From positions 1 through 61,337 of the forward strand of contig JALOSQ010000004.1 of NCBI GenBank assembly GCA_025458335.1: a DNA stretch of 61,337 nt. Reading direction: 5' to 3'. The notes beneath the pieces were generated by a model. That model made no database searches. It saw only the letters and a program-made list of their open reading frames with translations, and was not told the origin of the DNA. Of the stretch, positions 1 to 61,337 are shown one piece after another (the first letter of the stretch is position 1; the number at the start of each line of letters is the position of its first letter). The position numbers were made by a program, and so were the translations under genes. Origin of the DNA: Ideonella sp. (GTDB taxonomy: Bacteria; Pseudomonadota; Gammaproteobacteria; Burkholderiales; Burkholderiaceae_C).

Positions 1-507
1 GCCGAAGGCGATGGCCTGTCGGTTCATCAGGTCGACGAAGGTCTCGACGCTGCCCGCGACGCCCTCGGCCAGTGCCACCGAGGCATCGTTGCCCGACTGC
101 ACGATCATGCCCTTGAGCAGTTCCTCGACGGTCGGCCTCATCGACGGGTCGATGAACATCACGGAAGTGCCGCCCTTGCGCTCGTCCCAGGCGCGGCGGG
201 ACACCGGCAGGCGTTGGTCGAGCGCGAGGCGCCCGTCTCGAATCGCGCTGAAGACGACGTAGGCGGTCATCAGCTTCGTGAGCGATGCCGGGTCGGACGG
301 CGCATCCGCCTCGCGCTCGGCCAGCGTGCGGCCGCTCGTCAGGTCGACCAGCACGTAGCTGCGTGCCGTGAGCTCGGGCACCGCCAGCGGCTGCGCGGCC
401 GTCGCGGCGGCGGCCAGCAGGGCGGGCAGCGCCACGGCCCCGGCACGTGCCAGCGGGACGGACACGGCAGACGCCAGGCCTCGAAGAAAGCGTCGGATGG
501 AAAGCAT
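1..507 (-). CDS. D-alanyl-D-alanine carboxypeptidase (serine-type, PBP5/6 family), N-terminal part; 3-prime end lies outside the window
   Basis: Absent from the ORF track because the frame is open to the window edge. My minus-strand translation from the ATG at 507 gives MLSIRRFLRGLASAVSVPLARAGAVALPALLAAAATAAQPLAVPELTARSYVLVDLTSGRTLAEREADAPSDPASLTKLMTAYVVFSAIRDGRLALDQ...LLKGMIVQSGNDASVALAEG. It has a signal peptide, SxxK (SLTK) and SxN (SGN) motifs. Confidence 0.8.
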   Translation of the reverse strand, partial: MLSIRRFLRGLASAVSVPLARAGAVALPALLAAAATAAQPLAVPELTARSYVLVDLTSGRTLAEREADAPSDPASLTKLMTAYVVFSAIRDGRLALDQRLPVSRRAWDERKGGTSVMFIDPSMRPTVEELLKGMIVQSGNDASVALAEGVAGSVETFVDLMNRQAIAFG

Positions 508-520
508 GCGATCCGGGCCG

Positions 521-1177
521 TCAGACGGCCGAGTTGGGAGCAGGCCCGCGCTGCGCCTGCAGGTGGTGGACGACGAGTTGCCGCAGCAGCGGCAGCTGGC
601 CGTGGAAGAAGTGGCCCACGCCGGGCACGACGACGACCGGCAGGTTCTGCGGGCGAGCCCAGTCCAGCACCGCGGCGAGCGGAACGACCTCGTCGGCCTC
701 CCCGTGCACGATCAGCGTGCCCGGCGGCACCGGCGCCGCGCTGAAGTTGACGACCGCCGGTGCGACCAGCACCCGGACCGCCGGTGCCTGCGGGCTGCCC
801 GCAAGACGCTGCGCGACGTGGCTGGCGACGTATCCGCCAAAGGAGAAGCCGGCCACCGCGATCGCCAGGCCCGCCGGGGACTCGGACACGGCGGCACCGA
901 GCACCGCCATGGCATCGTCGATCTCGCCCGGTCCCTCGGCCCAGACGCCCTCGGAGCGGCCGGTGCCGCGCACGTTGAAGCGCACCGCACGCCAGCCGCA
1001 TTGCACGAACGCCCGGGCGAGCGTCTGCACGACCTTGTTGTCGAGCGTGCCCCCGTGCAGCGGATGCGGGTGGCACAGCAGCGCGAGCCCGTGCGGGGCT
1101 CCCGGGGGATCGTCGATCGCGACCTCCAGGGCCCCGGCGGGCCCGGCCCACAGGAGGCGCCGCGTGCCCGCGTTCAC
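521..1177 (-). CDS. alpha/beta hydrolase (small single-domain serine hydrolase)
   Basis: 218-aa ORF with the nucleophile elbow GFSFGG, HPHPLHGG near the N-terminus, and a GEADEVVP...GHFFHG C-terminal part typical of alpha/beta hydrolases. Confidence 0.8.
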   Translation of the reverse strand: MNAGTRRLLWAGPAGALEVAIDDPPGAPHGLALLCHPHPLHGGTLDNKVVQTLARAFVQCGWRAVRFNVRGTGRSEGVWAEGPGEIDDAMAVLGAAVSESPAGLAIAVAGFSFGGYVASHVAQRLAGSPQAPAVRVLVAPAVVNFSAAPVPPGTLIVHGEADEVVPLAAVLDWARPQNLPVVVVPGVGHFFHGQLPLLRQLVVHHLQAQRGPAPNSAV

Positions 1178-1180
1178 CGG

Positions 1181-1507
1181 TCAGCGGCCAACGGTGGAGG
1201 GCAGCACCAACCGCTCGACCACCTGGCCGTCGCGAAGGTGCGAGTCGACGATCTCGTCGATGTCGTGGGCGTCGACGAACGTGTACCAGACCGCCTCGGG
1301 ATACACGACGGCCACCGGACCGCCCGCACAGCGATCGAGGCAGCCGGCCTTGTTGACCCGCACGCCCCCCGGTCCGGCCAAGCCCGCCGCCTTGACCCTG
1401 GACTTGCAGCGCTCGAAGCTCGCCTGGGCCTGGTGCTGCGCGCAGCAGGCATCGCCGTTGTCACGCTGGTTCAGGCAGAAGAAGATGTGTCGGCGGTAGT
1501 AGCTCAT
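1181..1507 (-). CDS. (2Fe-2S) ferredoxin-domain protein (thioredoxin-like ferredoxin fold)
   Basis: 108-aa ORF MSYYRRHIFFCLNQRDNGDACCAQH...KAGCLDRCAGGPVAVVYPE. The Cys pattern and the VVYPE..WY motif are typical of this family. Confidence 0.75.
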   Translation of the reverse strand: MSYYRRHIFFCLNQRDNGDACCAQHQAQASFERCKSRVKAAGLAGPGGVRVNKAGCLDRCAGGPVAVVYPEAVWYTFVDAHDIDEIVDSHLRDGQVVERLVLPSTVGR

Positions 1508-1561
1508 CGTGCTGATTCTAGGAAGCGCGCCGCGGCAGACGCTCGCGGTGGGTCGCGACGA

Positions 1562-2689
1562 TCAGGGCCGCCGCTCGGACAGGCGGACCAGCAGATACGC
1601 CATCGCCGCGAAGGGCCACAGCCACCCGACCCACTGGGCGGCCCCATGGAGACGGACGAAGCGCCCCTGCTCCCAGGCCTTGAGGCTCTGGGCGAAGTAC
1701 GGATCGGCCGGCGCGATCGCGACCAGCATGACCAGGGCCGTCAGGGCGACGAGCCCGAGCGCGGCGGCCACCCGCTGAGGCAGCCACGCCGCCAGCAGCG
1801 CCGCGATCGTGCCGGCGAGGAAACCCGCCTCGGCCGGACCAGTGCGCCACGCCAGCGCGTGCTGTGGACCGAAGTTGAGCGCGGTCGACAGCGTCAGCGC
1901 GCCGAAGCCGGCGGCGGCGGCCCCCGCCACGAGCACGACCCGCCGCCACCCCGGTCGCGCGATGGCGATCGCCATCAGGGCAGGTGCCACCAGGCCGAGC
2001 GCGACGGTGAACGCTTCGACAGCCGGCCCGAAGTGCACACCCGAGGCGATCGGGCCGAGCGCCTCGGCGGTCAGCCACGCCCAACCGGGCTCACCCGCGA
2101 CCACCCCCTCCGGCGAGCCACGCCAGGACTCGACCACGCGACCGATCTGGGGCCCCAGGCCAAGGGCGACCGGCGTCGGGATGAGCAAGCCGACGGGCCA
2201 CAGCAGCAGCAGCGTGGTGCCGCCGGTGCGCCGCGGCTCGAACCAGCGGTCGTGCAGCGAGGCGCCCTGGTCGAGCCAGCCGAGCGCCTGCACCGCCGCG
2301 GCCACCACCACGCCCGCCGTCGCGCCGGCGACGTTCCAGGCGAGGTCGAGGCTGGACGGTACGCGCGGCGGCAGGAAGTTCTGCAGCACCTCCATCGCGA
2401 GCGACAAGGCCGCCGCCACGGCGACCGCCGCCAGTGCGGCGGGTCCGCCGCGCCAGCCCGCGGCCCGCACGAAGGCCAGGTGCAGCATGGCGCCGAGCGG
2501 CAGGTAGCCCAGCACGTTGAGCCAGGCGTCGGCCTCGGTCCAGCGGCTCGGCCATGGCACGCGCACGTCGCGCCAGGCGGACCAGCCGGCGGGGTGGTCC
2601 CACCCGGTGAGCGGATACAGGCTGGCGTAGACGACCAAGACGGCCGCGACGGCGGCCAGGGGGATGGCGGCGCTTCGGCGTGCCGGCAT
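1562..2689 (-). CDS. VanZ-family integral membrane protein
   Basis: 375-aa multi-TM ORF. The N-terminal part, LYPLTGW...NVLGYLPLGAML...LSLAMEVLQNFLPPRVPSSLDLAWNVAGA, matches the VanZ-like pattern. Confidence 0.7.
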   Translation of the reverse strand: MPARRSAAIPLAAVAAVLVVYASLYPLTGWDHPAGWSAWRDVRVPWPSRWTEADAWLNVLGYLPLGAMLHLAFVRAAGWRGGPAALAAVAVAAALSLAMEVLQNFLPPRVPSSLDLAWNVAGATAGVVVAAAVQALGWLDQGASLHDRWFEPRRTGGTTLLLLWPVGLLIPTPVALGLGPQIGRVVESWRGSPEGVVAGEPGWAWLTAEALGPIASGVHFGPAVEAFTVALGLVAPALMAIAIARPGWRRVVLVAGAAAAGFGALTLSTALNFGPQHALAWRTGPAEAGFLAGTIAALLAAWLPQRVAAALGLVALTALVMLVAIAPADPYFAQSLKAWEQGRFVRLHGAAQWVGWLWPFAAMAYLLVRLSERRP

Positions 2690-2723
2690 CGGCGTCGGTG
2701 GCGCGTGGGGTGGAGACCAGGCC

Positions 2724-3146
2724 TCAGAACGGCTTGACGACGACGAGCACCACCATGCCGATGAACAGCAGCACCGACACCTCGTTGAACACGCGGTACC
2801 ACCGATGCGGCCGACGGTTCTCCATCCGCTCGAACCGGCGCAGGATCGTGCCGCAGGTGAAGTGGTAGCCGATGGTCAGCACCACGAGCGCCAGCTTGGC
2901 ATGCATCCAGCCCGCCTGCACCGCACCGAACGGCCCCAGCCACAGCCACAGGCCGAGGACGAGCGACGCGATCATCAGGATCGTCGCAAAGCGATAGAGC
3001 TTGCGCCCCATCAGCAAGAGGCGCTCCCGCTCGGCGTGGCTGTCGGGCGCCACCATGGCGAGGTTCACGAAGATCCGCGGCAGATAGAACAGGCCCGCGA
3101 ACCAGCTCGCGACGAAGACGATGTGAAAGGCCTTGAGCCAGAGCAT
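2724..3146 (-). CDS. hemJ: protoporphyrinogen IX oxidase HemJ (UPF0093/CopD-like)
   Basis: The internal ATG at 3146 of track ORF 2724..3443 gives 140 aa, MLWLKAFHIVFVASWFAGLFYLPRIFVNLA...HFTCGTILRRFE, with 4 TM helices. The 99 upstream codons of the track ORF run through a terminator hairpin and do not look coding. Confidence 0.85.
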   Translation of the reverse strand: MLWLKAFHIVFVASWFAGLFYLPRIFVNLAMVAPDSHAERERLLLMGRKLYRFATILMIASLVLGLWLWLGPFGAVQAGWMHAKLALVVLTIGYHFTCGTILRRFERMENRRPHRWYRVFNEVSVLLFIGMVVLVVVKPF

Positions 3147-3196
3147 CGCGGCATTATCGCGACCCCCCGTTCCAAGGGTTTGCGGCGACAGGCCCG

Positions 3197-4419
<1,223 letters not shown>

Positions 4420-4420
<1 letters not shown>

Positions 4421-5520
4421 TGCGGGTCTTCCACATCGGCGTCGACCAGTTCGTCGAGCTCGACGGCCTGCCGGAGGTGCTGCCGGCGGACGGTTTCGTC
4501 TGGGTCGGCAGCGCGCGGCCGGAGTTCGAGGCTCGCAGCAGCGAGTTGCAGGCCGCCTTGCAGCGCTGGACCGGCGGGTCACTGGTCGACCTGCACGTGG
4601 CCGACCTGGTCAACCACGGGCTGCCCAGCCACTACGACTACACGTCGTGGTACGACCTGCTGGTGTTCAGGCGGCTGGCCGCCGGCGCCGGCAGCGCCGG
4701 CCCGGTCGTGGACGGGCCACGCGGCTCGATCGCCTCGGCGCGGCGCGTCCTGGAGTCGATCGACACCAGCCCGGTGGGGTTCGCGGTGTTCGACCGGGTG
4801 CTCGTCACCGTGCATCCTGTCGATTGCGCCGTTCGCGAGCACTTCGCGCAGCGATTCGCCGGGCTCGCCGCGGGCGGCACCGACGTGCGCACGGGATCGC
4901 GCCTGCCGTCCAGCGCGGCCGACCTGATGCTGCGCATGGTCAATCACATGGTCGACAGCTACCTCGACCTGCGACGACTGCTCGCCCGGCAGCTGGGTGA
5001 CCTGCAGCACCTCCTGCTCGATCCGCGCAGCCGTTTCTCGGACTGGTCGGTGCTGCTCGAGTCGCGCAACACCTTGCACCTGCTCGAGGACACCTGCGAG
5101 GACCAGCGCAGCGCGGTCCAGGAGTGGATCGACGCCCTGGACGAATGGCCCGACGAGGCGGACCCGCAGGCCCGCCGGGACCGCGAACTGCTGCGCGTGC
5201 GCTCACGCGACGTGCTCGAGCACATCGAGCGCGTGCTGAGCCACGTGCGCCGTCTCGAGAGCTCGGCCGAGACCGCGGTGCAGATGCACTTCCTGGCGGT
5301 GGGCAACCGCACCAACGACATCATGCGCACGCTGACGGTGCTGACCGCGATCTTCCTGCCGCTCAACCTGGTGACCGGGTTCTTCGGCATGAACTTCGAC
5401 GGGCTGCCGTTGATCCACAGCTCGACCGGGGTCTGGATGGCCAGCGCGATGATGCTCATCATCGCAGTGACGCTGGGGGCCTACTTCTGGCGCAAGCGCT
5501 ACCTCGGCGCCGCCCGCTGA
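4420..5520 (+). CDS. CorA-family divalent metal transporter (CorA-like)
   Basis: 366 aa with two C-terminal TM helices and a GMN motif (VTGFFGMNFDGLP). The start overlaps the hemB stop (TGATG). Confidence 0.85.
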
Positions 5521-5550
5521 GCGAGGGGGACAAGCGCGACCGGGGGGCCC

Positions 5551-6006
5551 TCAGCCCGCCGTCTCGTCGTGCCGCCAGGGGTCCGGGAACCCGAGCCAGC
5601 CCATCAGGCGCGACTCTTCGCGCTCCATCCGGCGTGCCTCGGCGGCACGCAGGTGGTCCCAGCCCTGGGCATGGAGCGTGCCGTGCACCAGCAGGTGCGC
5701 GTAGTGCGCGTCGAGCGCGATGCCACGCTCGACGGCCTCGCGCTCGATGACCGGGGCGCACAGGACCAGGTCGGCCTGCACCACCGGATCACGCGCGTAG
5801 TCGAACGTGAGCACGTTGGTGGCGTAGTCCTTGCCGCGATAGTCGCGGTTCAGCGTCCGGCCTTCCGTTTCGCCGACGATGCGCACCGCGATCTCGCCGG
5901 GCCGCTCCAGCGCGGCCCGGATCCATCGCGCCACGCGGTGGCGAGGCAGCAGCGCCCGCGCCGAGCGGTCGGCGAACTGCAGGGACAGGCTGAGGGGCGG
6001 TTTCAC
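5551..6006 (-). CDS. ybeY: rRNA maturation endoribonuclease YbeY
   Basis: 151 aa with the [15 protein letters not shown] zinc motif. There is a 4-nt overlap with the upstream phoH-like gene. Confidence 0.95.
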
Positions 6007-7055
6007 GCGCCGCCGCCGCGCGGGGGCGTCCCTCCCGCGGCGTCCTTCGGCGTGCGCGCGGCGGCCGCACGGACCGGCCGACGCTCGGGCCCGGCGCCCG
6101 GTGGCTCCCCCCGGTCACCGGACGAGGCGGCGTCGTAGGCCTCGACGATGCGTGCGACCAGGGGATGGCGCACCACGTCGGCCGAGGTGAACGCGGTGAA
6201 GGCGACCCCCGGGACGCGGCGCAGCAGGCGCTCGGCCTCGACCAGCCCGCTGTCCACGCCGCGCGGCAGGTCGACCTGACTCACGTCGCCCGTGACCACG
6301 GCCTTGCTGCCGAAGCCGATGCGGGTCAGGAACATCTTCATCTGCTCGCGTGTGGTGTTCTGCGCCTCGTCGAGGATCACGAACGCGTGGTTGAGCGTGC
6401 GCCCGCGCATGAAGGCCAGCGGCGCGATCTCCAGGAGGCCCTTCTCGAAGGCCCGGGTGACACGGTCGAAACCCATCAGGTCGTACAGCGCGTCGTACAG
6501 CGGCCGCAAGTAGGGGTCGACCTTCTGCGCCAGGTCTCCCGGCAGGAAGCCGAGCCGCTCGCCGGCCTCGACGGCGGGCCGCGTGAGCACGATCCGCTGC
6601 ACCGCGCTGCGCTCGAGGGCATCGACGGCGCAGGCCACGGCCAGGAAGGTCTTGCCTGTGCCCGCCGGCCCGATGCCGAACGTCAGGTCGTGGTCCAGGA
6701 TCTGGCGCAGGTACTGCACCTGGTTCGGGGTCCGGCCGGCCAGGTGCGCGCGGCGCGTGCGGAGCACGCGTTCGTCGCCGGCCTGCGCGGAGGACGCGTC
6801 GGTGCGCTGCGCGGCCACGGCGAGGTCGACGTCCTCCGGACCGAGACCCCGGTCCGCGCGCTCGTAGAGTTGCTGGATCGCCGCAGCCGCCTGCTGCACG
6901 GCGACCTGAGGCCCCTCCAGGTCGAGGCTCGCGTGGCGACGCACGATGCGCACCTTCAGCGCCTCGGCGATCCGGTGCAGGTGCTCGTCGAGCGGTCCGC
7001 ACAGGTTCGCCAGGCGGCGGTTGTCCGGCGGGGACAGGTCGTGGTGGAGGATCAA
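6003..7055 (-). CDS. ybeZ: PhoH-family ATPase (YbeZ-like)
   Basis: It is the C-terminal 350 codons of track ORF 6003..7607. It has Walker [27 protein letters not shown] and ILDEAQN. The N-terminus [25 protein letters not shown] aligns with YbeZ N-termini. I place the start at TTG 7055, so the start is uncertain. Confidence 0.85.
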
Positions 7056-7179
7056 GGGGCGGACGACGGAGCGGCTTCGTCGAGACGGCCTTCGATTGTC
7101 TCGCGATCCCGGCAATGCGTCGCGTCCGTGGCGGGCGGGGCCCGTCGGGGCGCGCAGCGGTCCGACACAATCCCGCGCG

Positions 7180-9168
7180 ATGAATCGCAGGTGCTTCGAC
7201 GGTGTCGCCAGCCGGGTGTGGCGTGCTGCCGTGTCGACCGGGATCGTCGTGGCCCTGCGCCTCGCGGCGCTCGTCGGGCCGGCCCTGGTCGCGGGTGGCG
7301 CGGCGAGTGCCGCGGTCGAGGCCCCATCGACGGGCGGCGCGACGCGCACGGCGCCGTCGGACGAGCGCGGCGTCGTCCGGCTGGACGTGGCGTGGTTCGC
7401 GGTTTCAGCGCAATCGCGGTTCCCGCTCCAGGAGCAGGCGGTGCCCGTCGCGCTGCCGCACGACTGGCCCTTCGACGCGGACGAGGGCCAGCGCTCGGCC
7501 TGGTTCCGGCTCGGATTCGACCTCCCGGGCCCCGACCCCGGTGCGGGGGATGGCGCGACCGGCATCCTGCTGCGACACGCCTGCGGGCACCTGCGGATCC
7601 AGGTCAACGGCGTGACGGTTCACGCCGACCCGCCCCAGCGCCCGGCCATCGCCCGAGGCTGCGACCAGCCCCGCCTGATCGGGGTGCCGCGCACGCTCCT
7701 GCAGCCCGCGGGGAACGTGCTCGACATTCAACTCGAGGGCACGCCGCTGCGGGAAGTCACGTCGCGCCAGCGCGCGGGGAGCCTGGCGCCGGTCGAGGTC
7801 GGTCCGTACGCGGCGCTCGAGCGAAGCCACGACACGCTGCACGCCTGGCAGGTGTTGGCCGTGCGAGTGGCCGGCCTCACGCTGGCGCTCCTGGGCATCT
7901 TCCTGGCGGCCATGGGCTGGCTGAACCGCCGGGACCCGGCCTTCGTGTACTTCGCGCTGATGGCCCTGGCCTGGTCGGTGGTCGTCCTGGGCAGCGGATG
8001 GGCCTCGGGGGCATCGTCGGCGTTCTGGGCCGAGTGGGCGCTGGCCAGCGCCTATGCGCCGGTCGCGGCCCTGGCGACGCTGTTCCTGCTGCGCCAGGCC
8101 GACCTTCGCGTGGCCCGGGTCGACCAGGCAGTCGTGGCCAGTGCGGTCGCGGTGCCGCTGGTACTGGCCATCGGCGGGTCGTCGCACGCATTCGTCCTGG
8201 CCCAGGTCGCTCATGCCGTGCTCGCGCTGCAGGTGGTGGTGGCCGCGGTGTGGAGCCTCGCGGAGCTGCGCCGCCTGAGGCGCGAGGACTTCGGGGTCAT
8301 GGCGGTGCTGGCCGCGGCGGCCGGCGGCCTGGTGGCGCTCGAGCTCGGGATCCAGACCGGGCGTGTCTCGCCGCCGGTGGTCCCGGTCGGCGCGCTGGGC
8401 CTGTCGCTGCTGGTCGCCGTGCTGGCCTTCCGGCTTGCGCAAGGGCTGGCGGAGGCGCTGGCCCGCGCCGAGACCGGTCGTGCCCAGATGCAGGACCGCG
8501 TCGCGGAGGTGACCGCCGAGATCGAGCGCAACTTCGCCCAGCTGGCCGAGTTGCGGGTCGAGCAGGTGACCGAGAAGGAGCGCAAGCGAATCGCGGCCGA
8601 CCTGCACGACGACCTCGGCGCCAAGCTGCTGACGATCGTGCACACCAGCGAGTCGGAGCGGATCTCGACGCTCGCGCGGGAGGCCCTCGAGGAAATGCGG
8701 CTGTCCGTGCGCGGGCTGACCGGCAAGCCGGTGCGAGTCGCCGACGCGCTGGCGGACTGGCGCGTCGAGACCGTCGGCCGCCTCGCCCAGGCCGGCATCG
8801 AGGCCGACTGGCGCAGCCCCACGGAGGAAGGCGACCAGCGGCTGGCCGCCCGCACCTATGTGCAGACCACCCGCATCCTGCGCGAGGCCACGAGCAACGT
8901 CATCAAGCACAGCGGCGCCTCGTTCGTGAAGGTGCGCTGCGCGATCGGCACCGACGACTTCGTCCTGGTCATCCAGGACAACGGCAAGGGCATCTCGACC
9001 GAGATGAGCGGCAAGCTCGACCGCGGCCAGGGCATGTACAGCATGAAGAACCGGGCCAAGCAGATGCAGGGCCAGTGCCTGGTCGAGTCCGGTCCGGGGT
9101 ACGGAACCGTGATCAGGCTCACGCTGCCGCTGAACGAGCGCACCACCGCAGCCGCCGCGGCCTCATGA
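7180..9168 (+). CDS. sensor histidine kinase: 7TMR-DISM-type N-terminal sensor plus 7TM, HisKA_3 and HATPase_c
   Basis: ATG at 7180 within track ORF 6946..9168. It has a signal-like N-terminus, an extracytoplasmic domain, about 7 TM helices, a coiled coil, the H-box AADLHDDLGAKL and the ATPase G-boxes DNGKGI / GQGMYSM. Confidence 0.85.
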   Translation: MNRRCFDGVASRVWRAAVSTGIVVALRLAALVGPALVAGGAASAAVEAPSTGGATRTAPSDERGVVRLDVAWFAVSAQSRFPLQEQAVPVALPHDWPFDADEGQRSAWFRLGFDLPGPDPGAGDGATGILLRHACGHLRIQVNGVTVHADPPQRPAIARGCDQPRLIGVPRTLLQPAGNVLDIQLEGTPLREVTSRQRAGSLAPVEVGPYAALERSHDTLHAWQVLAVRVAGLTLALLGIFLAAMGWLNRRDPAFVYFALMALAWSVVVLGSGWASGASSAFWAEWALASAYAPVAALATLFLLRQADLRVARVDQAVVASAVAVPLVLAIGGSSHAFVLAQVAHAVLALQVVVAAVWSLAELRRLRREDFGVMAVLAAAAGGLVALELGIQTGRVSPPVVPVGALGLSLLVAVLAFRLAQGLAEALARAETGRAQMQDRVAEVTAEIERNFAQLAELRVEQVTEKERKRIAADLHDDLGAKLLTIVHTSESERISTLAREALEEMRLSVRGLTGKPVRVADALADWRVETVGRLAQAGIEADWRSPTEEGDQRLAARTYVQTTRILREATSNVIKHSGASFVKVRCAIGTDDFVLVIQDNGKGISTEMSGKLDRGQGMYSMKNRAKQMQGQCLVESGPGYGTVIRLTLPLNERTTAAAAAS

Positions 9169-9250
9169 AGCCGGCGGCCTTGGACGATATTCGGTGACGC
9201 GTCCGGGCGGTCCCGGATCCGCCGACCATGCGCGCCCAGGGAGCCCGACG

Positions 9251-9913
9251 ATGAACCAGATCCTGCTGCTCGAAGACCTGCCCCAGATCCGCCACTGGAT
9301 GAACGCCCTGGTGTCCGAGGTGTTCCCGCAGGCCAAGATCTACGAGGCGGCTCGGGTCCACGATGCGCTGGAACTGGTCGCTTCCACCCGCTTCGACCTC
9401 GCCCTCGTCGACCTCGGCCTGCCCGACGGCTCCGGCGTGGATGTGGTGACCGCGCTGCGCGAGAAGCAGCCGGAGGCCCAGGCGGTCGTGGTCACGATCC
9501 ACGACGACGACGAACACCTCTTCCCGGCGCTGCAGGCCGGCGCCTTCGGCTACGTGCTCAAGGAGCAGGCCCGCGAGCTGATCGCCGAGCAGCTCAAGCG
9601 CATGAGCCAGGGCGAGCCGCCGCTGTCGCCCTCGATCGCGCGCCGCGTCATTGCCTACTTCGCCGCGCAGGCCAAGGCCCAGGCGCCGATCGACAACTCG
9701 CCGCTGCCGCACGTCAGCCTCACCGAGCGCGAGAGCGAGGTGCTGCTGCGCGTGGCCAAGGGCTTCACGCTGCCGGAGATCGCGGTCCAGCTGGGCCTGT
9801 CGCGCCACACCATCGCGGACTACGTCAAGCAGATCTACCGCAAGCTCAACGTGAGCTCGCGCGCCGAGGCCGCGCTCGAGGCGCAGCGGCTGGGGCTGTT
9901 CCGGCGCGCCTGA
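9251..9913 (+). CDS. NarL/FixJ-family response regulator (REC plus LuxR-type HTH)
   Basis: Sequence is [12 protein letters not shown]...[14 protein letters not shown]...[43 protein letters not shown]. Start taken at the internal ATG 9251. Confidence 0.9.
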
Positions 9914-9941
9914 GGTCGGCGGCGTCCGGATAATCGGGCGC

Positions 9942-10514
9942 ATGATCGGACGCCTCGTCGGCACCCTCGCGGCCAAGACGCCCCCGCAGATCCTGGTCGA
10001 CGTCGGCGGCGTCGGCTACGAGGTCGACGTGCCGATGAGCAGCTTCTACAGCCTGCCGGGCCTCGGGGAGCGGGTCACGCTGCTGACCCACTTCGTGGTG
10101 CGCGAGGATGCGCAGGTGCTGTTCGGCTTCCTCACGGAGCCGGAACGGCATGCGTTCCGGCAGTTGCTGAAGATCTCGGGCGTAGGGCCGCGCACCGCGC
10201 TGGCACTGCTGTCGGGCTTGTCGGTGTCCGACCTCGTGCAGGCCGTGTCGCTGCAGGAGCCCGGTCGGCTGGTCAAGGTGCCGGGCATCGGCAGGAAGAC
10301 CGCCGAGCGCCTGCTGCTGGAACTGCGCGGCAAGCTCGGCGACGCCCTGCCGGCGGCCGCGGTCGCGCCCGGCAGCGCGCAGCACGACATCACCCAGGCC
10401 CTGCTGGCGCTCGGCTACAACGAGCGGGAGGCCGCCGCGGCAATCAAGGCGCTGCCACCGGACATCGGCGTCGCCGACGGCATCAAGGCCGCCCTGCGCA
10501 GCCTGGCCCGCTGA
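9942..10514 (+). CDS. ruvA: Holliday junction branch migration complex subunit RuvA
   Basis: 190 aa, MIGRLVGTL...[10 protein letters not shown]...[12 protein letters not shown]...[12 protein letters not shown]. Confidence 0.95.
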
Positions 10515-10541
10515 GCCGGCGAGGGTGGTTCAATCGGCGCC

Positions 10542-11594
10542 ATGACGATCCACACCGACGACTTCGGGCCGGCACGGCGCATGGTCGGCGCGGCGCCCGC
10601 CTCGCCGAACGAAGAGGCCCTGGAGCGGGCCCTGCGGCCGAAGCAGCTGCAGGAGTACGTCGGACAGGCCAAGGCGCGCGAGCAGCTCGAGATCTTCATC
10701 GGCGCGGCACGCGCCCGCGGCGAGGCGCTCGACCACGTGCTGCTGTTCGGTCCCCCGGGGCTGGGCAAGACGACGCTGGCCCACATCGTGGCCGCCGAAC
10801 TCGGCGTGAACCTTCGGCAGACCTCCGGCCCGGTGCTCGAGAAACCCAAGGACCTGGCCGCCCTGCTCACGAACCTCGAGCGCAACGACGTCCTGTTCAT
10901 CGACGAGATCCACCGGCTGAGCCCGGTCGTCGAGGAGATCCTCTACCCGGCGCTCGAGGACTACCAGATCGACATCATGATCGGCGAGGGCCCGGCTGCA
11001 CGGTCGATCAAGCTCGACCTGCAGCCGTTCACCCTGGTGGGGGCGACCACGCGCGCCGGCATGCTGACGAACCCGCTGCGCGACCGCTTCGGGATCGTGG
11101 CGCGGCTGGAGTTCTACACGCCCGACGAACTCGAGCGCATCGTGCGGCGATCGGCCGGGTTGCTCGAGGTGCCCATCGACGCAGCCGGGGCCGGCGAGAT
11201 CGCGCGGCGCGCCCGCGGGACGCCGCGCATCGCCAACCGGCTGCTGCGGCGCGTGCGCGACTATGCCCAGGTGCGTGCCGACGGCCGCATCGGCCGCGAG
11301 GTCGCCGACGCGGCACTGGCCATGCTCGACGTCGATCCCGAGGGCTTCGACGTGATGGACCGCAAGCTGCTCGAGGCGGTGGTGCTGCGCTTCGACGGCG
11401 GTCCCGTGGGCCTGGACAACGTCGCCGCCGCGATCGGCGAGGAACGCGACACGATCGAGGACGTCATCGAACCGTACCTGATCCAGCGCGGCTACCTGCA
11501 GCGCACGCCGCGCGGGCGCATCGCCACCCTCGCGACCTATCGGCACCTTGGCCTCGCGCCGCCCGCGGGCGCCGGCGGCGACCTGTTCCGCTAG
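10542..11594 (+). CDS. ruvB: Holliday junction DNA helicase RuvB
   Basis: 350 aa with [12 protein letters not shown], Walker [18 protein letters not shown] and [15 protein letters not shown]. Confidence 0.97.
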
Positions 11595-11760
11595 CGGGGT
11601 CGTGGCGCCCGTCACGGGAACCTCCGCGGGGGACCCGATGTCACACCGCCGTCACGCTTGTCAGCCCCGGCGGTCGGGAGCACACTGGGCCGCTCCCCGT
11701 GGATTTCCGGGGCAGCCGCCGCGGATCCACCCGTCCAGCACGCCCCACCAAGGAGTGTTC

Positions 11761-12102
11761 ATGAACCTGACGATCAGCGGTCACCACCTCGAAGTCACCC
11801 CGGCCCTTCGTGAGTACGTGCTCACAAAGCTCGAACGGGTCACTCGGCACTTCGACCGTGTCGTCGATGTCAACGTGCTGCTCACCGTCGAGAAGCTGAA
11901 GGAAAAGGAACGGCGCCAGCGCGCCGAGGTGACCTTGCACGTCAAGGGCAAGGACATCTTCGTCGAGCAGTCGCACGAGGATCTCTACGCCGCCATCGAC
12001 CAGGTCATGGACAAGCTCGACCGGCAGGTCGTCCGCCACAAGGACAAGGTCCAGGCACATCATCACGTGGCCGCCAAGCACATCGGCGAAGCGCCTCGCT
12101 GA
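11761..12102 (+). CDS. hpf: ribosome hibernation promoting factor (sigma-54 modulation protein family)
   Basis: An internal ATG preceded by AAGGAG gives 113 aa, [32 protein letters not shown]... Confidence 0.9.
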
Positions 12103-12303
12103 CCGCCCAGGGCCGCTTCACAGGCGTCGACCGCCGCGTTCGACCCCGATGTTGCAATTTGTTGCTGCGATGCAGCATCGAACCGGCGGTCGCGTCCATC
12201 CGGCAATCGAAGGGCTTTGCGCTTTGGAGGCCCTCCCTATACTCCGCGACCTTCTCGTGCCCGGACCGGCGTCCAAGGTCTTCCGTCAGCGCCGTCTCGA
12301 TCG

Positions 12304-12774
12304 ATGAACCGTCTCTCCGCGATCCTGCCGCCCGCGAATGTCGTGGTCGGCGTCGAGGCGACCAGCAAGAAGCGAGCCTTCGAGCAGGCGGGTCTGCTGT
12401 TCGAGAACCAGCACGCCATTGCACGGGCGACCGTGACCGACAACCTGTTCGCACGCGAACGGCTCGGCTCGACCGGACTTGGTCACGGGGTGGCGATCCC
12501 CCATGGCCGCATCAAGGGCCTGAAGAACCCGCTGGCGGCCGTGCTGCGGGTGCACCAGCCGATCGGCTTCGACGCCCCGGACGACGAGCCCGTGAGCCTG
12601 CTCATCTTCCTGCTCGTGCCCGAGGCGGCCACCCAGCGGCATCTCGAGATCCTGTCCGAGATCGCCGAGATGCTCAGCGACAAGGACCTGCGGGAACGGC
12701 TCAAGACCGAGCCGGAGGCCAGCAAGGTCCACGAGCTGATCTCCAACTGGGAGCCGCTGAAGTCGGTGGCTTGA
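12304..12774 (+). CDS. ptsN: PTS IIA-like nitrogen regulatory protein PtsN
   Basis: 156 aa from ATG 12304. It contains [14 protein letters not shown]...[19 protein letters not shown], which includes the phosphorylatable His motif. Confidence 0.9.
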
Positions 12775-12787
12775 AGGTCCGGCGACC

Positions 12788-13750
12788 TTGAAGCCCACCG
12801 TCATCAGCGCCGAGGCGCTGTTCGAGGAGCACCGGACCGCGCTCCGGTGGGAGTGGGTAGCCGGGCATGCGCACCCCGAGCGGCACTTCGACGAGGCCGC
12901 AGTCCGTGACGCGCAGTCGGCCGCCGACCTCGTCGGCTACCTGAACTACATCCACCCGTACCGCGTGCAGATCGTCGGCCGCCGCGAGGTGGCCTACCTG
13001 GAGTCGTCCTCACCGGAAGACCAGGAGCGGCGCATCCAGCGCATCGTGACCCTCGAGCCACCGGTGGTCATCGTGGCCGACGATCAAACGCCGCCCGACC
13101 GGCTGGTGGCCATGTGCGAACGCGCCGAGATCCCGCTGTTCGTCACGGGCGAGTCCGCTGGCCACGTGATCGACGTCGTGCGTGGCTTCCTGAGCCAGCA
13201 CTTTGCCGAGCGAACGACCCGACACGGCGTGTTCATGGACATCCTGGGCATGGGCGTGCTGCTCACGGGCGAGTCGGGCCTGGGCAAGAGCGAACTCGGG
13301 CTCGAACTCATTTCGCGCGGCCACGGGCTCGTCGCCGACGACGCAGTGGACCTGTACCGCGTGTCGCAGACGGCGCTGGAGGGCCGCTGCCCCGAACTGC
13401 TGATGAACCTGCTCGAGGTTCGCGGCATCGGGCTGCTGGACATCAAGGGCATCTTCGGCGAGACCGCCGTGCGCCGGAAGATGCGTCTGAAGCTGATCGT
13501 GCACCTGGTGCGCAAGGAGACGATGGAGCGCGAGTTCGAGCGCCTGCCCTACGAACCGCTGTACGAGGAGATCCTCGGCGTACCGGTGCGCAAGGCCGTG
13601 ATCACCGTCGATGCCGGACGCAACCTCGCGGTGCTGGTCGAGGCGGCGGTGCGCAACACGATCCTTCAGCTGCGCGGCATCGACACCTACAAGGAGTTCA
13701 TCGAGCGCCACCAGCGCGCCTTGATGAACCCCCAGGGCGGCGACACCTGA
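12788..13750 (+). CDS. hprK: HPr kinase/phosphorylase
   Basis: 320 aa with the P-loop [25 protein letters not shown] and [11 protein letters not shown]. The track start at 12788 is a TTG. Confidence 0.9.
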
Positions 13751-13801
13751 GGTCGCCGGGGCGGCTGCCGCCGGCATGGCGCGTGGCCGCGCCGTGCAAA
13801 C

Positions 13802-14251
13802 TCACTTGCGCCGGTACGGGCAATCGGGCTTGAGGCAGCTTGCGTACAGGGACAGCGCGTGGTCCTGGAGATCGAAACCTCGTGCCTGGGCCACTGCCCG
13901 CTGCCGCGCCTCGATCTCCGGATCGAAGAACTCCTCCACGTGCCCGCAGTCGAGGCAGACCAGGTGGTCGTGATGCTGGCCCTCGTTGAGCTCGAAGACC
14001 GCCTTGCCGGCCTCAAAGTGGTTGCGCGACAGCAGGCCCGCCTGCTCGAACTGCATGAGCACACGGTAGACGGTGGCCAGCCCGACGTCGGCGCCGTCGG
14101 CCAGCAGCACCTTGTAGACGTCCTCGGCGCTCAGGTGCCGCTGCGCACTCTTCTGGAACACCTCCAGCACCTTGATGCGAGGCAGCGTGGCCTTCAGCCC
14201 GCTGCTCTTGAGTTCGTCGGCATGGGTGCCGGTGGCTCGGGCTTGCGGCAT
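13802..14251 (-). CDS. fur: ferric uptake regulator Fur
   Basis: 149 aa with [39 protein letters not shown], and [11 protein letters not shown]...C..C. Confidence 0.95.
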
Positions 14252-14283
14252 GCGACGTGCCCCCTGGGATCTAGAATCGTCCG

Positions 14284-14868
14284 ATGATATCGAGGCTGCA
14301 GACGCCCCCTGCCAACCCGTCCGGCCGCCCGCGGAGGGCCGTCTCCGCCGGCCTGGCGTTCGCGCTGGTCCTGACCGCGACGCTGCTCGGCGGTTGCGCC
14401 TCCTTGCAGCGATCCGACAGCCTGGTGAGCGCCCTCACGCCCTATCGCATGGAGATCGTTCAGGGCAACGTCGTGACACGTGAACAGGCGGCGCTCGTGA
14501 GGCCCGGGATGACCCGGGCCCAGGTGCGCGACGTGCTCGGCTCCCCGCTGCTGGCCAGCGCGTTCCACGCCGATCGATGGGACTACGTGTTCACGATCCG
14601 CCGGCAAGGCGCCGAGCCGCAGGTGCGACGCGTGCTCGTCCGGTTCGAAGGCGACCGCCTCGCGTCGATCGACACCGGCGGTGAACTGCCCGGCGAGCGC
14701 GAGTTCGTCGCGTCCATCGATCCGACGCGCCCGGCACGCACGCCCCCCTCGCTCGCGCTGACGGACGAGCAGTTGGCGGCGCTCCCCCGCCCGGCGCCCG
14801 CCGCGCCCGCCGTGCCCGCGGAGCCTCCCTCCGCGCCGCGCGCCTTCCCGCCCCTGGAGCCCCGCTGA
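14284..14868 (+). CDS. bamE: outer membrane protein assembly factor BamE (SmpA/OmlA lipoprotein)
   Basis: 194 aa with the lipobox LLGGC, then [37 protein letters not shown] and a Pro/Ala-rich tail. Confidence 0.85.
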
Positions 14869-15689
14869 TGCCCGCCCCTGCCGCGCCGCCGTGGCGTGTG
14901 GCGGTCGCCGGCGCGTCGGGCCGGATGGGCCGCATGCTCATCGAGGCGGTGCTCGAATCGGAGGACCTCGCACTCGCGGGCGCGCTCGACCAGGCCGGCA
15001 GCCCCGCCATCGGCTCGGACGCCGCCGCGTTCCTCGGCCGCCCGTGCGGTGTCTCGGTGGTCGACGACCTTGCCGCCGGCATCGCCGCGGCCGACGTGCT
15101 CATCGACTTCACGCGTCCGGAGGGCACGCTCGCGCACCTGGCCGCGTGCCGCGCGCGCGGTGTGCGCGCCGTGATCGGCACGACCGGCTTCAGCGATGCG
15201 CAAAAGCGGCAGATCGCCGAGATCGCGCAGGACATCGCCGTCGTGATGGCGCCCAACATGAGTGTGGGCGTCAACGTCGTGCTGCGCCTGCTCGAGATGG
15301 CCGCGCGCAGCCTGGCGCAGGGCTACGACATCGAAATCATCGAGGCGCACCACCGCCACAAGGTCGACGCCCCGAGCGGCACCGCGCTGGCGATGGGTGA
15401 GGCCGTGGCGGGGGCGCTGGGGCGCTCGCTCAAGGACTGTGCGGTCTACGGCCGCGAGGGCGTCACCGGCGAGCGCGACCCGTCCACCATCGGGTTCGCG
15501 ACGGTGCGCGGCGGCGACATCGTGGGCGATCACACGGTCCTGTTCGCCGGCATCGGCGAGCGCATCGAGATCACGCACAAGAGTTCGAGCCGCGCGACCT
15601 ACGCGCAAGGCAGCCTGCGCGCGGCCCGCTTCCTGCGCGGCCACACGAAGGGCCTGTTCGGCATGTCCGAGGTGCTGGGACTGGACTGA
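14868..15689 (+). CDS. dapB: 4-hydroxy-tetrahydrodipicolinate reductase
   Basis: 273 aa with [12 protein letters not shown] and [16 protein letters not shown]. The start overlaps the bamE stop by 1 nt. Confidence 0.95.
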
Positions 15690-15791
15690 CCCGCTCCCCC
15701 CAGCGGTAGGCCCCCGTCGGCGGGTCCCTGCGGTCGTCCACCCCCACCCGAGCAGAGGCACACTGCGCGGCACGACCCCCGGCGCAACGTC

Positions 15792-16502
<711 letters not shown>

Positions 16503-16510
16503 GGCAGGCC

Positions 16511-16969
16511 ATGGCCTTCGGGCGGCTCGAGCGCGATCCCCCGCCTCGCCCGATGGCGGACATCAACATGACGCCACTGATCGACGTCATGCTCGTGCTG
16601 CTGGTGATCTTCATGGTCACCGCGCCGCTGGTGGCCGCCAGCCTCAAGCTGGAACTGCCGTCGGTCGAAGGCTCGGCCCCGGCCGGCGATCGTCCGTCGA
16701 TCACGCTGAGCCTGGACGCGGCCGGGACCCTGCGGCTGGAACGCGACAACCTGAGCTGGGCGGAGCTGGACGGCGCACTGGCCACGGCAGCGCGGCGCGA
16801 CCCGCACACCGAGCTGCACCTGCGAATCGACCGCACGGTCGCCTACGGCCAGGTCGCGGAGCTGATCGGGCGCGCGCAGCGCGCGGGGCTGACCCGTATC
16901 GGATTCGTCACCGACCCGTCCGAAGGGGTGGAGGCCACGCCGCCGCCGGGCGCCGCCCGCGCGCGTTGA
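16511..16969 (+). CDS. exbD: ExbD/TolR biopolymer transport protein
   Basis: 152 aa, ADINMTPLIDVMLVLLVIFMV..., located directly downstream of exbB. Confidence 0.85.
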   Translation: MAFGRLERDPPPRPMADINMTPLIDVMLVLLVIFMVTAPLVAASLKLELPSVEGSAPAGDRPSITLSLDAAGTLRLERDNLSWAELDGALATAARRDPHTELHLRIDRTVAYGQVAELIGRAQRAGLTRIGFVTDPSEGVEATPPPGAARAR

Positions 16970-17047
16970 ACGGCTCCCGCGGCGGGCGGGCACGCCCCGG
17001 TTCCTAGAATCGGGCCGATCCTGCTTCGCCGCGCCGCGGCCGCCTCC

Positions 17048-19687
17048 ATGAACACCGACTTCCAACCGAGCGCGCTCGAGCGCGCCGCCCAGGCCGCGTG
17101 GGCCGCCGCCGACGCCTACCGCGTCACGGAGGACCCGTCCCGCCCGAAGTTCTATGCCTGCTCCATGCTGCCGTACCCCAGCGGCAAGCTGCACATGGGG
17201 CACGTGCGCAACTACACCATCAACGACATGCTCACGCGCCAGCTGCGCATGAAGGGCATGAACGTGCTGATGCCCATGGGCTGGGACGCGTTCGGCCTGC
17301 CGGCCGAGAACGCTGCGATCAAGAACAAGGTGCCGCCGGCGAAGTGGACCTACGACAACATCGCCCACATGAAGGGCCAGATGCTCGCGATGGGCCTGGC
17401 CATCGACTGGAGCCGGGAGGTCGCCACCTGTGACCCGGCGTACTACAAGTGGAACCAGTGGCTGTTCCTGCGCATGCTCGAGGCGGGCATCGCCGAGCGG
17501 CGCACGCAAGTCGTCAACTGGGACCCGGTCGACCAGACGGTGCTGGCCAACGAGCAGGTCATCGACGGGCGCGGCTGGCGATCGGGCGCGATCGTCGAAA
17601 AGCGCGAGATCCCGGGCTACTACCTCAACATCACGAAGTACGCACCCGAGCTGCTCCACCACGTGATCGACGGGCTGGAGGGCTGGCCCGAGCGCGTCAA
17701 GCTGATGCAGGAGAACTGGATCGGACGCAGCCAGGGTGTGCGCTTCGCCTTCCCCCACGACATCCGAGATGCCCAGGGGCATCCGATCGGCGGGGGCCGC
17801 CTGTACGTGTTCACCACGCGCGCCGACACGATCATGGGCGTGACCTTCTGCGCGGTCGCACCCGAGCACCCGCTCGCGCTGCGCGCGGCCGAACTCGACC
17901 CGAAGGTCGCAGCCTTCCTCGAGTCCTGCAAGTCCGGCGGCACCACCGAGGCCGAGCTCGCCACGCAGGAGAAAAAGGGCGTGCCCACCGGGTTCACCGT
18001 GACCCACCCGCTTTCCAACCAGCCGGTGCCGGTCTGGGTGGGCAACTACGTCCTGATGGGCTACGGCGACGGCGCGGTGATGGGGGTGCCGGGCCACGAC
18101 GAGCGCGACTTCGCCTTCGCGCGCACCTACGGGCTGGACATCCTGCAGGTCGTGCACATCGACGGGCTGGAGTACGACTACGCGCGCTGGCAGGAGTGGT
18201 ACGCCGACAAGCAGCACGGCGTGACCGTCAACTCCGACGTCTACAGCGGCCTCTCGTACGCCGACGCGGTGGATGCGGTGGCTGCCGCGCTGGGGCGCCT
18301 CGGCCTCGGCGAGAAGCAGACCACCTGGCGCCTGCGCGACTGGGGCATCAGCCGCCAGCGCTACTGGGGCACGCCGATCCCGATCATCCACTGCGACGAG
18401 CACGGCGCCGTGCCGGTGCGCGACGAGGACCTGCCCGTCGTGCTGCCCGAGCACCACATTCCCGACGGCAGCGGCAACCCGCTGAACAAGGACGCAGCCT
18501 TCCTGGCCGCGCCCTGCCCGGTGTGCGGCAAGCCGAGCCGCCGCGAGACGGACACGATGGACACCTTCGTGGACTCGTCGTGGTACTTCATGCGCTACTG
18601 CGACCCGAAACTCGACACGGCCATGGTCGGGCCGGGCACCGCGTACTGGATGCCGATGGACCAGTACATCGGCGGCATCGAGCACGCGATCCTGCACCTG
18701 CTGTACGCACGCTTCTGGACCAAGGTCATGCGCGACCTGGGCCTGGTGAAGATCGACGAGCCGTTCACCCGGCTGCTGACGCAGGGCATGGTGCTCAACC
18801 ACATCTATTCGCGCCGCACCACATCGGGCGGCATCGAGTACTTCTGGCCGCACGAGGTCGACAACACCTTCGACGCCGACGGCAAGGTCACCGGCGCCAC
18901 CCTCAAGCGTGACGGCTCGGCCGTGACCTACGAGGGCGTGGGCACGATGAGCAAGAGCAAGAACAACGGCGTCGACCCGCAGGAACTCATCGACCGCTAC
19001 GGCGCCGACACCGCGCGTCTGTTCGTCATGTTCGCCTCGCCCCCGGAGCAGACGCTCGAGTGGAACGACGCAGGCGTCGAGGGCGCGCACCGCTTCCTCA
19101 AGCGGCTCTGGGGCTTCGCGGCCCGCCATGCCGACGCGCTGCGCGACGCCACCGCCGGGGACCTGAGCGGCGCCTTGCCGAGCGAGGCGGCGCGAGCGCT
19201 GCGGCGCGAGGTGCACCTCGTGCTCAAGCAGATCTCGCACGACTACGAGCGCATGCAGTACAACACCGTGGTGTCGGGCTGCATGAAGCTGCTCAACGCC
19301 CTCGAGACCTTCGGTGTCGGCTCGGACGCGGGCGATCGCGCCGTGGCATGCGAAGGGATGTCGATCCTGCTGCGAGCCCTCTACCCGGCCTGCCCGCACG
19401 CCACCTGGACGCTATGGCGCGAACTCGGCTTCGCCGACCGCCTGGGCGACCTGCTCGACGCCCCGTGGCCCGAGGTCGACCCCACCGCGCTGGTACAGGA
19501 CGAGGTCGAGCTGATGCTGCAGGTCAACGGCAAGCTGCGCGGCTCGATCCGCGTGAAGGCGGACGCCGACCAGCGCACCATCGAGGCCGCAGCGCTGGCG
19601 AGCCAGGACTTCGTCAAGTTCGCCGACGGGCGCCCGCCGCGACGGGTGATCGTGGTGCCGGGACGTCTGGTCAACGTGGTCGTCTGA
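17048..19687 (+). CDS. leuS: leucine--tRNA ligase
   Basis: 879 aa with the HIGH-type motif [11 protein letters not shown] and the KMSKS motif ([11 protein letters not shown]). Confidence 0.98.
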
Positions 19688-20241
19688 TGGGCGTGGCCGC
19701 CACCTTCGCCCGCCGTACCAGGCACCGGGCAGCGTCGCGCCGGGCGGTCCTGCGCGTGGCGGGCCTCACGTGCCTGGCCGGCGCCGGACTCGGCGGCTGC
19801 GGCTTCCGCCTGCGCCAGGCGCCGCGCTTTTCGTTTCGCAGCATCGCGCTCGCCGGGTTTCGACCCGGCTCCCCGATGGCCGCCGAGCTGCGGCGTGCGC
19901 TGGAGGACACCCGCGGACCCCGCGTCGTCGAGCGTCTCGACGAGGCCGAGGTCGTGCTCGAGTCGCTCGACGACGTCCGCGAGAAGGCCGTCGTGGCGCT
20001 GACGGCCGCGGGCCAGGTGCGCGAGTTCGAGCTGCGCACGCGGTTCGGCTTCCGCGTGCTCAGCCCCGCTGGGCAGGTGCTGATCGAGCCGACCGAGCTG
20101 CGACAGTTGCGCGACCTGAGCTACTCCGAAACCCTGGCGCTGGCCAAGGAGCTCGAGGAGTCGCAGCTCTACCGCTCCATGCAGGCCGACATCGTCGACC
20201 AGGTGATGCGGCGCCTGGCCTCCATCCCGCCGCGCGCCTGA
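19687..20241 (+). CDS. lptE: LPS-assembly lipoprotein LptE
   Basis: The ATG overlaps the leuS stop (TGATG). It is 184 aa with the lipobox GLGGCGF, in the conserved leuS-lptE-holA order. Confidence 0.8.
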   Translation: MGVAATFARRTRHRAASRRAVLRVAGLTCLAGAGLGGCGFRLRQAPRFSFRSIALAGFRPGSPMAAELRRALEDTRGPRVVERLDEAEVVLESLDDVREKAVVALTAAGQVREFELRTRFGFRVLSPAGQVLIEPTELRQLRDLSYSETLALAKELEESQLYRSMQADIVDQVMRRLASIPPRA

Positions 20242-20248
20242 GCACGGC

Positions 20249-21340
20249 ATGCAGGTCCGGGCCGATCAACTCGAGGCGCACCTCGCCCGCGGCGTGCGGC
20301 CGTTGTACGCGCTGCATGGCGATGAAGCGCTGCTCGTGCAGGAAGCGGCCGACGCCATCCGCGCGGCGGCCCGGGCCGCGGGCTGCACCGAGCGCCAGGT
20401 GCACACGGTGAGCGGCGGTCACTTCAACTGGAGCGGGTTGCTCGGGGCGAGCCGGTCGATGAGCCTGTTCGCCGATCGGCAACTCGTCGAGATCCGCATC
20501 CCGGGCGGTAAGCCCGGCAAGGACGGCTCGGAGGCGCTCCAGCGCTACTGCGAGGGGCTCGGCGAGGACACCGTCACGCTGATCCTGTTGCCCCGGCTCG
20601 ACCGCCTGCAGCAGTCCAGCGGCTGGTTTGCCGCCCTCGACGCGCATGGCGTCACGGTGCGCGTCGACCCCGTGGAGCGGTCAGCGCTGCCCGCCTGGCT
20701 CGCCCGCCGCCTCGCGCGCCAGGGCCAGCACGTGCCGGCCGGCGAGCCGGGCGAGCGCTGCCTCGCCTGGATCGCCGATCGCGTGGAAGGCAACCTGCTG
20801 GCCGCCCACCAGGAACTGCAGAAGCTCGCCTTGCTGCGGCCCGCCGGCGAGCTGAGCTTCGAGGACATCGCCGCGGCGGTTCAGGACGTCGCACGGTTCG
20901 ATCCCGCGCAGCTGGCCGAAGCTGCGCTCTCGGGCCGGTCGGAACGGGTCTGGCGCGTGCTGGAGGGCCTGCGCGCCGAGGGCGAGAGCCCGGCGCGGGT
21001 CGCGTGGGTGCTCGGCGAGGACCTGCGGGCCTTGCACCGGGTGCTGGGCGCGGTATCGTCGGGGGTGCCACTGCCCGCTGCCTTGCGCGGCGAGCGCCTG
21101 TGGGGCGGGCGTGAACGCTGGATCGAGCGCGCCGCCACGAGCGTGCAGCTCGAGCAGGCCGCCGACTGGCTCGACGGGGCGGCCCGGTGCGACGCGATCG
21201 CCAAGGGCCTCAAGGTGCCCGGCTGGCCCGCCGACGCCTGGGGCGCGCTCGGCCGCCTGGCCTGGAGCGTGGCCGCGCGCGGTCGGGCGACCTCGGGGCA
21301 GACCCGGGGGCGGGAACTCGCCGCGATGCCAAGGCACTGA
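20249..21340 (+). CDS. holA: DNA polymerase III subunit delta
   Basis: 363 aa, [27 protein letters not shown]..., in the position after lptE. Confidence 0.85.
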
Positions 21341-21430
21341 CCTTGGAGAAGACCCCGCGCGCTGCCATCGGCGCGCGGCGAACACGGCCCGGCGCCCCGC
21401 AATGCGGGACGCACGACGCGAAAGGACACG

Positions 21431-22657
21431 ATGGCAGACACGATCTCCTGGATCACCATGCCGTGGGCCCTGCGGCCGGACACGCTGCTGGGCGCAGCCT
21501 TGCTGCTCATGCTCGCAGCCTTGCTCGGCGAACTCGCCTGGCGGCTGCTGCGCTGGCCCCGCCTGATGGGTCCGGTGCTCGTGGGCACGGTGCTGGCGGT
21601 GGCCGGCGCCGGGGCGCGCGGCACCGAGCCCGCACTGCGCCTGGCGGTCGACATGGCGCTGGCCCTGCTGCTGTTCGAGGCGGGCGCCCGCGTGGACCTG
21701 CGCTGGCTGCACCGCAACCCCTGGCTGCTCGCCACCGGCGTGCTCGAGGCCCTGGGCGCCGGGCTGGCCGTGCTCGTGGCCGCGCGCCTGCTGGGCCTGC
21801 CGCCCGAGGTCGCGGCGCCGCTCGCGCTGATCGCCATCGGGGTGTCGCCAGCGGTGATCCAGCGCGTCGTCGGCGACGGCCACGCCGAGGGCCAGGTGAC
21901 CGAGCGGCTGATCCTGTTGTCCACGCTCAACACGCTGGTGGCCATCGTCGGTCTCAAGATGCTCAGCGCGGGCGTCCTGCTCAGCGATCCCGACACGTGG
22001 CTGGAGGCCCTGCCCGAGGTGCTGTTCTCGTTCAGCGGGTCGATCCTCCTGGGTGCGGCCCTCGGCGAGGGCATCGCCCTCGTGGCCCGGCGCTTCGACC
22101 TGCGGGACGACCATGCGGCCGTGATCGTGCTGGCAGGCGTGCTGCTGGCGCTGGTCGCGGCCAAGACGCTGGCGCTGTCCACGCTGCTCGTGCCGCTGAT
22201 GGCCGGGCTGTGGCTGCGGTTCCGCTACCAGCGGCCATGGGTATGGCCACGTCACTTCGGCAGTGCCGGCAGCGTGCTGGTGATGGTGGCCACGGTCGCC
22301 GTGGCCTCGGCGTGGTCGCCGAGCGTGCTGGTGGCCGGAGGCTTCACGGCCCTCGTGCTCCTCGCGGTGCGGGCCTTGGCCAAGGCCGCCGCCGTGGCTG
22401 CGCTGGCGCTGCCGAGCGGCCTGGGCTGGCGACAGGCCGGGGCCCTCGCGGGCGGCTTGCTGCCGCTGTCGGCCACCGCATGGGTCATGGGACTGGACTA
22501 CGCGCTGCGGCACCCCGTCGCCGGCGCCGCGATGCTGCCGCTGCTGCTGGCGATGATCGCGCTCACCGAGTTCGCCGCCCCGCTGGTGGTGCGCGCGGCG
22601 CTGCGCTTCGCCGGCGACATCGAGCCGCGCTCGCCCGGACGGAGGGATACGCCATGA
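21431..22657 (+). CDS. cation:proton antiporter (Na+/H+ exchanger family membrane protein)
   Basis: 408 aa with about 11-12 TM helices and the typical N-terminus [22 protein letters not shown]. Confidence 0.75.
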
Positions 22658-23724
22658 GCCTCCGCCACGATTACGACCTGGCGCCGGGATCCGTCGACCT
22701 GCTTCGGGTGGCCGAGCCGATGGCCCGCAAGCGCCGCCTGGTGGCCGACGTGAAGCCGGAGATCACCAGCAGCATGGTCGAGACCTCGACCGGTGTCTGC
22801 GAGCGCCATGCCGACGTGCTCAGCCAGCTGCGCGAGGCCCGCGACGTGCTGGTCGAGGCCGCCGGGCGGATGAACCTGGCGCTGGCCGGCGGCGGCACGC
22901 ACGCCTTCCAGGAGTGGAGCGCGCGGCGCATCGTCGACACCCCGCGGTACCGGCAGGTCTCGGAGCTGTACGGCTACCTGTCCAAGCAGTTCACCGTGTT
23001 CGGCCAGCACGTTCACATCGGCTGCCCCGGGCCCGACGAGGCGCTGTGGCTGCTGCATGCGATGTCGCGCTATGTGCCTCACGCGATCGCGCTGTCGGCG
23101 TCGTCGCCCTTCGTGCAGGGCCACGACACCGGCTTCCAGTCGGCGCGGCTGAACTCCGTGTTCGCGTTCCCGTTGTCCGGCCGCGCCCCCTTCGCGCTCG
23201 ATTGGGCATCGTTCAGCGACTACTTCGACAAGATGGCCCGCACCGGCGTGGTCCAGTCGATGAAGGACTTCTACTGGGACATCCGCCCCAAGCCGGAGTA
23301 CGGCACGATCGAGGTGCGCGTGATGGACACGCCGCTGACGGTGGACAAGGCCGCGGCGATCGCGGCCTACCTGCAGTGCGTGGCACGCTGGCTGGTGCTG
23401 GAGCGCCCGGTGCAACCGCACGAGGACGACTACCTCGCCTACACCTACAACCGCTTCCAGGCCTGTCGCTTCGGCCTGGACGGGGTGGTGGTCGACTCGC
23501 GCACGGCCGAGCACCGGCCGATCCGCTCGCTGATCCTGGAGACGTTGGCCAAGGTGGAGTCGCACGCGATCGAGTTGCAGGCCGAGGCGGGCCTGCGCCT
23601 GCTGCGCGGCCTGCTGGAGCGCGACGCCTGCAGCGATGCGGCGTGGCTGCGCGAGGTGCAGGACCGCGAGCAGTACCTGCCGGAGGTGGTGCGACAGCAG
23701 ACGCTGCGCTTCGCCGGCGCGTGA
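22654..23724 (+). CDS. ybdK: carboxylate-amine ligase YbdK family (glutamate--cysteine ligase family 2), N-terminally short
   Basis: ATG 22654 is preceded by GGAGGGA and overlaps the antiporter stop (ATGA). It is 356 aa with [43 protein letters not shown] and [10 protein letters not shown]. See the finding about the missing N-terminal strand. Confidence 0.85.
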
Positions 23725-23763
23725 GGCCGCCAGCCGGGCGCTTCGGACGCCTCGGCCCCGCGC

Positions 23764-24309
23764 CTATCTGGCGCGCGCGACCTCGATGAGCGCCTCCAGC
23801 GCGCGCCGGACGGTCTGGCCGCGCACCGCGGCGCGATCGCCGGCCAGTTGAAGGCGCCAAGCACGGGCCGCCTCGCCACGGCACGCCACGGCCAACCAGA
23901 CCAGCCCGACCGGCTTGTCCGCGCTGCCGCCGGTCGGGCCGGCGATCCCGGTGACGGCCACCGCGAGGTCGGCAGGCGTGCGTTCCAGCGCCCCGGCTGC
24001 CATGGCCAGCGCGACTGGTTCGCTCACCGCCCCATGCCGAGCGATCAAGTCGGCCTCGACGCCGAGCGACTCGGTCTTCGCGGCGTTGGAGTAGGTCACG
24101 AAGCCACGCTCGAACCAGTCGCTCGAACCGGGCACGGCCGTGCAGGCGGCGGCGATCAGACCCCCGGTGCACGACTCTGCGGTGGCCAGGCGCCACTGCC
24201 GGCGATGCAGGGCTTCGGCCAGGGACTGCACCCGCGATTCGAACGGCCGCAGGTCGTGCCAGGCCTCGGGTCCCGCGGCCCCCTCCTCGCCGTTGTCCGG
24301 GTGGTGCAT
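23764..24309 (-). CDS. pncC: nicotinamide-nucleotide amidohydrolase / CinA C-terminal domain protein
   Basis: 181 aa with LATAESCTGGLIAAACTAVPGSSDWFERGFVTYSNAAK. Confidence 0.9.
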   Translation of the reverse strand: MHHPDNGEEGAAGPEAWHDLRPFESRVQSLAEALHRRQWRLATAESCTGGLIAAACTAVPGSSDWFERGFVTYSNAAKTESLGVEADLIARHGAVSEPVALAMAAGALERTPADLAVAVTGIAGPTGGSADKPVGLVWLAVACRGEAARAWRLQLAGDRAAVRGQTVRRALEALIEVARAR

Positions 24310-24319
24310 GCCGCGCTCC

Positions 24320-24955
24320 TCAACCCACGGCCGTTCGCCAGACCGCGATGACCAACAAGGTGCACCCCGCGGCGACCAGGTCGTCGAACACGATGCCGAA
24401 TCCCTGCGCCATGCCGACCGGGCGGCCCCGGGCCTTGAACCGCTGATCGGCCCAGCCCACCGGGCCGGGCTTGGCCGCGTCGAACAGGCGGAACAGGCCG
24501 AAGGCCGCCGCCTGCGCCAAGAGTCCGGCTGGCGTCACGAGCCAGAGCACCAGCCAGAAGGCCACGATCTCGTCCCACACGATCGCCGACGGGTCCTCGA
24601 CCTGCAGGTGCCGAGCCGTCACCGTGCAAGCCCACCAGCCCACGCCGAGGCCGACGGCGATCACGACCCCCCAGCCCCAGGCGTCGAGCCAACGGTCGAA
24701 CACGGTGAAGGCCAGCCACGCCCACAAGGTTCCGACGGTGCCCGGCGCCCAGGGCGCAAGCCCGCTGCCGAACCCCAGGGCCACGAGGTGCGCGGGGTGC
24801 CGGAGCATGAAGCGGGCCGTCGCACGCCGCGGGCCGGCCGCCGCTGCGTCCTGGCGAGTCACCGGCGGGACGGCCTGCGCCGCGGGCGCCGCAGCGGGAT
24901 CGGCCGAGGGTTCGGCGGACCGATCGGCACTCCCCGGCACAGGCTCGGTGCTCAC
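24320..24955 (-). CDS. pgpA: phosphatidylglycerophosphatase A
   Basis: It contains FMLRHPAHLVALGFGSGLAPWAPGTVGTLWAW...VWDEIVAFW...FRLFDAAKPGPVGW. I prefer the GTG at 24955, which overlaps the thiL stop (GTGA), over the track start 24994. The start is uncertain. Confidence 0.85.
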   Translation of the reverse strand: MSTEPVPGSADRSAEPSADPAAAPAAQAVPPVTRQDAAAAGPRRATARFMLRHPAHLVALGFGSGLAPWAPGTVGTLWAWLAFTVFDRWLDAWGWGVVIAVGLGVGWWACTVTARHLQVEDPSAIVWDEIVAFWLVLWLVTPAGLLAQAAAFGLFRLFDAAKPGPVGWADQRFKARGRPVGMAQGFGIVFDDLVAAGCTLLVIAVWRTAVG

Positions 24956-25929
24956 CGGTCCGACCCGGGGGCAAAGTGGTCGAACCCCGGCCACGGCCGG
25001 TCCAGCACACGCCCGTCACGGTCGACCACCCGCCGTCCCGGCATGCTCTCGATACGACCGATCCGCGTCACCGGCACTGACACCGCCAGCGCCGCTGACC
25101 GCACGGCCTCGGCCGCGCCTGGCGGGGCCGTGAACAGCAGCTCGTAGTCGTCACCACCGGCCAGCCCCAGTTCGCGGCGCCGCTCGTCGGGCTGGGCCCG
25201 GAGCACCGCGCTGCAGGGCAGCCGGTCGGCCTCGACGCAGGCGCCGACCCCGGACCGCGCCAGCACGTGCCCGAGGTCGCCGAGCAGTCCGTCGGACACA
25301 TCGATGGCCGCACTCGCCAGCCCGCGCAGCGCCTGTCCGAGCGCCACGCGCGGTTCGGGCCACTCCATCGCGCGGCGCACCTGGTCGAACGCCTCCACCA
25401 CCCCCAGATCAGCCGTCGGCACCCGCCCGCGGAACACCTCCAGCGCCAACCGGGCGTCGCCCAGCGTCCCGCTCACCCACAGCTCGTCGCCGGGTTGGGC
25501 TCCCGAACGCAGCAGCGCCTGCCCCGCGGGCACCTCGCCGATCACGGTCACGGTGATGGCCAGCGGGCCCGCGGTGGTGTCCCCGCCGACCAGTTCGCAG
25601 TCGTGGCGGTCGGCCAGCGCCAGCAGGCCGCGTGCGAAGCCGTCGAGGAAGGCCTCGTCGACGCGCGGCATCGACAGGGCCAGCGTGAAGGCGCGTGGCG
25701 TCGCCCCGCACGCCGCGAGGTCGGACAGGTTGACCGCCAGGCACTTGTGCCCGAGGGCCTCGGGCGCCACCGTCGACAGGAAGTGCCGCCCTTCGTTGAG
25801 GGTGTCGGTCGACACGGCGAGCTGGTGACCCGGCGTCGGCGCCAGCAGCGCGCAGTCGTCGCCGACGCCGAGCACGGCACGCCGGACCGGCCGCGTGAAG
25901 TGACGTGCAATGAGGTCGAACTCGCCCAC
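24952..25929 (-). CDS. thiL: thiamine-monophosphate kinase
   Basis: 325 aa, MGEFDLIARHF...GVGDDCALL...NLSDLAACGATP...GGDT. Confidence 0.95.
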   Translation of the reverse strand: MGEFDLIARHFTRPVRRAVLGVGDDCALLAPTPGHQLAVSTDTLNEGRHFLSTVAPEALGHKCLAVNLSDLAACGATPRAFTLALSMPRVDEAFLDGFARGLLALADRHDCELVGGDTTAGPLAITVTVIGEVPAGQALLRSGAQPGDELWVSGTLGDARLALEVFRGRVPTADLGVVEAFDQVRRAMEWPEPRVALGQALRGLASAAIDVSDGLLGDLGHVLARSGVGACVEADRLPCSAVLRAQPDERRRELGLAGGDDYELLFTAPPGAAEAVRSAALAVSVPVTRIGRIESMPGRRVVDRDGRVLDRPWPGFDHFAPGSDR

Positions 25930-25966
25930 GGACGGATTGTGGCGGCGGCGTGTCGCCGGGCCCGGG

Positions 25967-27169
25967 CTACACGCGTTCGATCACCACCGCGATGCCCTGC
26001 CCGACCCCGATGCACATGGTGCACAACGCGTAGCGTCCGCCGGTGCGGTGCAGCTGGTTCATCGCGGTGGTGACCAGGCGGGCCCCGCTGGCCCCCAACG
26101 GATGCCCGAGCGCGATCGCGCCCCCGTTCGGGTTGACGCGCGGGTCGTCGTCGGGCAGGCCGAGCTGGCGCAGCACCGCCAGGCCTTGCGCGGCGAAGGC
26201 CTCGTTGAGCTCGATCACGTCCATCTGCGCCAGCGTGAGGCCGGTGAGCGCCAGCACCTTGCGCGTCGCCGGCGCGGGGCCGATGCCCATGATGCGGGGC
26301 GGCACCCCGGCGGTGGCCATGCCCACCACACGGGCCCGAGGCGCGAGCCCGTGCCGGCGCGCCGCCGCCTCGTTGGCCACCAGCAGCGCACAGGCACCGT
26401 CGTTGACGCCGCTGGCGTTGCCGGCGGTCACGGTGCCGTCCGGCCGGACCACGCCCTTGAGCTTCGCCAGGGCCTCCAGGCTCGTCTCGCGCGGGTGCTC
26501 GTCGCGGGCGACGACCAGCGGGTCGCCCTTCTTCTGGGCGATCGTGACCGGCACGATCTCGGCATCGAACACGCCAGCCTGCTGGGCCGCGACGGCCTTG
26601 CGCTGGCTGGCCAGGGCCATCCGGTCCTGGGCGTCGCGCTCGATCGCGAAGTCAGCCGCGACGTTCTCGGCCGTCTCGGGCATCGAGTCGACGCCGTAGC
26701 GCTCCTTCATCAGCCGGTTCACGAAGCGCCAGCCGATCGTGGTGTCGTAGACCGCATTGGCCCGGCTGAACGCGGCATCGGCCTTGGGCATCACGAACGG
26801 CGCCCGGCTCATGCTCTCCACGCCGCCGGCCACCATCAGCGATGCCTCTCCGCTGCGGATGGCCCGCGCCGCGGTGCCGACGGCGTCCAGCCCGGAGCCG
26901 CACAGGCGGTTGATCGTCCCGCCGGGCACCTCGACCGGCAGGCCGGCCAGCAGGGCCGCCATGCGGGCGACATTGCGGTTGTCCTCGCCCGCCTGGTTGG
27001 CACAGCCCAGCAGCACGTCCTCGATCGCAGCGGGGTCGAGGTCGGGGTGGCGCTCGACCAGCGCCCGGATCGGGATCGCGGCGAGGTCGTCCGGGCGCAC
27101 CGGGGACAGCGCGCCGCCGTACCGCCCGAACGGGGTCCGCAAGGCGTCGCAGAGGAAGGCTTCGGCCAT
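25967..27169 (-). CDS. acetyl-CoA C-acyltransferase (3-oxoadipyl-CoA thiolase-like beta-ketothiolase)
   Basis: ATG 27169 is preceded by AGGAGA. It is 400 aa with the active-site NRLCGSGL, plus NASGVNDGA, GHPLGASG and CIGVGQG. Confidence 0.92.
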   Translation of the reverse strand: MAEAFLCDALRTPFGRYGGALSPVRPDDLAAIPIRALVERHPDLDPAAIEDVLLGCANQAGEDNRNVARMAALLAGLPVEVPGGTINRLCGSGLDAVGTAARAIRSGEASLMVAGGVESMSRAPFVMPKADAAFSRANAVYDTTIGWRFVNRLMKERYGVDSMPETAENVAADFAIERDAQDRMALASQRKAVAAQQAGVFDAEIVPVTIAQKKGDPLVVARDEHPRETSLEALAKLKGVVRPDGTVTAGNASGVNDGACALLVANEAAARRHGLAPRARVVGMATAGVPPRIMGIGPAPATRKVLALTGLTLAQMDVIELNEAFAAQGLAVLRQLGLPDDDPRVNPNGGAIALGHPLGASGARLVTTAMNQLHRTGGRYALCTMCIGVGQGIAVVIERV

Positions 27170-27380
27170 CGTGGTCTCCTGATCGAGCCCGTCATTGTGC
27201 GACCTCGGCCGACGCGACGGCCGCGCCCCCCCGACCGCCGGGCGGGCGCCGACGACCCCGCCGCACCGCCTCGGCGTGACGCACTTCCGCGACAGGGTTG
27301 ACATCCCGGGCCGTCAAGTCCGCGCCGCCGCGGCCGAAATGAAACAGGCCGGCCGCTCCCGAGCGTGCCCGCAGGCCCCG

Positions 27381-28769
27381 ATGAAGCCCCAAGAAACCCT
27401 CCCGACCCTGGACGTGCGCGAGCTGCGCGTCGGCCACTTCGTCCACCTCGACGGTGGCTGGTGGTCGCACCCGTTCCCGCTGAGCAGCTTCCGGATCACC
27501 TCGGACGCCCAGATCGCCACGATCCGGTCGCTGGGCGTGGCCCGCGTTCGCTACAGCCCGGAGCGCAGCGAGTTCGCGTCGACCGGCGTCGGCCGCCTGA
27601 CCGGGGCTTCCAGCGCATCCGTGCCCTTGAGCACGCGCGCCGCGCCAATGGGCACGCCCACCGCAGCGGACGAGGCTGCGGCCGAACCCGGCGCGCCAGC
27701 CGAAGGCGAGCCGGCCGCGCCCGCGGTCGTGCTCGACGCGGCGGCCCTGCGGCGGGCACGGCTGGTCGCCGAACGCGCGTCCCTGCGCCAGTGCGAGCGC
27801 CAGTTCGCCGAGGCTTCACAGGCCTGCCGGCAGGTCTTCGCGCTCGCCCCGGCCCGCGCCGAGGAGGCTGGCCAACAGTCGCAGGCGCTCACCCGGGCCC
27901 TGGTCGACAAGCTCCTGCAGCCCGGTGAGATGGCCGTGCGGCTGCTGACCGAGACGGCTGGCGACAAGGTGGCGATGCACGCCGTGAACGTGGCCGTGAT
28001 CTCGCTGCTGATGGGACGGGCGCTGGGCCTGCCCGAGGGCGAGATGCTGGACCTGGGCCAGGGCGCGCTGCTGCACGACCTGGGCAAGATCGACCTGCCC
28101 GACCGGGTGCGGCATCGGGAGGATCACTTCTCGCCGCACGAGGTGGCGCTGTACCAGGAGCATGTCGCCAAGGGCCTGCTGCACGCGCGCCGCATGCAGG
28201 TGCCCACGGGCGCCCAGTTGGTCATCGCCCAGCATCACGAACATGCCGACGGCAGCGGCTTCCCGGCGCGGCTCGGGGTCGACCGCATGACCGCGGCGGC
28301 GCGCATCGTGGCGCTGGTCAACCGCTACGACAACCTGTGCAACCCCCATGTGCCGAGCCGGGCACTCACGCCGCACGAGGCGATGAGCCGCCTCTTCGCC
28401 GAGGGCAACGCCACGCACGGGGTACGGCGCTTCGACACGGCGATCCTCGGGGCGTTCATCAAGATGATGGGCGTCTACCCGCCGGGCTCGTTGGTGCAGC
28501 TCACCGACGACCGCTTCGCCATGGTGGTGGCCGTCAATTCGTCGCGTCCGCTCAAGCCCCGGGTGCTGGTGCACGCGCCCGGCGAGCGGCACGAGGAGGC
28601 CCTGGTGCTGAACCTCGAGACCGAGCCCCGCCTGGGCATCCGACGCAGCCTGAAAGCCGACCAGTTGCCCCGCAACGCGCTGGACTTCCTGTCGCCGCGC
28701 CCGCGGATGACGTACTTCTTCGAGCCGGTGTCGCCGGCGGAGGACGAGCCGCTGGCGGAGGCCGCATGA
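27381..28769 (+). CDS. HD-GYP domain c-di-GMP phosphodiesterase with an N-terminal DUF3391-like domain (GYP replaced by GFP)
   Basis: The ATG at 27381 gives 462 aa. The N-terminus is LDVRELRVGHFVHLDGGWWSHPF. The HD motif is LLHDLGKIDLP and the signature is HHEHADGSGFPARL. Confidence 0.85.
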   Translation: MKPQETLPTLDVRELRVGHFVHLDGGWWSHPFPLSSFRITSDAQIATIRSLGVARVRYSPERSEFASTGVGRLTGASSASVPLSTRAAPMGTPTAADEAAAEPGAPAEGEPAAPAVVLDAAALRRARLVAERASLRQCERQFAEASQACRQVFALAPARAEEAGQQSQALTRALVDKLLQPGEMAVRLLTETAGDKVAMHAVNVAVISLLMGRALGLPEGEMLDLGQGALLHDLGKIDLPDRVRHREDHFSPHEVALYQEHVAKGLLHARRMQVPTGAQLVIAQHHEHADGSGFPARLGVDRMTAAARIVALVNRYDNLCNPHVPSRALTPHEAMSRLFAEGNATHGVRRFDTAILGAFIKMMGVYPPGSLVQLTDDRFAMVVAVNSSRPLKPRVLVHAPGERHEEALVLNLETEPRLGIRRSLKADQLPRNALDFLSPRPRMTYFFEPVSPAEDEPLAEAA

Positions 28770-30982
28770 CCGTCGCGCACGGCGCCCCGGTGCGCTGGGC
28801 GGGCCTGCTCGACGGTCTGATCGATGCGGTGTGCCTGGTCGAGCCGCAGCGGCAGGAGATCGTCGCCGCCAACGCGGCCTGTGCCAGCCTGTTCGGCCTG
28901 CCGGCCGCCGGGCTGCTGGGACGCCGCTTCACCGAGTTCGCGACCACCCCGGCCGACCTGGCCGTCTGGGAAGAAGCCGCTGAGGCCGGCGACGCATGGG
29001 CGCCGGGGGATTCGCGCGACCACGACAGCTGGCTCGTCGACTGCGACGGACGAACGCGCCCGGTGGCCGTGCGCGTGACCCGACTGCCCGCCGGTGCCGG
29101 CGACGGCCTGTGGCTGGTGGCCCTGCATGACCGCGGGGCCGAGGCCGAGCTGCGCCAGCAACTCGAGTCCCGCGTGGCCGAGCTCCAGGCCACGATGGAG
29201 TCCACGGCCGACGGCCTGCTGGTCATCGACCTCGGCGGTCGCCTGCTCCACTTCAACCGCCGCTTCGCGGCCCTCTGGCGCCTGCCGGCGGACCTGCTCG
29301 AGCAGCGCGACGACGAGGCCGTGCGGGCATGGCTGGCCCGCAGCGTCAGCGATCCGTCCGGCTGGGCGTCGATGCACCAGCGCTGGGACGCCGCCGCGAT
29401 GATCGAGACCCGCGACCTGGTGCAGCTGCACGCCGGCACGCTGCTCGAGATCGTCAGTCGACCGCTGTTGAGCCGGGGGGCGCCGATCGGTCGCGTCCTG
29501 GCCTGCCGCGACCTGACCGAGCACCAGCGCTCGCGCGCCGAGATCGAACGGCTCAGCCACACCGACGCGCTCACGGGCCTGGCCAACCGCCGCCACTTCG
29601 CCGAGCGGATGCAGCACCGGCTGGGTAACCCACTCGACGGGTCGGGCGCGGCGGCGTTGCTGCTGGTGAACCTGGACCGCTTTCGGGCGGTCAACGAATC
29701 GCTCGGCCCCGAGGCGGCCGACCGCGCGCTCGCCGAGGCGGCGCGTCGCCTGCGGCGGGCCGTCGACGACGGCGATGTCATGGCGCGCCTGGCGGGCGAC
29801 GAGTTCGCGATCGGCCTGCGCGAGGCCGATGCCCGCAGGGCCGAGGCCTGTGCCCGGCGGCTGCTGGACGCGCTCGCCCCGAGCTTCGAACTCGACGGCC
29901 GCCCGTTCACGCTCACCTGCAGCATCGGCATCGCGCTGGCACCCACCGACGGGCGCGACCTCGAGTCGCTGCTGAGGCACGCCGACGCGGCGGTGCGGCG
30001 CGCCAAGGAGGCCGGGCGGGCCACCTACCGCTTCTACCAGCCGCGCCGCAATGTCGAGCTGCGTGACCGGCTGGAACTGGACCACGCCATGCGTCAGGGA
30101 CTGCCCGGCGGCCATTTCCGCGTCGACGTGCAGCCGCAGTTCGACCTGGCCGACGGCACGCTCGCCGGCGTCGAGGCGCTGGCCCGCTGGCGCGACCCCG
30201 TCCTGGGCGAGATCGGGCCCGCGCGGTTCATCCCGGTCGCCGAGGACAGCGGCTTCATCGTCGAACTCGGCCAGTGGGTGCTGGACCGGGCGGTGCGCCA
30301 CGCGGCGATGTGGTGGCGCCAGGGTCTGCGCGTCCCGATGTCGGTCAACGTGTCGGCCCTGCAATTCCGCCATCCGGACTTCGTCGACCGGGTGGCGGGC
30401 ACCCTCGACGCGGCCGGCCTGCCGGCCGCAGGCCTCGAACTCGAGCTGACCGAGTCGATCCTCGTCGGCGAGGCCTGCGAGGCCCTGGCCCGCCTGAAGG
30501 AACTCGACGCGCTGGGCGTGCGACTCGCGCTGGATGACTTCGGAACCGGCTACTCGAGCCTGGCGGTGCTCAAGCGCTTCCCGATCTCGCGCCTCAAGAT
30601 CGACCGCAGCTTCGTCGCGTCCCTGCCCGGCGCCGACAGCGACTCGGCCATCGTCCAGGCGATCGTCGCGATGGCGCGGGCGCTGCGCATGAACGTCGTC
30701 GCCGAGGGGGTCGAGACCGAGGCGCAGCGCCAGTACCTGCAGGACATCGGGTGCCACGTGATGCAGGGTTACCTGAAGGCGCGCCCGTTGTCGCTCGACG
30801 AGTTCGAGCGGCGCTGGGCCGGCGGGGAGTGGCGGACCGCGGCGCAGGCCGCCGTGCCCCGCGTCGCCCGCACGGGCAACGGCCTCAAGGTGCCCGATCG
30901 CCACGCGGAACGCGCCCCGGTCGCGGCGGTGCTCCCGCTGCGCCCCCGACGCCCCGTGGGGCGACCGCGCGCGCAGTCCTGA
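28766..30982 (+). CDS. PAS-PAS-GGDEF(degenerate AGDEF)-EAL signalling protein, predicted c-di-GMP phosphodiesterase
   Basis: The ATG overlaps the HD-GYP stop (ATGA). It is 738 aa. The GGDEF site reads LAGDEFAI. The EAL domain has EALARW, DDFGTGYSSL, EGVET and QGYL, all present. Confidence 0.88.
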   Translation: MTVAHGAPVRWAGLLDGLIDAVCLVEPQRQEIVAANAACASLFGLPAAGLLGRRFTEFATTPADLAVWEEAAEAGDAWAPGDSRDHDSWLVDCDGRTRPVAVRVTRLPAGAGDGLWLVALHDRGAEAELRQQLESRVAELQATMESTADGLLVIDLGGRLLHFNRRFAALWRLPADLLEQRDDEAVRAWLARSVSDPSGWASMHQRWDAAAMIETRDLVQLHAGTLLEIVSRPLLSRGAPIGRVLACRDLTEHQRSRAEIERLSHTDALTGLANRRHFAERMQHRLGNPLDGSGAAALLLVNLDRFRAVNESLGPEAADRALAEAARRLRRAVDDGDVMARLAGDEFAIGLREADARRAEACARRLLDALAPSFELDGRPFTLTCSIGIALAPTDGRDLESLLRHADAAVRRAKEAGRATYRFYQPRRNVELRDRLELDHAMRQGLPGGHFRVDVQPQFDLADGTLAGVEALARWRDPVLGEIGPARFIPVAEDSGFIVELGQWVLDRAVRHAAMWWRQGLRVPMSVNVSALQFRHPDFVDRVAGTLDAAGLPAAGLELELTESILVGEACEALARLKELDALGVRLALDDFGTGYSSLAVLKRFPISRLKIDRSFVASLPGADSDSAIVQAIVAMARALRMNVVAEGVETEAQRQYLQDIGCHVMQGYLKARPLSLDEFERRWAGGEWRTAAQAAVPRVARTGNGLKVPDRHAERAPVAAVLPLRPRRPVGRPRAQS

Positions 30983-31159
30983 GGTCGCCAGGCAGCCGGG
31001 CGGCGACCCGCGCGGGCCCACCTGCCGCGCCTCATGAAGCCTGCGGCCCGACCCTCGCGGCCAGGCCGTCGCACAATCGATCCCTCGAACCCGCTGAGCC
31101 GAGATCCGGCGCAGCGCCTCCCGGTGCGATGCGATCGGCGTCCGGCCCCCTGCTGACCC

Positions 31160-31471
31160 ATGCTCTACAAGTTCAAGTCCAAGGCTTCGGGTGATGTCAT
31201 CATGACCGAGCCGATCGGCAACCGGCTGCTGGGCATCCTCGGGCGCGAGCCCGCCCCGAAGGGCATCTTCGAGGTCGCCGACCTGCCCGCGCTGATCGCC
31301 GCGCTCGAGGCCGCCATCAGCGCCGACGAGGCGTCGCGCGCCGCGGCCGGCGGCGACGAGGACGATCCGCGCGCCGGTGACCGCATCTCGCTGAAGCAGC
31401 GGGCCTGGCCCCTGCTCGACATGATGAAGCGTGCGCTGGCCGGGCGCGTGGTCATCGTCTGGGGCGTCTAG
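31160..31471 (+). CDS. DUF1840 domain-containing protein
   Basis: 103 aa starting MLYKFKSKASGDVIMTEPIGNRLL, the characteristic DUF1840 N-terminus as I recall it. Confidence 0.75.
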   Translation: MLYKFKSKASGDVIMTEPIGNRLLGILGREPAPKGIFEVADLPALIAALEAAISADEASRAAAGGDEDDPRAGDRISLKQRAWPLLDMMKRALAGRVVIVWGV

Positions 31472-31485
31472 ACCGCCGTCGCACG

Positions 31486-32118
31486 ATGAAGCTCTGGAGC
31501 GACAGCTGGATCAACGGCGAGGCCATTCCGGCCCGGCACGCGGCCGGGCGTCTGGACCGGCACGGGCACGTCGAGAACTCGGACAACCTGAGCCCGCCCC
31601 TGGCCTGGGGCGACGTGCCGGCCGGCACGCGCAGCTTCTCGCTGATCTGCCACGACTTCGACGTGCCGAGCGTGGCCGACGATGTCAACCGCCCCGACCG
31701 CGAGGTGCCGGAGGATCTGCCGCGGATCGACTTCTTCCACTGGGTGCTGGCCGACCTGCCGGTCGGGATCACGTCCTTGCGCGAAGGCGAGTTCTCGAGC
31801 GGCTTCGTTGCGCGCGGCAAGCCGGGCCCGGCCACGTTGCACGGCGCTCGCCACGGGCTGAACGACTACACACGCTGGTTCTCGGGCGACCCCGCGATGG
31901 CCGGGCCGTACTTCGGGTACGACGGTCCGTTCCCCCCATTCAACGACTCGCTCGTGCATCACTACGTCTTCACGCTGTACGCGCTCGACGTCGAGCGCGC
32001 CCCCGTGGCCGACCCGTTCGACGGCAATGCGCTGCGCCGCGCCATCTACCCGCACGTGCTGGCGGAGGCGACCCTGTCGGGCACCTACACACTGAACCGG
32101 CGCCTCGTGCGCGGCTGA
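31486..32118 (+). CDS. YbhB/YbcL family Raf-kinase-inhibitor-like (PEBP) protein
   Basis: 210 aa with SPPLAWGDVPAGTRSFSLICHDFDVP...HWVLADLP...HHYVFTLYALD. Confidence 0.8.
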   Translation: MKLWSDSWINGEAIPARHAAGRLDRHGHVENSDNLSPPLAWGDVPAGTRSFSLICHDFDVPSVADDVNRPDREVPEDLPRIDFFHWVLADLPVGITSLREGEFSSGFVARGKPGPATLHGARHGLNDYTRWFSGDPAMAGPYFGYDGPFPPFNDSLVHHYVFTLYALDVERAPVADPFDGNALRRAIYPHVLAEATLSGTYTLNRRLVRG

Positions 32119-32131
32119 ACGGGCGCCCGCG

Positions 32132-32794
32132 ATGCAGGTCACCCGCCTCCTCGCCATCCGCCACGGCGAAACCGCCTGGAACGCGAAGGGCCGGATCCAG
32201 GGACACCTCGACATCCCGCTGAGCGAGGTCGGCCTGGGGCAGGCGCGTCGACTGGCCCACGCGCTGGCCACCGAACCGCTGGCGGCGATCTACACCAGCG
32301 ACCTCGCCCGCGCGCGCGAGACCGCCGCCCCGCTGGCCGCGCGGCTGGGGCTCGAGGCTCGGCCCGATCCCCGGCTGCGCGAGCGTGGCTTCGGCTGCTT
32401 CGAGGGCATGACCTTTCCCGAGATCGAGGCGCGCTGGCCCGAGGACCATCGACGCTGGCGCGAGCGCGACCCCGCCTACGGCCCGCCCGATGGCGAGGTC
32501 TTGGCCGACTTCTACGACCGCGTCGTCGCGGCCGCCGCCGCGCTGTGCGAGGCCCATCGCGGCGAGGCCGTCGCCCTGGTGGCGCACGGCGGCGTGCTCG
32601 ATTGCCTGTACCGCGCCGCGACCCGCGTGGACCTGCGCGCCACCCGCACCTGGGCGCTGGCCAACGCCAGCATCAACCGCCTGCTGCACACCCCCGACGG
32701 GTTCACCCTGGTCGGCTGGGGCGATACCCTGCACCTCGACGATCCGGCGCTGGACGAGGCGGCCGAGTCGTCCGCGCCGGGGGCGTCGGCATGA
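32132..32794 (+). CDS. histidine phosphatase family protein (phosphoglycerate mutase-like)
   Basis: 220 aa with the RHGETAWN catalytic motif, then SDLARARETA and a late VAHGGV. Confidence 0.85.
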   Translation: MQVTRLLAIRHGETAWNAKGRIQGHLDIPLSEVGLGQARRLAHALATEPLAAIYTSDLARARETAAPLAARLGLEARPDPRLRERGFGCFEGMTFPEIEARWPEDHRRWRERDPAYGPPDGEVLADFYDRVVAAAAALCEAHRGEAVALVAHGGVLDCLYRAATRVDLRATRTWALANASINRLLHTPDGFTLVGWGDTLHLDDPALDEAAESSAPGASA

Positions 32795-33930
32795 GCCAGG
32801 GGCAGCGCTTCGACCCGATCCCGGCAGACCCGGTCGGGACGGTGCCGACCCCGGCCCTGGTGATCGACCTCGATGCGCTGGACCGCAACATCGCGCGCAT
32901 GGCCGCCTTCGTCGCTTCGCACGGCCGGCGCCTGCGGCCGCACGCCAAGACGCACAAGTCGATCGCGATCGCCCAGCGGCAGGTGGCCGCGGGCGCGGTC
33001 GGGGTCTGCGTCCAGAAGACCTCGGAGGCGATCGCCCTCGCCGGGCCCGAGAAGGGCATCGACGACATCTACGTCAGCAACCAGGTGATCGACCCACGGC
33101 GCCTCGAGGCCCTGGCGCGACTGGCCGCTCACCGCCACGTTGCAGTGGCCGTGGATTCCGTGCAGGGAGCCGAGCGACTGGCCGCGGCCTCGGCGATGCA
33201 CGGCACCCGCGTCGGGGCCTACGTCGAGGTCGACGTCGGGCATGGACGCTGCGGCGTACCGCCGGCTGCCGCGGGTGCCCTGGCCCGCGCCCTGGCCGAC
33301 CGGGGCGTGCCGGTCGAGGGGCTGCAGGCCTACCACGGCCGGGCACAGCACCTTCGATCGAGGACCGAGCGCGAGGCCGCCGTGCAGGCGGCGGCGCACG
33401 CCGTGGCCGAGGCGCGCGCGTCCCTCGCGGCGGCCGAGGTGCCCTGTGGCAGGGTGACCGGAGGCGGCACGGGTACCCTCGCGATCGACGCGGCGAGCGG
33501 CGTGTGGGACGAACTGCAGGCCGGGTCCTACGTGTTCATGGACCGCGACTACGCCGACAACGACCCGGACCCGGACGCGCCACGGTTCGAACACGCGCTG
33601 TTCGTGCGCGCCCAGGTCGTCAGCCGGGCATCGGGCCACGCGGTCATCGACGCCGGCCACAAGGCGTACGCGCTGGACAGCGGCTCCCCCGCGGTGTGGC
33701 GGCAGCCGCTCGACGTCGCCAACGGCGGCGACGAGCACGGCCTGCTGGTGCTGCAGCCGGGTGCCGATCCTTCGGCGCTGCCGACGCTCGGGGAGTGCGT
33801 GTGGCTCGTGCCCGGCCACTGCGATCCGACGGTCAACCTGCACGACGCCTACGTTGTCGTGCGCGGCGGGCTCGACCACGGCCAGGTCGAAGCGATGTGG
33901 CCGGTCGACGCGCGAGGCGCGTTGCGCTGA
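32791..33930 (+). CDS. DSD1-family PLP-dependent enzyme (D-serine dehydratase / D-threonine aldolase-like, alanine racemase N-terminal fold)
   Basis: The ATG overlaps the upstream stop (ATGA). It is 379 aa with PTPALVIDLDALDRNI, RPHAKTHKS (PLP lysine) and a C-terminal VPGHCDPTVNLH. Confidence 0.8.
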   Translation: MSQGQRFDPIPADPVGTVPTPALVIDLDALDRNIARMAAFVASHGRRLRPHAKTHKSIAIAQRQVAAGAVGVCVQKTSEAIALAGPEKGIDDIYVSNQVIDPRRLEALARLAAHRHVAVAVDSVQGAERLAAASAMHGTRVGAYVEVDVGHGRCGVPPAAAGALARALADRGVPVEGLQAYHGRAQHLRSRTEREAAVQAAAHAVAEARASLAAAEVPCGRVTGGGTGTLAIDAASGVWDELQAGSYVFMDRDYADNDPDPDAPRFEHALFVRAQVVSRASGHAVIDAGHKAYALDSGSPAVWRQPLDVANGGDEHGLLVLQPGADPSALPTLGECVWLVPGHCDPTVNLHDAYVVVRGGLDHGQVEAMWPVDARGALR

Positions 33931-34071
33931 CGGCAGCGCCGAGGCGACCCCGTTTCGCACGCCCTGCCTCCTCCGCCCGCTCGCACGTGACCGCGGTGCG
34001 GTGCAGCGCAGTGCGGTGCGAGAATTTCGCGTGGAGGCGCCACCCGCGTGCCCCCCAGCCCGGGAGACCCG

Positions 34072-35049
34072 ATGCTCAACGTGTTCCGGCTCGCCAACGG
34101 CCGGCTCATCCAGGAGGAGTTCGACGACCTCGACACGCTGGCCGGGGTCAGGCCGGTGTGGGTCGACCTGGAGGCGCCCACGGCCGAGGAGAAGCGCTGG
34201 ATCACGCAGCGCTTCGGCGTGTCGATCCCGGCGGATGCGGTGGACGACGACCTGGAGGAGTCGGCCCGCTTCTACGAGGAAGACAACGGCGAACTGCACA
34301 TCCGCTCTGACTTCCTGATCGAGGGCGACGAGGGCCCGCAAGGGGCACGCCCGCGCAACGTGCGCGTGGCCTTCATCCTGAAGGAGGGGGTGCTGTTCTC
34401 GGTGCATGCCGAGGACCTGCCGGTGTTCCGGCTGCTGCGGCTGCGCGCGCGCCGCATTCCCGCCCTCATCGAGGACGCCAAGGACGTGCTGCTCAAGCTG
34501 TACGACGCCGACGCCGAGTACTCGGCCGACGCGCTCGAAGGCATCTACGACAGCCTGGACATGCTGTCGGCCCGCGTGCTGCGCGAAGACGTCAACGACC
34601 AGACCGCCGGCGAGGCGCTGGCCGCGATCGCCCGCGAGGAGGACCTGAACGGCCGCATCCGGCGCAACATGATGGACACGCGCCGCGCGGTCAGCTTCAT
34701 GATGCGCGCACGCATGCTCAACGCCGAGCAGTTCGAGGAGGCTCGCCAGATCCTGCGCGACATCGACTCGCTCGACTCGCACACGACCTTCCTGTCGGAC
34801 AAGATCAACTTCCTGATGAACGCGACGACGGGCTTCGTCAACATCAACCAGAACAAGATCATCAAGATCTTCTCGGTGGCCGCCGTCGGCCTGCTGCCGC
34901 CGACGCTGATCGCGAGCATCTACGGCATGAACTTCCAGTACATGCCCGAGCTGAGCTGGCGCCTGGGCTACCCGTTCGCGCTGGTACTGATGGCGCTGTC
35001 GGTGATTGCGCCGTTCGTGTACTTCCGGCGCAAGGGCTGGCTGCGCTGA
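34072..35049 (+). CDS. corA: magnesium/cobalt transporter CorA
   Basis: 325 aa from ATG 34072 (the track start 34048 is also possible). It has the canonical YGMNFQYMPEL motif and two C-terminal TM helices. Confidence 0.9.
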   Translation: MLNVFRLANGRLIQEEFDDLDTLAGVRPVWVDLEAPTAEEKRWITQRFGVSIPADAVDDDLEESARFYEEDNGELHIRSDFLIEGDEGPQGARPRNVRVAFILKEGVLFSVHAEDLPVFRLLRLRARRIPALIEDAKDVLLKLYDADAEYSADALEGIYDSLDMLSARVLREDVNDQTAGEALAAIAREEDLNGRIRRNMMDTRRAVSFMMRARMLNAEQFEEARQILRDIDSLDSHTTFLSDKINFLMNATTGFVNINQNKIIKIFSVAAVGLLPPTLIASIYGMNFQYMPELSWRLGYPFALVLMALSVIAPFVYFRRKGWLR

Positions 35050-35079
35050 GCCGTTCGCGGCCGCCCGGCGGCCTCGGCC

Positions 35080-35529
35080 TCAGGACCTCGCGCGGCGCTT
35101 GAGCCAGCGCATCAGCGCCCCGACGGCCGGCAGCTTCTCGTAGAGCTCCTCGGCGACGTCCCAGTAGTCGCGATGCATGGCGATGCGGCCCGTCGCATCG
35201 AGCCGCAGGTGCGAGGCGCCGCGCACCGCCTGCAACTCGGGCGTGAACCGCTTGAAGCGGAACACGAAGTCCCAGGTCAGGAAACACTGGTCACCCTCGG
35301 TCACGGCCTCGTGCACCACGAAGCGCGGCTCGTCGAGCGCGCGGTACATGTGCTCGAACACCTCGCGGATCGCGGGCACGCCCGTGACCTCGTTGAAGGG
35401 ATCCTTGAATCGGGCGTCGTCCGCATAGACCTCGCCGAGCCGCTGCAGCGCCGCAGGCGACAGCGACTCGAAGTAGTCGACGATCCGCGCCACGCGCGCA
35501 TCTGCCGGGGCCGGCCGCGGCGCGCTCAC
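35080..35529 (-). CDS. nuclear transport factor 2 (SnoaL-like) family protein, last gene of the lipid-modification operon
   Basis: GTG 35529 overlaps the SDR stop (GTGA). It is 149 aa with IVDYFESLSPAALQRLGEVYADDARFKDPFNEV...HRDYWD. Confidence 0.75.
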   Translation of the reverse strand: MSAPRPAPADARVARIVDYFESLSPAALQRLGEVYADDARFKDPFNEVTGVPAIREVFEHMYRALDEPRFVVHEAVTEGDQCFLTWDFVFRFKRFTPELQAVRGASHLRLDATGRIAMHRDYWDVAEELYEKLPAVGALMRWLKRRARS

Positions 35530-36299
35530 AGGCCGGTGGCCCGCCGTACCGCCTTGAAGTAAAGGCCGTCGGACAGGTGCTTGAGCGTCTTCAGCCAGAC
35601 CGTGAAGCGCTTGGGGAAGTGGATTTCGAACGAGCCGGCGCCCCATCCGGCGAGGATGTCGGTGGCGGCCTGCTTTGGCGTGATCAGCGCGGGCATCCGG
35701 AACTCGTTCTGAGCGGTCAGCGGCGTCTCGACGAAGCCCGGGTTGATCAGCGACACCGCCACCCCGCGGGGCTGCAGGTCGAGGTACAGCGTCTCGGCCA
35801 GGTTGATCAGTGCCGCCTTGGTCGGACCGTAGGCCAGGCCCTGTGGCAACCCGCGGTAGCCGGCCACGCTCGACACCAGGCTCAGGTGGCCCTGTCGCTG
35901 GGCCAGCAGCGTGGGGAGCACCGCATCGAGCAGGTGCAGCGCGCCGACATAGTTCACCTGGTCGTGCCGCAGCGCGTCGTCCAGGTCGAACGCGGTCGCG
36001 CGCATCGCCTTGTAGTAGCCGGCGCAGTACATGACCAGGTCGATGCGCCCGAAACGATCGACCACCTGCCGTGCCGCACCGCGCATCGCCTCGCGGTCGG
36101 TGGCGTCGACCGCGAGGCCGACCGCACCCGGGTGACCGCGCTCGAAGTCGGCCAGGGCCTCGGCGCTTCGGGCCGAGACGATCACCTGGGCGCCACGGGC
36201 ATGCAGTGCCTCGGCCGTCGCACGGCCGATGCCGGTGGAGGCCCCGACCAGCCAGCACACGCGGCCGGTCCAGTCGGTGATCGGGGGGTTGAGCGGCAT
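35526..36299 (-). CDS. SDR family oxidoreductase
   Basis: ATG 36299 gives 257 aa with the cofactor motif LVGASTGIGRA, NYVG and the catalytic YGPTKAAL (YxxxK). Confidence 0.88.
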   Translation of the reverse strand: MPLNPPITDWTGRVCWLVGASTGIGRATAEALHARGAQVIVSARSAEALADFERGHPGAVGLAVDATDREAMRGAARQVVDRFGRIDLVMYCAGYYKAMRATAFDLDDALRHDQVNYVGALHLLDAVLPTLLAQRQGHLSLVSSVAGYRGLPQGLAYGPTKAALINLAETLYLDLQPRGVAVSLINPGFVETPLTAQNEFRMPALITPKQAATDILAGWGAGSFEIHFPKRFTVWLKTLKHLSDGLYFKAVRRATGL

Positions 36300-36324
36300 G
36301 GTGCGGCGTCCTCTGGAGGGATGC

Positions 36325-36864
36325 TTACAGCTTGGTGAACGAGAGTGTGACCTCACCCAGGCGGATGCCGAACTTGCTCATCACGGCCTTGTTGAGCATG
36401 ACGCGCTCGTCGACCAGCCACATCCAGTCGTCGAACTGCACCTCGAACACACGCTCGCCCACCGGCAGGCGCAGCGTATACGCCCAGAAGAACGCGTTGC
36501 CCGAGGTCTGGCCGCTGGCGGTTCCGACCACGTCGTCGGCGGTGCCGGTGTAGCGGCCGTCACCCTGGTAGGTCAGGCGCCAGACGCGCCGCTCGGTCTT
36601 TCCGTCGCTGTACAGGAAGCGCTCGTCGAGCACGCCCTGGTTGCCCTCCCACCGGCAGTCCATGTCGACGACGAAGCGGCGCGCGACCTTGCCCGCGCGG
36701 TCCGTGAAGACGCCGTGGGCAATGAGCTTGCCGTTGAAGTACTGGCGCAGGTCGAGCAGGGGCTTTTCGCCCGCGTAGTCGGCCGGCGTGGGCGAGGAGG
36801 CACAGGCACCGAGCCCGAGCGCGGCGGTCGCGGCCGCGCCGGTCAGCAGGGTACGGCGTTGCAT
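36325..36864 (-). CDS. DUF3833 family lipoprotein (lipocalin-like)
   Basis: 179 aa with the lipobox LGLGAC, then LDLRQYFNGKLIAHGVFTDRAGKVARRF...WRLTYQGDGRYTGTADDVVG. Confidence 0.75.
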   Translation of the reverse strand: MQRRTLLTGAAATAALGLGACASSPTPADYAGEKPLLDLRQYFNGKLIAHGVFTDRAGKVARRFVVDMDCRWEGNQGVLDERFLYSDGKTERRVWRLTYQGDGRYTGTADDVVGTASGQTSGNAFFWAYTLRLPVGERVFEVQFDDWMWLVDERVMLNKAVMSKFGIRLGEVTLSFTKL

Positions 36865-36937
36865 GAGGTCTTCTCCTTCGGGGACAGGGTTTCGGGTCGC
36901 GGGGCAGTCGCGGACCGGACGGCTGGGTGCGCAGCGC

Positions 36938-38218
36938 TCAGGACGCCTCCGCGGGTCGGATCCACAGGACCCACAGCAGACCGACCGCCAGGCCCTTGAG
37001 CAGGCAGGGCAGCAGGCAGTACGCCAGCGTCAGCGCGGTGAGGGCCTCGTCGCTGCGGGCACCGGGCTCGTAGCCGAACCACTGCAGAGCCGGCAGGGCC
37101 AGGCCGGCGGCAAGCGCCAGGTTCAACTTGGTCGCGAAGTTCCACCAGCCGAAGTACGCCCCCTCGGCCTGGCGTCCGTGGCCGGCCCGCTGGATCACGC
37201 CGGCCAGCATCGCGCCCGGGATGGTCAGGTCCGCGCCGAGCGCCACGCCGCTGAGCACGCACACCGCCATGTAGGGCCAGACGTCACCGGTCCCCAGCAG
37301 CGCCGCCCAGATGAAGACGGCGATGGCCAGGACCATGCCGGCGAGCCAGGCCAGCGGCAGCCCGAAACGGCGCACGGCGCGAACCCACAGCGGGATCGAC
37401 AGGGCGCCCGCGGCGAAGTACCCGGCCAGGAACATCGGCTCGTAGGCCTTGGCGTCGAGGCGGTCGGCGATGAAGAACAGCACCAGCGTCGCCGGGATCG
37501 CGCTGGCGATGCCGTTCAGCAGGTAGATCCCGAGCAGCCTGCGGAACGCGGGCGTGCGGAACGGCAGGGCCATCGACACCGGCGGTTCGTCCGTCAACGA
37601 CGGCGCGGGCGCGGGCGCGGCTCGCAACACCACGACGCCGGCAAGCAGCAGGGCGGCGAACACCACGGTGGTCACCGAAAGCCCGGCGACCGACGGCAGA
37701 ACGCTCGCCACCAGCACGCCGGCCAGCGACATCCCCTCGCGCCAGGCCACCACGCGGGCGCGCTGTGGGGCGTCGCCGCCGAGCCGCGCGCCCCAGGCCT
37801 GGTGCACCACGGTGACGGTGCTGTAGCTGAGGTAGGTGACGGCGAGCATCGCCGCGCACCAGGCCAGCAGCGCCCCGGATCCCTGGACCGGGGGGAAGAA
37901 CAAGGCCCGGAAGCCCAGCGCCAGGACAACGGCGGCCAGGACCGTGATGGTCCACGCCCGCAGGGCGCCACGGCCGAGCAGCGCATCGGCCCACCGGCCG
38001 ATCAGCGGGTCGGCGAACGCATCGAGCAGTCGCGCTCCGAGCAGGACCAGCCCCAGCGCCGCCAGCGGAACGCCGAACGCCTGCGCATAGTGGTTGGGCA
38101 GGATGACGTACAGCGGCAGCGCGACGAACGCCAGCGGCAGCCCGAGCGCGCCATATCGCAGGCCGCCGAGCGGTCGGTCGTCGGGCCACGCACCGGCCCA
38201 GGCCGCGCTCACGGCCAC
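36938..38218 (-). CDS. MFS transporter (glycoside-pentoside-hexuronide-like)
   Basis: 426 aa with about 12 TM helices, LRYGALGLPLAFVALPLYVILPNHY...DAFADPLIGRWAD. Confidence 0.8.
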   Translation of the reverse strand: MAVSAAWAGAWPDDRPLGGLRYGALGLPLAFVALPLYVILPNHYAQAFGVPLAALGLVLLGARLLDAFADPLIGRWADALLGRGALRAWTITVLAAVVLALGFRALFFPPVQGSGALLAWCAAMLAVTYLSYSTVTVVHQAWGARLGGDAPQRARVVAWREGMSLAGVLVASVLPSVAGLSVTTVVFAALLLAGVVVLRAAPAPAPSLTDEPPVSMALPFRTPAFRRLLGIYLLNGIASAIPATLVLFFIADRLDAKAYEPMFLAGYFAAGALSIPLWVRAVRRFGLPLAWLAGMVLAIAVFIWAALLGTGDVWPYMAVCVLSGVALGADLTIPGAMLAGVIQRAGHGRQAEGAYFGWWNFATKLNLALAAGLALPALQWFGYEPGARSDEALTALTLAYCLLPCLLKGLAVGLLWVLWIRPAEAS

Positions 38219-38243
38219 GCCCGTGCCGACGCCGTGGCGTCGC

Positions 38244-38828
38244 TCACGAACTGACGCCGAGCAGCGACTGGCGCAGGCCCGGCTCCGAGGTGGTGGGGCT
38301 CAGCCAGATGCCGAAGAAGCGCCGGGCGAACTCGGGGTCGGCGATCTCGCCGCGCAGGTTCGCGTTCACGAAGAAGCGCGCGGCCGCGCCCGGCCGGTGC
38401 ACGCCGGTGATGCGGTCCCCGGCCGTGACGTCGGGGAACACGCCGCGCATCGCCTCGAGCCAACGGGCGCCCTGCTCGGGGCTGATCCCGGGCACGCGCT
38501 GCATCTCCTCGAGCGAGCGCTCGGCGATCAACCGGCCCACCAGGCGCCGGGCATAGACGAGCTCCAGCGCGAGCGGGGCGGCACCGTACGCGGTTGGCTC
38601 GAACCCGTCGGCCACCCACAGGCGCGCGTCGTACACCGACAGGCCCAGGAAGCGCAGGCGTCCCTGCCCCCGCAGCAGTGCGCCGGGCAGCTCGGACTCG
38701 ATCTCGCGCGGTCGGGCGACGGTGGCCGGTGCATTGGCGAGCGACGGCAGGCTCGCCGCCGCGAGCGGCAGGGCGGCCAGCGCGGCCAGGGCGCGGCGAC
38801 GCTCGCGCAGGGTCGGGACGTGGGGCAT
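38244..38828 (-). CDS. chalcone isomerase-like family protein (secreted/periplasmic)
   Basis: ATG 38828 in the frame of track ORF 38244..40250 gives 194 aa. It has a signal peptide and then RLRFLGLSVYDARLWV...LALELVYARRL...FFGIWLS. Confidence 0.7.
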   Translation of the reverse strand: MPHVPTLRERRRALAALAALPLAAASLPSLANAPATVARPREIESELPGALLRGQGRLRFLGLSVYDARLWVADGFEPTAYGAAPLALELVYARRLVGRLIAERSLEEMQRVPGISPEQGARWLEAMRGVFPDVTAGDRITGVHRPGAAARFFVNANLRGEIADPEFARRFFGIWLSPTTSEPGLRQSLLGVSS

Positions 38829-38899
38829 GAGGGGCTCCAGCGGAAGGATCGAAGTCGCGACGGGTGGCCGGCGGGACGGGTCGACGCGGGCCGGCGGGT

Positions 38900-40153
38900 T
38901 CAGGCGGCGTGCGAACCGCCCGCCCGGTGGCGCAGCGTGAACTGCACGACATCGGTGCTGCCGGTCTCGAACGCGGCCTCGCAGTACGCGAGGTAGAACT
39001 CCCAGATCCGCACGAAGCGGGTGTCGAAGCCGAGCCCGCGCACCGCCGCCTCCTCGCGCAGGAACGCGTGGCGCCAGCGCTTGAGCGTCTCGGCGTAGTC
39101 GGGGCCGAAGGCGAACTCGTTGACCACCTCCAGGCCCGAGGCTTCGGCGGCCGCGCGGAAGCGCGAGGGGCTGGGAAGCAGCCCGCCCGGAAAGATGTAC
39201 TGCTGGATGAAGTCGGTCGAGCGGACATAGCGCTCGAACAGGTCGTCGCGGATCGTGATCGACTGGATGCACGCCGTGCCACCGGGCTTGAGCACCGCGG
39301 CGATCGTCTGGAAGAACGAGGGCCAGTACTCGCGGCCGACCGCCTCGAACATCTCGATCGAGGCGATCGCGTCGAATCGCTCGCCGCTCGACGCGAGGTC
39401 GCGGTAGTCCTGCAGGCGCAGGTCGGCCTGATCGGCGAGCCCGGCGCCGTCCATGCGCTGCCGCGCGTAGTCCAGCTGCTCGGTGGACAGGGTCACGCCC
39501 GTCGTGTGCGCGCCGAACTCGCGCCCCGCGAGCTCGGCCAGGCCGCCCCAGCCACAGCCGATCTCCAGCACCCGGTGTCCCGGGCGGACGTCGCACTCGA
39601 GCAGGGCGCGTCGGACCTTGGCCCACTGCGCCTGCGCGAGCGGCCGGCGCCGGTCGCCCTCGAACCAGGCGCTCGAGTACGACATGGTCGGGTCGAGCCA
39701 CAGGCGGTAGAAGTCGTTGCCGAGGTCGTAGTGCGCCTGGATGTTCTTGCGGCTGCCGCGACGCGAGTTCCGGTTCAGCAGGTGCTTGACGCGGTAGAGC
39801 AGCGAGCCCCACCAGGACCCGTAGACGACGGCCTCCACGTCTTCGCGGTTGCGCAGGAAGAACGTCAGCAGCGCCGTCAGGTCGGGCGTGGTCCAGTCGC
39901 CATCGAAGAAGCTCTCGGCGAACCCGATGTCGCCCGACTTGAGGGCCGCGCTGCACACGTTCCAGTTGAGCAACCGGATGGCGGCCCGCGGCTCGGCGCC
40001 CGGCGTGCCGAAGTGCATCGACTCGCCGCTGGGCAGCTGCACGTCGAGCGAGCCGTTGCGCACGCGGCGCAGGAGCGAGATCACGGCGCGCGCGGGTGCG
40101 GGTGCACCGGCGGGCAGGGTGAATCCGGTGGCCGAAGCGGTCTGGTGGGTCAT
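38900..40153 (-). CDS. cyclopropane-fatty-acyl-phospholipid synthase family SAM-dependent methyltransferase
   Basis: ATG 40153 gives 417 aa with HYDLGNDFYRLWLDPTMSYSSAWF, the SAM motif VLEIGCGWGGLA, and IEMFEAVG. Confidence 0.9.
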   Translation of the reverse strand: MTHQTASATGFTLPAGAPAPARAVISLLRRVRNGSLDVQLPSGESMHFGTPGAEPRAAIRLLNWNVCSAALKSGDIGFAESFFDGDWTTPDLTALLTFFLRNREDVEAVVYGSWWGSLLYRVKHLLNRNSRRGSRKNIQAHYDLGNDFYRLWLDPTMSYSSAWFEGDRRRPLAQAQWAKVRRALLECDVRPGHRVLEIGCGWGGLAELAGREFGAHTTGVTLSTEQLDYARQRMDGAGLADQADLRLQDYRDLASSGERFDAIASIEMFEAVGREYWPSFFQTIAAVLKPGGTACIQSITIRDDLFERYVRSTDFIQQYIFPGGLLPSPSRFRAAAEASGLEVVNEFAFGPDYAETLKRWRHAFLREEAAVRGLGFDTRFVRIWEFYLAYCEAAFETGSTDVVQFTLRHRAGGSHAA

Positions 40154-40155
40154 GT

Positions 40156-40983
40156 TCAGCGCGTGACGAAGGAAGCGGGGGGCTCGGGCTTGCGGTGGAA
40201 GGGGACCTTGCGCCACCACAGCTGCAGAGCTTGCCAATGGATGCGGGCAATGACCCCCAGGGTCATCAACGGCATGCGGGCGGCCAGCGAACGCAGGTTC
40301 CGTGCCGTGGCCGGGCGGAGCTCGCCACTCACGCTGGTCGTGAGCAGCGGCCCCTCGGCATCGTCGTGCTCGATCCGGACGACCGTTCGACCGACAGTCT
40401 CGCGGTCCGACGCCGGCGCAAGGCGAGCCAGGTCGGTGCGCAGGAAGCGGAAGCGGTAGTCGCCCTCGACATCGCAGAACGGCGACACGTGGAACACCTT
40501 GCGGGCGCGGCACTCCACGCCGAAGCGAAGGTCCGGCCCCTGCAACAGGTAGCAGTGGCGCTCGCCGAAGGTGTTGTTCACTTCGGCGACGATGGCGGCC
40601 AGGCTGCCGTCGCGCCGATGCGCGTACCAGAAGCTCACCGGCTTGAACGCATAGCCGAGCACGCGCGGGTAGCAGTGAAGCCATACCTCGCCGTCGGCAT
40701 CGGTCACGCCTTCGGCGGCGAGCATCGCTTCGAGCCAGGCGAGGCTGTCGCTGCGGCCGTCGCCGTGGTCGGCGTCATGAAAGGCGATCAGCGCCCGGCG
40801 GTTGCGGGCCAGCGCGCCGCCGGCATCCGGGTCGTCGCGCCAGCGGCGCATCGGCAGCAGCACGAAGAACGTCGGATAGGCGAACCCGTGTCGCGCAGGC
40901 CGCAGGCGCTGGTGGCGCACCTCGCCCTGCCCGATCAGGGCCTGCACGGCCGGCGCGTCGACGGTGGGGGGCGCCTGCGTCAT
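40156..40983 (-). CDS. DUF1365 domain-containing protein
   Basis: ATG 40983 overlaps the upstream stop (ATGA). It is 275 aa with GEVRHQRLRPARHGFAYPTFFVLLPM...FHDADHGDG...YPRVLGYAFKPVSFWY. Confidence 0.8.
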   Translation of the reverse strand: MTQAPPTVDAPAVQALIGQGEVRHQRLRPARHGFAYPTFFVLLPMRRWRDDPDAGGALARNRRALIAFHDADHGDGRSDSLAWLEAMLAAEGVTDADGEVWLHCYPRVLGYAFKPVSFWYAHRRDGSLAAIVAEVNNTFGERHCYLLQGPDLRFGVECRARKVFHVSPFCDVEGDYRFRFLRTDLARLAPASDRETVGRTVVRIEHDDAEGPLLTTSVSGELRPATARNLRSLAARMPLMTLGVIARIHWQALQLWWRKVPFHRKPEPPASFVTR

Positions 40984-42290
40984 GCCGTGAGGGCCTCGGC
41001 GGCCCGCGACGAGGGACGCCCGGCGTCGCGATCCTGCATGGCACGCACCACCGTCAGGGCCGACAGCAGTCCGTCCTCGTGGAAGCCGAAGCGCGTCCAG
41101 GCCCCACAGAACCACGTGCCGCGCCCACCCTGCAGCGCGGGCAACCGGCGCTGCGCGTCGATCGCGGCCAGGTCGAACACCGGGTGCTCGTAGTCGTACT
41201 CGCCGATCACGGACTCGGGCCGTGGCTCCCGGACCGGGTTGAGCGAGACGATCACGTCCGTGCGGAAGGGCAGCGGCTGCAGCTTGTTGATCCAGTAGTG
41301 CAGGCACACCCCCGAACGCTCCGCATCGTGGCGGGCGGCGCGCTCGTAGTTCCAGGCGGCCCACGCCAGACGACGGCGCGGCATCAGCGCGGTGTCGGTG
41401 TGCAGCACCGCGCGGTTGCGGTGGTAGCCGATCGCACCGAGCACTGCGCGCTCGTCGGGGGTGGCATCGGCCAGCAGCGCCAGCGACTGGTCGCTGTGGC
41501 AGGCCATCACGACGTCATCGAAGCGCTCCGTGCCGGCATCGGTCTCCACGGCGATCGGACCCGCGCCATCGTCCAGGCGCCTGACCGAGCGCACCGGCGT
41601 GCGCAGTCGGGCATCGGCAATCGACTCGAGCAGGCGCACGACGTAGTGGCGGGCGCCGCCCTTGACCGTCCACCACTGCGGCCGGTCGTTGACCTGCAGC
41701 AGCCCGTGGTTGTGACAGAAGCGGATCAGGGTCGAGATCGGGAAATCCAGCATCTGCGAGGTCGGGCAGGACCAGATGCAGGCGATCATCGGCAACAGGT
41801 AGCCGTCGCGGAACGCGCTTCCGAAGCGCTCGCGCTCGAGGAAGGCGCCGATCGGCATCCGCAGACGCTCCTCGTCACTGGCTCGGGCGATCTCCGTCGT
41901 GACACGGTTGAATCGCAGCAGGTCGGACAGCAGGCCCCAGAACGACGGCCGCAGCAGGTTCGAGCGCTGCGCGAACACCGTGTTGAGGCTCGAGCCGCTC
42001 CACTCGAAGTCATCCTGCGGCACCTGCACCGAGAACGACATGTCCGAGCGGGCGCGCTCGACACCGAGTTCGCCGAACAACCGGATGAGGTTCGGGTAGG
42101 TGCGCTCGTTGAAGACCAGGAACCCGGTGTCGACACCATGCGTGACGCCATCGAGCGTGACGTCCACCGTGTTCGTGTGTCCGCCGAAGTACTCGCCGGC
42201 CTCGAACAGCGTGACCCGATGCCGGGCGGACAAGGCGTGCGCGGCCGCCAGGCCGCTGATGCCGGATCCGATGACCGCGATGCGCCTCAT
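40980..42290 (-). CDS. NAD(P)/FAD-dependent oxidoreductase (amine-oxidase / phytoene-desaturase-like), first gene of the operon
   Basis: 436 aa with the dinucleotide fold IAVIGSGISGLAAAHAL and FEAGEYFGGHTNT. GAGG lies 6 nt upstream of the ATG. Confidence 0.88.
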   Translation of the reverse strand: MRRIAVIGSGISGLAAAHALSARHRVTLFEAGEYFGGHTNTVDVTLDGVTHGVDTGFLVFNERTYPNLIRLFGELGVERARSDMSFSVQVPQDDFEWSGSSLNTVFAQRSNLLRPSFWGLLSDLLRFNRVTTEIARASDEERLRMPIGAFLERERFGSAFRDGYLLPMIACIWSCPTSQMLDFPISTLIRFCHNHGLLQVNDRPQWWTVKGGARHYVVRLLESIADARLRTPVRSVRRLDDGAGPIAVETDAGTERFDDVVMACHSDQSLALLADATPDERAVLGAIGYHRNRAVLHTDTALMPRRRLAWAAWNYERAARHDAERSGVCLHYWINKLQPLPFRTDVIVSLNPVREPRPESVIGEYDYEHPVFDLAAIDAQRRLPALQGGRGTWFCGAWTRFGFHEDGLLSALTVVRAMQDRDAGRPSSRAAEALTA

Positions 42291-42393
42291 CGCGGCCTCA
42301 GACCGTCACCGACCTGCGAGCGGCGCGCAGGCCGCCCAGCGAAGCCCGACCCGCGAGGGGGAGAAGAAAAGCCGTCGCAGGGCGCCCGAGGGC

Positions 42394-42423
42394 GAAGGAG
42401 GGAGGGAGGGAGGAGGAGGAGAA
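42394..42423. repeat. 30-nt uninterrupted polypurine/polypyrimidine tract
   Basis: The plus strand reads GAAGGAGGGAGGGAGGGAGGAGGAGGAGAA. A second 17-nt purine tract, GAGGGGGAGAAGAAAAG, lies at 42355-42371. Both lie in the untranslated region upstream of the 40980..42290 gene. Confidence 0.9.
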
Positions 42424-42652
42424 CCACCCCCGGATTGCATCCGGCGTCGCCGGAAGTCCCTGCAACGAAAAACCGTTCGGCCTGCATCCGGAGCGCCGCG
42501 ATCCTGAGACGCCGCGCCGGCCACACCGTATGCCTCCATGGATCGCGGTGGTCGAGCGAAGTTCCGTCGGCCGGCACTCGAGGAGCGCTGGCGCGCTGCC
42601 GACGCGGGTGACAGGAGGCTGACTCATGAACAAGACTATATCGTTCATTGCG

Positions 42653-42666
42653 ATACTGATCAGTAT
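42653..42666. promoter_or_regulatory. candidate operator: perfect 14-bp palindrome in the divergent control region
   Basis: ATACTGATCAGTAT is a perfect palindrome. Its centre, TGATCA, lies 16 nt from a minus-strand TATAGT (plus coordinates 42635-42640), so it overlaps a plausible -35 for the minus-strand operon. Confidence 0.4.
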
Positions 42667-42903
42667 ACAGCGAACTGCAGAACCCCGGAAACCCGCTGAA
42701 TCGGAAGGCGAGACCGCGCGCTGGCCATGGTCAAGTGTCCACGAGGTCTGACGGCCAGGGAATCATCCAAGACACGCGACTGTCACGGACAGTTGACTGA
42801 GCATCCCTGACTTGATTGCGTCCTAGGCAAACTTGGCTCGGCACCCTATAGTAGGCATGCGAAGCCTCATGAACAAGCTTTTGTCTAAGACAGAAATAGG
42901 TCG

Positions 42904-43902
42904 TTGGCTCCGCTGCTTCCGCCAGTGAGCGGTCTCTTGCCAGTAGTCCCCACCCCAGAGGCTGCCTTGAACAACCGGGCCGAAATCAAACCCATCACGT
43001 TGTCGATCGCCGCGGTCGAACGCGACACCGGTTTGAGCAAAGACACCCTTCGAGTGTGGGAGCGCCGATACGGCTTCCCGTCGCCCGAGCGCGACTCGAT
43101 CGGCGAGCGGGCGTATCCGCTGGAGCAGGTCGAGAAGCTTCGCATCATCAAGCGGCTGATGGATGCGGGGCATCGCCCGGGACGCATCGTGCCGATGGCG
43201 ATCGACGAGTTGCAGCGGCTCACCGAGAGCACCGTCGATTCCCCGCAGCGGGTCGAGGAGTCGAGCGGGGCACCGGACTTGCGCATGTACGTGGACCTCG
43301 TCCGCGAACACGACATGGATTCGCTACGGCGCCAGCTGACGCAGGCGCAGGTCCGGCTCGGGCTCGGCCGATTCGTCACCGAGGTCATCGCGCCGCTGAA
43401 CACCCGGGTCGGTGATGCCTGGATGCGCGGCCAGATGGAGATCTTCGAGGAGCACATGTATACCGAGGCGGTGCAGGTGGTCCTGCGCAGCGCGATCGGC
43501 AGCGTGCCGGACGCCGCCCGCTCGGGAAGGCCGCGCGTGCTGCTGACCACCTTCCCCGGCGAACCCCACGGTCTGGGTCTGCTGATGGCCGAGGCCATCT
43601 TCGCACTCGAGGGCGCTCGCTGCCTTTCGCTCGGCGTCCAGACGCCCATCTGGGACATCGTGCTGGCCGCAGGCGCCCACCGCGCCGACATCGTCGCGCT
43701 CGGGTTCACCGGCTGCATGAACCCGAACCAGGTTGTCGAAGGCCTGGGCGAATTGCGCTCGAAGCTCCCACGGCAGATGGAAATCTGGGCGGGTGGCACC
43801 GCGCCGGTGCTGCATCGCCGCACCGTCGAGGGGGTCGTGCCGATCGCCTCGCTCGCCGCCGTTCAGCCCGAAGTCCAGCGCTGGCGCGAAGCGGCTGTCT
43901 GA
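42904..43902 (+). CDS. MerR-family transcriptional regulator with a cobalamin-binding domain (CarH/LitR-type B12 photoreceptor candidate)
   Basis: 332 aa (the track start 42904 is TTG, so the start is uncertain). The MerR HTH is LSIAAVERDTGLSKDTLRVWERRYGFPSP. The helical bundle carries W-x9-E-H (DAWMRGQMEIFEEH). The Rossmann B12 domain carries E-x-H-x-x-G (GEPHGLG). Confidence 0.85.
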   Translation: MAPLLPPVSGLLPVVPTPEAALNNRAEIKPITLSIAAVERDTGLSKDTLRVWERRYGFPSPERDSIGERAYPLEQVEKLRIIKRLMDAGHRPGRIVPMAIDELQRLTESTVDSPQRVEESSGAPDLRMYVDLVREHDMDSLRRQLTQAQVRLGLGRFVTEVIAPLNTRVGDAWMRGQMEIFEEHMYTEAVQVVLRSAIGSVPDAARSGRPRVLLTTFPGEPHGLGLLMAEAIFALEGARCLSLGVQTPIWDIVLAAGAHRADIVALGFTGCMNPNQVVEGLGELRSKLPRQMEIWAGGTAPVLHRRTVEGVVPIASLAAVQPEVQRWREAAV

Positions 43903-44032
43903 AGCGCGCCGTCCGGCCCCGCCGGCCCGTGTCGGTGGCCTGATGGCCCCTGGGCCGGCGAGCCCGTGGTTTGCACGGCTGGAGTGCGCCGCGGGTCGCG
44001 CCTACACTCGCGCGCTCGATCCGGACAAACCC

Positions 44033-44911
44033 ATGCTGTACCCCGAACTCTTCAAGCAGCTCGAAGCCGTGCGTTGGAACATGGACACGGACATCCCGTG
44101 GTCCTCGTTCGATGCCAGCCTCCTTTCCGAGGAGCAGGCGCGCACGATCAAGATGAACGCCATCACCGAGTGGGCGGCGCTGCCGGCCACCGAGATGTTC
44201 CTGCGCGACAACCGCGATGACAGCGACTTCTCGGCCTTCATGAGCGTGTGGTTCTTCGAGGAGCAGAAGCACTCGCTGGTGCTGATGGAGTACCTGCGTC
44301 GCTTCCGACCGGAACTCGTCCCGTCCGAGCAGGAGCTGCACGAGGTGCGTTTCGAGTTCGACCCGGCCCCGGCCCTCGAGACGCTGATGCTGCATTTCTG
44401 CGGGGAGATCCGGCTGAACCACTGGTACCGGCGCGCCGCCGAGTGGCACACCGAGCCGGTCATCCGCCACATCTACGAGACGCTCGCACGCGACGAGGCC
44501 CGTCACGGCGGCGCCTACCTCCGCTACATGAAGCGTGCGCTCACCCGCTGTGGCGACGAGGCTCGTGCGGCGTTCGCCAAGGTGGGCGTCCTGATGGCCA
44601 GCGCGCGCCGCACGGCGCAGGCGTTGCACCCGACCAACCTGCACGTCAACGCGCAACTGTTCCCGCGCGACACGGTGCAAAGCCGCATCCCCGACCCGCA
44701 GTGGCTCGAGCATTGGCTGGATCGGCAGATCCAGTTCGACAGCAGTTGGGAGACGAAGGTCGTCGAGCGCATCCTGCACAACCTCGGCCTGCTGTTCGAG
44801 CGCAGCTTCGGCAGCGTGCAGGAGCTCAATCGCTACCGCAAGGAAATCACGGCGCGCCTCGCCTCCGCCGGCGAAGCGGCGCCGACGGGTGCCCGGCCGC
44901 AGCCGGCCTGA
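44033..44911 (+). CDS. ferritin-like diiron-carboxylate protein (acyl-ACP-desaturase-like fold)
   Basis: ATG 44033 gives 292 aa. The diiron ligand pattern is E...ExxH...E...ExxH: TEMFLRD, FFEEQKHSL, CGEIRLNHW and ARDEARHGG. Confidence 0.75.
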   Translation: MLYPELFKQLEAVRWNMDTDIPWSSFDASLLSEEQARTIKMNAITEWAALPATEMFLRDNRDDSDFSAFMSVWFFEEQKHSLVLMEYLRRFRPELVPSEQELHEVRFEFDPAPALETLMLHFCGEIRLNHWYRRAAEWHTEPVIRHIYETLARDEARHGGAYLRYMKRALTRCGDEARAAFAKVGVLMASARRTAQALHPTNLHVNAQLFPRDTVQSRIPDPQWLEHWLDRQIQFDSSWETKVVERILHNLGLLFERSFGSVQELNRYRKEITARLASAGEAAPTGARPQPA

Positions 44912-44958
44912 CCCTCTCCCGACCTCAGCCGCGCGGCCTGCGCCTGACGCGCCGGCCC

Positions 44959-45612
44959 TCAGCCCTTCGCCGATGCAAACGCCTGCGCCGACTTGCGGTC
45001 GGCCGTCACGCGCTGCGCCGACGGCCGCTCGCCGACCCGCTTCAGGTAAGGCTTGAGGTCGATCCCCGCGGCCGCGAGCAGATCCTCGCCGTACACGGCC
45101 TTCGTGGCCATCGACACCACCGGCAGCGCGGGCCAGGCGCAGCAGTCGGCCATGGTGAACGTGTCGCCGGCCACGTAGGGCGCGAACTTCGCCAGGCGCC
45201 GGTAGGCCGCGATGTTCTTCTCGAGCTGCTTGCGCACCCGTGCGGCGTGCGACTCGCTGATCTCGCCCCCGAAGAAGGCCTTGAGGTAGAGCTCTCGTGC
45301 GACGAGTTCCAGGTGCAGGTCCGTGAACACGCACAGCTCGCGGACCTTGGCCGCCGCCCACGGATCGCTCGGGAGCAAGGGCGGATCGGGCCAGCGCGCC
45401 TCCAGGTACTCGACGATCACGGAGCTCTCGCACAGCGGCCCCTGGTCAGTCCGGATGAACGGGATCTTGCCCAGCGGCGTGGCCGACAGCACGGCCTCGT
45501 CGCGCAGACCGCTGCCCACCAGTTCCTCGCTGAAGGGGATGCCCTTCTCGAGCAGCGCCAGCTTGACCTTGTTGTAGTAGTTCGAAACCGCGAAACCGCA
45601 CAGGACCAGCAC
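44959..45612 (-). CDS. glutathione S-transferase family protein
   Basis: 217 aa with SNYYNKVKLALLEKGIPF...PLGKIPFIRTDQGPLCESSVIVEYLE and a GST C-terminal helical domain. Confidence 0.85.
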   Translation of the reverse strand: MLVLCGFAVSNYYNKVKLALLEKGIPFSEELVGSGLRDEAVLSATPLGKIPFIRTDQGPLCESSVIVEYLEARWPDPPLLPSDPWAAAKVRELCVFTDLHLELVARELYLKAFFGGEISESHAARVRKQLEKNIAAYRRLAKFAPYVAGDTFTMADCCAWPALPVVSMATKAVYGEDLLAAAGIDLKPYLKRVGERPSAQRVTADRKSAQAFASAKG

Positions 45613-45653
45613 AGGCGCCTCCGTTGCGCAAAGCGCCAGTCTACGATCGCGCC

Positions 45654-46172
45654 ATGCCTGCCGACACGAGCCTTCGCCCGCCCACGCCGCCGACGCCCAC
45701 CCCTGCCTTCGTCGACAAGCTGTGCCGACGGGAAGACCTGTCGCGCCGCCTGCAGGCGCTGCCTCGGCCGATGGTGTTCACGAACGGCGTCTTCGACCTG
45801 CTCCATCGCGGCCACGTCACGTATCTCGCGCAGGCCCGTGCGCTCGGCTCCAGCCTGGTCATCGGGCTGAACAGCGACGCCTCGGCCCGGGGGCTCGGCA
45901 AGGGGCCGGACCGCCCGTTGAACCGCGAGCTGGACCGCGCCTGCGTGCTCGCCGCACTCGAGTCGGTGAGCCTGGTGGTGCTGTTCGACGAGCCGACGCC
46001 GGTCGCGCTGCTCGGCGAGATCCGGCCGGACTGGTACGTCAAGGGCGGCGACTACGACATCGAGACGCTGGCCGAGACCGCGCTCGTGCGCACCTGGGGC
46101 GGGCAGGCCTGCGCCATCGCCTTCGTCGACGGGTACTCGACCACCTCCCTGGTCCGCCGCATCCGGGGATGA
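45654..46172 (+). CDS. hldC: D-glycero-beta-D-manno-heptose 1-phosphate adenylyltransferase (RfaE domain II)
   Basis: ATG 45654 gives 172 aa with the cytidylyltransferase motif FTNGVFDLLHRGHVTYL and VKGGDY. Confidence 0.88.
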   Translation: MPADTSLRPPTPPTPTPAFVDKLCRREDLSRRLQALPRPMVFTNGVFDLLHRGHVTYLAQARALGSSLVIGLNSDASARGLGKGPDRPLNRELDRACVLAALESVSLVVLFDEPTPVALLGEIRPDWYVKGGDYDIETLAETALVRTWGGQACAIAFVDGYSTTSLVRRIRG

Positions 46173-46211
46173 ACCGGGCACGGCCCGGGTCGACCAGACG
46201 GCGGGCCCGGC

Positions 46212-47123
46212 TCAACCCGCCGTGCGAGGTCGCCCTGCGAGGTTGACCACGGCGATGCCCACGCACACGGCCACCAGGGCCACCACCAGCCGCGGCGTGA
46301 GCGGCTCGTCCAGCAGGACCACCCCAGCCACGAGGCCGAACACGGGCGTGAGCAAGGTGAAGGCCGACAGGCGGGTGGCGGGGTAATGGCGCACCAGCCA
46401 GAACCATGCCAGGTAGCTGGCAAACGTGACGACCACCGCCTGGAACGCCATCGCCGACCACGTCAGCGGCGTGAGCTCGAGCCGTGGGCGTTCGCCCGCG
46501 AGGACGGCCAGCGCGCCGAGCACGACGGCCGACACCGCCAGCTGGTACAGCAGGGTCTTCTCGGGCACGGTCGTCGCGAGGCGGGTGGCCCGGATCACGA
46601 GGGTGGTGAGCCCCCACAGCACGGCGCCGGCGACGCCCAGCGCGTCGCCGATCCACTGGTTCGGGCCGGTCGCGGGGGCAGCGAAGCTTTCGGCGAACGC
46701 CCAGGCCACCCCGGCGAATGCGAGCACCAGGCCGGCGAGCTGCGCAGCGCCCAGGCGCTCCTGCCGCGCGATGAAGGGCATGCCCAGCGCGACCACGAAG
46801 GGGGCGAGGTACACGAAGACGACCATCCGCGAAGCGCTGGTGAACTGCAGCCCGACGAAGATGCAGGCGAACTCCACCGCGAACAGAACGCCGACGAGCA
46901 CACCGGCCCGGCCGCTGCCGTCGCGGCTGAAAAGCGCGATGCCGCGCCACGCCGCCCAGGCCCACAACAGCAACGCGGCAACGGCCGAGCGCACCGCCGC
47001 CTGGGTCAGGGGCGGGACCTCGGCCATCGCGACCTTGGCGGCCACCTGGTTGAGGCCCCACAAGGCACAGCAGCCGATCAGAAGGACGACCGCCGTGGCG
47101 TCGAGCTGGGCTCGCCGCTCCAT
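46212..47123 (-). CDS. DMT-superfamily (EamA-like) transporter
   Basis: ATG 47123 gives 303 aa with 10 TM helices and two EamA-like halves. Confidence 0.8.
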   Translation of the reverse strand: MERRAQLDATAVVLLIGCCALWGLNQVAAKVAMAEVPPLTQAAVRSAVAALLLWAWAAWRGIALFSRDGSGRAGVLVGVLFAVEFACIFVGLQFTSASRMVVFVYLAPFVVALGMPFIARQERLGAAQLAGLVLAFAGVAWAFAESFAAPATGPNQWIGDALGVAGAVLWGLTTLVIRATRLATTVPEKTLLYQLAVSAVVLGALAVLAGERPRLELTPLTWSAMAFQAVVVTFASYLAWFWLVRHYPATRLSAFTLLTPVFGLVAGVVLLDEPLTPRLVVALVAVCVGIAVVNLAGRPRTAG

Positions 47124-47788
47124 CAGGATCCGCCCCACGGCGGCCTCGACGGCGTATCGAACGGCGGCCGCCGCGCGCGCAACGCCGACGCGCCCGGTGC
47201 CTGCCGGCGCCAACGTCGGGATGCCAGTTCGATCAACAGGGCGAGCAATGCGGCCGCAACGGCGCCCGTGGTGTGCGCGATCGGCGCGACCGGGATGTCC
47301 CAGCCTTCCACACTGCGTGCCGGCGCGCCCCAGGGAGCCTCGAGCACCAGCTTGGCAGCCAGCACCGCTGCGATGCCCGCGCCGATGACCCGCCGCCGCC
47401 GGGCATCGCGGGCGTCGCAGGCGCCCTCCGCCGGAGCGATCATCAGGTGCACCGCGGCGGCGGCGACGCCGGCGTGCAGCACCCCGGACAAACCACCGTA
47501 ATGCGCGAGCGTTGGCGCCACCCACCCGAGGGCGAGGTGGCCGACTGGCCAGGCCAGTAGCCAGGCGAGTGCCAGGCGAGCCGGCAGCCGGGCACTCCAC
47601 CCCAGCCAAGCGACCACCAGCGTGCCGAGCGCGTTGGCGCCGAGGTGCAGGGGACTCAGATGCACGAACGCCGCAGTCCACCATCGCCACGGCTCGAGCG
47701 CCGCCCGCGTGGGCTGCCAGTCCAGCGCCGACGCCGGCGCCAACGTGCCCAGCAGCGCCCCGCCGAGCAGGACGGCGCACAAGGCCAC
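47123..47788 (-). CDS. rhomboid-family intramembrane serine protease (rhombosortase-like)
   Basis: 221 aa from GTG 47788; there is no in-frame ATG after the glnE stop. It has EPWRWWTAAFVHLSPLHLGANAL, the catalytic GxSG in YGGLSGVLHAG and a later His. The stop overlaps the EamA start by 1 nt. Confidence 0.65.
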   Translation of the reverse strand: MALCAVLLGGALLGTLAPASALDWQPTRAALEPWRWWTAAFVHLSPLHLGANALGTLVVAWLGWSARLPARLALAWLLAWPVGHLALGWVAPTLAHYGGLSGVLHAGVAAAAVHLMIAPAEGACDARDARRRRVIGAGIAAVLAAKLVLEAPWGAPARSVEGWDIPVAPIAHTTGAVAAALLALLIELASRRWRRQAPGASALRARRPPFDTPSRPPWGGS

Positions 47789-47837
47789 CCACGGTCGTGC
47801 GCCGGACGCGCGATCAGGGTCGCCCCGGTCGGCGGAT

Positions 47838-50672
47838 TCAGCCGAACACCGCGTGCCAGAGTTGCTCGACCGCCTGGCGTTCACGCGCCATGCTCTCCTG
47901 CGGGACCGACGTCGGCTGCTCGTCGAGCCGGGCCCGGTGCTGAGCGCGTCGCAGTTCCCGATAGGCATCGGCCGCGGCGCTGCCGACGCCCGGCGGCACC
48001 AGGCGCGCCGCCTCGGCAGCCCGCAACAGCGCGATATTGCCGGCGTTTCGCTGCAGTTCCGCGTGCTCTGCCGCGTAGGTGAGCACCAGGTACTGCACCG
48101 CGAACTCGGCGTCGATCATGCCGCCTGGGCTGTGCTTGAGGTCGAACAGGCCCGCCTTGACCGGGTGCGCGTCGCGGACGCGCTGGCGCATCGCGGCCAC
48201 CTCGGACCGCAGCGCGGCGGGATCACGCGGCGCGCACAGCACCTGGCGACGCACCGCCTCGAGTCGTGGCGCCAGCGCGTCGTCGCCCGCAGCGAAGCGC
48301 GCCCGCGTGATGGCCTGGTGCTCCCAGGTCCAGGCCGTGTTGCTGCCGCGGCCGGCCTGGTAGTGCTCGAACGCGCGCAGCGAGGTGACCAGCAGGCCCG
48401 AGCTGCCGTTGGGCCGCAGCGCGGTGTCGATGTCGAACAGCTCGCCGGTGGCCGTGCGCAGCGTCAGCCAGGTGATGAGCTTGCGCACGAAGGCACCGTA
48501 GGCCTCGGTCGCGCGATCGGGATCGTCGCCTTCGTCGTCGTAGACGAACACCAGGTCCAGGTCGCTGCCGTAGCCGAGTTCCTTGCCGCCGAGCTTGCCG
48601 TAGGCGACCACTGCGAAGGACGGGCGCTCCCGGTGCCGCTGCCGCAGCAAGGGCCACGCCCAGTCGATGGCGCACTGCAGCGTCGCGTCCGCCAGCGCCG
48701 AAAGATCGTCGGCAACCTGCTCGACCTCGATCAGGCCCTCGACGTCGCGCACGAGGATGCGGAACACCTCGGCGTGGTGCGCGCGGCGCAGCGTGTCGAG
48801 CAGGAACTCCTCGCTCGCCTGTCCGGAACGCTCCCAGGCCGCATGCCGCTCCTGCAACTGGGCGATGTAGGCCGCGGCGTCGAAGCGCGCGTGGACCTGG
48901 CGCTCATCGGCCAGCTCGTCGATCACGCCGGGGTGCCGGATCAGGTAGCGCATCGGCCAGCGGGCGAGCCCCAGCAGGCGCAGCAGCCGCTCGTGGACCG
49001 CCGGGCGCTCGACCAGCAGCGCCAGGTAGCTCTCGCGGCGCAGCAGCGGCTCGAGCCAGTCGACGAACCGCACGGCCGCCTCCGGGGTGCAACGCTGCTC
49101 GGCCGCCGCCCGGGCCGCACGGCCGATCAGCCGGGCGAGTCGTTGCTTGCTCTCGTCGCGCAGCAGGCGCAGACGCGGCTGGTCGAGCCAAGGGCGCACG
49201 CGGTCCTGGATCGGCCCTGGCAGCTGCGCGAGGAAGGTGTCGCTGTCGAGCGAGGGCGGCTCGCCGCCGCAGGCCCGGCAGGCCCCCGGATCCGCCTCGG
49301 ACGGTCGGCCGTCGTGCAGCAACGCGTCGAACTCGCCCGCGACGAACTCACGTGCCTCGCCGAGCACCGACAGCAGCACGGCCACGGGGTCGCCGCCCGG
49401 CGGCGTCGGCAGGTCGAGGCTGCGGGCGATCCACGCGAGATCGGCATCGTCCGTCGGCAGCAGGTGGGTCTGCTGGTCGTCGAGGTACTGAATGCGGTGC
49501 TCGACCCGGCGCAGGAACCGGTACGCCATGCCCAGCCGTTGCGCATTGGCGGGCTTCATCAGGCCGGCGGCGGCCAGCCGGTCGAGGGCCTTGAGCGTCG
49601 AGCGGGTGCGCATCTCGGGGAACTGCCCGCCTCGCACCACCAGCATCAACTGGACGATGAACTCGATCTCGCGGATGCCGCCGCGCGAGAGCTTCACGTC
49701 GTTCGCCCGCTCCGGGCGTCCTGCCGCGCGGCGCTGGGCTTCCTGGCGCACCTTCCGGTGGAGTTGGCGCAGGCCCTCGAACACGCCGTAGTCGAGGTAG
49801 CGCCGGTAAACGAACGAGGTCACGACGGGGCGCAGCGCGAGGGCCCGGCCACTTGCGACAGCCTCCAAAGGCGCCACGATGCGGCTCTTCAGCCACGCGA
49901 ACCGCTCCCACTCCCGGCCCTGCGACTGGAAGTACTCCTCGAGCATCGCGAGGCTGACGACGGGCGGCCCGGACATGCCATTCGGCCGCAGCGCCAGGTC
50001 GACCCGGAACACGAAGCCTTCGTCGGTGACGTCGCCGATCAACGCGTACAGGCGGCGCGCGACTGCGGTGAAGTACTCGTGCGCGGTGATGCGGGTGGAG
50101 GCGACCGGCACGCCATCCTCGCCCGGGCGACCGTCGGTGAGGCCCTCCTCGCCGTAGACGTAGACCAGGTCGATGTCCGAGGACACGTTGAGCTCGCGCG
50201 CGCCGAGCTTGCCCATGCCGACGATCCACAGGTCGATGCGCCGGCCGTGGGCGTTGCGCGGAACCCCGTGGCGGCCATCGAGCTCGGCACAGGCCTCGGC
50301 CAGCGCCAGATCCAGGGCCACCTCGGCCAGAGACGTCATCGCCCCGGTCACCACCTCGAGGGTCGCGCCACACTCCACGTCGAGCACGGCCAGCCGCTCG
50401 AGCGCCAGCCGGCGCACGATGCGCAGCGCAGCGTCGAGTGGACGCCCCTCGCGCTGCAGCGTCGCCACCGCCGCTCGCAGCGTTTCGGCCGTCGGCGCGC
50501 CCGGCGCCAGGAGGTTCAGGCGATCGGCATCGCGTCGCCTGACGCGCGACACGAAGCGGCTGTGCTGCGCCCGAGCCCCGACGGCCGGCTCTGAAAGGTC
50601 CTGTTGCACCGCGGTGAGCCCCAGGCCGGAACCGTCGGGCTCCGGGGGGGTCTGTGCTAGATTGACCGACAC
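47838..50672 (-). CDS. glnE: bifunctional glutamine synthetase adenylyltransferase / adenylyl-removing enzyme
   Basis: 944 aa with two nucleotidyltransferase repeats: GMGKLGARELNVSSDIDLVYVY and AYGKLGGKELGYGSDLDLVFVY. Confidence 0.95.
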   Translation of the reverse strand: MSVNLAQTPPEPDGSGLGLTAVQQDLSEPAVGARAQHSRFVSRVRRRDADRLNLLAPGAPTAETLRAAVATLQREGRPLDAALRIVRRLALERLAVLDVECGATLEVVTGAMTSLAEVALDLALAEACAELDGRHGVPRNAHGRRIDLWIVGMGKLGARELNVSSDIDLVYVYGEEGLTDGRPGEDGVPVASTRITAHEYFTAVARRLYALIGDVTDEGFVFRVDLALRPNGMSGPPVVSLAMLEEYFQSQGREWERFAWLKSRIVAPLEAVASGRALALRPVVTSFVYRRYLDYGVFEGLRQLHRKVRQEAQRRAAGRPERANDVKLSRGGIREIEFIVQLMLVVRGGQFPEMRTRSTLKALDRLAAAGLMKPANAQRLGMAYRFLRRVEHRIQYLDDQQTHLLPTDDADLAWIARSLDLPTPPGGDPVAVLLSVLGEAREFVAGEFDALLHDGRPSEADPGACRACGGEPPSLDSDTFLAQLPGPIQDRVRPWLDQPRLRLLRDESKQRLARLIGRAARAAAEQRCTPEAAVRFVDWLEPLLRRESYLALLVERPAVHERLLRLLGLARWPMRYLIRHPGVIDELADERQVHARFDAAAYIAQLQERHAAWERSGQASEEFLLDTLRRAHHAEVFRILVRDVEGLIEVEQVADDLSALADATLQCAIDWAWPLLRQRHRERPSFAVVAYGKLGGKELGYGSDLDLVFVYDDEGDDPDRATEAYGAFVRKLITWLTLRTATGELFDIDTALRPNGSSGLLVTSLRAFEHYQAGRGSNTAWTWEHQAITRARFAAGDDALAPRLEAVRRQVLCAPRDPAALRSEVAAMRQRVRDAHPVKAGLFDLKHSPGGMIDAEFAVQYLVLTYAAEHAELQRNAGNIALLRAAEAARLVPPGVGSAAADAYRELRRAQHRARLDEQPTSVPQESMARERQAVEQLWHAVFG

Positions 50673-50829
50673 GCTGGATGGAGAGGGTCAGGCCGTGGCG
50701 TCGGCCCGGCCGGCGCCGACAGCGGCTCGAGGCCACACCCCCCGTGGAGGCCTGGGATGGCATCGGGGCCGGGCAGGCCCCCCGTCTCGAGGCGAGGTCT
50801 GCCTGCCGCGTTGCGGTCTCACTGTCGTC

Positions 50830-53800
50830 ATGCCACCTCCATTGCCGCTTCCCCCTGCGACGCTCGCATCGCAGCCTCCCGCGCGGCAGCCCATGGCCGT
50901 CGGGATCGCCGGCTGGGGTCTCGCTCTGCTCGCAGCGACCGCAAGCTTATTGCTGGCCGGGTGGCTGACACTCCACTGGGGCTTCTTGCCCCGTGTCGAC
51001 GCGTTTCGGCCGCAGATCGAGTCGCGGTTGTCGGCTGCCCTGGGGGTGCCGGTGCGCCTCGGCGCCCTGGAGGCCCAGGCGTACGGCCTGACGCTCAGCC
51101 TGCGCGTTCACGATGTTCGGCTGCTCGACGCGTCCGGCGCCGAGGCCCTGGTGCTGCCCCGCGTCGAGGCGCGGCTGTCGCCGCGGGCGTGGGTGCGGCG
51201 CACGCTGGTGCTCGACCGCCTGGATCTCGACGACGCCAGCCTGGAGGTCCGGCGCGACGCGCTGGGGCGTTGGCACGTCGCCGGGTTGCCGCTGGATCCA
51301 GATGGGGCCTCGCCCGACGGGGAGCCCTCGCCGTCGGTGGACTGGCTGTTCAGCCAACGGCACGTCGTCGTGCGCGGCGCCTCGGTGCGTTGGGTCGACG
51401 AAACCCGCCCGGGCGCGGCGCCGCTGGCCCTGCGCGACGTGCAGGTCGTGCTGCGCAACGGGCTGCGCCACCACGACCTGCGCCTCGACGCCACCCCACC
51501 CGCCGGCTGGGGTGCGCGCTTCACCGTGCAGGGGCGGTTCACTCAGGAGCTCTTTGCCCGGCCGGGGGACCTCTCGCGCTGGAGCGGCAGCGTTCACGCC
51601 GACCTGCCCGAGGGCGACCTCGCCGAGTTGCGGGCCTACGTCGACCTGCCCTTCGAACTGCGCGAGGGCCACGGGGCGCTGCGGGCCTGGGCCGAGGTCC
51701 GCAGTGGCACACCCGTTTCCGCGACGGCGGATGTGGCACTGCGCGCCGTCGCCCTGCGGCTGTCGCCACGGGTGGAACCGCTGGAGTTCCTGCAGGTCCA
51801 GGGCCGGCTGCAGGTGCGCCGCGACGCCGACGGCATGGCCCTTCAGGCCTCCCGGTTCGGCTTCACGACCGGCGACGGCATCGTGTGGCCGGCCAGCGAT
51901 GCCCTGCTGTCGTGGCGGCAGGCCTCGTCCGGGCAGGCGGGCGACCGCGGTCAGCCGATCCTCGGCGGCGAGTTCAGTGCCGAGCACCTGGACCTTGGCG
52001 TGATGTCGTCGATCGCGTCGAGGCTGCCCCTGGGCGATGCGGTCCACGGCCTGCTCGAGACGCTGCGCCCGGCCGGCGTCGTGCAGCGGCTGGCGGGCCG
52101 GTGGGAGGGGCCGCCGGACCGTCCTTGGCGCTACCAGGTCGAGGCCACCGCCGCCGAGGTCTCGCTGGCCGCGGGTCCCGTCGGCGGCGCCTCGGGTGGC
52201 CACCTTGGGCGACCGGGCCTCGCGGGCGCGACGGTTTCGTTCCGCGCCAGCGAGCGAGGCGGGGAGGCGGCACTGACGATGCAGCGCGGCGAGCTGGTGT
52301 TCCCCGGCCTGTTCGATGAGCCGCGAGTGCCGATGAACGAGCTCGAGGCCCGCCTCGCCTGGACGGTCGTGCCCACCGGGCGGCCCGACGAGCCGCCGCG
52401 CGTCGAGTTGCAGGTCAAGGGCGCGCGCTTCGCCAATGCCGATGCCCGCGGCCAGCTCGACCTGCACTGGCACACCGGGCCGGGCCAGGGGCATGCCAGC
52501 GGCGGGCGCTGGCCGGGGCATCTCGACCTTGCCGCCCGGCTCGACGGCGGCCGGGTCGACCGGGTCGCGCGATACCTGCCCCGCGCCTTGCCGACCCACG
52601 TTCGCGGCTACCTGCAGCGGGCGCTGCGCAGCGGCGACATCGAGCAGGCGACGATCGAGGTCCGCGGCGACCTCTGGGACTTCCCGTACGTCGCCAGCCG
52701 CGGCGCCCCGGCGCCGGCGGGCGAGTTCCGGATCGCCGCCCAGGTGCACGACGCGCAGCTGGCGTACGTGCCCGACGAGCCCGCGTCCGCCGAGACACCG
52801 GGCTGGACGTCGCCGTGGCCGGCCATGAGCGACGTCCGCGCCGAGGTGACCGTCGACCGCGCCCAGCTCACGATCCGCGACGGACGCGCACGCATCGGCC
52901 GCGTCGAGCTGGCCGGCGTCCAAGGGCGAATCGCCGACCTCGTGCACGACGCCACGCTCGAGATCGACGGCAGGGCGCGCGGTGCCGCCCAGGACCTGCT
53001 GGGCTTCGTGTCGGCGACACCGGTGCGCACCTGGACGCGCGGGGCGCTCGAGACCCTGCGCGCGAGCGGAAACGCCGAACTCCGCCTGGCGCTGCGCCTG
53101 CCGCTGACCGACCTCGCGCGATCGACCGTCGATGGCGCGGTGCGGCTGGAGGGCAACGACCTGCGCTTCCGGCCCGACGTACCGCTGCTGGCCGCCGCGC
53201 GGGGCCTCGTCGAGTTCACCGAGCGCAGCCTCGGCCTGACCGGCGCCAGCGTGCAGGTGGCCGGTGGCGAGGCGTCGGTCGAGGGCGGGCTGCTGCCCGA
53301 TGGGCGCCTGCAGTTCACCGCGAACGGCACCGCGACGGCGGAGGGGCTGCGCCAGACCCCGGAGCTCGGCCTGCCGGCGCCGCTGCTGCGTGCGCTGTCG
53401 GGTGAGGCGCCGTACCGGCTGCAACTGGGGTTCCGCGACGCCCGGCCCGAGTGGCTCCTGACCAGCCCCCTGACCGGCATGGCCGCGGCGCTGCCGGCGC
53501 CGTTGGACAAGGCCCGCGAGGCCACGCTGCCGCTACGCGTCGAGGTCGCGCTTCAGGACACGCCGCGACCGCCACCACCGGACAGCCCCTCAGGCGGCAG
53601 CGACGAACTGCGCGTCGACCTGGGCGACGCCATCCAGGCGCGCTACTGGCGCGAGCCCCGGGGCGACGCAATGCGCGTCGTGCGTGGGGCCATCGCGGTC
53701 GGCGAGCCGCTGGCAGATCCCGGCGATGGCGTGATCGCGCGCGTGCGGCTGCCGGCGCTCGACCTCGATGCCTGGCGCGCCGCGAGCGAGGCCGGGGCTG

Positions 53801-55014
53801 CCGCCGAAGGGGAGCGAGTCGCCGCGGCGGACTACCTGCCCAACCGCGTCACGTTGCGGGCAGGCGAGCTGCGCACGTTCGAGCGCCAGCTCACGGCGGT
53901 GGACCTTCGGGCCGCGTCGCGCAACGGCAGCTGGCGGGCCGAGGTGACGTCCGACCAGATCGCCGGGCAGCTCGAATGGAACCCCGACGGTGACGGGCAT
54001 CGGTTGCGCGCCCGGCTGGCGCGGCTCGTGCTGCCGCGCAGCGACGTGGACTCGGTCGAGCGGCTGCTGTCCGCGCCGCCGGCCACGCTGCCGGCGCTGG
54101 ACGTGGTGGTCGACGACTTCATCCTGCGGGAACACCGGCTCGGACGACTGGAGATCGAGGCGGCGAACCGACCGGTGGGCGGCGGGCTGCGTGACTGGCG
54201 CCTCACGCGCCTGGCGCTGGCCAATCCGGATGCGCGGCTCGTCGCAACGGGTCACTGGAACGCAGTGCGCTCGGCGCCGGGCGGCGCGCCGCAGCGGGTC
54301 ACGGCGCTGGACTTCATGCTCGACGTCAGCGACAGCGGCAGCCTGCTCGAACGGCTCGGCCAAGCCCGCACGCTGCGCGGCGGGCAGGGCCGGCTCAGCG
54401 GGCAGGTCCAGTGGGCCGGATCGCCGCTGGACCCGGCGTTCTCGACCATGAACGGCTCGCTCGAACTGGACCTGGACCGCGGCCAGTTCCTGCGCGCCGA
54501 CCCGGGGGCGGCCCGCCTGCTCGGTGTGCTCAGCCTCCAGGCGCTGCCGCGCCGGCTGGCCCTGGACTTCCGCGACGTGTTCCAGGAGGGGTTCAGCTTC
54601 GACGAGATCACCGGCGCCGTTCGCATCGACCAGGGCGTGGCGCGCACCAACAACCTGCGGATGCGCGGCGTGCAGGCCGCGGTGCTGATGGACGGCAGCG
54701 CCGACCTGCGCACCGAGACCCAGCAGCTGCGGGTGGTCGTCGTGCCCGAGATCAATGCCGGCACCGCCTCGCTCGCCTATGCGACGATCAATCCCGCGAT
54801 CGGCCTGGGCACGTTCCTGGCACAGGTGTTCCTGCGCAAGCCGCTGGCCGAGGCCGGCACCCGCGAGTTCCGCATCAGCGGGTCATGGGCCGACCCGAAG
54901 GTCGAGCGCGTCGAACGCGGCGTGCGCGACGAGGCCGCGCCCCCATCGAACTCGGGCGAGGGAACCGCCGGCACCGCGGTGGCGGCACCGCCCGCACGCC
55001 CCGGACCGCCCTGA
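50830..55014 (+). CDS. yhdP: YhdP-family (AsmA-like, DUF3971) large envelope protein
   Basis: ATG 50830 within track ORF 50173..55014 gives 1394 aa. It has one N-terminal TM helix, a long beta-rich body, and a C-terminal ...REFRISGSWADPKVERV typical of YhdP. It sits divergent from glnE. Confidence 0.85.
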   Translation: MPPPLPLPPATLASQPPARQPMAVGIAGWGLALLAATASLLLAGWLTLHWGFLPRVDAFRPQIESRLSAALGVPVRLGALEAQAYGLTLSLRVHDVRLLDASGAEALVLPRVEARLSPRAWVRRTLVLDRLDLDDASLEVRRDALGRWHVAGLPLDPDGASPDGEPSPSVDWLFSQRHVVVRGASVRWVDETRPGAAPLALRDVQVVLRNGLRHHDLRLDATPPAGWGARFTVQGRFTQELFARPGDLSRWSGSVHADLPEGDLAELRAYVDLPFELREGHGALRAWAEVRSGTPVSATADVALRAVALRLSPRVEPLEFLQVQGRLQVRRDADGMALQASRFGFTTGDGIVWPASDALLSWRQASSGQAGDRGQPILGGEFSAEHLDLGVMSSIASRLPLGDAVHGLLETLRPAGVVQRLAGRWEGPPDRPWRYQVEATAAEVSLAAGPVGGASGGHLGRPGLAGATVSFRASERGGEAALTMQRGELVFPGLFDEPRVPMNELEARLAWTVVPTGRPDEPPRVELQVKGARFANADARGQLDLHWHTGPGQGHASGGRWPGHLDLAARLDGGRVDRVARYLPRALPTHVRGYLQRALRSGDIEQATIEVRGDLWDFPYVASRGAPAPAGEFRIAAQVHDAQLAYVPDEPASAETPGWTSPWPAMSDVRAEVTVDRAQLTIRDGRARIGRVELAGVQGRIADLVHDATLEIDGRARGAAQDLLGFVSATPVRTWTRGALETLRASGNAELRLALRLPLTDLARSTVDGAVRLEGNDLRFRPDVPLLAAARGLVEFTERSLGLTGASVQVAGGEASVEGGLLPDGRLQFTANGTATAEGLRQTPELGLPAPLLRALSGEAPYRLQLGFRDARPEWLLTSPLTGMAAALPAPLDKAREATLPLRVEVALQDTPRPPPPDSPSGGSDELRVDLGDAIQARYWREPRGDAMRVVRGAIAVGEPLADPGDGVIARVRLPALDLDAWRAASEAGAAAEGERVAAADYLPNRVTLRAGELRTFERQLTAVDLRAASRNGSWRAEVTSDQIAGQLEWNPDGDGHRLRARLARLVLPRSDVDSVERLLSAPPATLPALDVVVDDFILREHRLGRLEIEAANRPVGGGLRDWRLTRLALANPDARLVATGHWNAVRSAPGGAPQRVTALDFMLDVSDSGSLLERLGQARTLRGGQGRLSGQVQWAGSPLDPAFSTMNGSLELDLDRGQFLRADPGAARLLGVLSLQALPRRLALDFRDVFQEGFSFDEITGAVRIDQGVARTNNLRMRGVQAAVLMDGSADLRTETQQLRVVVVPEINAGTASLAYATINPAIGLGTFLAQVFLRKPLAEAGTREFRISGSWADPKVERVERGVRDEAAPPSNSGEGTAGTAVAAPPARPGPP

Positions 55015-55060
55015 CGAATTCGCCCGTTCGCGCTCACCCCACCCTCACCTCGAGTCCGCC

Positions 55061-55900
55061 ATGAAGATCGCCGCGCTGCAGACCGTGTCCACGCCCGATG
55101 TCGGGCGCAACCTCGCCGCCGCCGAGCGTCTCGTCGCCCGCGCAGCCGAAGCCGGCGCCACGCTTGCGGCCCTGCCCGAGTACTTCTGCCTGATGGGCCG
55201 GCACGATCGCGACAAGCTCGACGCCGCCGAGCCGGCCGTCGCGGCCGGCGAGATGCCCACCGACCGTTCGCCGATCCAGTCCGCGCTGTCGGCCGCGGCA
55301 CGGCGCCACGGCCTGTGGCTGATCGGCGGCACCGTCCCGGTTCGACCCGGGGCCGCGGCATCCGCGCACGACCGGGTGCTCAACCGCGTGCCGGTGTTCG
55401 CCCCGGACGGCACGCTCGCGGGGCACTACGACAAGATGCACTTGTTCCGCTATGACAACGGGCGGGAGCAGTACGACGAGGCCCGCGTGCTCGCCGCCGG
55501 CGACCGGCCGGTGGCGCTCGACCTGGCCGGCCTGCGCGTCGGGCTGTCGGTCTGCTACGACCTGCGCTTTCCGGAGCTCTATCGCGCCCTGACCGCGACG
55601 CCCTGCGACCTGCTCGTCGTGCCGGCCGCCTTCACGTACACGACCGGCCTGGCGCACTGGGAGCTGCTGCTGCGCGCCCGGGCCGTCGAGAACCAGTGCT
55701 ACGTGCTGGCCGCGGCCCAGGGGGGGCACCACGAGAACGGGCGACGCACCTTCGGCCACAGCCTGGTCGTCGACCCATGGGGCGAGGTGCTGGCCGTGCA
55801 GGCCGAGGGCGAAGGCATGGTCATGGCCGAACTCGACCGCGATCGACTCGCCGCGGTTCGGCGGCAACTGCCGGCGCTCGAGCATCGGCGCATGGGCTGA
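55061..55900 (+). CDS. carbon-nitrogen hydrolase family protein
   Basis: ATG 55061 gives 279 aa with the E-K-C triad contexts ALPEYF, YDKMHLF and LSVCYDLRFPE. Confidence 0.9.
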   Translation: MKIAALQTVSTPDVGRNLAAAERLVARAAEAGATLAALPEYFCLMGRHDRDKLDAAEPAVAAGEMPTDRSPIQSALSAAARRHGLWLIGGTVPVRPGAAASAHDRVLNRVPVFAPDGTLAGHYDKMHLFRYDNGREQYDEARVLAAGDRPVALDLAGLRVGLSVCYDLRFPELYRALTATPCDLLVVPAAFTYTTGLAHWELLLRARAVENQCYVLAAAQGGHHENGRRTFGHSLVVDPWGEVLAVQAEGEGMVMAELDRDRLAAVRRQLPALEHRRMG

Positions 55901-55948
55901 CCCCTCGGGCAAGCGGCTGGCGCCCCGCGCCGTGGCCCGGATTGCGCC

Positions 55949-57088
55949 TCAAGGGCTCGGGTATCCCGGCACGGCGCCAGCGGGCAATTGCGGTCCGGGC
56001 GCACTGCCCCCGGTTGCGGTCGGTTCAGCCCTCTCACGGTCGACGAGGCGGTCGGTCACGGCCGCCCCGATCCAGATGCCGAACAGCGTGACCCAGGCCG
56101 TCACCGTGAACACGGCGGCGCCCGAGACGCCGGCGCCGACCGCACACCCGCCGGCGAGCATCCCCCCGAAGCCCATCAGCACCGCGCCGCCGATGTAGCG
56201 ACGCATCGCGGCACCGCCCTGGAACCCCTCGAGCTTGAGCTCGCGCCACAGCAGGGCCGACAGGAACGAGCCGATCACCACGCCCGGGACCAACCCGATG
56301 TCGAACTTGAGCGCCTGGCCGGGCGGCGACAGCACGAGCATCAGCACGTCAGCCGACGGCCCGGTGAAGCTCAGGGCCTGGATCGGGATCACGCTGTCGA
56401 ACGCGGCCCGCGAGATCCGGTAGGTGGCGAGCCAGGCCACCGCCACCATCAGGCCCACGCCGATGGCACCGAACCAACCCCAGAACCGCACCTGCTGCCG
56501 CCGCGCCCAGAACAGGGCCGCTGCCAGCCAGGCCGCGCCGAAGAGGGCCGCCCCCCAGTGACCGATGCCGGTAAGCGCGATCAGGTCGCGTGCAGAACCC
56601 CCATCGATGGTCCACCAGCCGGTGATTTCCTGGCGGGCCGGCGACAGCAGGCCGGTCATGGCGGACTGGGCCGTGACCGCGAACACCAGTCCCGACAGCA
56701 GCGCGCGCAGGTTGCCCTGCGCGGCCAGGACGAGCAGGCGGCTCGAGCAACCGCGCGCCAGGACCATTCCGACGCCGAACATCAGCCCGCCGATCGCCGC
56801 GCCGGACAGGCTGCCACGTGACGCCAGCTGGCGCGCCTCGCGCACGTCGAGCCAACCGGCCAGGATGAACAGCTGCGTGGCCAGCACGGCCGTCGCGAAC
56901 GCGAACAGCCAGACCGTGAGCTTGCCCTCGTGGGTGCCGCGGGCGAACTCGATCACCGCGGCGCGCAGGCAGAAGCGCGAGCGTTGCGCGAAGAAGCCGA
57001 ACGCGATGCCGATGGCCAAGCCGGCGGCGCTGATCGTGCCGGCTTCACCGAGGAGGTCGAAGAGGCGTTCCATGCCTGACGGCGCCAC
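55949..57088 (-). CDS. YeeE/YedE family sulfur-compound transporter
   Basis: 379 aa (the track start 57088 is GTG; ATG 57073 is an alternative). It has two sulfur-transport repeats with conserved Cys contexts QRSRFCLRAA, LARGCSSRLL and LAGGCAVGAG. Confidence 0.85.
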   Translation of the reverse strand: MAPSGMERLFDLLGEAGTISAAGLAIGIAFGFFAQRSRFCLRAAVIEFARGTHEGKLTVWLFAFATAVLATQLFILAGWLDVREARQLASRGSLSGAAIGGLMFGVGMVLARGCSSRLLVLAAQGNLRALLSGLVFAVTAQSAMTGLLSPARQEITGWWTIDGGSARDLIALTGIGHWGAALFGAAWLAAALFWARRQQVRFWGWFGAIGVGLMVAVAWLATYRISRAAFDSVIPIQALSFTGPSADVLMLVLSPPGQALKFDIGLVPGVVIGSFLSALLWRELKLEGFQGGAAMRRYIGGAVLMGFGGMLAGGCAVGAGVSGAAVFTVTAWVTLFGIWIGAAVTDRLVDRERAEPTATGGSAPGPQLPAGAVPGYPSP

Positions 57089-57262
57089 GATGCGCGGCCG
57101 ACCCTCGACCGTTCATCAGCAGCGACTGATGCTCGATACTGCCGCCGCCCGGCCTCGGTTCCCTTGATCCAGGTCAGCCCACACCGTGCAAGCGGCGAGT
57201 TCGACGCTCGGGTTGTCGCCCTTGACGCGGAAGGGGGCGTCCGGCGTCCAATATCAGTCGCC

Positions 57263-58276
57263 ATGAATGTTGCAACCCTCTCGCCGACCGACGCACGGTG
57301 TCGTCGCGAACCCGGCGGGCCTCGCGCGCTGATCGCGGGCGTCCTGGCAGTGGCGCTGTGGATCGGAGGTTGTGGGAGCGCCCTGGCGCAGGGCGAGACC
57401 GCGCGCGTCACGCTGCAGGCGGTCGCGCCGGGCGTCTGGTTCGCGCAGGGCGCAGCCGCGCTGGGCTCGGCCGCCAACCGCAACTTCATCTCGAACGCCG
57501 CCGCGATCGTGACGGATGCCGGCGTGCTCGTGATCGATGCGCTCGGGTCGCCGGCCCTGGCCGAGGAGTTCCTGCAGGCCCTCGCGGGCGTCACCGCCCA
57601 GCCGGTGCGCACGGTGGTCGTCACGCACTACCACGCCGACCACATCTACGGCCTGCAGACCTTCAAGGCGCGCGGGGCGACGGTCGTGGCGCAGCGGCGC
57701 AGCGCGGAGTACCTGGCCTCGGACACCGCGCGGCTGCGCCTGGCGGCCAGCCGCGAGGAGCTCTTCCCCTGGATCGACGAGCACACGCGCCTCGTCCAGC
57801 CGGACGTGATCGTCGACGACCGGCTCGAGCTGAACCTGGGCGGCGAGCGCTTCGTCCTGCTGCACGCCGGCCCGGCGCACACGCCGGAGGACCTGGTCGT
57901 GGTCATGCCCTCGCGGGGCATCCTGTTCTCGGGCGACCTCGTCTTCCGCGGCCGGATCCCCTTCGTCGGCCAGGCGGACAGCGCGCGCTGGATCGCGGCG
58001 CTCGACGAACTCGTCGCGCTCGGGCCCAGGCTCGTGGTGCCCGGGCACGGCCCGGTCTCCCACGAAGCCCAGGCCGACCTGCGGCTGACGCGCGACTACC
58101 TGGTGTACCTTCGCGAGACGATGGGCGAAGCCGCGCGCAACCTCGAGCCGTTCGACGAGGTGTACGCCCGCACCGACTGGTCACGCTTCGAGGGGCTGCC
58201 CCTGTTCCGCGTGGCCAACCGCATGAACGCCTACAACACCTACCTGCTGATGGAGCAACTGGGGGACAAGCGATGA
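57263..58276 (+). CDS. MBL-fold metallo-hydrolase, exported (SoxH-like)
   Basis: ATG 57263 gives 337 aa with a lipoprotein-like signal ALWIGGCGS and the HxHxDH motif THYHADH, followed by HTPED and PGHG. Confidence 0.85.
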   Translation: MNVATLSPTDARCRREPGGPRALIAGVLAVALWIGGCGSALAQGETARVTLQAVAPGVWFAQGAAALGSAANRNFISNAAAIVTDAGVLVIDALGSPALAEEFLQALAGVTAQPVRTVVVTHYHADHIYGLQTFKARGATVVAQRRSAEYLASDTARLRLAASREELFPWIDEHTRLVQPDVIVDDRLELNLGGERFVLLHAGPAHTPEDLVVVMPSRGILFSGDLVFRGRIPFVGQADSARWIAALDELVALGPRLVVPGHGPVSHEAQADLRLTRDYLVYLRETMGEAARNLEPFDEVYARTDWSRFEGLPLFRVANRMNAYNTYLLMEQLGDKR

Positions 58277-58782
58277 ACCCGGGCCGCCGGTTGGCCGCCA
58301 AGGGATTGGCCGCGGGCCTGGCACTGCCGGCAACGAGCCTGGTGGGTGCACAGCCCCCCGGCCACGATGCGGCAATCCGATGGCCGGCGCTCAGTCTGCT
58401 CGACGGCTCGGCGTGGACGCCGCCGCGGGCGACCGACGGGCGCCCGCATGCCGTCGTGGCGGTCATCTGGTCGACCACCTGCCCGTTCTGCCTGAGGCAC
58501 AACGCCCACATCGACAAGCTGCACCGCCGTGCGGCGGGGCGGTCCCTGTCGGTGGTGACGGCGGCGCTCGACCGCGACCCCGATGCGGTGACGACGTACC
58601 TGTCTCGCCATGGCTACGGCTTCCCCGTCGTGCGCGAGAGCGATCGGCTGCGCACCCTGTTCACGGCGCGGCGGGTCATCCCGTTCACCGGCACCGTCGA
58701 CCGCAGCGGGCACGTGCGCGATCGGGTGCCGGGCGAGATGTTCGAAGCCGACGTGCTCGGACTGCTCGAGCTCGCAACGTGA
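58273..58782 (+). CDS. TlpA-family periplasmic thioredoxin-like protein (redoxin)
   Basis: The ATG overlaps the MBL stop (ATGA). It is 169 aa with an RR-containing signal MNPGRRLAAKGLAAGLALPA and the CxxC site WSTTCPFCLRH. Confidence 0.8.
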   Translation: MNPGRRLAAKGLAAGLALPATSLVGAQPPGHDAAIRWPALSLLDGSAWTPPRATDGRPHAVVAVIWSTTCPFCLRHNAHIDKLHRRAAGRSLSVVTAALDRDPDAVTTYLSRHGYGFPVVRESDRLRTLFTARRVIPFTGTVDRSGHVRDRVPGEMFEADVLGLLELAT

Positions 58783-58838
58783 AGCGAGCGGCTCCGGACG
58801 AGCGCCCGCCGAGTCCCCGTCCCCCAAGGAGACCCCCC

Positions 58839-59285
58839 ATGACCCGCTCCCGCCTCCTGCCGCCCGCCCGCCCCTGCACCGACGAGGGCGCCCGGCCGGC
58901 CGCGCCAGGCACGGCCCGCAAGGCCAGCCGCCTCGCCGCCGGCGCCAAGTCGCTGGCAATCGGCGCCACCGTGGCGCTGCTGCTCGCGCCGATCGGATTC
59001 ACCCCCGCACAGGCCCAGGGGGCCAGTGGCCTGGCGATCTTCGACGGGGCGGACCTCGCACTCGGCGAGCGCCTGATCCGCGAGCACAAGTGCAGTGAAT
59101 GCCACGCCAAGCGAGTCGGCGGCGACGGCCATGCGATCTACCGGCCCGCCGGGCGGATCAACACCCCCGGGTTCCTGCGCGGCATGGTCGAGCAATGCAA
59201 CAGCGAACTCAACCTCGGCCTGTTCCCCGAGGAGGTGACGGCAGTGGCCGCGGTGCTGCAACGCGACCACTACCGCTTCCGCTGA
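58839..59285 (+). CDS. small exported protein with a single CxxCH heme-attachment motif (c-type cytochrome-like)
   Basis: ATG 58839 is preceded by AAGGAGA. It is 148 aa with a signal-like segment LAIGATVALLLAPIGFTPAQAQG, then REHKCSECHAKRVGGDGH. Confidence 0.6.
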   Translation: MTRSRLLPPARPCTDEGARPAAPGTARKASRLAAGAKSLAIGATVALLLAPIGFTPAQAQGASGLAIFDGADLALGERLIREHKCSECHAKRVGGDGHAIYRPAGRINTPGFLRGMVEQCNSELNLGLFPEEVTAVAAVLQRDHYRFR

Positions 59286-59408
59286 GCCCGACGTGCGCCG
59301 GCCGCGGTGTCAATCGCCGACGCCAGGGCTCGATACATTCGTCTTTGTTCATACAATCAACGGTAACCCCACGCCGTACCGGGTGCCCCGCCGCTGCCGG
59401 AACCGCCC

Positions 59409-59759
59409 ATGGCCCAGACCTCCCCGGGCGATGATGTCTTCGAGACCGTCGCCGAGCTGTTCACCCTGCTGTCCACGCCGATCCGGCTGAAGATCATCAG
59501 CTCGCTGTGCCAGGGCGAGAAGAACGTCAGCCAGCTGCTCGACGAGATCGACACCACGCAGCCCAACATGTCGCAGCACCTGGCCACGCTGTACCGGGCC
59601 GGGGTGCTCGGCAAGCGGCGCGAGAGCACGCAGATCTACTACCGGCTCGAGAGCGAACGGGTGGCCTCGCTGTGCCGTGCGGTCTGCACGCAGGTCGCCA
59701 TCGAGATGGACGACGAGACCGAGCCGGGCGATCGGCTGCTGCCAGCGGGTCGACGCTGA
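59409..59759 (+). CDS. ArsR/SmtB-family transcriptional regulator (BigR/SqrR/HlyU-like Cys arrangement)
   Basis: 116 aa with the winged HTH LLSTPIRLKIISSLCQGEKNVSQLLDEIDTTQPNMSQHLATLYRAGVL. One Cys lies in helix 2 (SLCQGE) and Cys residues lie in the C-terminal helix (SLCRAVC). Confidence 0.88.
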   Translation: MAQTSPGDDVFETVAELFTLLSTPIRLKIISSLCQGEKNVSQLLDEIDTTQPNMSQHLATLYRAGVLGKRRESTQIYYRLESERVASLCRAVCTQVAIEMDDETEPGDRLLPAGRR

Positions 59760-59799
59760 AGCACCGCCGGGCCGCGACACGGCGACGGCCCGTGCGAGC

Positions 59800-61337
59800 T
59801 CAGCCGCCCAGGGGAGGCTGCAACTTGAGCTCGACGAAGGACTTGGCCAGGTCCGGCGGCATCGGCGAGTCGAGCATCATGCAGGTCAGGTAGAGGGCAT
59901 CGGCCGCCTCGCGCGCCAGGCCCCGGGCGCCCGAGTGCGCGACCGCCTCGCCCACCCAGGCGCGGATCAGCGGCGGCCGGCTCATCCAGGGCATGGTCTG
60001 CAGTGTCCACAGGGCATGCACCAACGCATCGCTGTCCGGCACCTGTGCCGCCGGCACGTCCTGTGCGCCGAAGAAGCGCTGCATCACCGCGTCGTACCAC
60101 CGGGCCCCGAGCGGATCGATGCCCACATCGCTGCTGTAGAGCGGCACGAGTCGCGCGAGGAACGCGGTGTAGGTGCCGATCGGACGCCGGTTGGACGCGA
60201 AGAACGCCAGTTCCCCCGACGGGCTCGGCGCCACTGGCGTGACCACGGCCCGCTTCTGCGAATGTCCGAGGCCATGCCGCAACGCCAGCCAGCGCAGGCG
60301 GTCGAGTGGCTTGACGACGCCGGCGGCGGTCATCACCCGCCGGGCCGCCTCGGCCAATGCACGGCGGTCCTCGAGCGCGCCGAGGGACGCCCGCCGGACC
60401 AGTTCGCTGAACCACGGCAGTCGCGCTTCCGGCGGCAGCAGGTTCAGGTCCGCGAAGACCTGCGCGGCGCGAGCGTAGGACTCGGACTCGGCGCGCCAGG
60501 CGCGCACCTCGCGCTCGCTGCCCGGTGACACCATGAAAGCGAGGACGGCGGCGCGCAGCTCGCCGGGCCCGTGCATGCGCGAGAGGCGCTCACGGGCCTC
60601 GGAGACCGCCGAATCGTCCCCGCTGCTGCTCGACGTCGCCGGGCTGCGCGCCCCCGCCCTGCCCGTTGCCGAGGCCGGCCTCGACGACGGGCGGGGCGAT
60701 CCCTGCAAGGCGGGCGATGCGGGCGGCACCGGCGCCGTCGCGGTTCCGCCGTCGCCGAGCGGTGGCCATGCAGAGGTCGGCTCGTCAGCCCGGCGTCCGC
60801 GACTGGGTTGGGATCGGGTGGCGTCGAGCCAGCTCGAGATCTCGCGCAACACCATCGGCGGGGCGCTGGGCTGCGCGCGCACGCCGACCGGTGGGGCCAG
60901 ACCCGCGGGGAGGCCCGGGACCCGCGGCGCCGGCGCTGCCGTCCCCGGCGCCCCATCGACGTCCGCGAGGGGCTCGGCCGGAGGCGGGACCTCGTCCGCG
61001 GCCAGGTCCAACCCCGAACCCGGTGGTGGCACCAACCCGCCCGTCAACGACGGCGTCGGGGAGCCGATGTCGTCCGGCAGGTCGCCGAGCTCGGTGACCT
61101 CGGGCAACGGCGTCAGGCGCAGGGCTGGCGCGGGCGTGGACGGGCGAACTTCGAGAGGCGTCGACGGGGCGCCGACGTCCAGGTCGACCCCGGTGGACCC
61201 GCCCAGGTCGACATCGACCGTCCCGGCCGGGTGCGGCGCCTCCAGCTCGAGGTCGATCGCCGCCGGCGTCGGCGACGCCGTCCACGCCACGTCCCGGTCA
61301 AGCGCGGGCATGTCCAGCGCCGGCAGGTCCAGGGCGG
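59800..61337 (-). CDS. hypothetical protein with an acidic/proline-rich repetitive N-terminal region and a conserved-looking C-terminal domain; possibly continues beyond the window
   Basis: The track ORF 59800..61311 is 503 aa. The frame stays open upstream of the ATG at 61311 to the window edge (..ALDLPALD-MPALDRD..), so the true start may lie outside. I recognise no family. Confidence 0.6.
   Translation of the reverse strand, partial: ALDLPALDMPALDRDVAWTASPTPAAIDLELEAPHPAGTVDVDLGGSTGVDLDVGAPSTPLEVRPSTPAPALRLTPLPEVTELGDLPDDIGSPTPSLTGGLVPPPGSGLDLAADEVPPPAEPLADVDGAPGTAAPAPRVPGLPAGLAPPVGVRAQPSAPPMVLREISSWLDATRSQPSRGRRADEPTSAWPPLGDGGTATAPVPPASPALQGSPRPSSRPASATGRAGARSPATSSSSGDDSAVSEARERLSRMHGPGELRAAVLAFMVSPGSEREVRAWRAESESYARAAQVFADLNLLPPEARLPWFSELVRRASLGALEDRRALAEAARRVMTAAGVVKPLDRLRWLALRHGLGHSQKRAVVTPVAPSPSGELAFFASNRRPIGTYTAFLARLVPLYSSDVGIDPLGARWYDAVMQRFFGAQDVPAAQVPDSDALVHALWTLQTMPWMSRPPLIRAWVGEAVAHSGARGLAREAADALYLTCMMLDSPMPPDLAKSFVELKLQPPLGG

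Follow-up and report, generated by a model that had tools for sequence, protein, structure and literature searches.

A predicted ufaD/ufaO lipid-modification operon of Ideonella sp. and the conserved CU-rich RNA element in its leader

Results

Organization and conservation of the locus

We analyzed a 61,337-nt window of Ideonella sp. (contig JALOSQ010000004.1), in which genes were called from open reading frame lists, third-position GC frame analysis and start-codon inspection. Eight genes, G1 through G8, occupy the minus strand from 42290 to 35080 (Table 1). The gene calls and junction lengths bear out the original prediction of eight close-packed genes on one strand. G1 and G2 overlap by 4 nt (ATGA, 40983-40980), as do G7 and G8 (GTGA, 35529-35526), and G2 and G3 are 2 nt apart, all three as previously described; the other spacings are 71 nt (G3/G4), 25 nt (G4/G5), 73 nt (G5/G6) and 25 nt (G6/G7). 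The domains originally assigned to the eight products are each upheld by Pfam. Terminator-like sites within the operon are no more frequent than in shuffled sequences (4 found versus 3.4 expected).

The gene-neighborhood comparison proposed for Burkholderiales was carried out on 58 related genome loci, each with at least 6.5 kb downstream of G2. The full G1-G8 order is identical in 43 of the 58, G1-G3 are found in essentially all, and the operon proteins have a median identity of about 62%. The same order is annotated in RefSeq on plasmid pAZKH of Azoarcus sp. KH32C, beside a divergent MerR-family gene whose product is 48% identical to the LitR of the window. Cultured carriers of the operon also include Piscinibacter sakaiensis, Caldimonas caldifontis and Acidovorax delafieldii. 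All eight families also recur beside ufaD/ufaO in alpha- and gammaproteobacteria, with orthologs of accessory families in clusters of Paracoccus, Salinivibrio, Pseudoalteromonas and Acinetobacter that adjoin ChrR/sigma, MerR and photolyase genes. On these comparisons, the eight genes are a real, conserved predicted operon.

Table 1. Genes and predicted regulatory features of the Ideonella sp. locus (window coordinates).
Feature	Coordinates	Strand	Length	Evidence and assignment
G1	42290..40980	-	436 aa	Pfam Amino_oxidase 3e-18, NAD_binding_8 3e-14; UfaD-like FAD-dependent fatty-acyl desaturase
G2	40983..40156	-	275 aa	Pfam DUF1365 2e-79, full length; UfaO-like
G3	40153..38900	-	417 aa	Pfam CMAS 6e-83; CFA-synthase-family SAM methyltransferase, candidate UfaM
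G4	38828..38244	-	194 aa	Pfam Chalcone_3 1e-8; exported chalcone-isomerase-fold / fatty-acid-binding-fold protein
G5	38218..36938	-	426 aa	Pfam MFS_2 2e-50; GPH-type transporter
G6	36864..36325	-	179 aa	Pfam DUF3833 3e-68; lipoprotein
G7	36299..35526	-	257 aa	Pfam adh_short 1e-39; short-chain dehydrogenase/reductase (SDR)
G8	35529..35080	-	149 aa	Pfam SnoaL_2 8e-18; SnoaL/NTF2-like protein
CU-rich RNA element	42474..42363	-	112 nt	ufaD leader; alignments, RNAalifold, covariation
P1 helix	42468-42458/42382-42372	-		RNA element
P2 helix	42453-42449/42445-42441	-		RNA element
P3 helix	42434-42425/42394-42385	-		RNA element
CU loop	42424-42395	-	30 nt	RNA element; near-invariant
U-run	42371-42363	-		RNA element
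ECF-sigma-type promoter-like site	42539..42565	-		GGAACTT-N16-TCCA; upstream of RNA element, consensus match only
Double dyad	42635..42666	-		ACTGATCAGT ... ACGATATAGT flanking -10-like hexamer (CGCAAT/TATAGT); candidate operator and sigma70-type promoter
litR	42967..43902	+		Pfam MerR_1, B12-binding_2, B12-binding; CarH/LitR-type MerR regulator, B12-binding domain
Ferritin-like di-iron protein gene	44033..44911	+	292 aa	downstream of litR; weak Pfam FA_desaturase_2, AurF

Core genes and furan-fatty-acid chemistry

The reactions of UfaM, UfaD and UfaO have been demonstrated in R. sphaeroides and R. palustris; UfaD (RSP1091) is an FAD-containing phytoene-desaturase-like enzyme, and UfaO (RSP1090) belongs to the DUF1365 family and forms the furan ring by inserting O2 (PMC7380195). 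G1 has weak NCBIfam matches of the phytoene-desaturase/HpnE type, always lies directly upstream of the DUF1365 gene, and is 40-59% identical to its counterpart in eight clusters of other orders and classes; its family and synteny agree with the UfaD-type FAD enzyme that had been proposed. From family, synteny and proxies such as Paracoccus, we infer that G1 and G2 are UfaD and UfaO orthologs. The original prediction had wrongly placed UfaO among the CFA-synthase-like methylases and had treated DUF1365 as an orphan of the pathway; since UfaO is itself a DUF1365 protein, this family is among the best-assigned members. DUF1365 comprises 5361 clusters at 50% identity (E<=1e-3), and a sequence search found no solved structure related to G2. 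G3 has two-domain CFA synthases as its PDB relatives (5z9o, 7qos, 6bqc) and scores 244 bits against the 400-bit NCBIfam equivalog cut-off for E. coli-type Cfa.

By homology, G3 would use SAM to methylate cis-vaccenoyl chains of phospholipids to 11Me-12t-18:1, G1 would desaturate this to 11Me-10t,12t-18:2, and G2 would close the furan ring with O2 to form 9M5-FuFA, which resides in the membrane and scavenges singlet oxygen and radicals (PMC7380195). G3 could instead be an enzyme like RSP1089, without which R. sphaeroides still makes FuFA. The earlier proposal, a module for modifying membrane lipids with a relationship to the Ufa pathway of Rhodobacter, is supported.

Accessory genes

G4 begins with a signal-like sequence (RRRALAALAALPLAAASLPSLA), and its AF2 model (pLDDT 90.1) retrieves chalcone isomerases, CHIL proteins and the Arabidopsis fatty-acid-binding proteins FAP1 (4doo) and FAP3 (4dol) in Foldseek (E 1e-7 to 2e-6, TM about 0.55-0.6). 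G6 carries a lipobox (LGLGAC) with an invariant Cys21, and this DUF3833 lipoprotein models as a calycin-type barrel of ten strands (AF2 pLDDT 88.5) with Foldseek matches to BFA1, FABP-like Ycf58 (3bdr), CpeS, nitrobindin and lipocalins. The proposal of two exported products with ligand-binding folds is thereby strengthened. At E<=0.01, G5 has PDB relatives only among MFSD2A structures (7oix at 1.6e-9, 7mjs, 7n98), which are sodium-dependent symporters of lysophosphatidylcholine. Orthologs lie in the ufaD clusters of Paracoccus (G5, 33% identity; G7, 43%), Salinivibrio (G6, 42%; G7, 38%) and Pseudoalteromonas (G7, 33%), and NTF2-family genes adjoin the SDR gene in Salinivibrio and Pseudoalteromonas and lie near the Acinetobacter cluster. 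G7 also resembles RSP1087 (245 aa) in position and length.

From fold and location, G5 would be an inner-membrane transporter that, together with G4 and G6, may shuttle or retain a hydrophobic product at the periplasmic face, with FuFA-containing lipids, lysolipids or oxidized lipids as candidate cargo. The same reasoning makes G7 and G8 a putative redox/isomerase pair of the cytoplasm, whose substrate may be an oxidized product or a side product.

Divergent regulator and upstream promoters

Pfam domains support the presence, divergent from the operon, of a CarH/LitR-type gene for a B12 photoreceptor. Its start is probably the TTG at 42967; the product shows the Wx9EH and ExHxxG motifs and scores 116.5 bits against NCBIfam CarH, under the 400-bit cut-off. 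A CarH/LitR-type gene is divergent in 29 of the 58 related loci. The ferritin-like di-iron protein beyond it is distantly acyl-ACP-desaturase-like (PDB match 1za0 DesA2, E 0.003); its gene is present in 40 of the 58 loci at a median identity of 84%, versus about 62% for the operon proteins, and stays beside the RNA element in loci lacking the operon.

Two promoter-like patterns precede the ufaD leader. The arrangement ACY-N4-RGT, -10-like hexamer, ACY-N4-RGT occurs in 63 of 150 upstream regions versus 0.33 in shuffles, and the window copy has one mismatch to the double ACY-N4-RGT pattern. We infer that LitR may bind this double dyad, but the motif also occurs in loci with no LitR gene detected nearby, which counts against its reading as a LitR operator. 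The ECF-type motif GGAAC[TC]-N16-19-(GTCT/GTCA/CTCCA/CTCTA) was found in 69 of 157 upstream regions versus 1.4 in shuffles, in most cases with 50-80 nt between it and the RNA element; the 61-kb window contains no ECF sigma gene.

A CU-rich structured RNA in the ufaD leader

The three predicted helices of the leader element are paired in 92.7% of alignment cells, versus 38-46% when slid, and compensatory changes are seen in 22 of the 26 pairs. A covariance model scores the window copy at 107.7 bits and gives one match per locus in 45 of 82 genome loci, always upstream of ufaD. The element is full-length in 100 of 100 metagenome loci searched, where the covariation is independent; no Rfam match was found at E<=1. 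U-runs follow P1, and some loci have an additional terminator. The U-run of operon loci is short (3-5 U), which counts against a terminator. A multibranch structure like the one that P1 closes is uncommon among intrinsic terminators.

Discussion

Relatives of this locus are known. The R. sphaeroides operon RSP1091-1087 has five genes, ufaD and ufaO being the first two, followed by RSP1089, RSP1088 and RSP1087 of 402, 186 and 245 aa (PMC7380195). From position, length and the related Paracoccus operon, we identify RSP1089 as the putative CFA-synthase-like gene and RSP1087 as the putative SDR gene of this conserved sigmaE-ChrR operon. In Pseudomonas, a LitR light-inducible cluster comprises phrB and ufaM along with genes for an SDR and an FAD oxidoreductase and hypothetical genes; in V. 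cholerae the putative CFA synthase VC1122 is blue-light-induced, and for Pseudomonas and Vibrio control of this kind of cluster by LitR or ChrR is on record. The locus is thus not the undescribed system for which it had been put forward as the best candidate in the window, and the statement that its non-Ufa members lack an assigned role holds only in part: it fails for DUF1365, and the SDR and CFA-synthase-like genes already belong to the Rhodobacter operon. Judged by sequence, the locus is the form taken in Burkholderiales by a cluster already known: the ufaD-ufaO furan-fatty-acid genes, which light and singlet oxygen induce. We consider it likely that it represents a conserved photo-oxidative-stress lipid-modification cluster built around these two genes, with chemistry and control as proposed here from homology.

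The product of the operon might instead be a different modified lipid and no furan fatty acid, with G3 an RSP1089-type enzyme, the true UfaM elsewhere in the genome or absent, G1 and G2 using another substrate (branched, cyclopropane or unsaturated), and the accessory proteins processing or exporting that product. UfaM of R. sphaeroides is unlinked to the operon and the in-operon RSP1089 is unneeded for FuFA (PMC7380195); several clusters, moreover, have two CFA-synthase-family genes of only 26-30% mutual identity, and G3 reaches no NCBIfam equivalog cut-off. We nevertheless find this unlikely. In R. palustris ufaD, ufaO and ufaM are contiguous, the gene directly following ufaO is ufaM, and the three suffice for FuFA synthesis (PMC7380195); the gene in that position shares 37-54% identity with G3 in every cluster sampled, across classes, whereas second copies reach only 26-30%, and the 61-kb window holds no second CFA-synthase-family gene. 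That G4 through G8 are unrelated passengers whose sole tie to ufaD, ufaO and the methylase gene is a common stress-induced promoter seems quite improbable, since SDR, NTF2, MFS, chalcone-isomerase-fold and DUF3833 genes recur with ufaD/ufaO in alpha-, beta- and gammaproteobacteria, several junctions have overlapping start/stop codons or 25-nt spacing, and the accessory folds are all of a hydrophobic-ligand type. It would fit with accessory content that differs by taxon (DUF2878, DUF1295, lipocalin, TspO, fasciclin) and with the unchanged fatty-acid profile after deletion of RSP1087, RSP1088 or RSP1089 (PMC7380195); with no FAME phenotype in the single deletions, FuFA may not be what the accessory genes act on.

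The RNA element probably doubles as sRNA and leader, because some metagenome loci keep it without a co-oriented downstream gene. In about 29 of 105 metagenome loci the only downstream gene is convergent, 65-130 nt away, and yet these stand-alone elements score up to 115.6 bits, have the strongest U-runs (TTTTT) and retain the ECF-type promoter motif upstream. These copies speak against a purely cis-acting element, whether a transcription attenuator or a translational leader of ufaD, in which the C-rich loop would serve as a Rho loading (rut) site or as an anti-Shine-Dalgarno sequence masking ribosome-binding sites, and stand-alone copies would be relics of operon loss. Masking one ribosome-binding site would also require far less than a near-invariant 30-nt loop. 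We regard a solely cis-acting role as possible but doubtful: in genome loci the element is always immediately 5' of ufaD, which starts on the sense strand 22-138 nt past its end and leaves no room for a separate promoter, Rho prefers YC-rich unpaired RNA, and the stand-alone loci, being of just two or three context types, may reflect few events. Action as DNA is hardly credible. The loop tract, an uninterrupted homopyrimidine stretch with C3 repeats, could form H-DNA or an i-motif, or its G-rich strand (GGGAGGGAGGGAGG) a quadruplex sensing guanine oxidation, guanine being the preferred target of singlet oxygen, with no part for RNA structure; three covarying flanking helices with many compensatory changes speak against this. 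The first P3 pair, moreover, is U-G in 31 of 38 and 84 of 96 sequences, which favors the RNA strand because the opposite strand would carry C-A mismatches.

In the sRNA reading, two promoters would drive a 112-nt RNA of three helices, whose CU loop resembles an anti-Shine-Dalgarno sequence and which ends in a stem and U-run: a sigma70-type promoter between the two dyads, for which the divergent, B12-dependent CarH/LitR protein is the probable repressor in darkness, and an ECF-type promoter farther downstream. The operon would be expressed by read-through past this RNA, and the terminated RNA would probably act in trans as an sRNA. The conserved structured CU-rich RNA just upstream of the operon is the unreported part of this locus.

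An eight-gene operon with a probable furan-fatty-acid core

Because the G+C content of the window is about 72%, its ORF lists are crowded with shadow frames; genes were called from third-position GC in each frame together with inspection of start codons. The calls place eight minus-strand genes in close succession. The junctions described in the original prediction are exact: the FAD enzyme and DUF1365 genes overlap in an ATGA (40983-40980), the DUF1365 and CFA-synthase-family genes are 2 nt apart, and the SDR and NTF2-like genes overlap in a GTGA (35529-35526). Its eight domain assignments were all borne out by Pfam, and NCBIfam profiles returned no equivalog for any of the eight products. 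The other gaps, in order from the CFA-synthase-family gene to the SDR gene, are 71, 25, 73 and 25 nt, and terminator-like sites in the operon region are at background (4 found, 3.4 expected). From the coupling of the genes and their conservation, we infer that the operon would be read as a single transcript.

Features of the operon, its leader and its surroundings in the window
Feature	Coordinates	Strand
G1, UfaD-like FAD enzyme	42290..40980	minus
G2, DUF1365 protein	40983..40156	minus
G3, CFA-synthase-family protein	40153..38900	minus
G4, chalcone-isomerase-fold protein	38828..38244	minus
G5, MFS transporter	38218..36938	minus
G6, DUF3833 lipoprotein	36864..36325	minus
G7, SDR	36299..35526	minus
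G8, NTF2-like protein	35529..35080	minus
CU-rich structured RNA, 112 nt	42474..42363	minus
Leader ORF, 116 aa (rejected as a gene)	42298..42648	
ECF-type promoter-like site	42565-42539	minus
Dyad pair with -10-like hexamer	42666-42635	minus
litR, MerR-family protein with both B12-binding domains	42967..43902	plus
Ferritin-like di-iron protein, 292 aa	44033..44911	plus
YhdP-family protein	50164-55014	plus

Furan fatty acids (FuFAs) reside in membranes, where they scavenge singlet oxygen and radicals. The R. sphaeroides operon RSP1091-1087 is controlled by sigmaE-ChrR and begins with ufaD (RSP1091) and then ufaO (RSP1090) (PMC7380195). UfaD is a phytoene-desaturase-like FAD enzyme that converts 11Me-12t-18:1 to 11Me-10t,12t-18:2, UfaO is a DUF1365 protein acting as a fatty-acyl oxygenase in O2-dependent furan ring formation, and UfaM (RSP2144, unlinked to RSP1091-1087 in this species) is a CFA-synthase-like methylase, the SAM-dependent cis-vaccenate 11-methyltransferase, with RPA2569 as its R. 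palustris counterpart (PMC7380195). In R. palustris the three genes adjoin as ufaD-ufaO-ufaM (RPA2571-2569) and suffice for 9M5-FuFA synthesis, and in-frame deletion of RSP1089, RSP1088 and RSP1087 in R. sphaeroides leaves the fatty-acid profile unaltered (Lemke et al. 2020, PMC7380195). Singlet oxygen induces DUF1365 and CFA-synthase genes even in Chlamydomonas.

The first gene of the operon encodes an FAD/NAD Rossmann and amine-oxidase-type domain (Pfam Amino_oxidase, 3e-18; NAD_binding_8, 3e-14) with weak NCBIfam matches of phytoene-desaturase type. It lies directly upstream of the DUF1365 gene, to which it is coupled, and the same adjacency is found in 80 loci and in most of eight annotated clusters. 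The DUF1365 domain (PF07103) is matched at full length (2.1e-79, residues 18-268 of 275). The third product, from the only CFA-synthase-like gene in the window, matches CMAS over residues 132-405 (Pfam, 6e-83) and two-domain CFA synthases of known structure over residues 24-412, as expected of a SAM methyltransferase of this family whose N-terminal domain binds lipid. The link to the Ufa pathway made in the original prediction thus holds for the operon core, which is of this known kind, but its assignment of UfaO needs correction: UfaO had been called a methylase and DUF1365 left without a role, and both statements are ruled out by the findings of Lemke et al. 2020, in which UfaO is the DUF1365 protein RSP1090 and acts in FuFA synthesis (PMC7380195).

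By domain family and gene order, the window operon resembles the clusters of R. sphaeroides and R. palustris. RSP1091-1087 and R. palustris RPA2571-2568 (ufaD-ufaO-ufaM-RPA2568) open as it does, with an FAD desaturase, a DUF1365 gene and a CFA-synthase-family gene, and an SDR is common to RSP1091-1087 and the window, RSP1087 being taken as an SDR from its position and length. The Rhodobacter cluster is induced by photo-oxidative conditions, and the window cluster may respond likewise. The product of the third operon gene is a candidate UfaM, the pointer being gene position: ufaO is followed by ufaM in R. palustris, but by RSP1089, dispensable for FuFA, in R. sphaeroides. As a UfaM it would form a methyl-branched trans-olefin and no cyclopropane. 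Relative to these clusters, the window operon has in addition an exported chalcone-isomerase-fold protein, an MFS transporter, a DUF3833 lipoprotein, an NTF2-like protein and a CU-rich leader RNA.

Conservation of the operon across taxa

Genomes were scanned with a diverse DUF1365 alignment as the query. The family comprises 5361 clusters at 50% identity (E<=1e-3), and the proteins nearest to that of the window come from Rubrivivax, Rhizobacter, Piscinibacter and other Sphaerotilaceae. The compared set was the 80 closest loci listed, all from Burkholderiales relatives, and conservation was counted in the 58 of these with enough downstream DNA. All eight genes occur in the same order in 43 of the 58, the first three in essentially all, and each accessory gene in 50-57. 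The same eight genes with a divergent MerR gene are also annotated (RefSeq) on plasmid pAZKH of Azoarcus sp. KH32C (Rhodocyclales), at 44-57% identity. The eight-gene operon is real and conserved.

Accessory-gene subsets are common to the window operon and annotated clusters of other classes. A Paracoccus cluster combines sigma/anti-sigma genes with fasciclin-FAD-DUF1365-CFAS-MFS-SDR-TspO; Salinivibrio has MerR-phrB-NTF2-SDR-FAD-DUF1365-CFAS-DUF2878-chalcone-isomerase-like-DUF3833, and Pseudoalteromonas sigma-ChrR-phrB-NTF2-SDR-FAD-DUF1365. Clusters from Acinetobacter, Streptomyces, Ensifer and Caballeronia vary further, carrying DUF1295, lipocalin or a second CFA-synthase copy. Because such subsets recur across classes, the eight-gene set is one arrangement of a widespread, modular cluster.

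The second CFA-synthase-family genes in Caballeronia (locus L002), Ensifer (L206) and Acinetobacter (L208) encode proteins just 26-30% identical to that of the window, and such copies frequently lie beside DUF1295, lipocalin or sigma/ChrR genes. This divergence and these neighbours suggest that clusters of this kind hold two functionally distinct methylase types. At one related locus (L011), a short tandem repeat, CATGAAGCC in four copies, lies in the region of the ufaD start codon and gives several in-frame ATG codons.

Accessory proteins and lipid handling

Sequence searches of the PDB with the DUF1365, DUF3833 and chalcone-isomerase-like proteins gave nothing significant, so fold prediction was applied. 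The chalcone-isomerase-like protein has a signal-like N-terminus, and its model (pLDDT 90.1) superposes on chalcone isomerases, CHIL proteins and the Arabidopsis fatty-acid-binding proteins FAP1 and FAP3. The DUF3833 protein has a lipobox with an invariant Cys21 and is modeled (pLDDT 88.5) as a ten-strand barrel like those of BFA1, the FABP-like Ycf58, nitrobindin and lipocalins, that is, like the calycins. Sequence identity in these matches is 7-17%, a resemblance of fold and not family membership. For the MFS protein, the sole match among solved structures is to the MFSD2A sodium-dependent lysophosphatidylcholine symporters (E about 1e-9), limited to its C-terminal half. Our literature search on DUF3833 found nothing relevant to its function.

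Three accessory families thus resemble lipid carriers or a lysolipid transporter, which supports, short of proof, the predicted handling of a hydrophobic product at or beyond the inner membrane. With the accessory families recurring in three classes of proteobacteria, the hypotheses for them come down to the handling of lipids beyond the cytoplasm. The accessory genes are uncharacterised, yet these models now provide fold-level hypotheses for them, and the full eight-gene set is present in several cultured strains, among them Piscinibacter sakaiensis 201-F6, Caldimonas caldifontis, Acidovorax delafieldii DSM 64 and Azoarcus sp. KH32C.

The divergent regulator and its neighbourhood

Control in R. 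sphaeroides is by ChrR-sigmaE, whereas the window operon has a divergent, B12-type LitR gene upstream and a predicted ECF-type promoter. Pfam identifies a MerR helix-turn-helix (1.5e-12), B12-binding_2 (6.3e-9) and B12-binding (1.7e-5) in LitR. Its translation shows Wx9EH as W-MRGQMEIFE-EH and the His-on ExHxxG as GEPHGLG, the signature motifs of CarH. Against the CarH equivalog NF052513 it scores 116.5 bits, below the cut-off of 400; it is, judged by its sequence, a family relative and not an equivalog. The MerR helix-turn-helix, four-helix bundle and Rossmann B12-binding domain are shared with the class I CarH/LitR AdoB12 photoreceptor-repressors, but class I CarH controls carotenoid genes, while the window LitR would control a lipid operon.

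Related arrangements are known elsewhere. Pseudomonas LitR light-inducible clusters (PMC9758184) contain phrB, SDR, FAD oxidoreductase, ufaM and hypothetical genes, and at PplR1 (P. putida) and in the PmlR1 region (P. mendocina), as in the window, a MerR/LitR-family gene adjoins an SDR, an FAD oxidoreductase and a CFA-synthase-like gene. These clusters are light-induced, and their regulators repress by binding to promoter-overlapping dyads. The regulators belong to class II of LitR, have no full B12 domain and act together with a LOV protein, whereas the window LitR has B12 domains, and the operator is TGTACA-N12-TGTACA, in contrast to a candidate ACY-N4-RGT occurring twice in the window (PMC9758184). 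Gene order also differs from that of the window, where a photolyase gene is absent. In V. cholerae, blue light induces a putative CFA synthase, VC1122, which is controlled by ChrR and MerR (PMC5241685).

ChrR adjoins ufaD/ufaO-type clusters in other taxa. The 61-kb window contains no ECF sigma, anti-sigma, photolyase or second CFA-synthase-like gene, and no sigmaE-type promoter (TGATC-N18-CGTAT type) was found upstream of the operon, the sole TGATC/CGTA pattern match being at chance level inside the SDR gene on the other strand. Membership of a ChrR-sigmaE regulon was rejected on the lack of adjoining sigma/ChrR genes in the window and of such a promoter upstream.

Downstream of litR lies the di-iron gene, followed by a convergent GST gene; a convergent CorA gene lies downstream of the NTF2-like gene. 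With a median identity of 84%, against about 62% for the operon proteins, the di-iron protein is much the better conserved; it stays beside the RNA element even in loci without the operon, and has distant similarity to the acyl-ACP-desaturase-like DesA2 (1za0, E 0.003). The remaining genes are ordinary chromosomal ones (hemB, ruvAB, hprK, dapB, leuS, holA, thiL, pgpA, glnE, yhdP); the gene for the YhdP-family protein (Pfam YhdP, E 9.5e-233) lies 8 kb from the operon.

A structured RNA in the ufaD leader

The gap between litR and ufaD measures 450-1200 bp in most loci. Nucleotide searches with the window gap returned one block, outside the coordinates of the original prediction, at 74-92% identity in 26 loci, while the proteins are just about 62% identical. 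RNAalifold on the alignment gave three helices: the closing helix P1, a short hairpin, P2, and P3, which holds a near-invariant loop, UUCUCCUCCUCCUCCCUCCCUCCCUCGUUCG; a U-run follows directly after P1. Pairing on this structure holds in 92.7% of cells, against 38-46% with the partners slid, and compensatory changes occur in 22 of 26 pairs; no shuffle reached the observed values. Minimum-free-energy folding of the whole 356-nt leader does not differ from shuffles (z = 0.64), so the element is visible by comparative analysis alone. Searched with a covariance model, 45 of 82 loci have exactly one copy each, as does the window (107.7 bits); all copies directly precede ufaD on its sense strand, and there is none elsewhere in 1.4 Mb. 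A pattern scan of metagenomes added at least 120 further loci; all 100 that were searched with the model match it at full length, and the covariation is upheld on this independent set.

Two other readings of the conserved block were set aside. The 116-aa leader ORF has no third-position GC bias and marginal translated matches, and conservation there is at the nucleotide level. A DNA-level structure of the CU tract (triplex or quadruplex) was discarded because of the strand-specific G-U pairs and the helix covariation.

The element loop, UUCUCCUCCUCCUCCCUCCCUCCCUC, contains the anti-Shine-Dalgarno-like CCUCCUCCC, which also lies in unpaired loops of the CcsR1-4 or cuckoo sRNAs of Rhodobacterales and Rhizobiales (RF02344; PMC4615179, PMC8034643). 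Both are tied to singlet-oxygen or stress responses and have a terminator-like 3' end. However, cuckoo RNAs are 2-4 adjacent simple hairpins with the motif in each and no multiloop, whereas the element has three helices in a multibranch and a single motif-bearing loop of 30 nt; the former are alpha-proteobacterial and singlet-oxygen-induced, the latter belongs to Burkholderiales and is fixed beside ufaD or the di-iron gene. Rfam, including RF02344, gave no match at E<=1 over 34500-46500, and on this and the differing hairpin architecture, membership of the cuckoo/CcsR family was rejected despite the motif. Searches of the literature on C-rich or RpoE-dependent sRNAs in Burkholderiales found nothing relevant, and neither literature nor Rfam yielded an earlier description of the leader RNA, which is a strongly supported new structured-RNA candidate.

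Promoter-like motifs upstream of the RNA

An ECF-type motif, GGAAC[TC]-N16-19-GTCT/CTCCA, is present in 69 of 157 upstream regions, against 1.4 in shuffles, and in many loci is placed 50-90 nt upstream of the element. The window site, GGAACTT-N16-TCCA, matches the consensus. Some loci read GGAACTT-N16-GTCTGA, like RpoE/AlgU-type promoters. A further motif, TTCTTTAC, lies about 25 nt upstream of GGAAC in related loci (L024, L028, L008, L021, L011, L063, L012 and others) and is not evident in the window. Upstream of the ECF-type site, a -10-like hexamer between two 10-bp dyads (ACY-N4-RGT) is found in 63 of 150 regions (0.33 in shuffles, an enrichment of about 190-fold) and recurs in the window. 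This candidate operator would differ from the 11-bp CarH repeats, and the protein that binds it is uncertain because the dyads also occur in loci where no litR was detected nearby.

Terminated RNA or cis-acting leader

Among the metagenome matches listed, 105 loci have downstream room. In 76 of them the ufaD start lies 36-135 nt beyond the matched pattern, which leaves no room for a promoter of its own. An arrangement of this kind is what a purely cis-acting attenuator would have, for example with the loop as a Rho loading site, and we regard this as a serious rival. About 29 of the same 105 lack ufaD and have no co-oriented gene downstream: the next gene, GST-like or CorA, is convergent and 65-130 nt off, and the divergent di-iron and LitR genes are kept. 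The scores of these stand-alone copies match those of the best, and the U-runs are clearest there. An additional canonical GC-rich hairpin with a T-run lies between element and ufaD in several related loci (L028, L008, L023, L066, L011, L013, L052), the window having none. An independently terminated RNA is the most likely reading of the element, and read-through of its terminator would then feed transcription of the operon.

A broader proposal is tentative, and taken whole we rate it possible rather than probable. The CU-rich RNA would represent a new ECF-sigma/light-controlled RNA family of Sphaerotilaceae and Comamonadaceae with two roles. Acting in trans, it would be an sRNA whose seed is anti-Shine-Dalgarno, and so the analogue in beta-proteobacteria of the CcsR RNAs that singlet oxygen induces; as a terminator-gated leader, it would set the amount of transcription passing into the furan-fatty-acid operon. 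Three operon products, namely the MFS protein resembling MFSD2A, the exported protein with a fatty-acid-binding fold and the lipoprotein of calycin type, would form one route by which lipids (FuFA-containing, lyso- or oxidised) reach or leave the periplasmic side.

The three-enzyme FuFA pathway is already known, and the genes that travel with it without an assigned function are those for the SDR, NTF2-like, MFS, chalcone-isomerase-fold and DUF3833 proteins. Through the leader RNA, this pathway is tied to a predicted stress promoter of ECF type and to a B12 photoreceptor locus; if trans-acting, the RNA would be the beta-proteobacterial counterpart of the Rhodobacter photo-oxidative-stress sRNAs.
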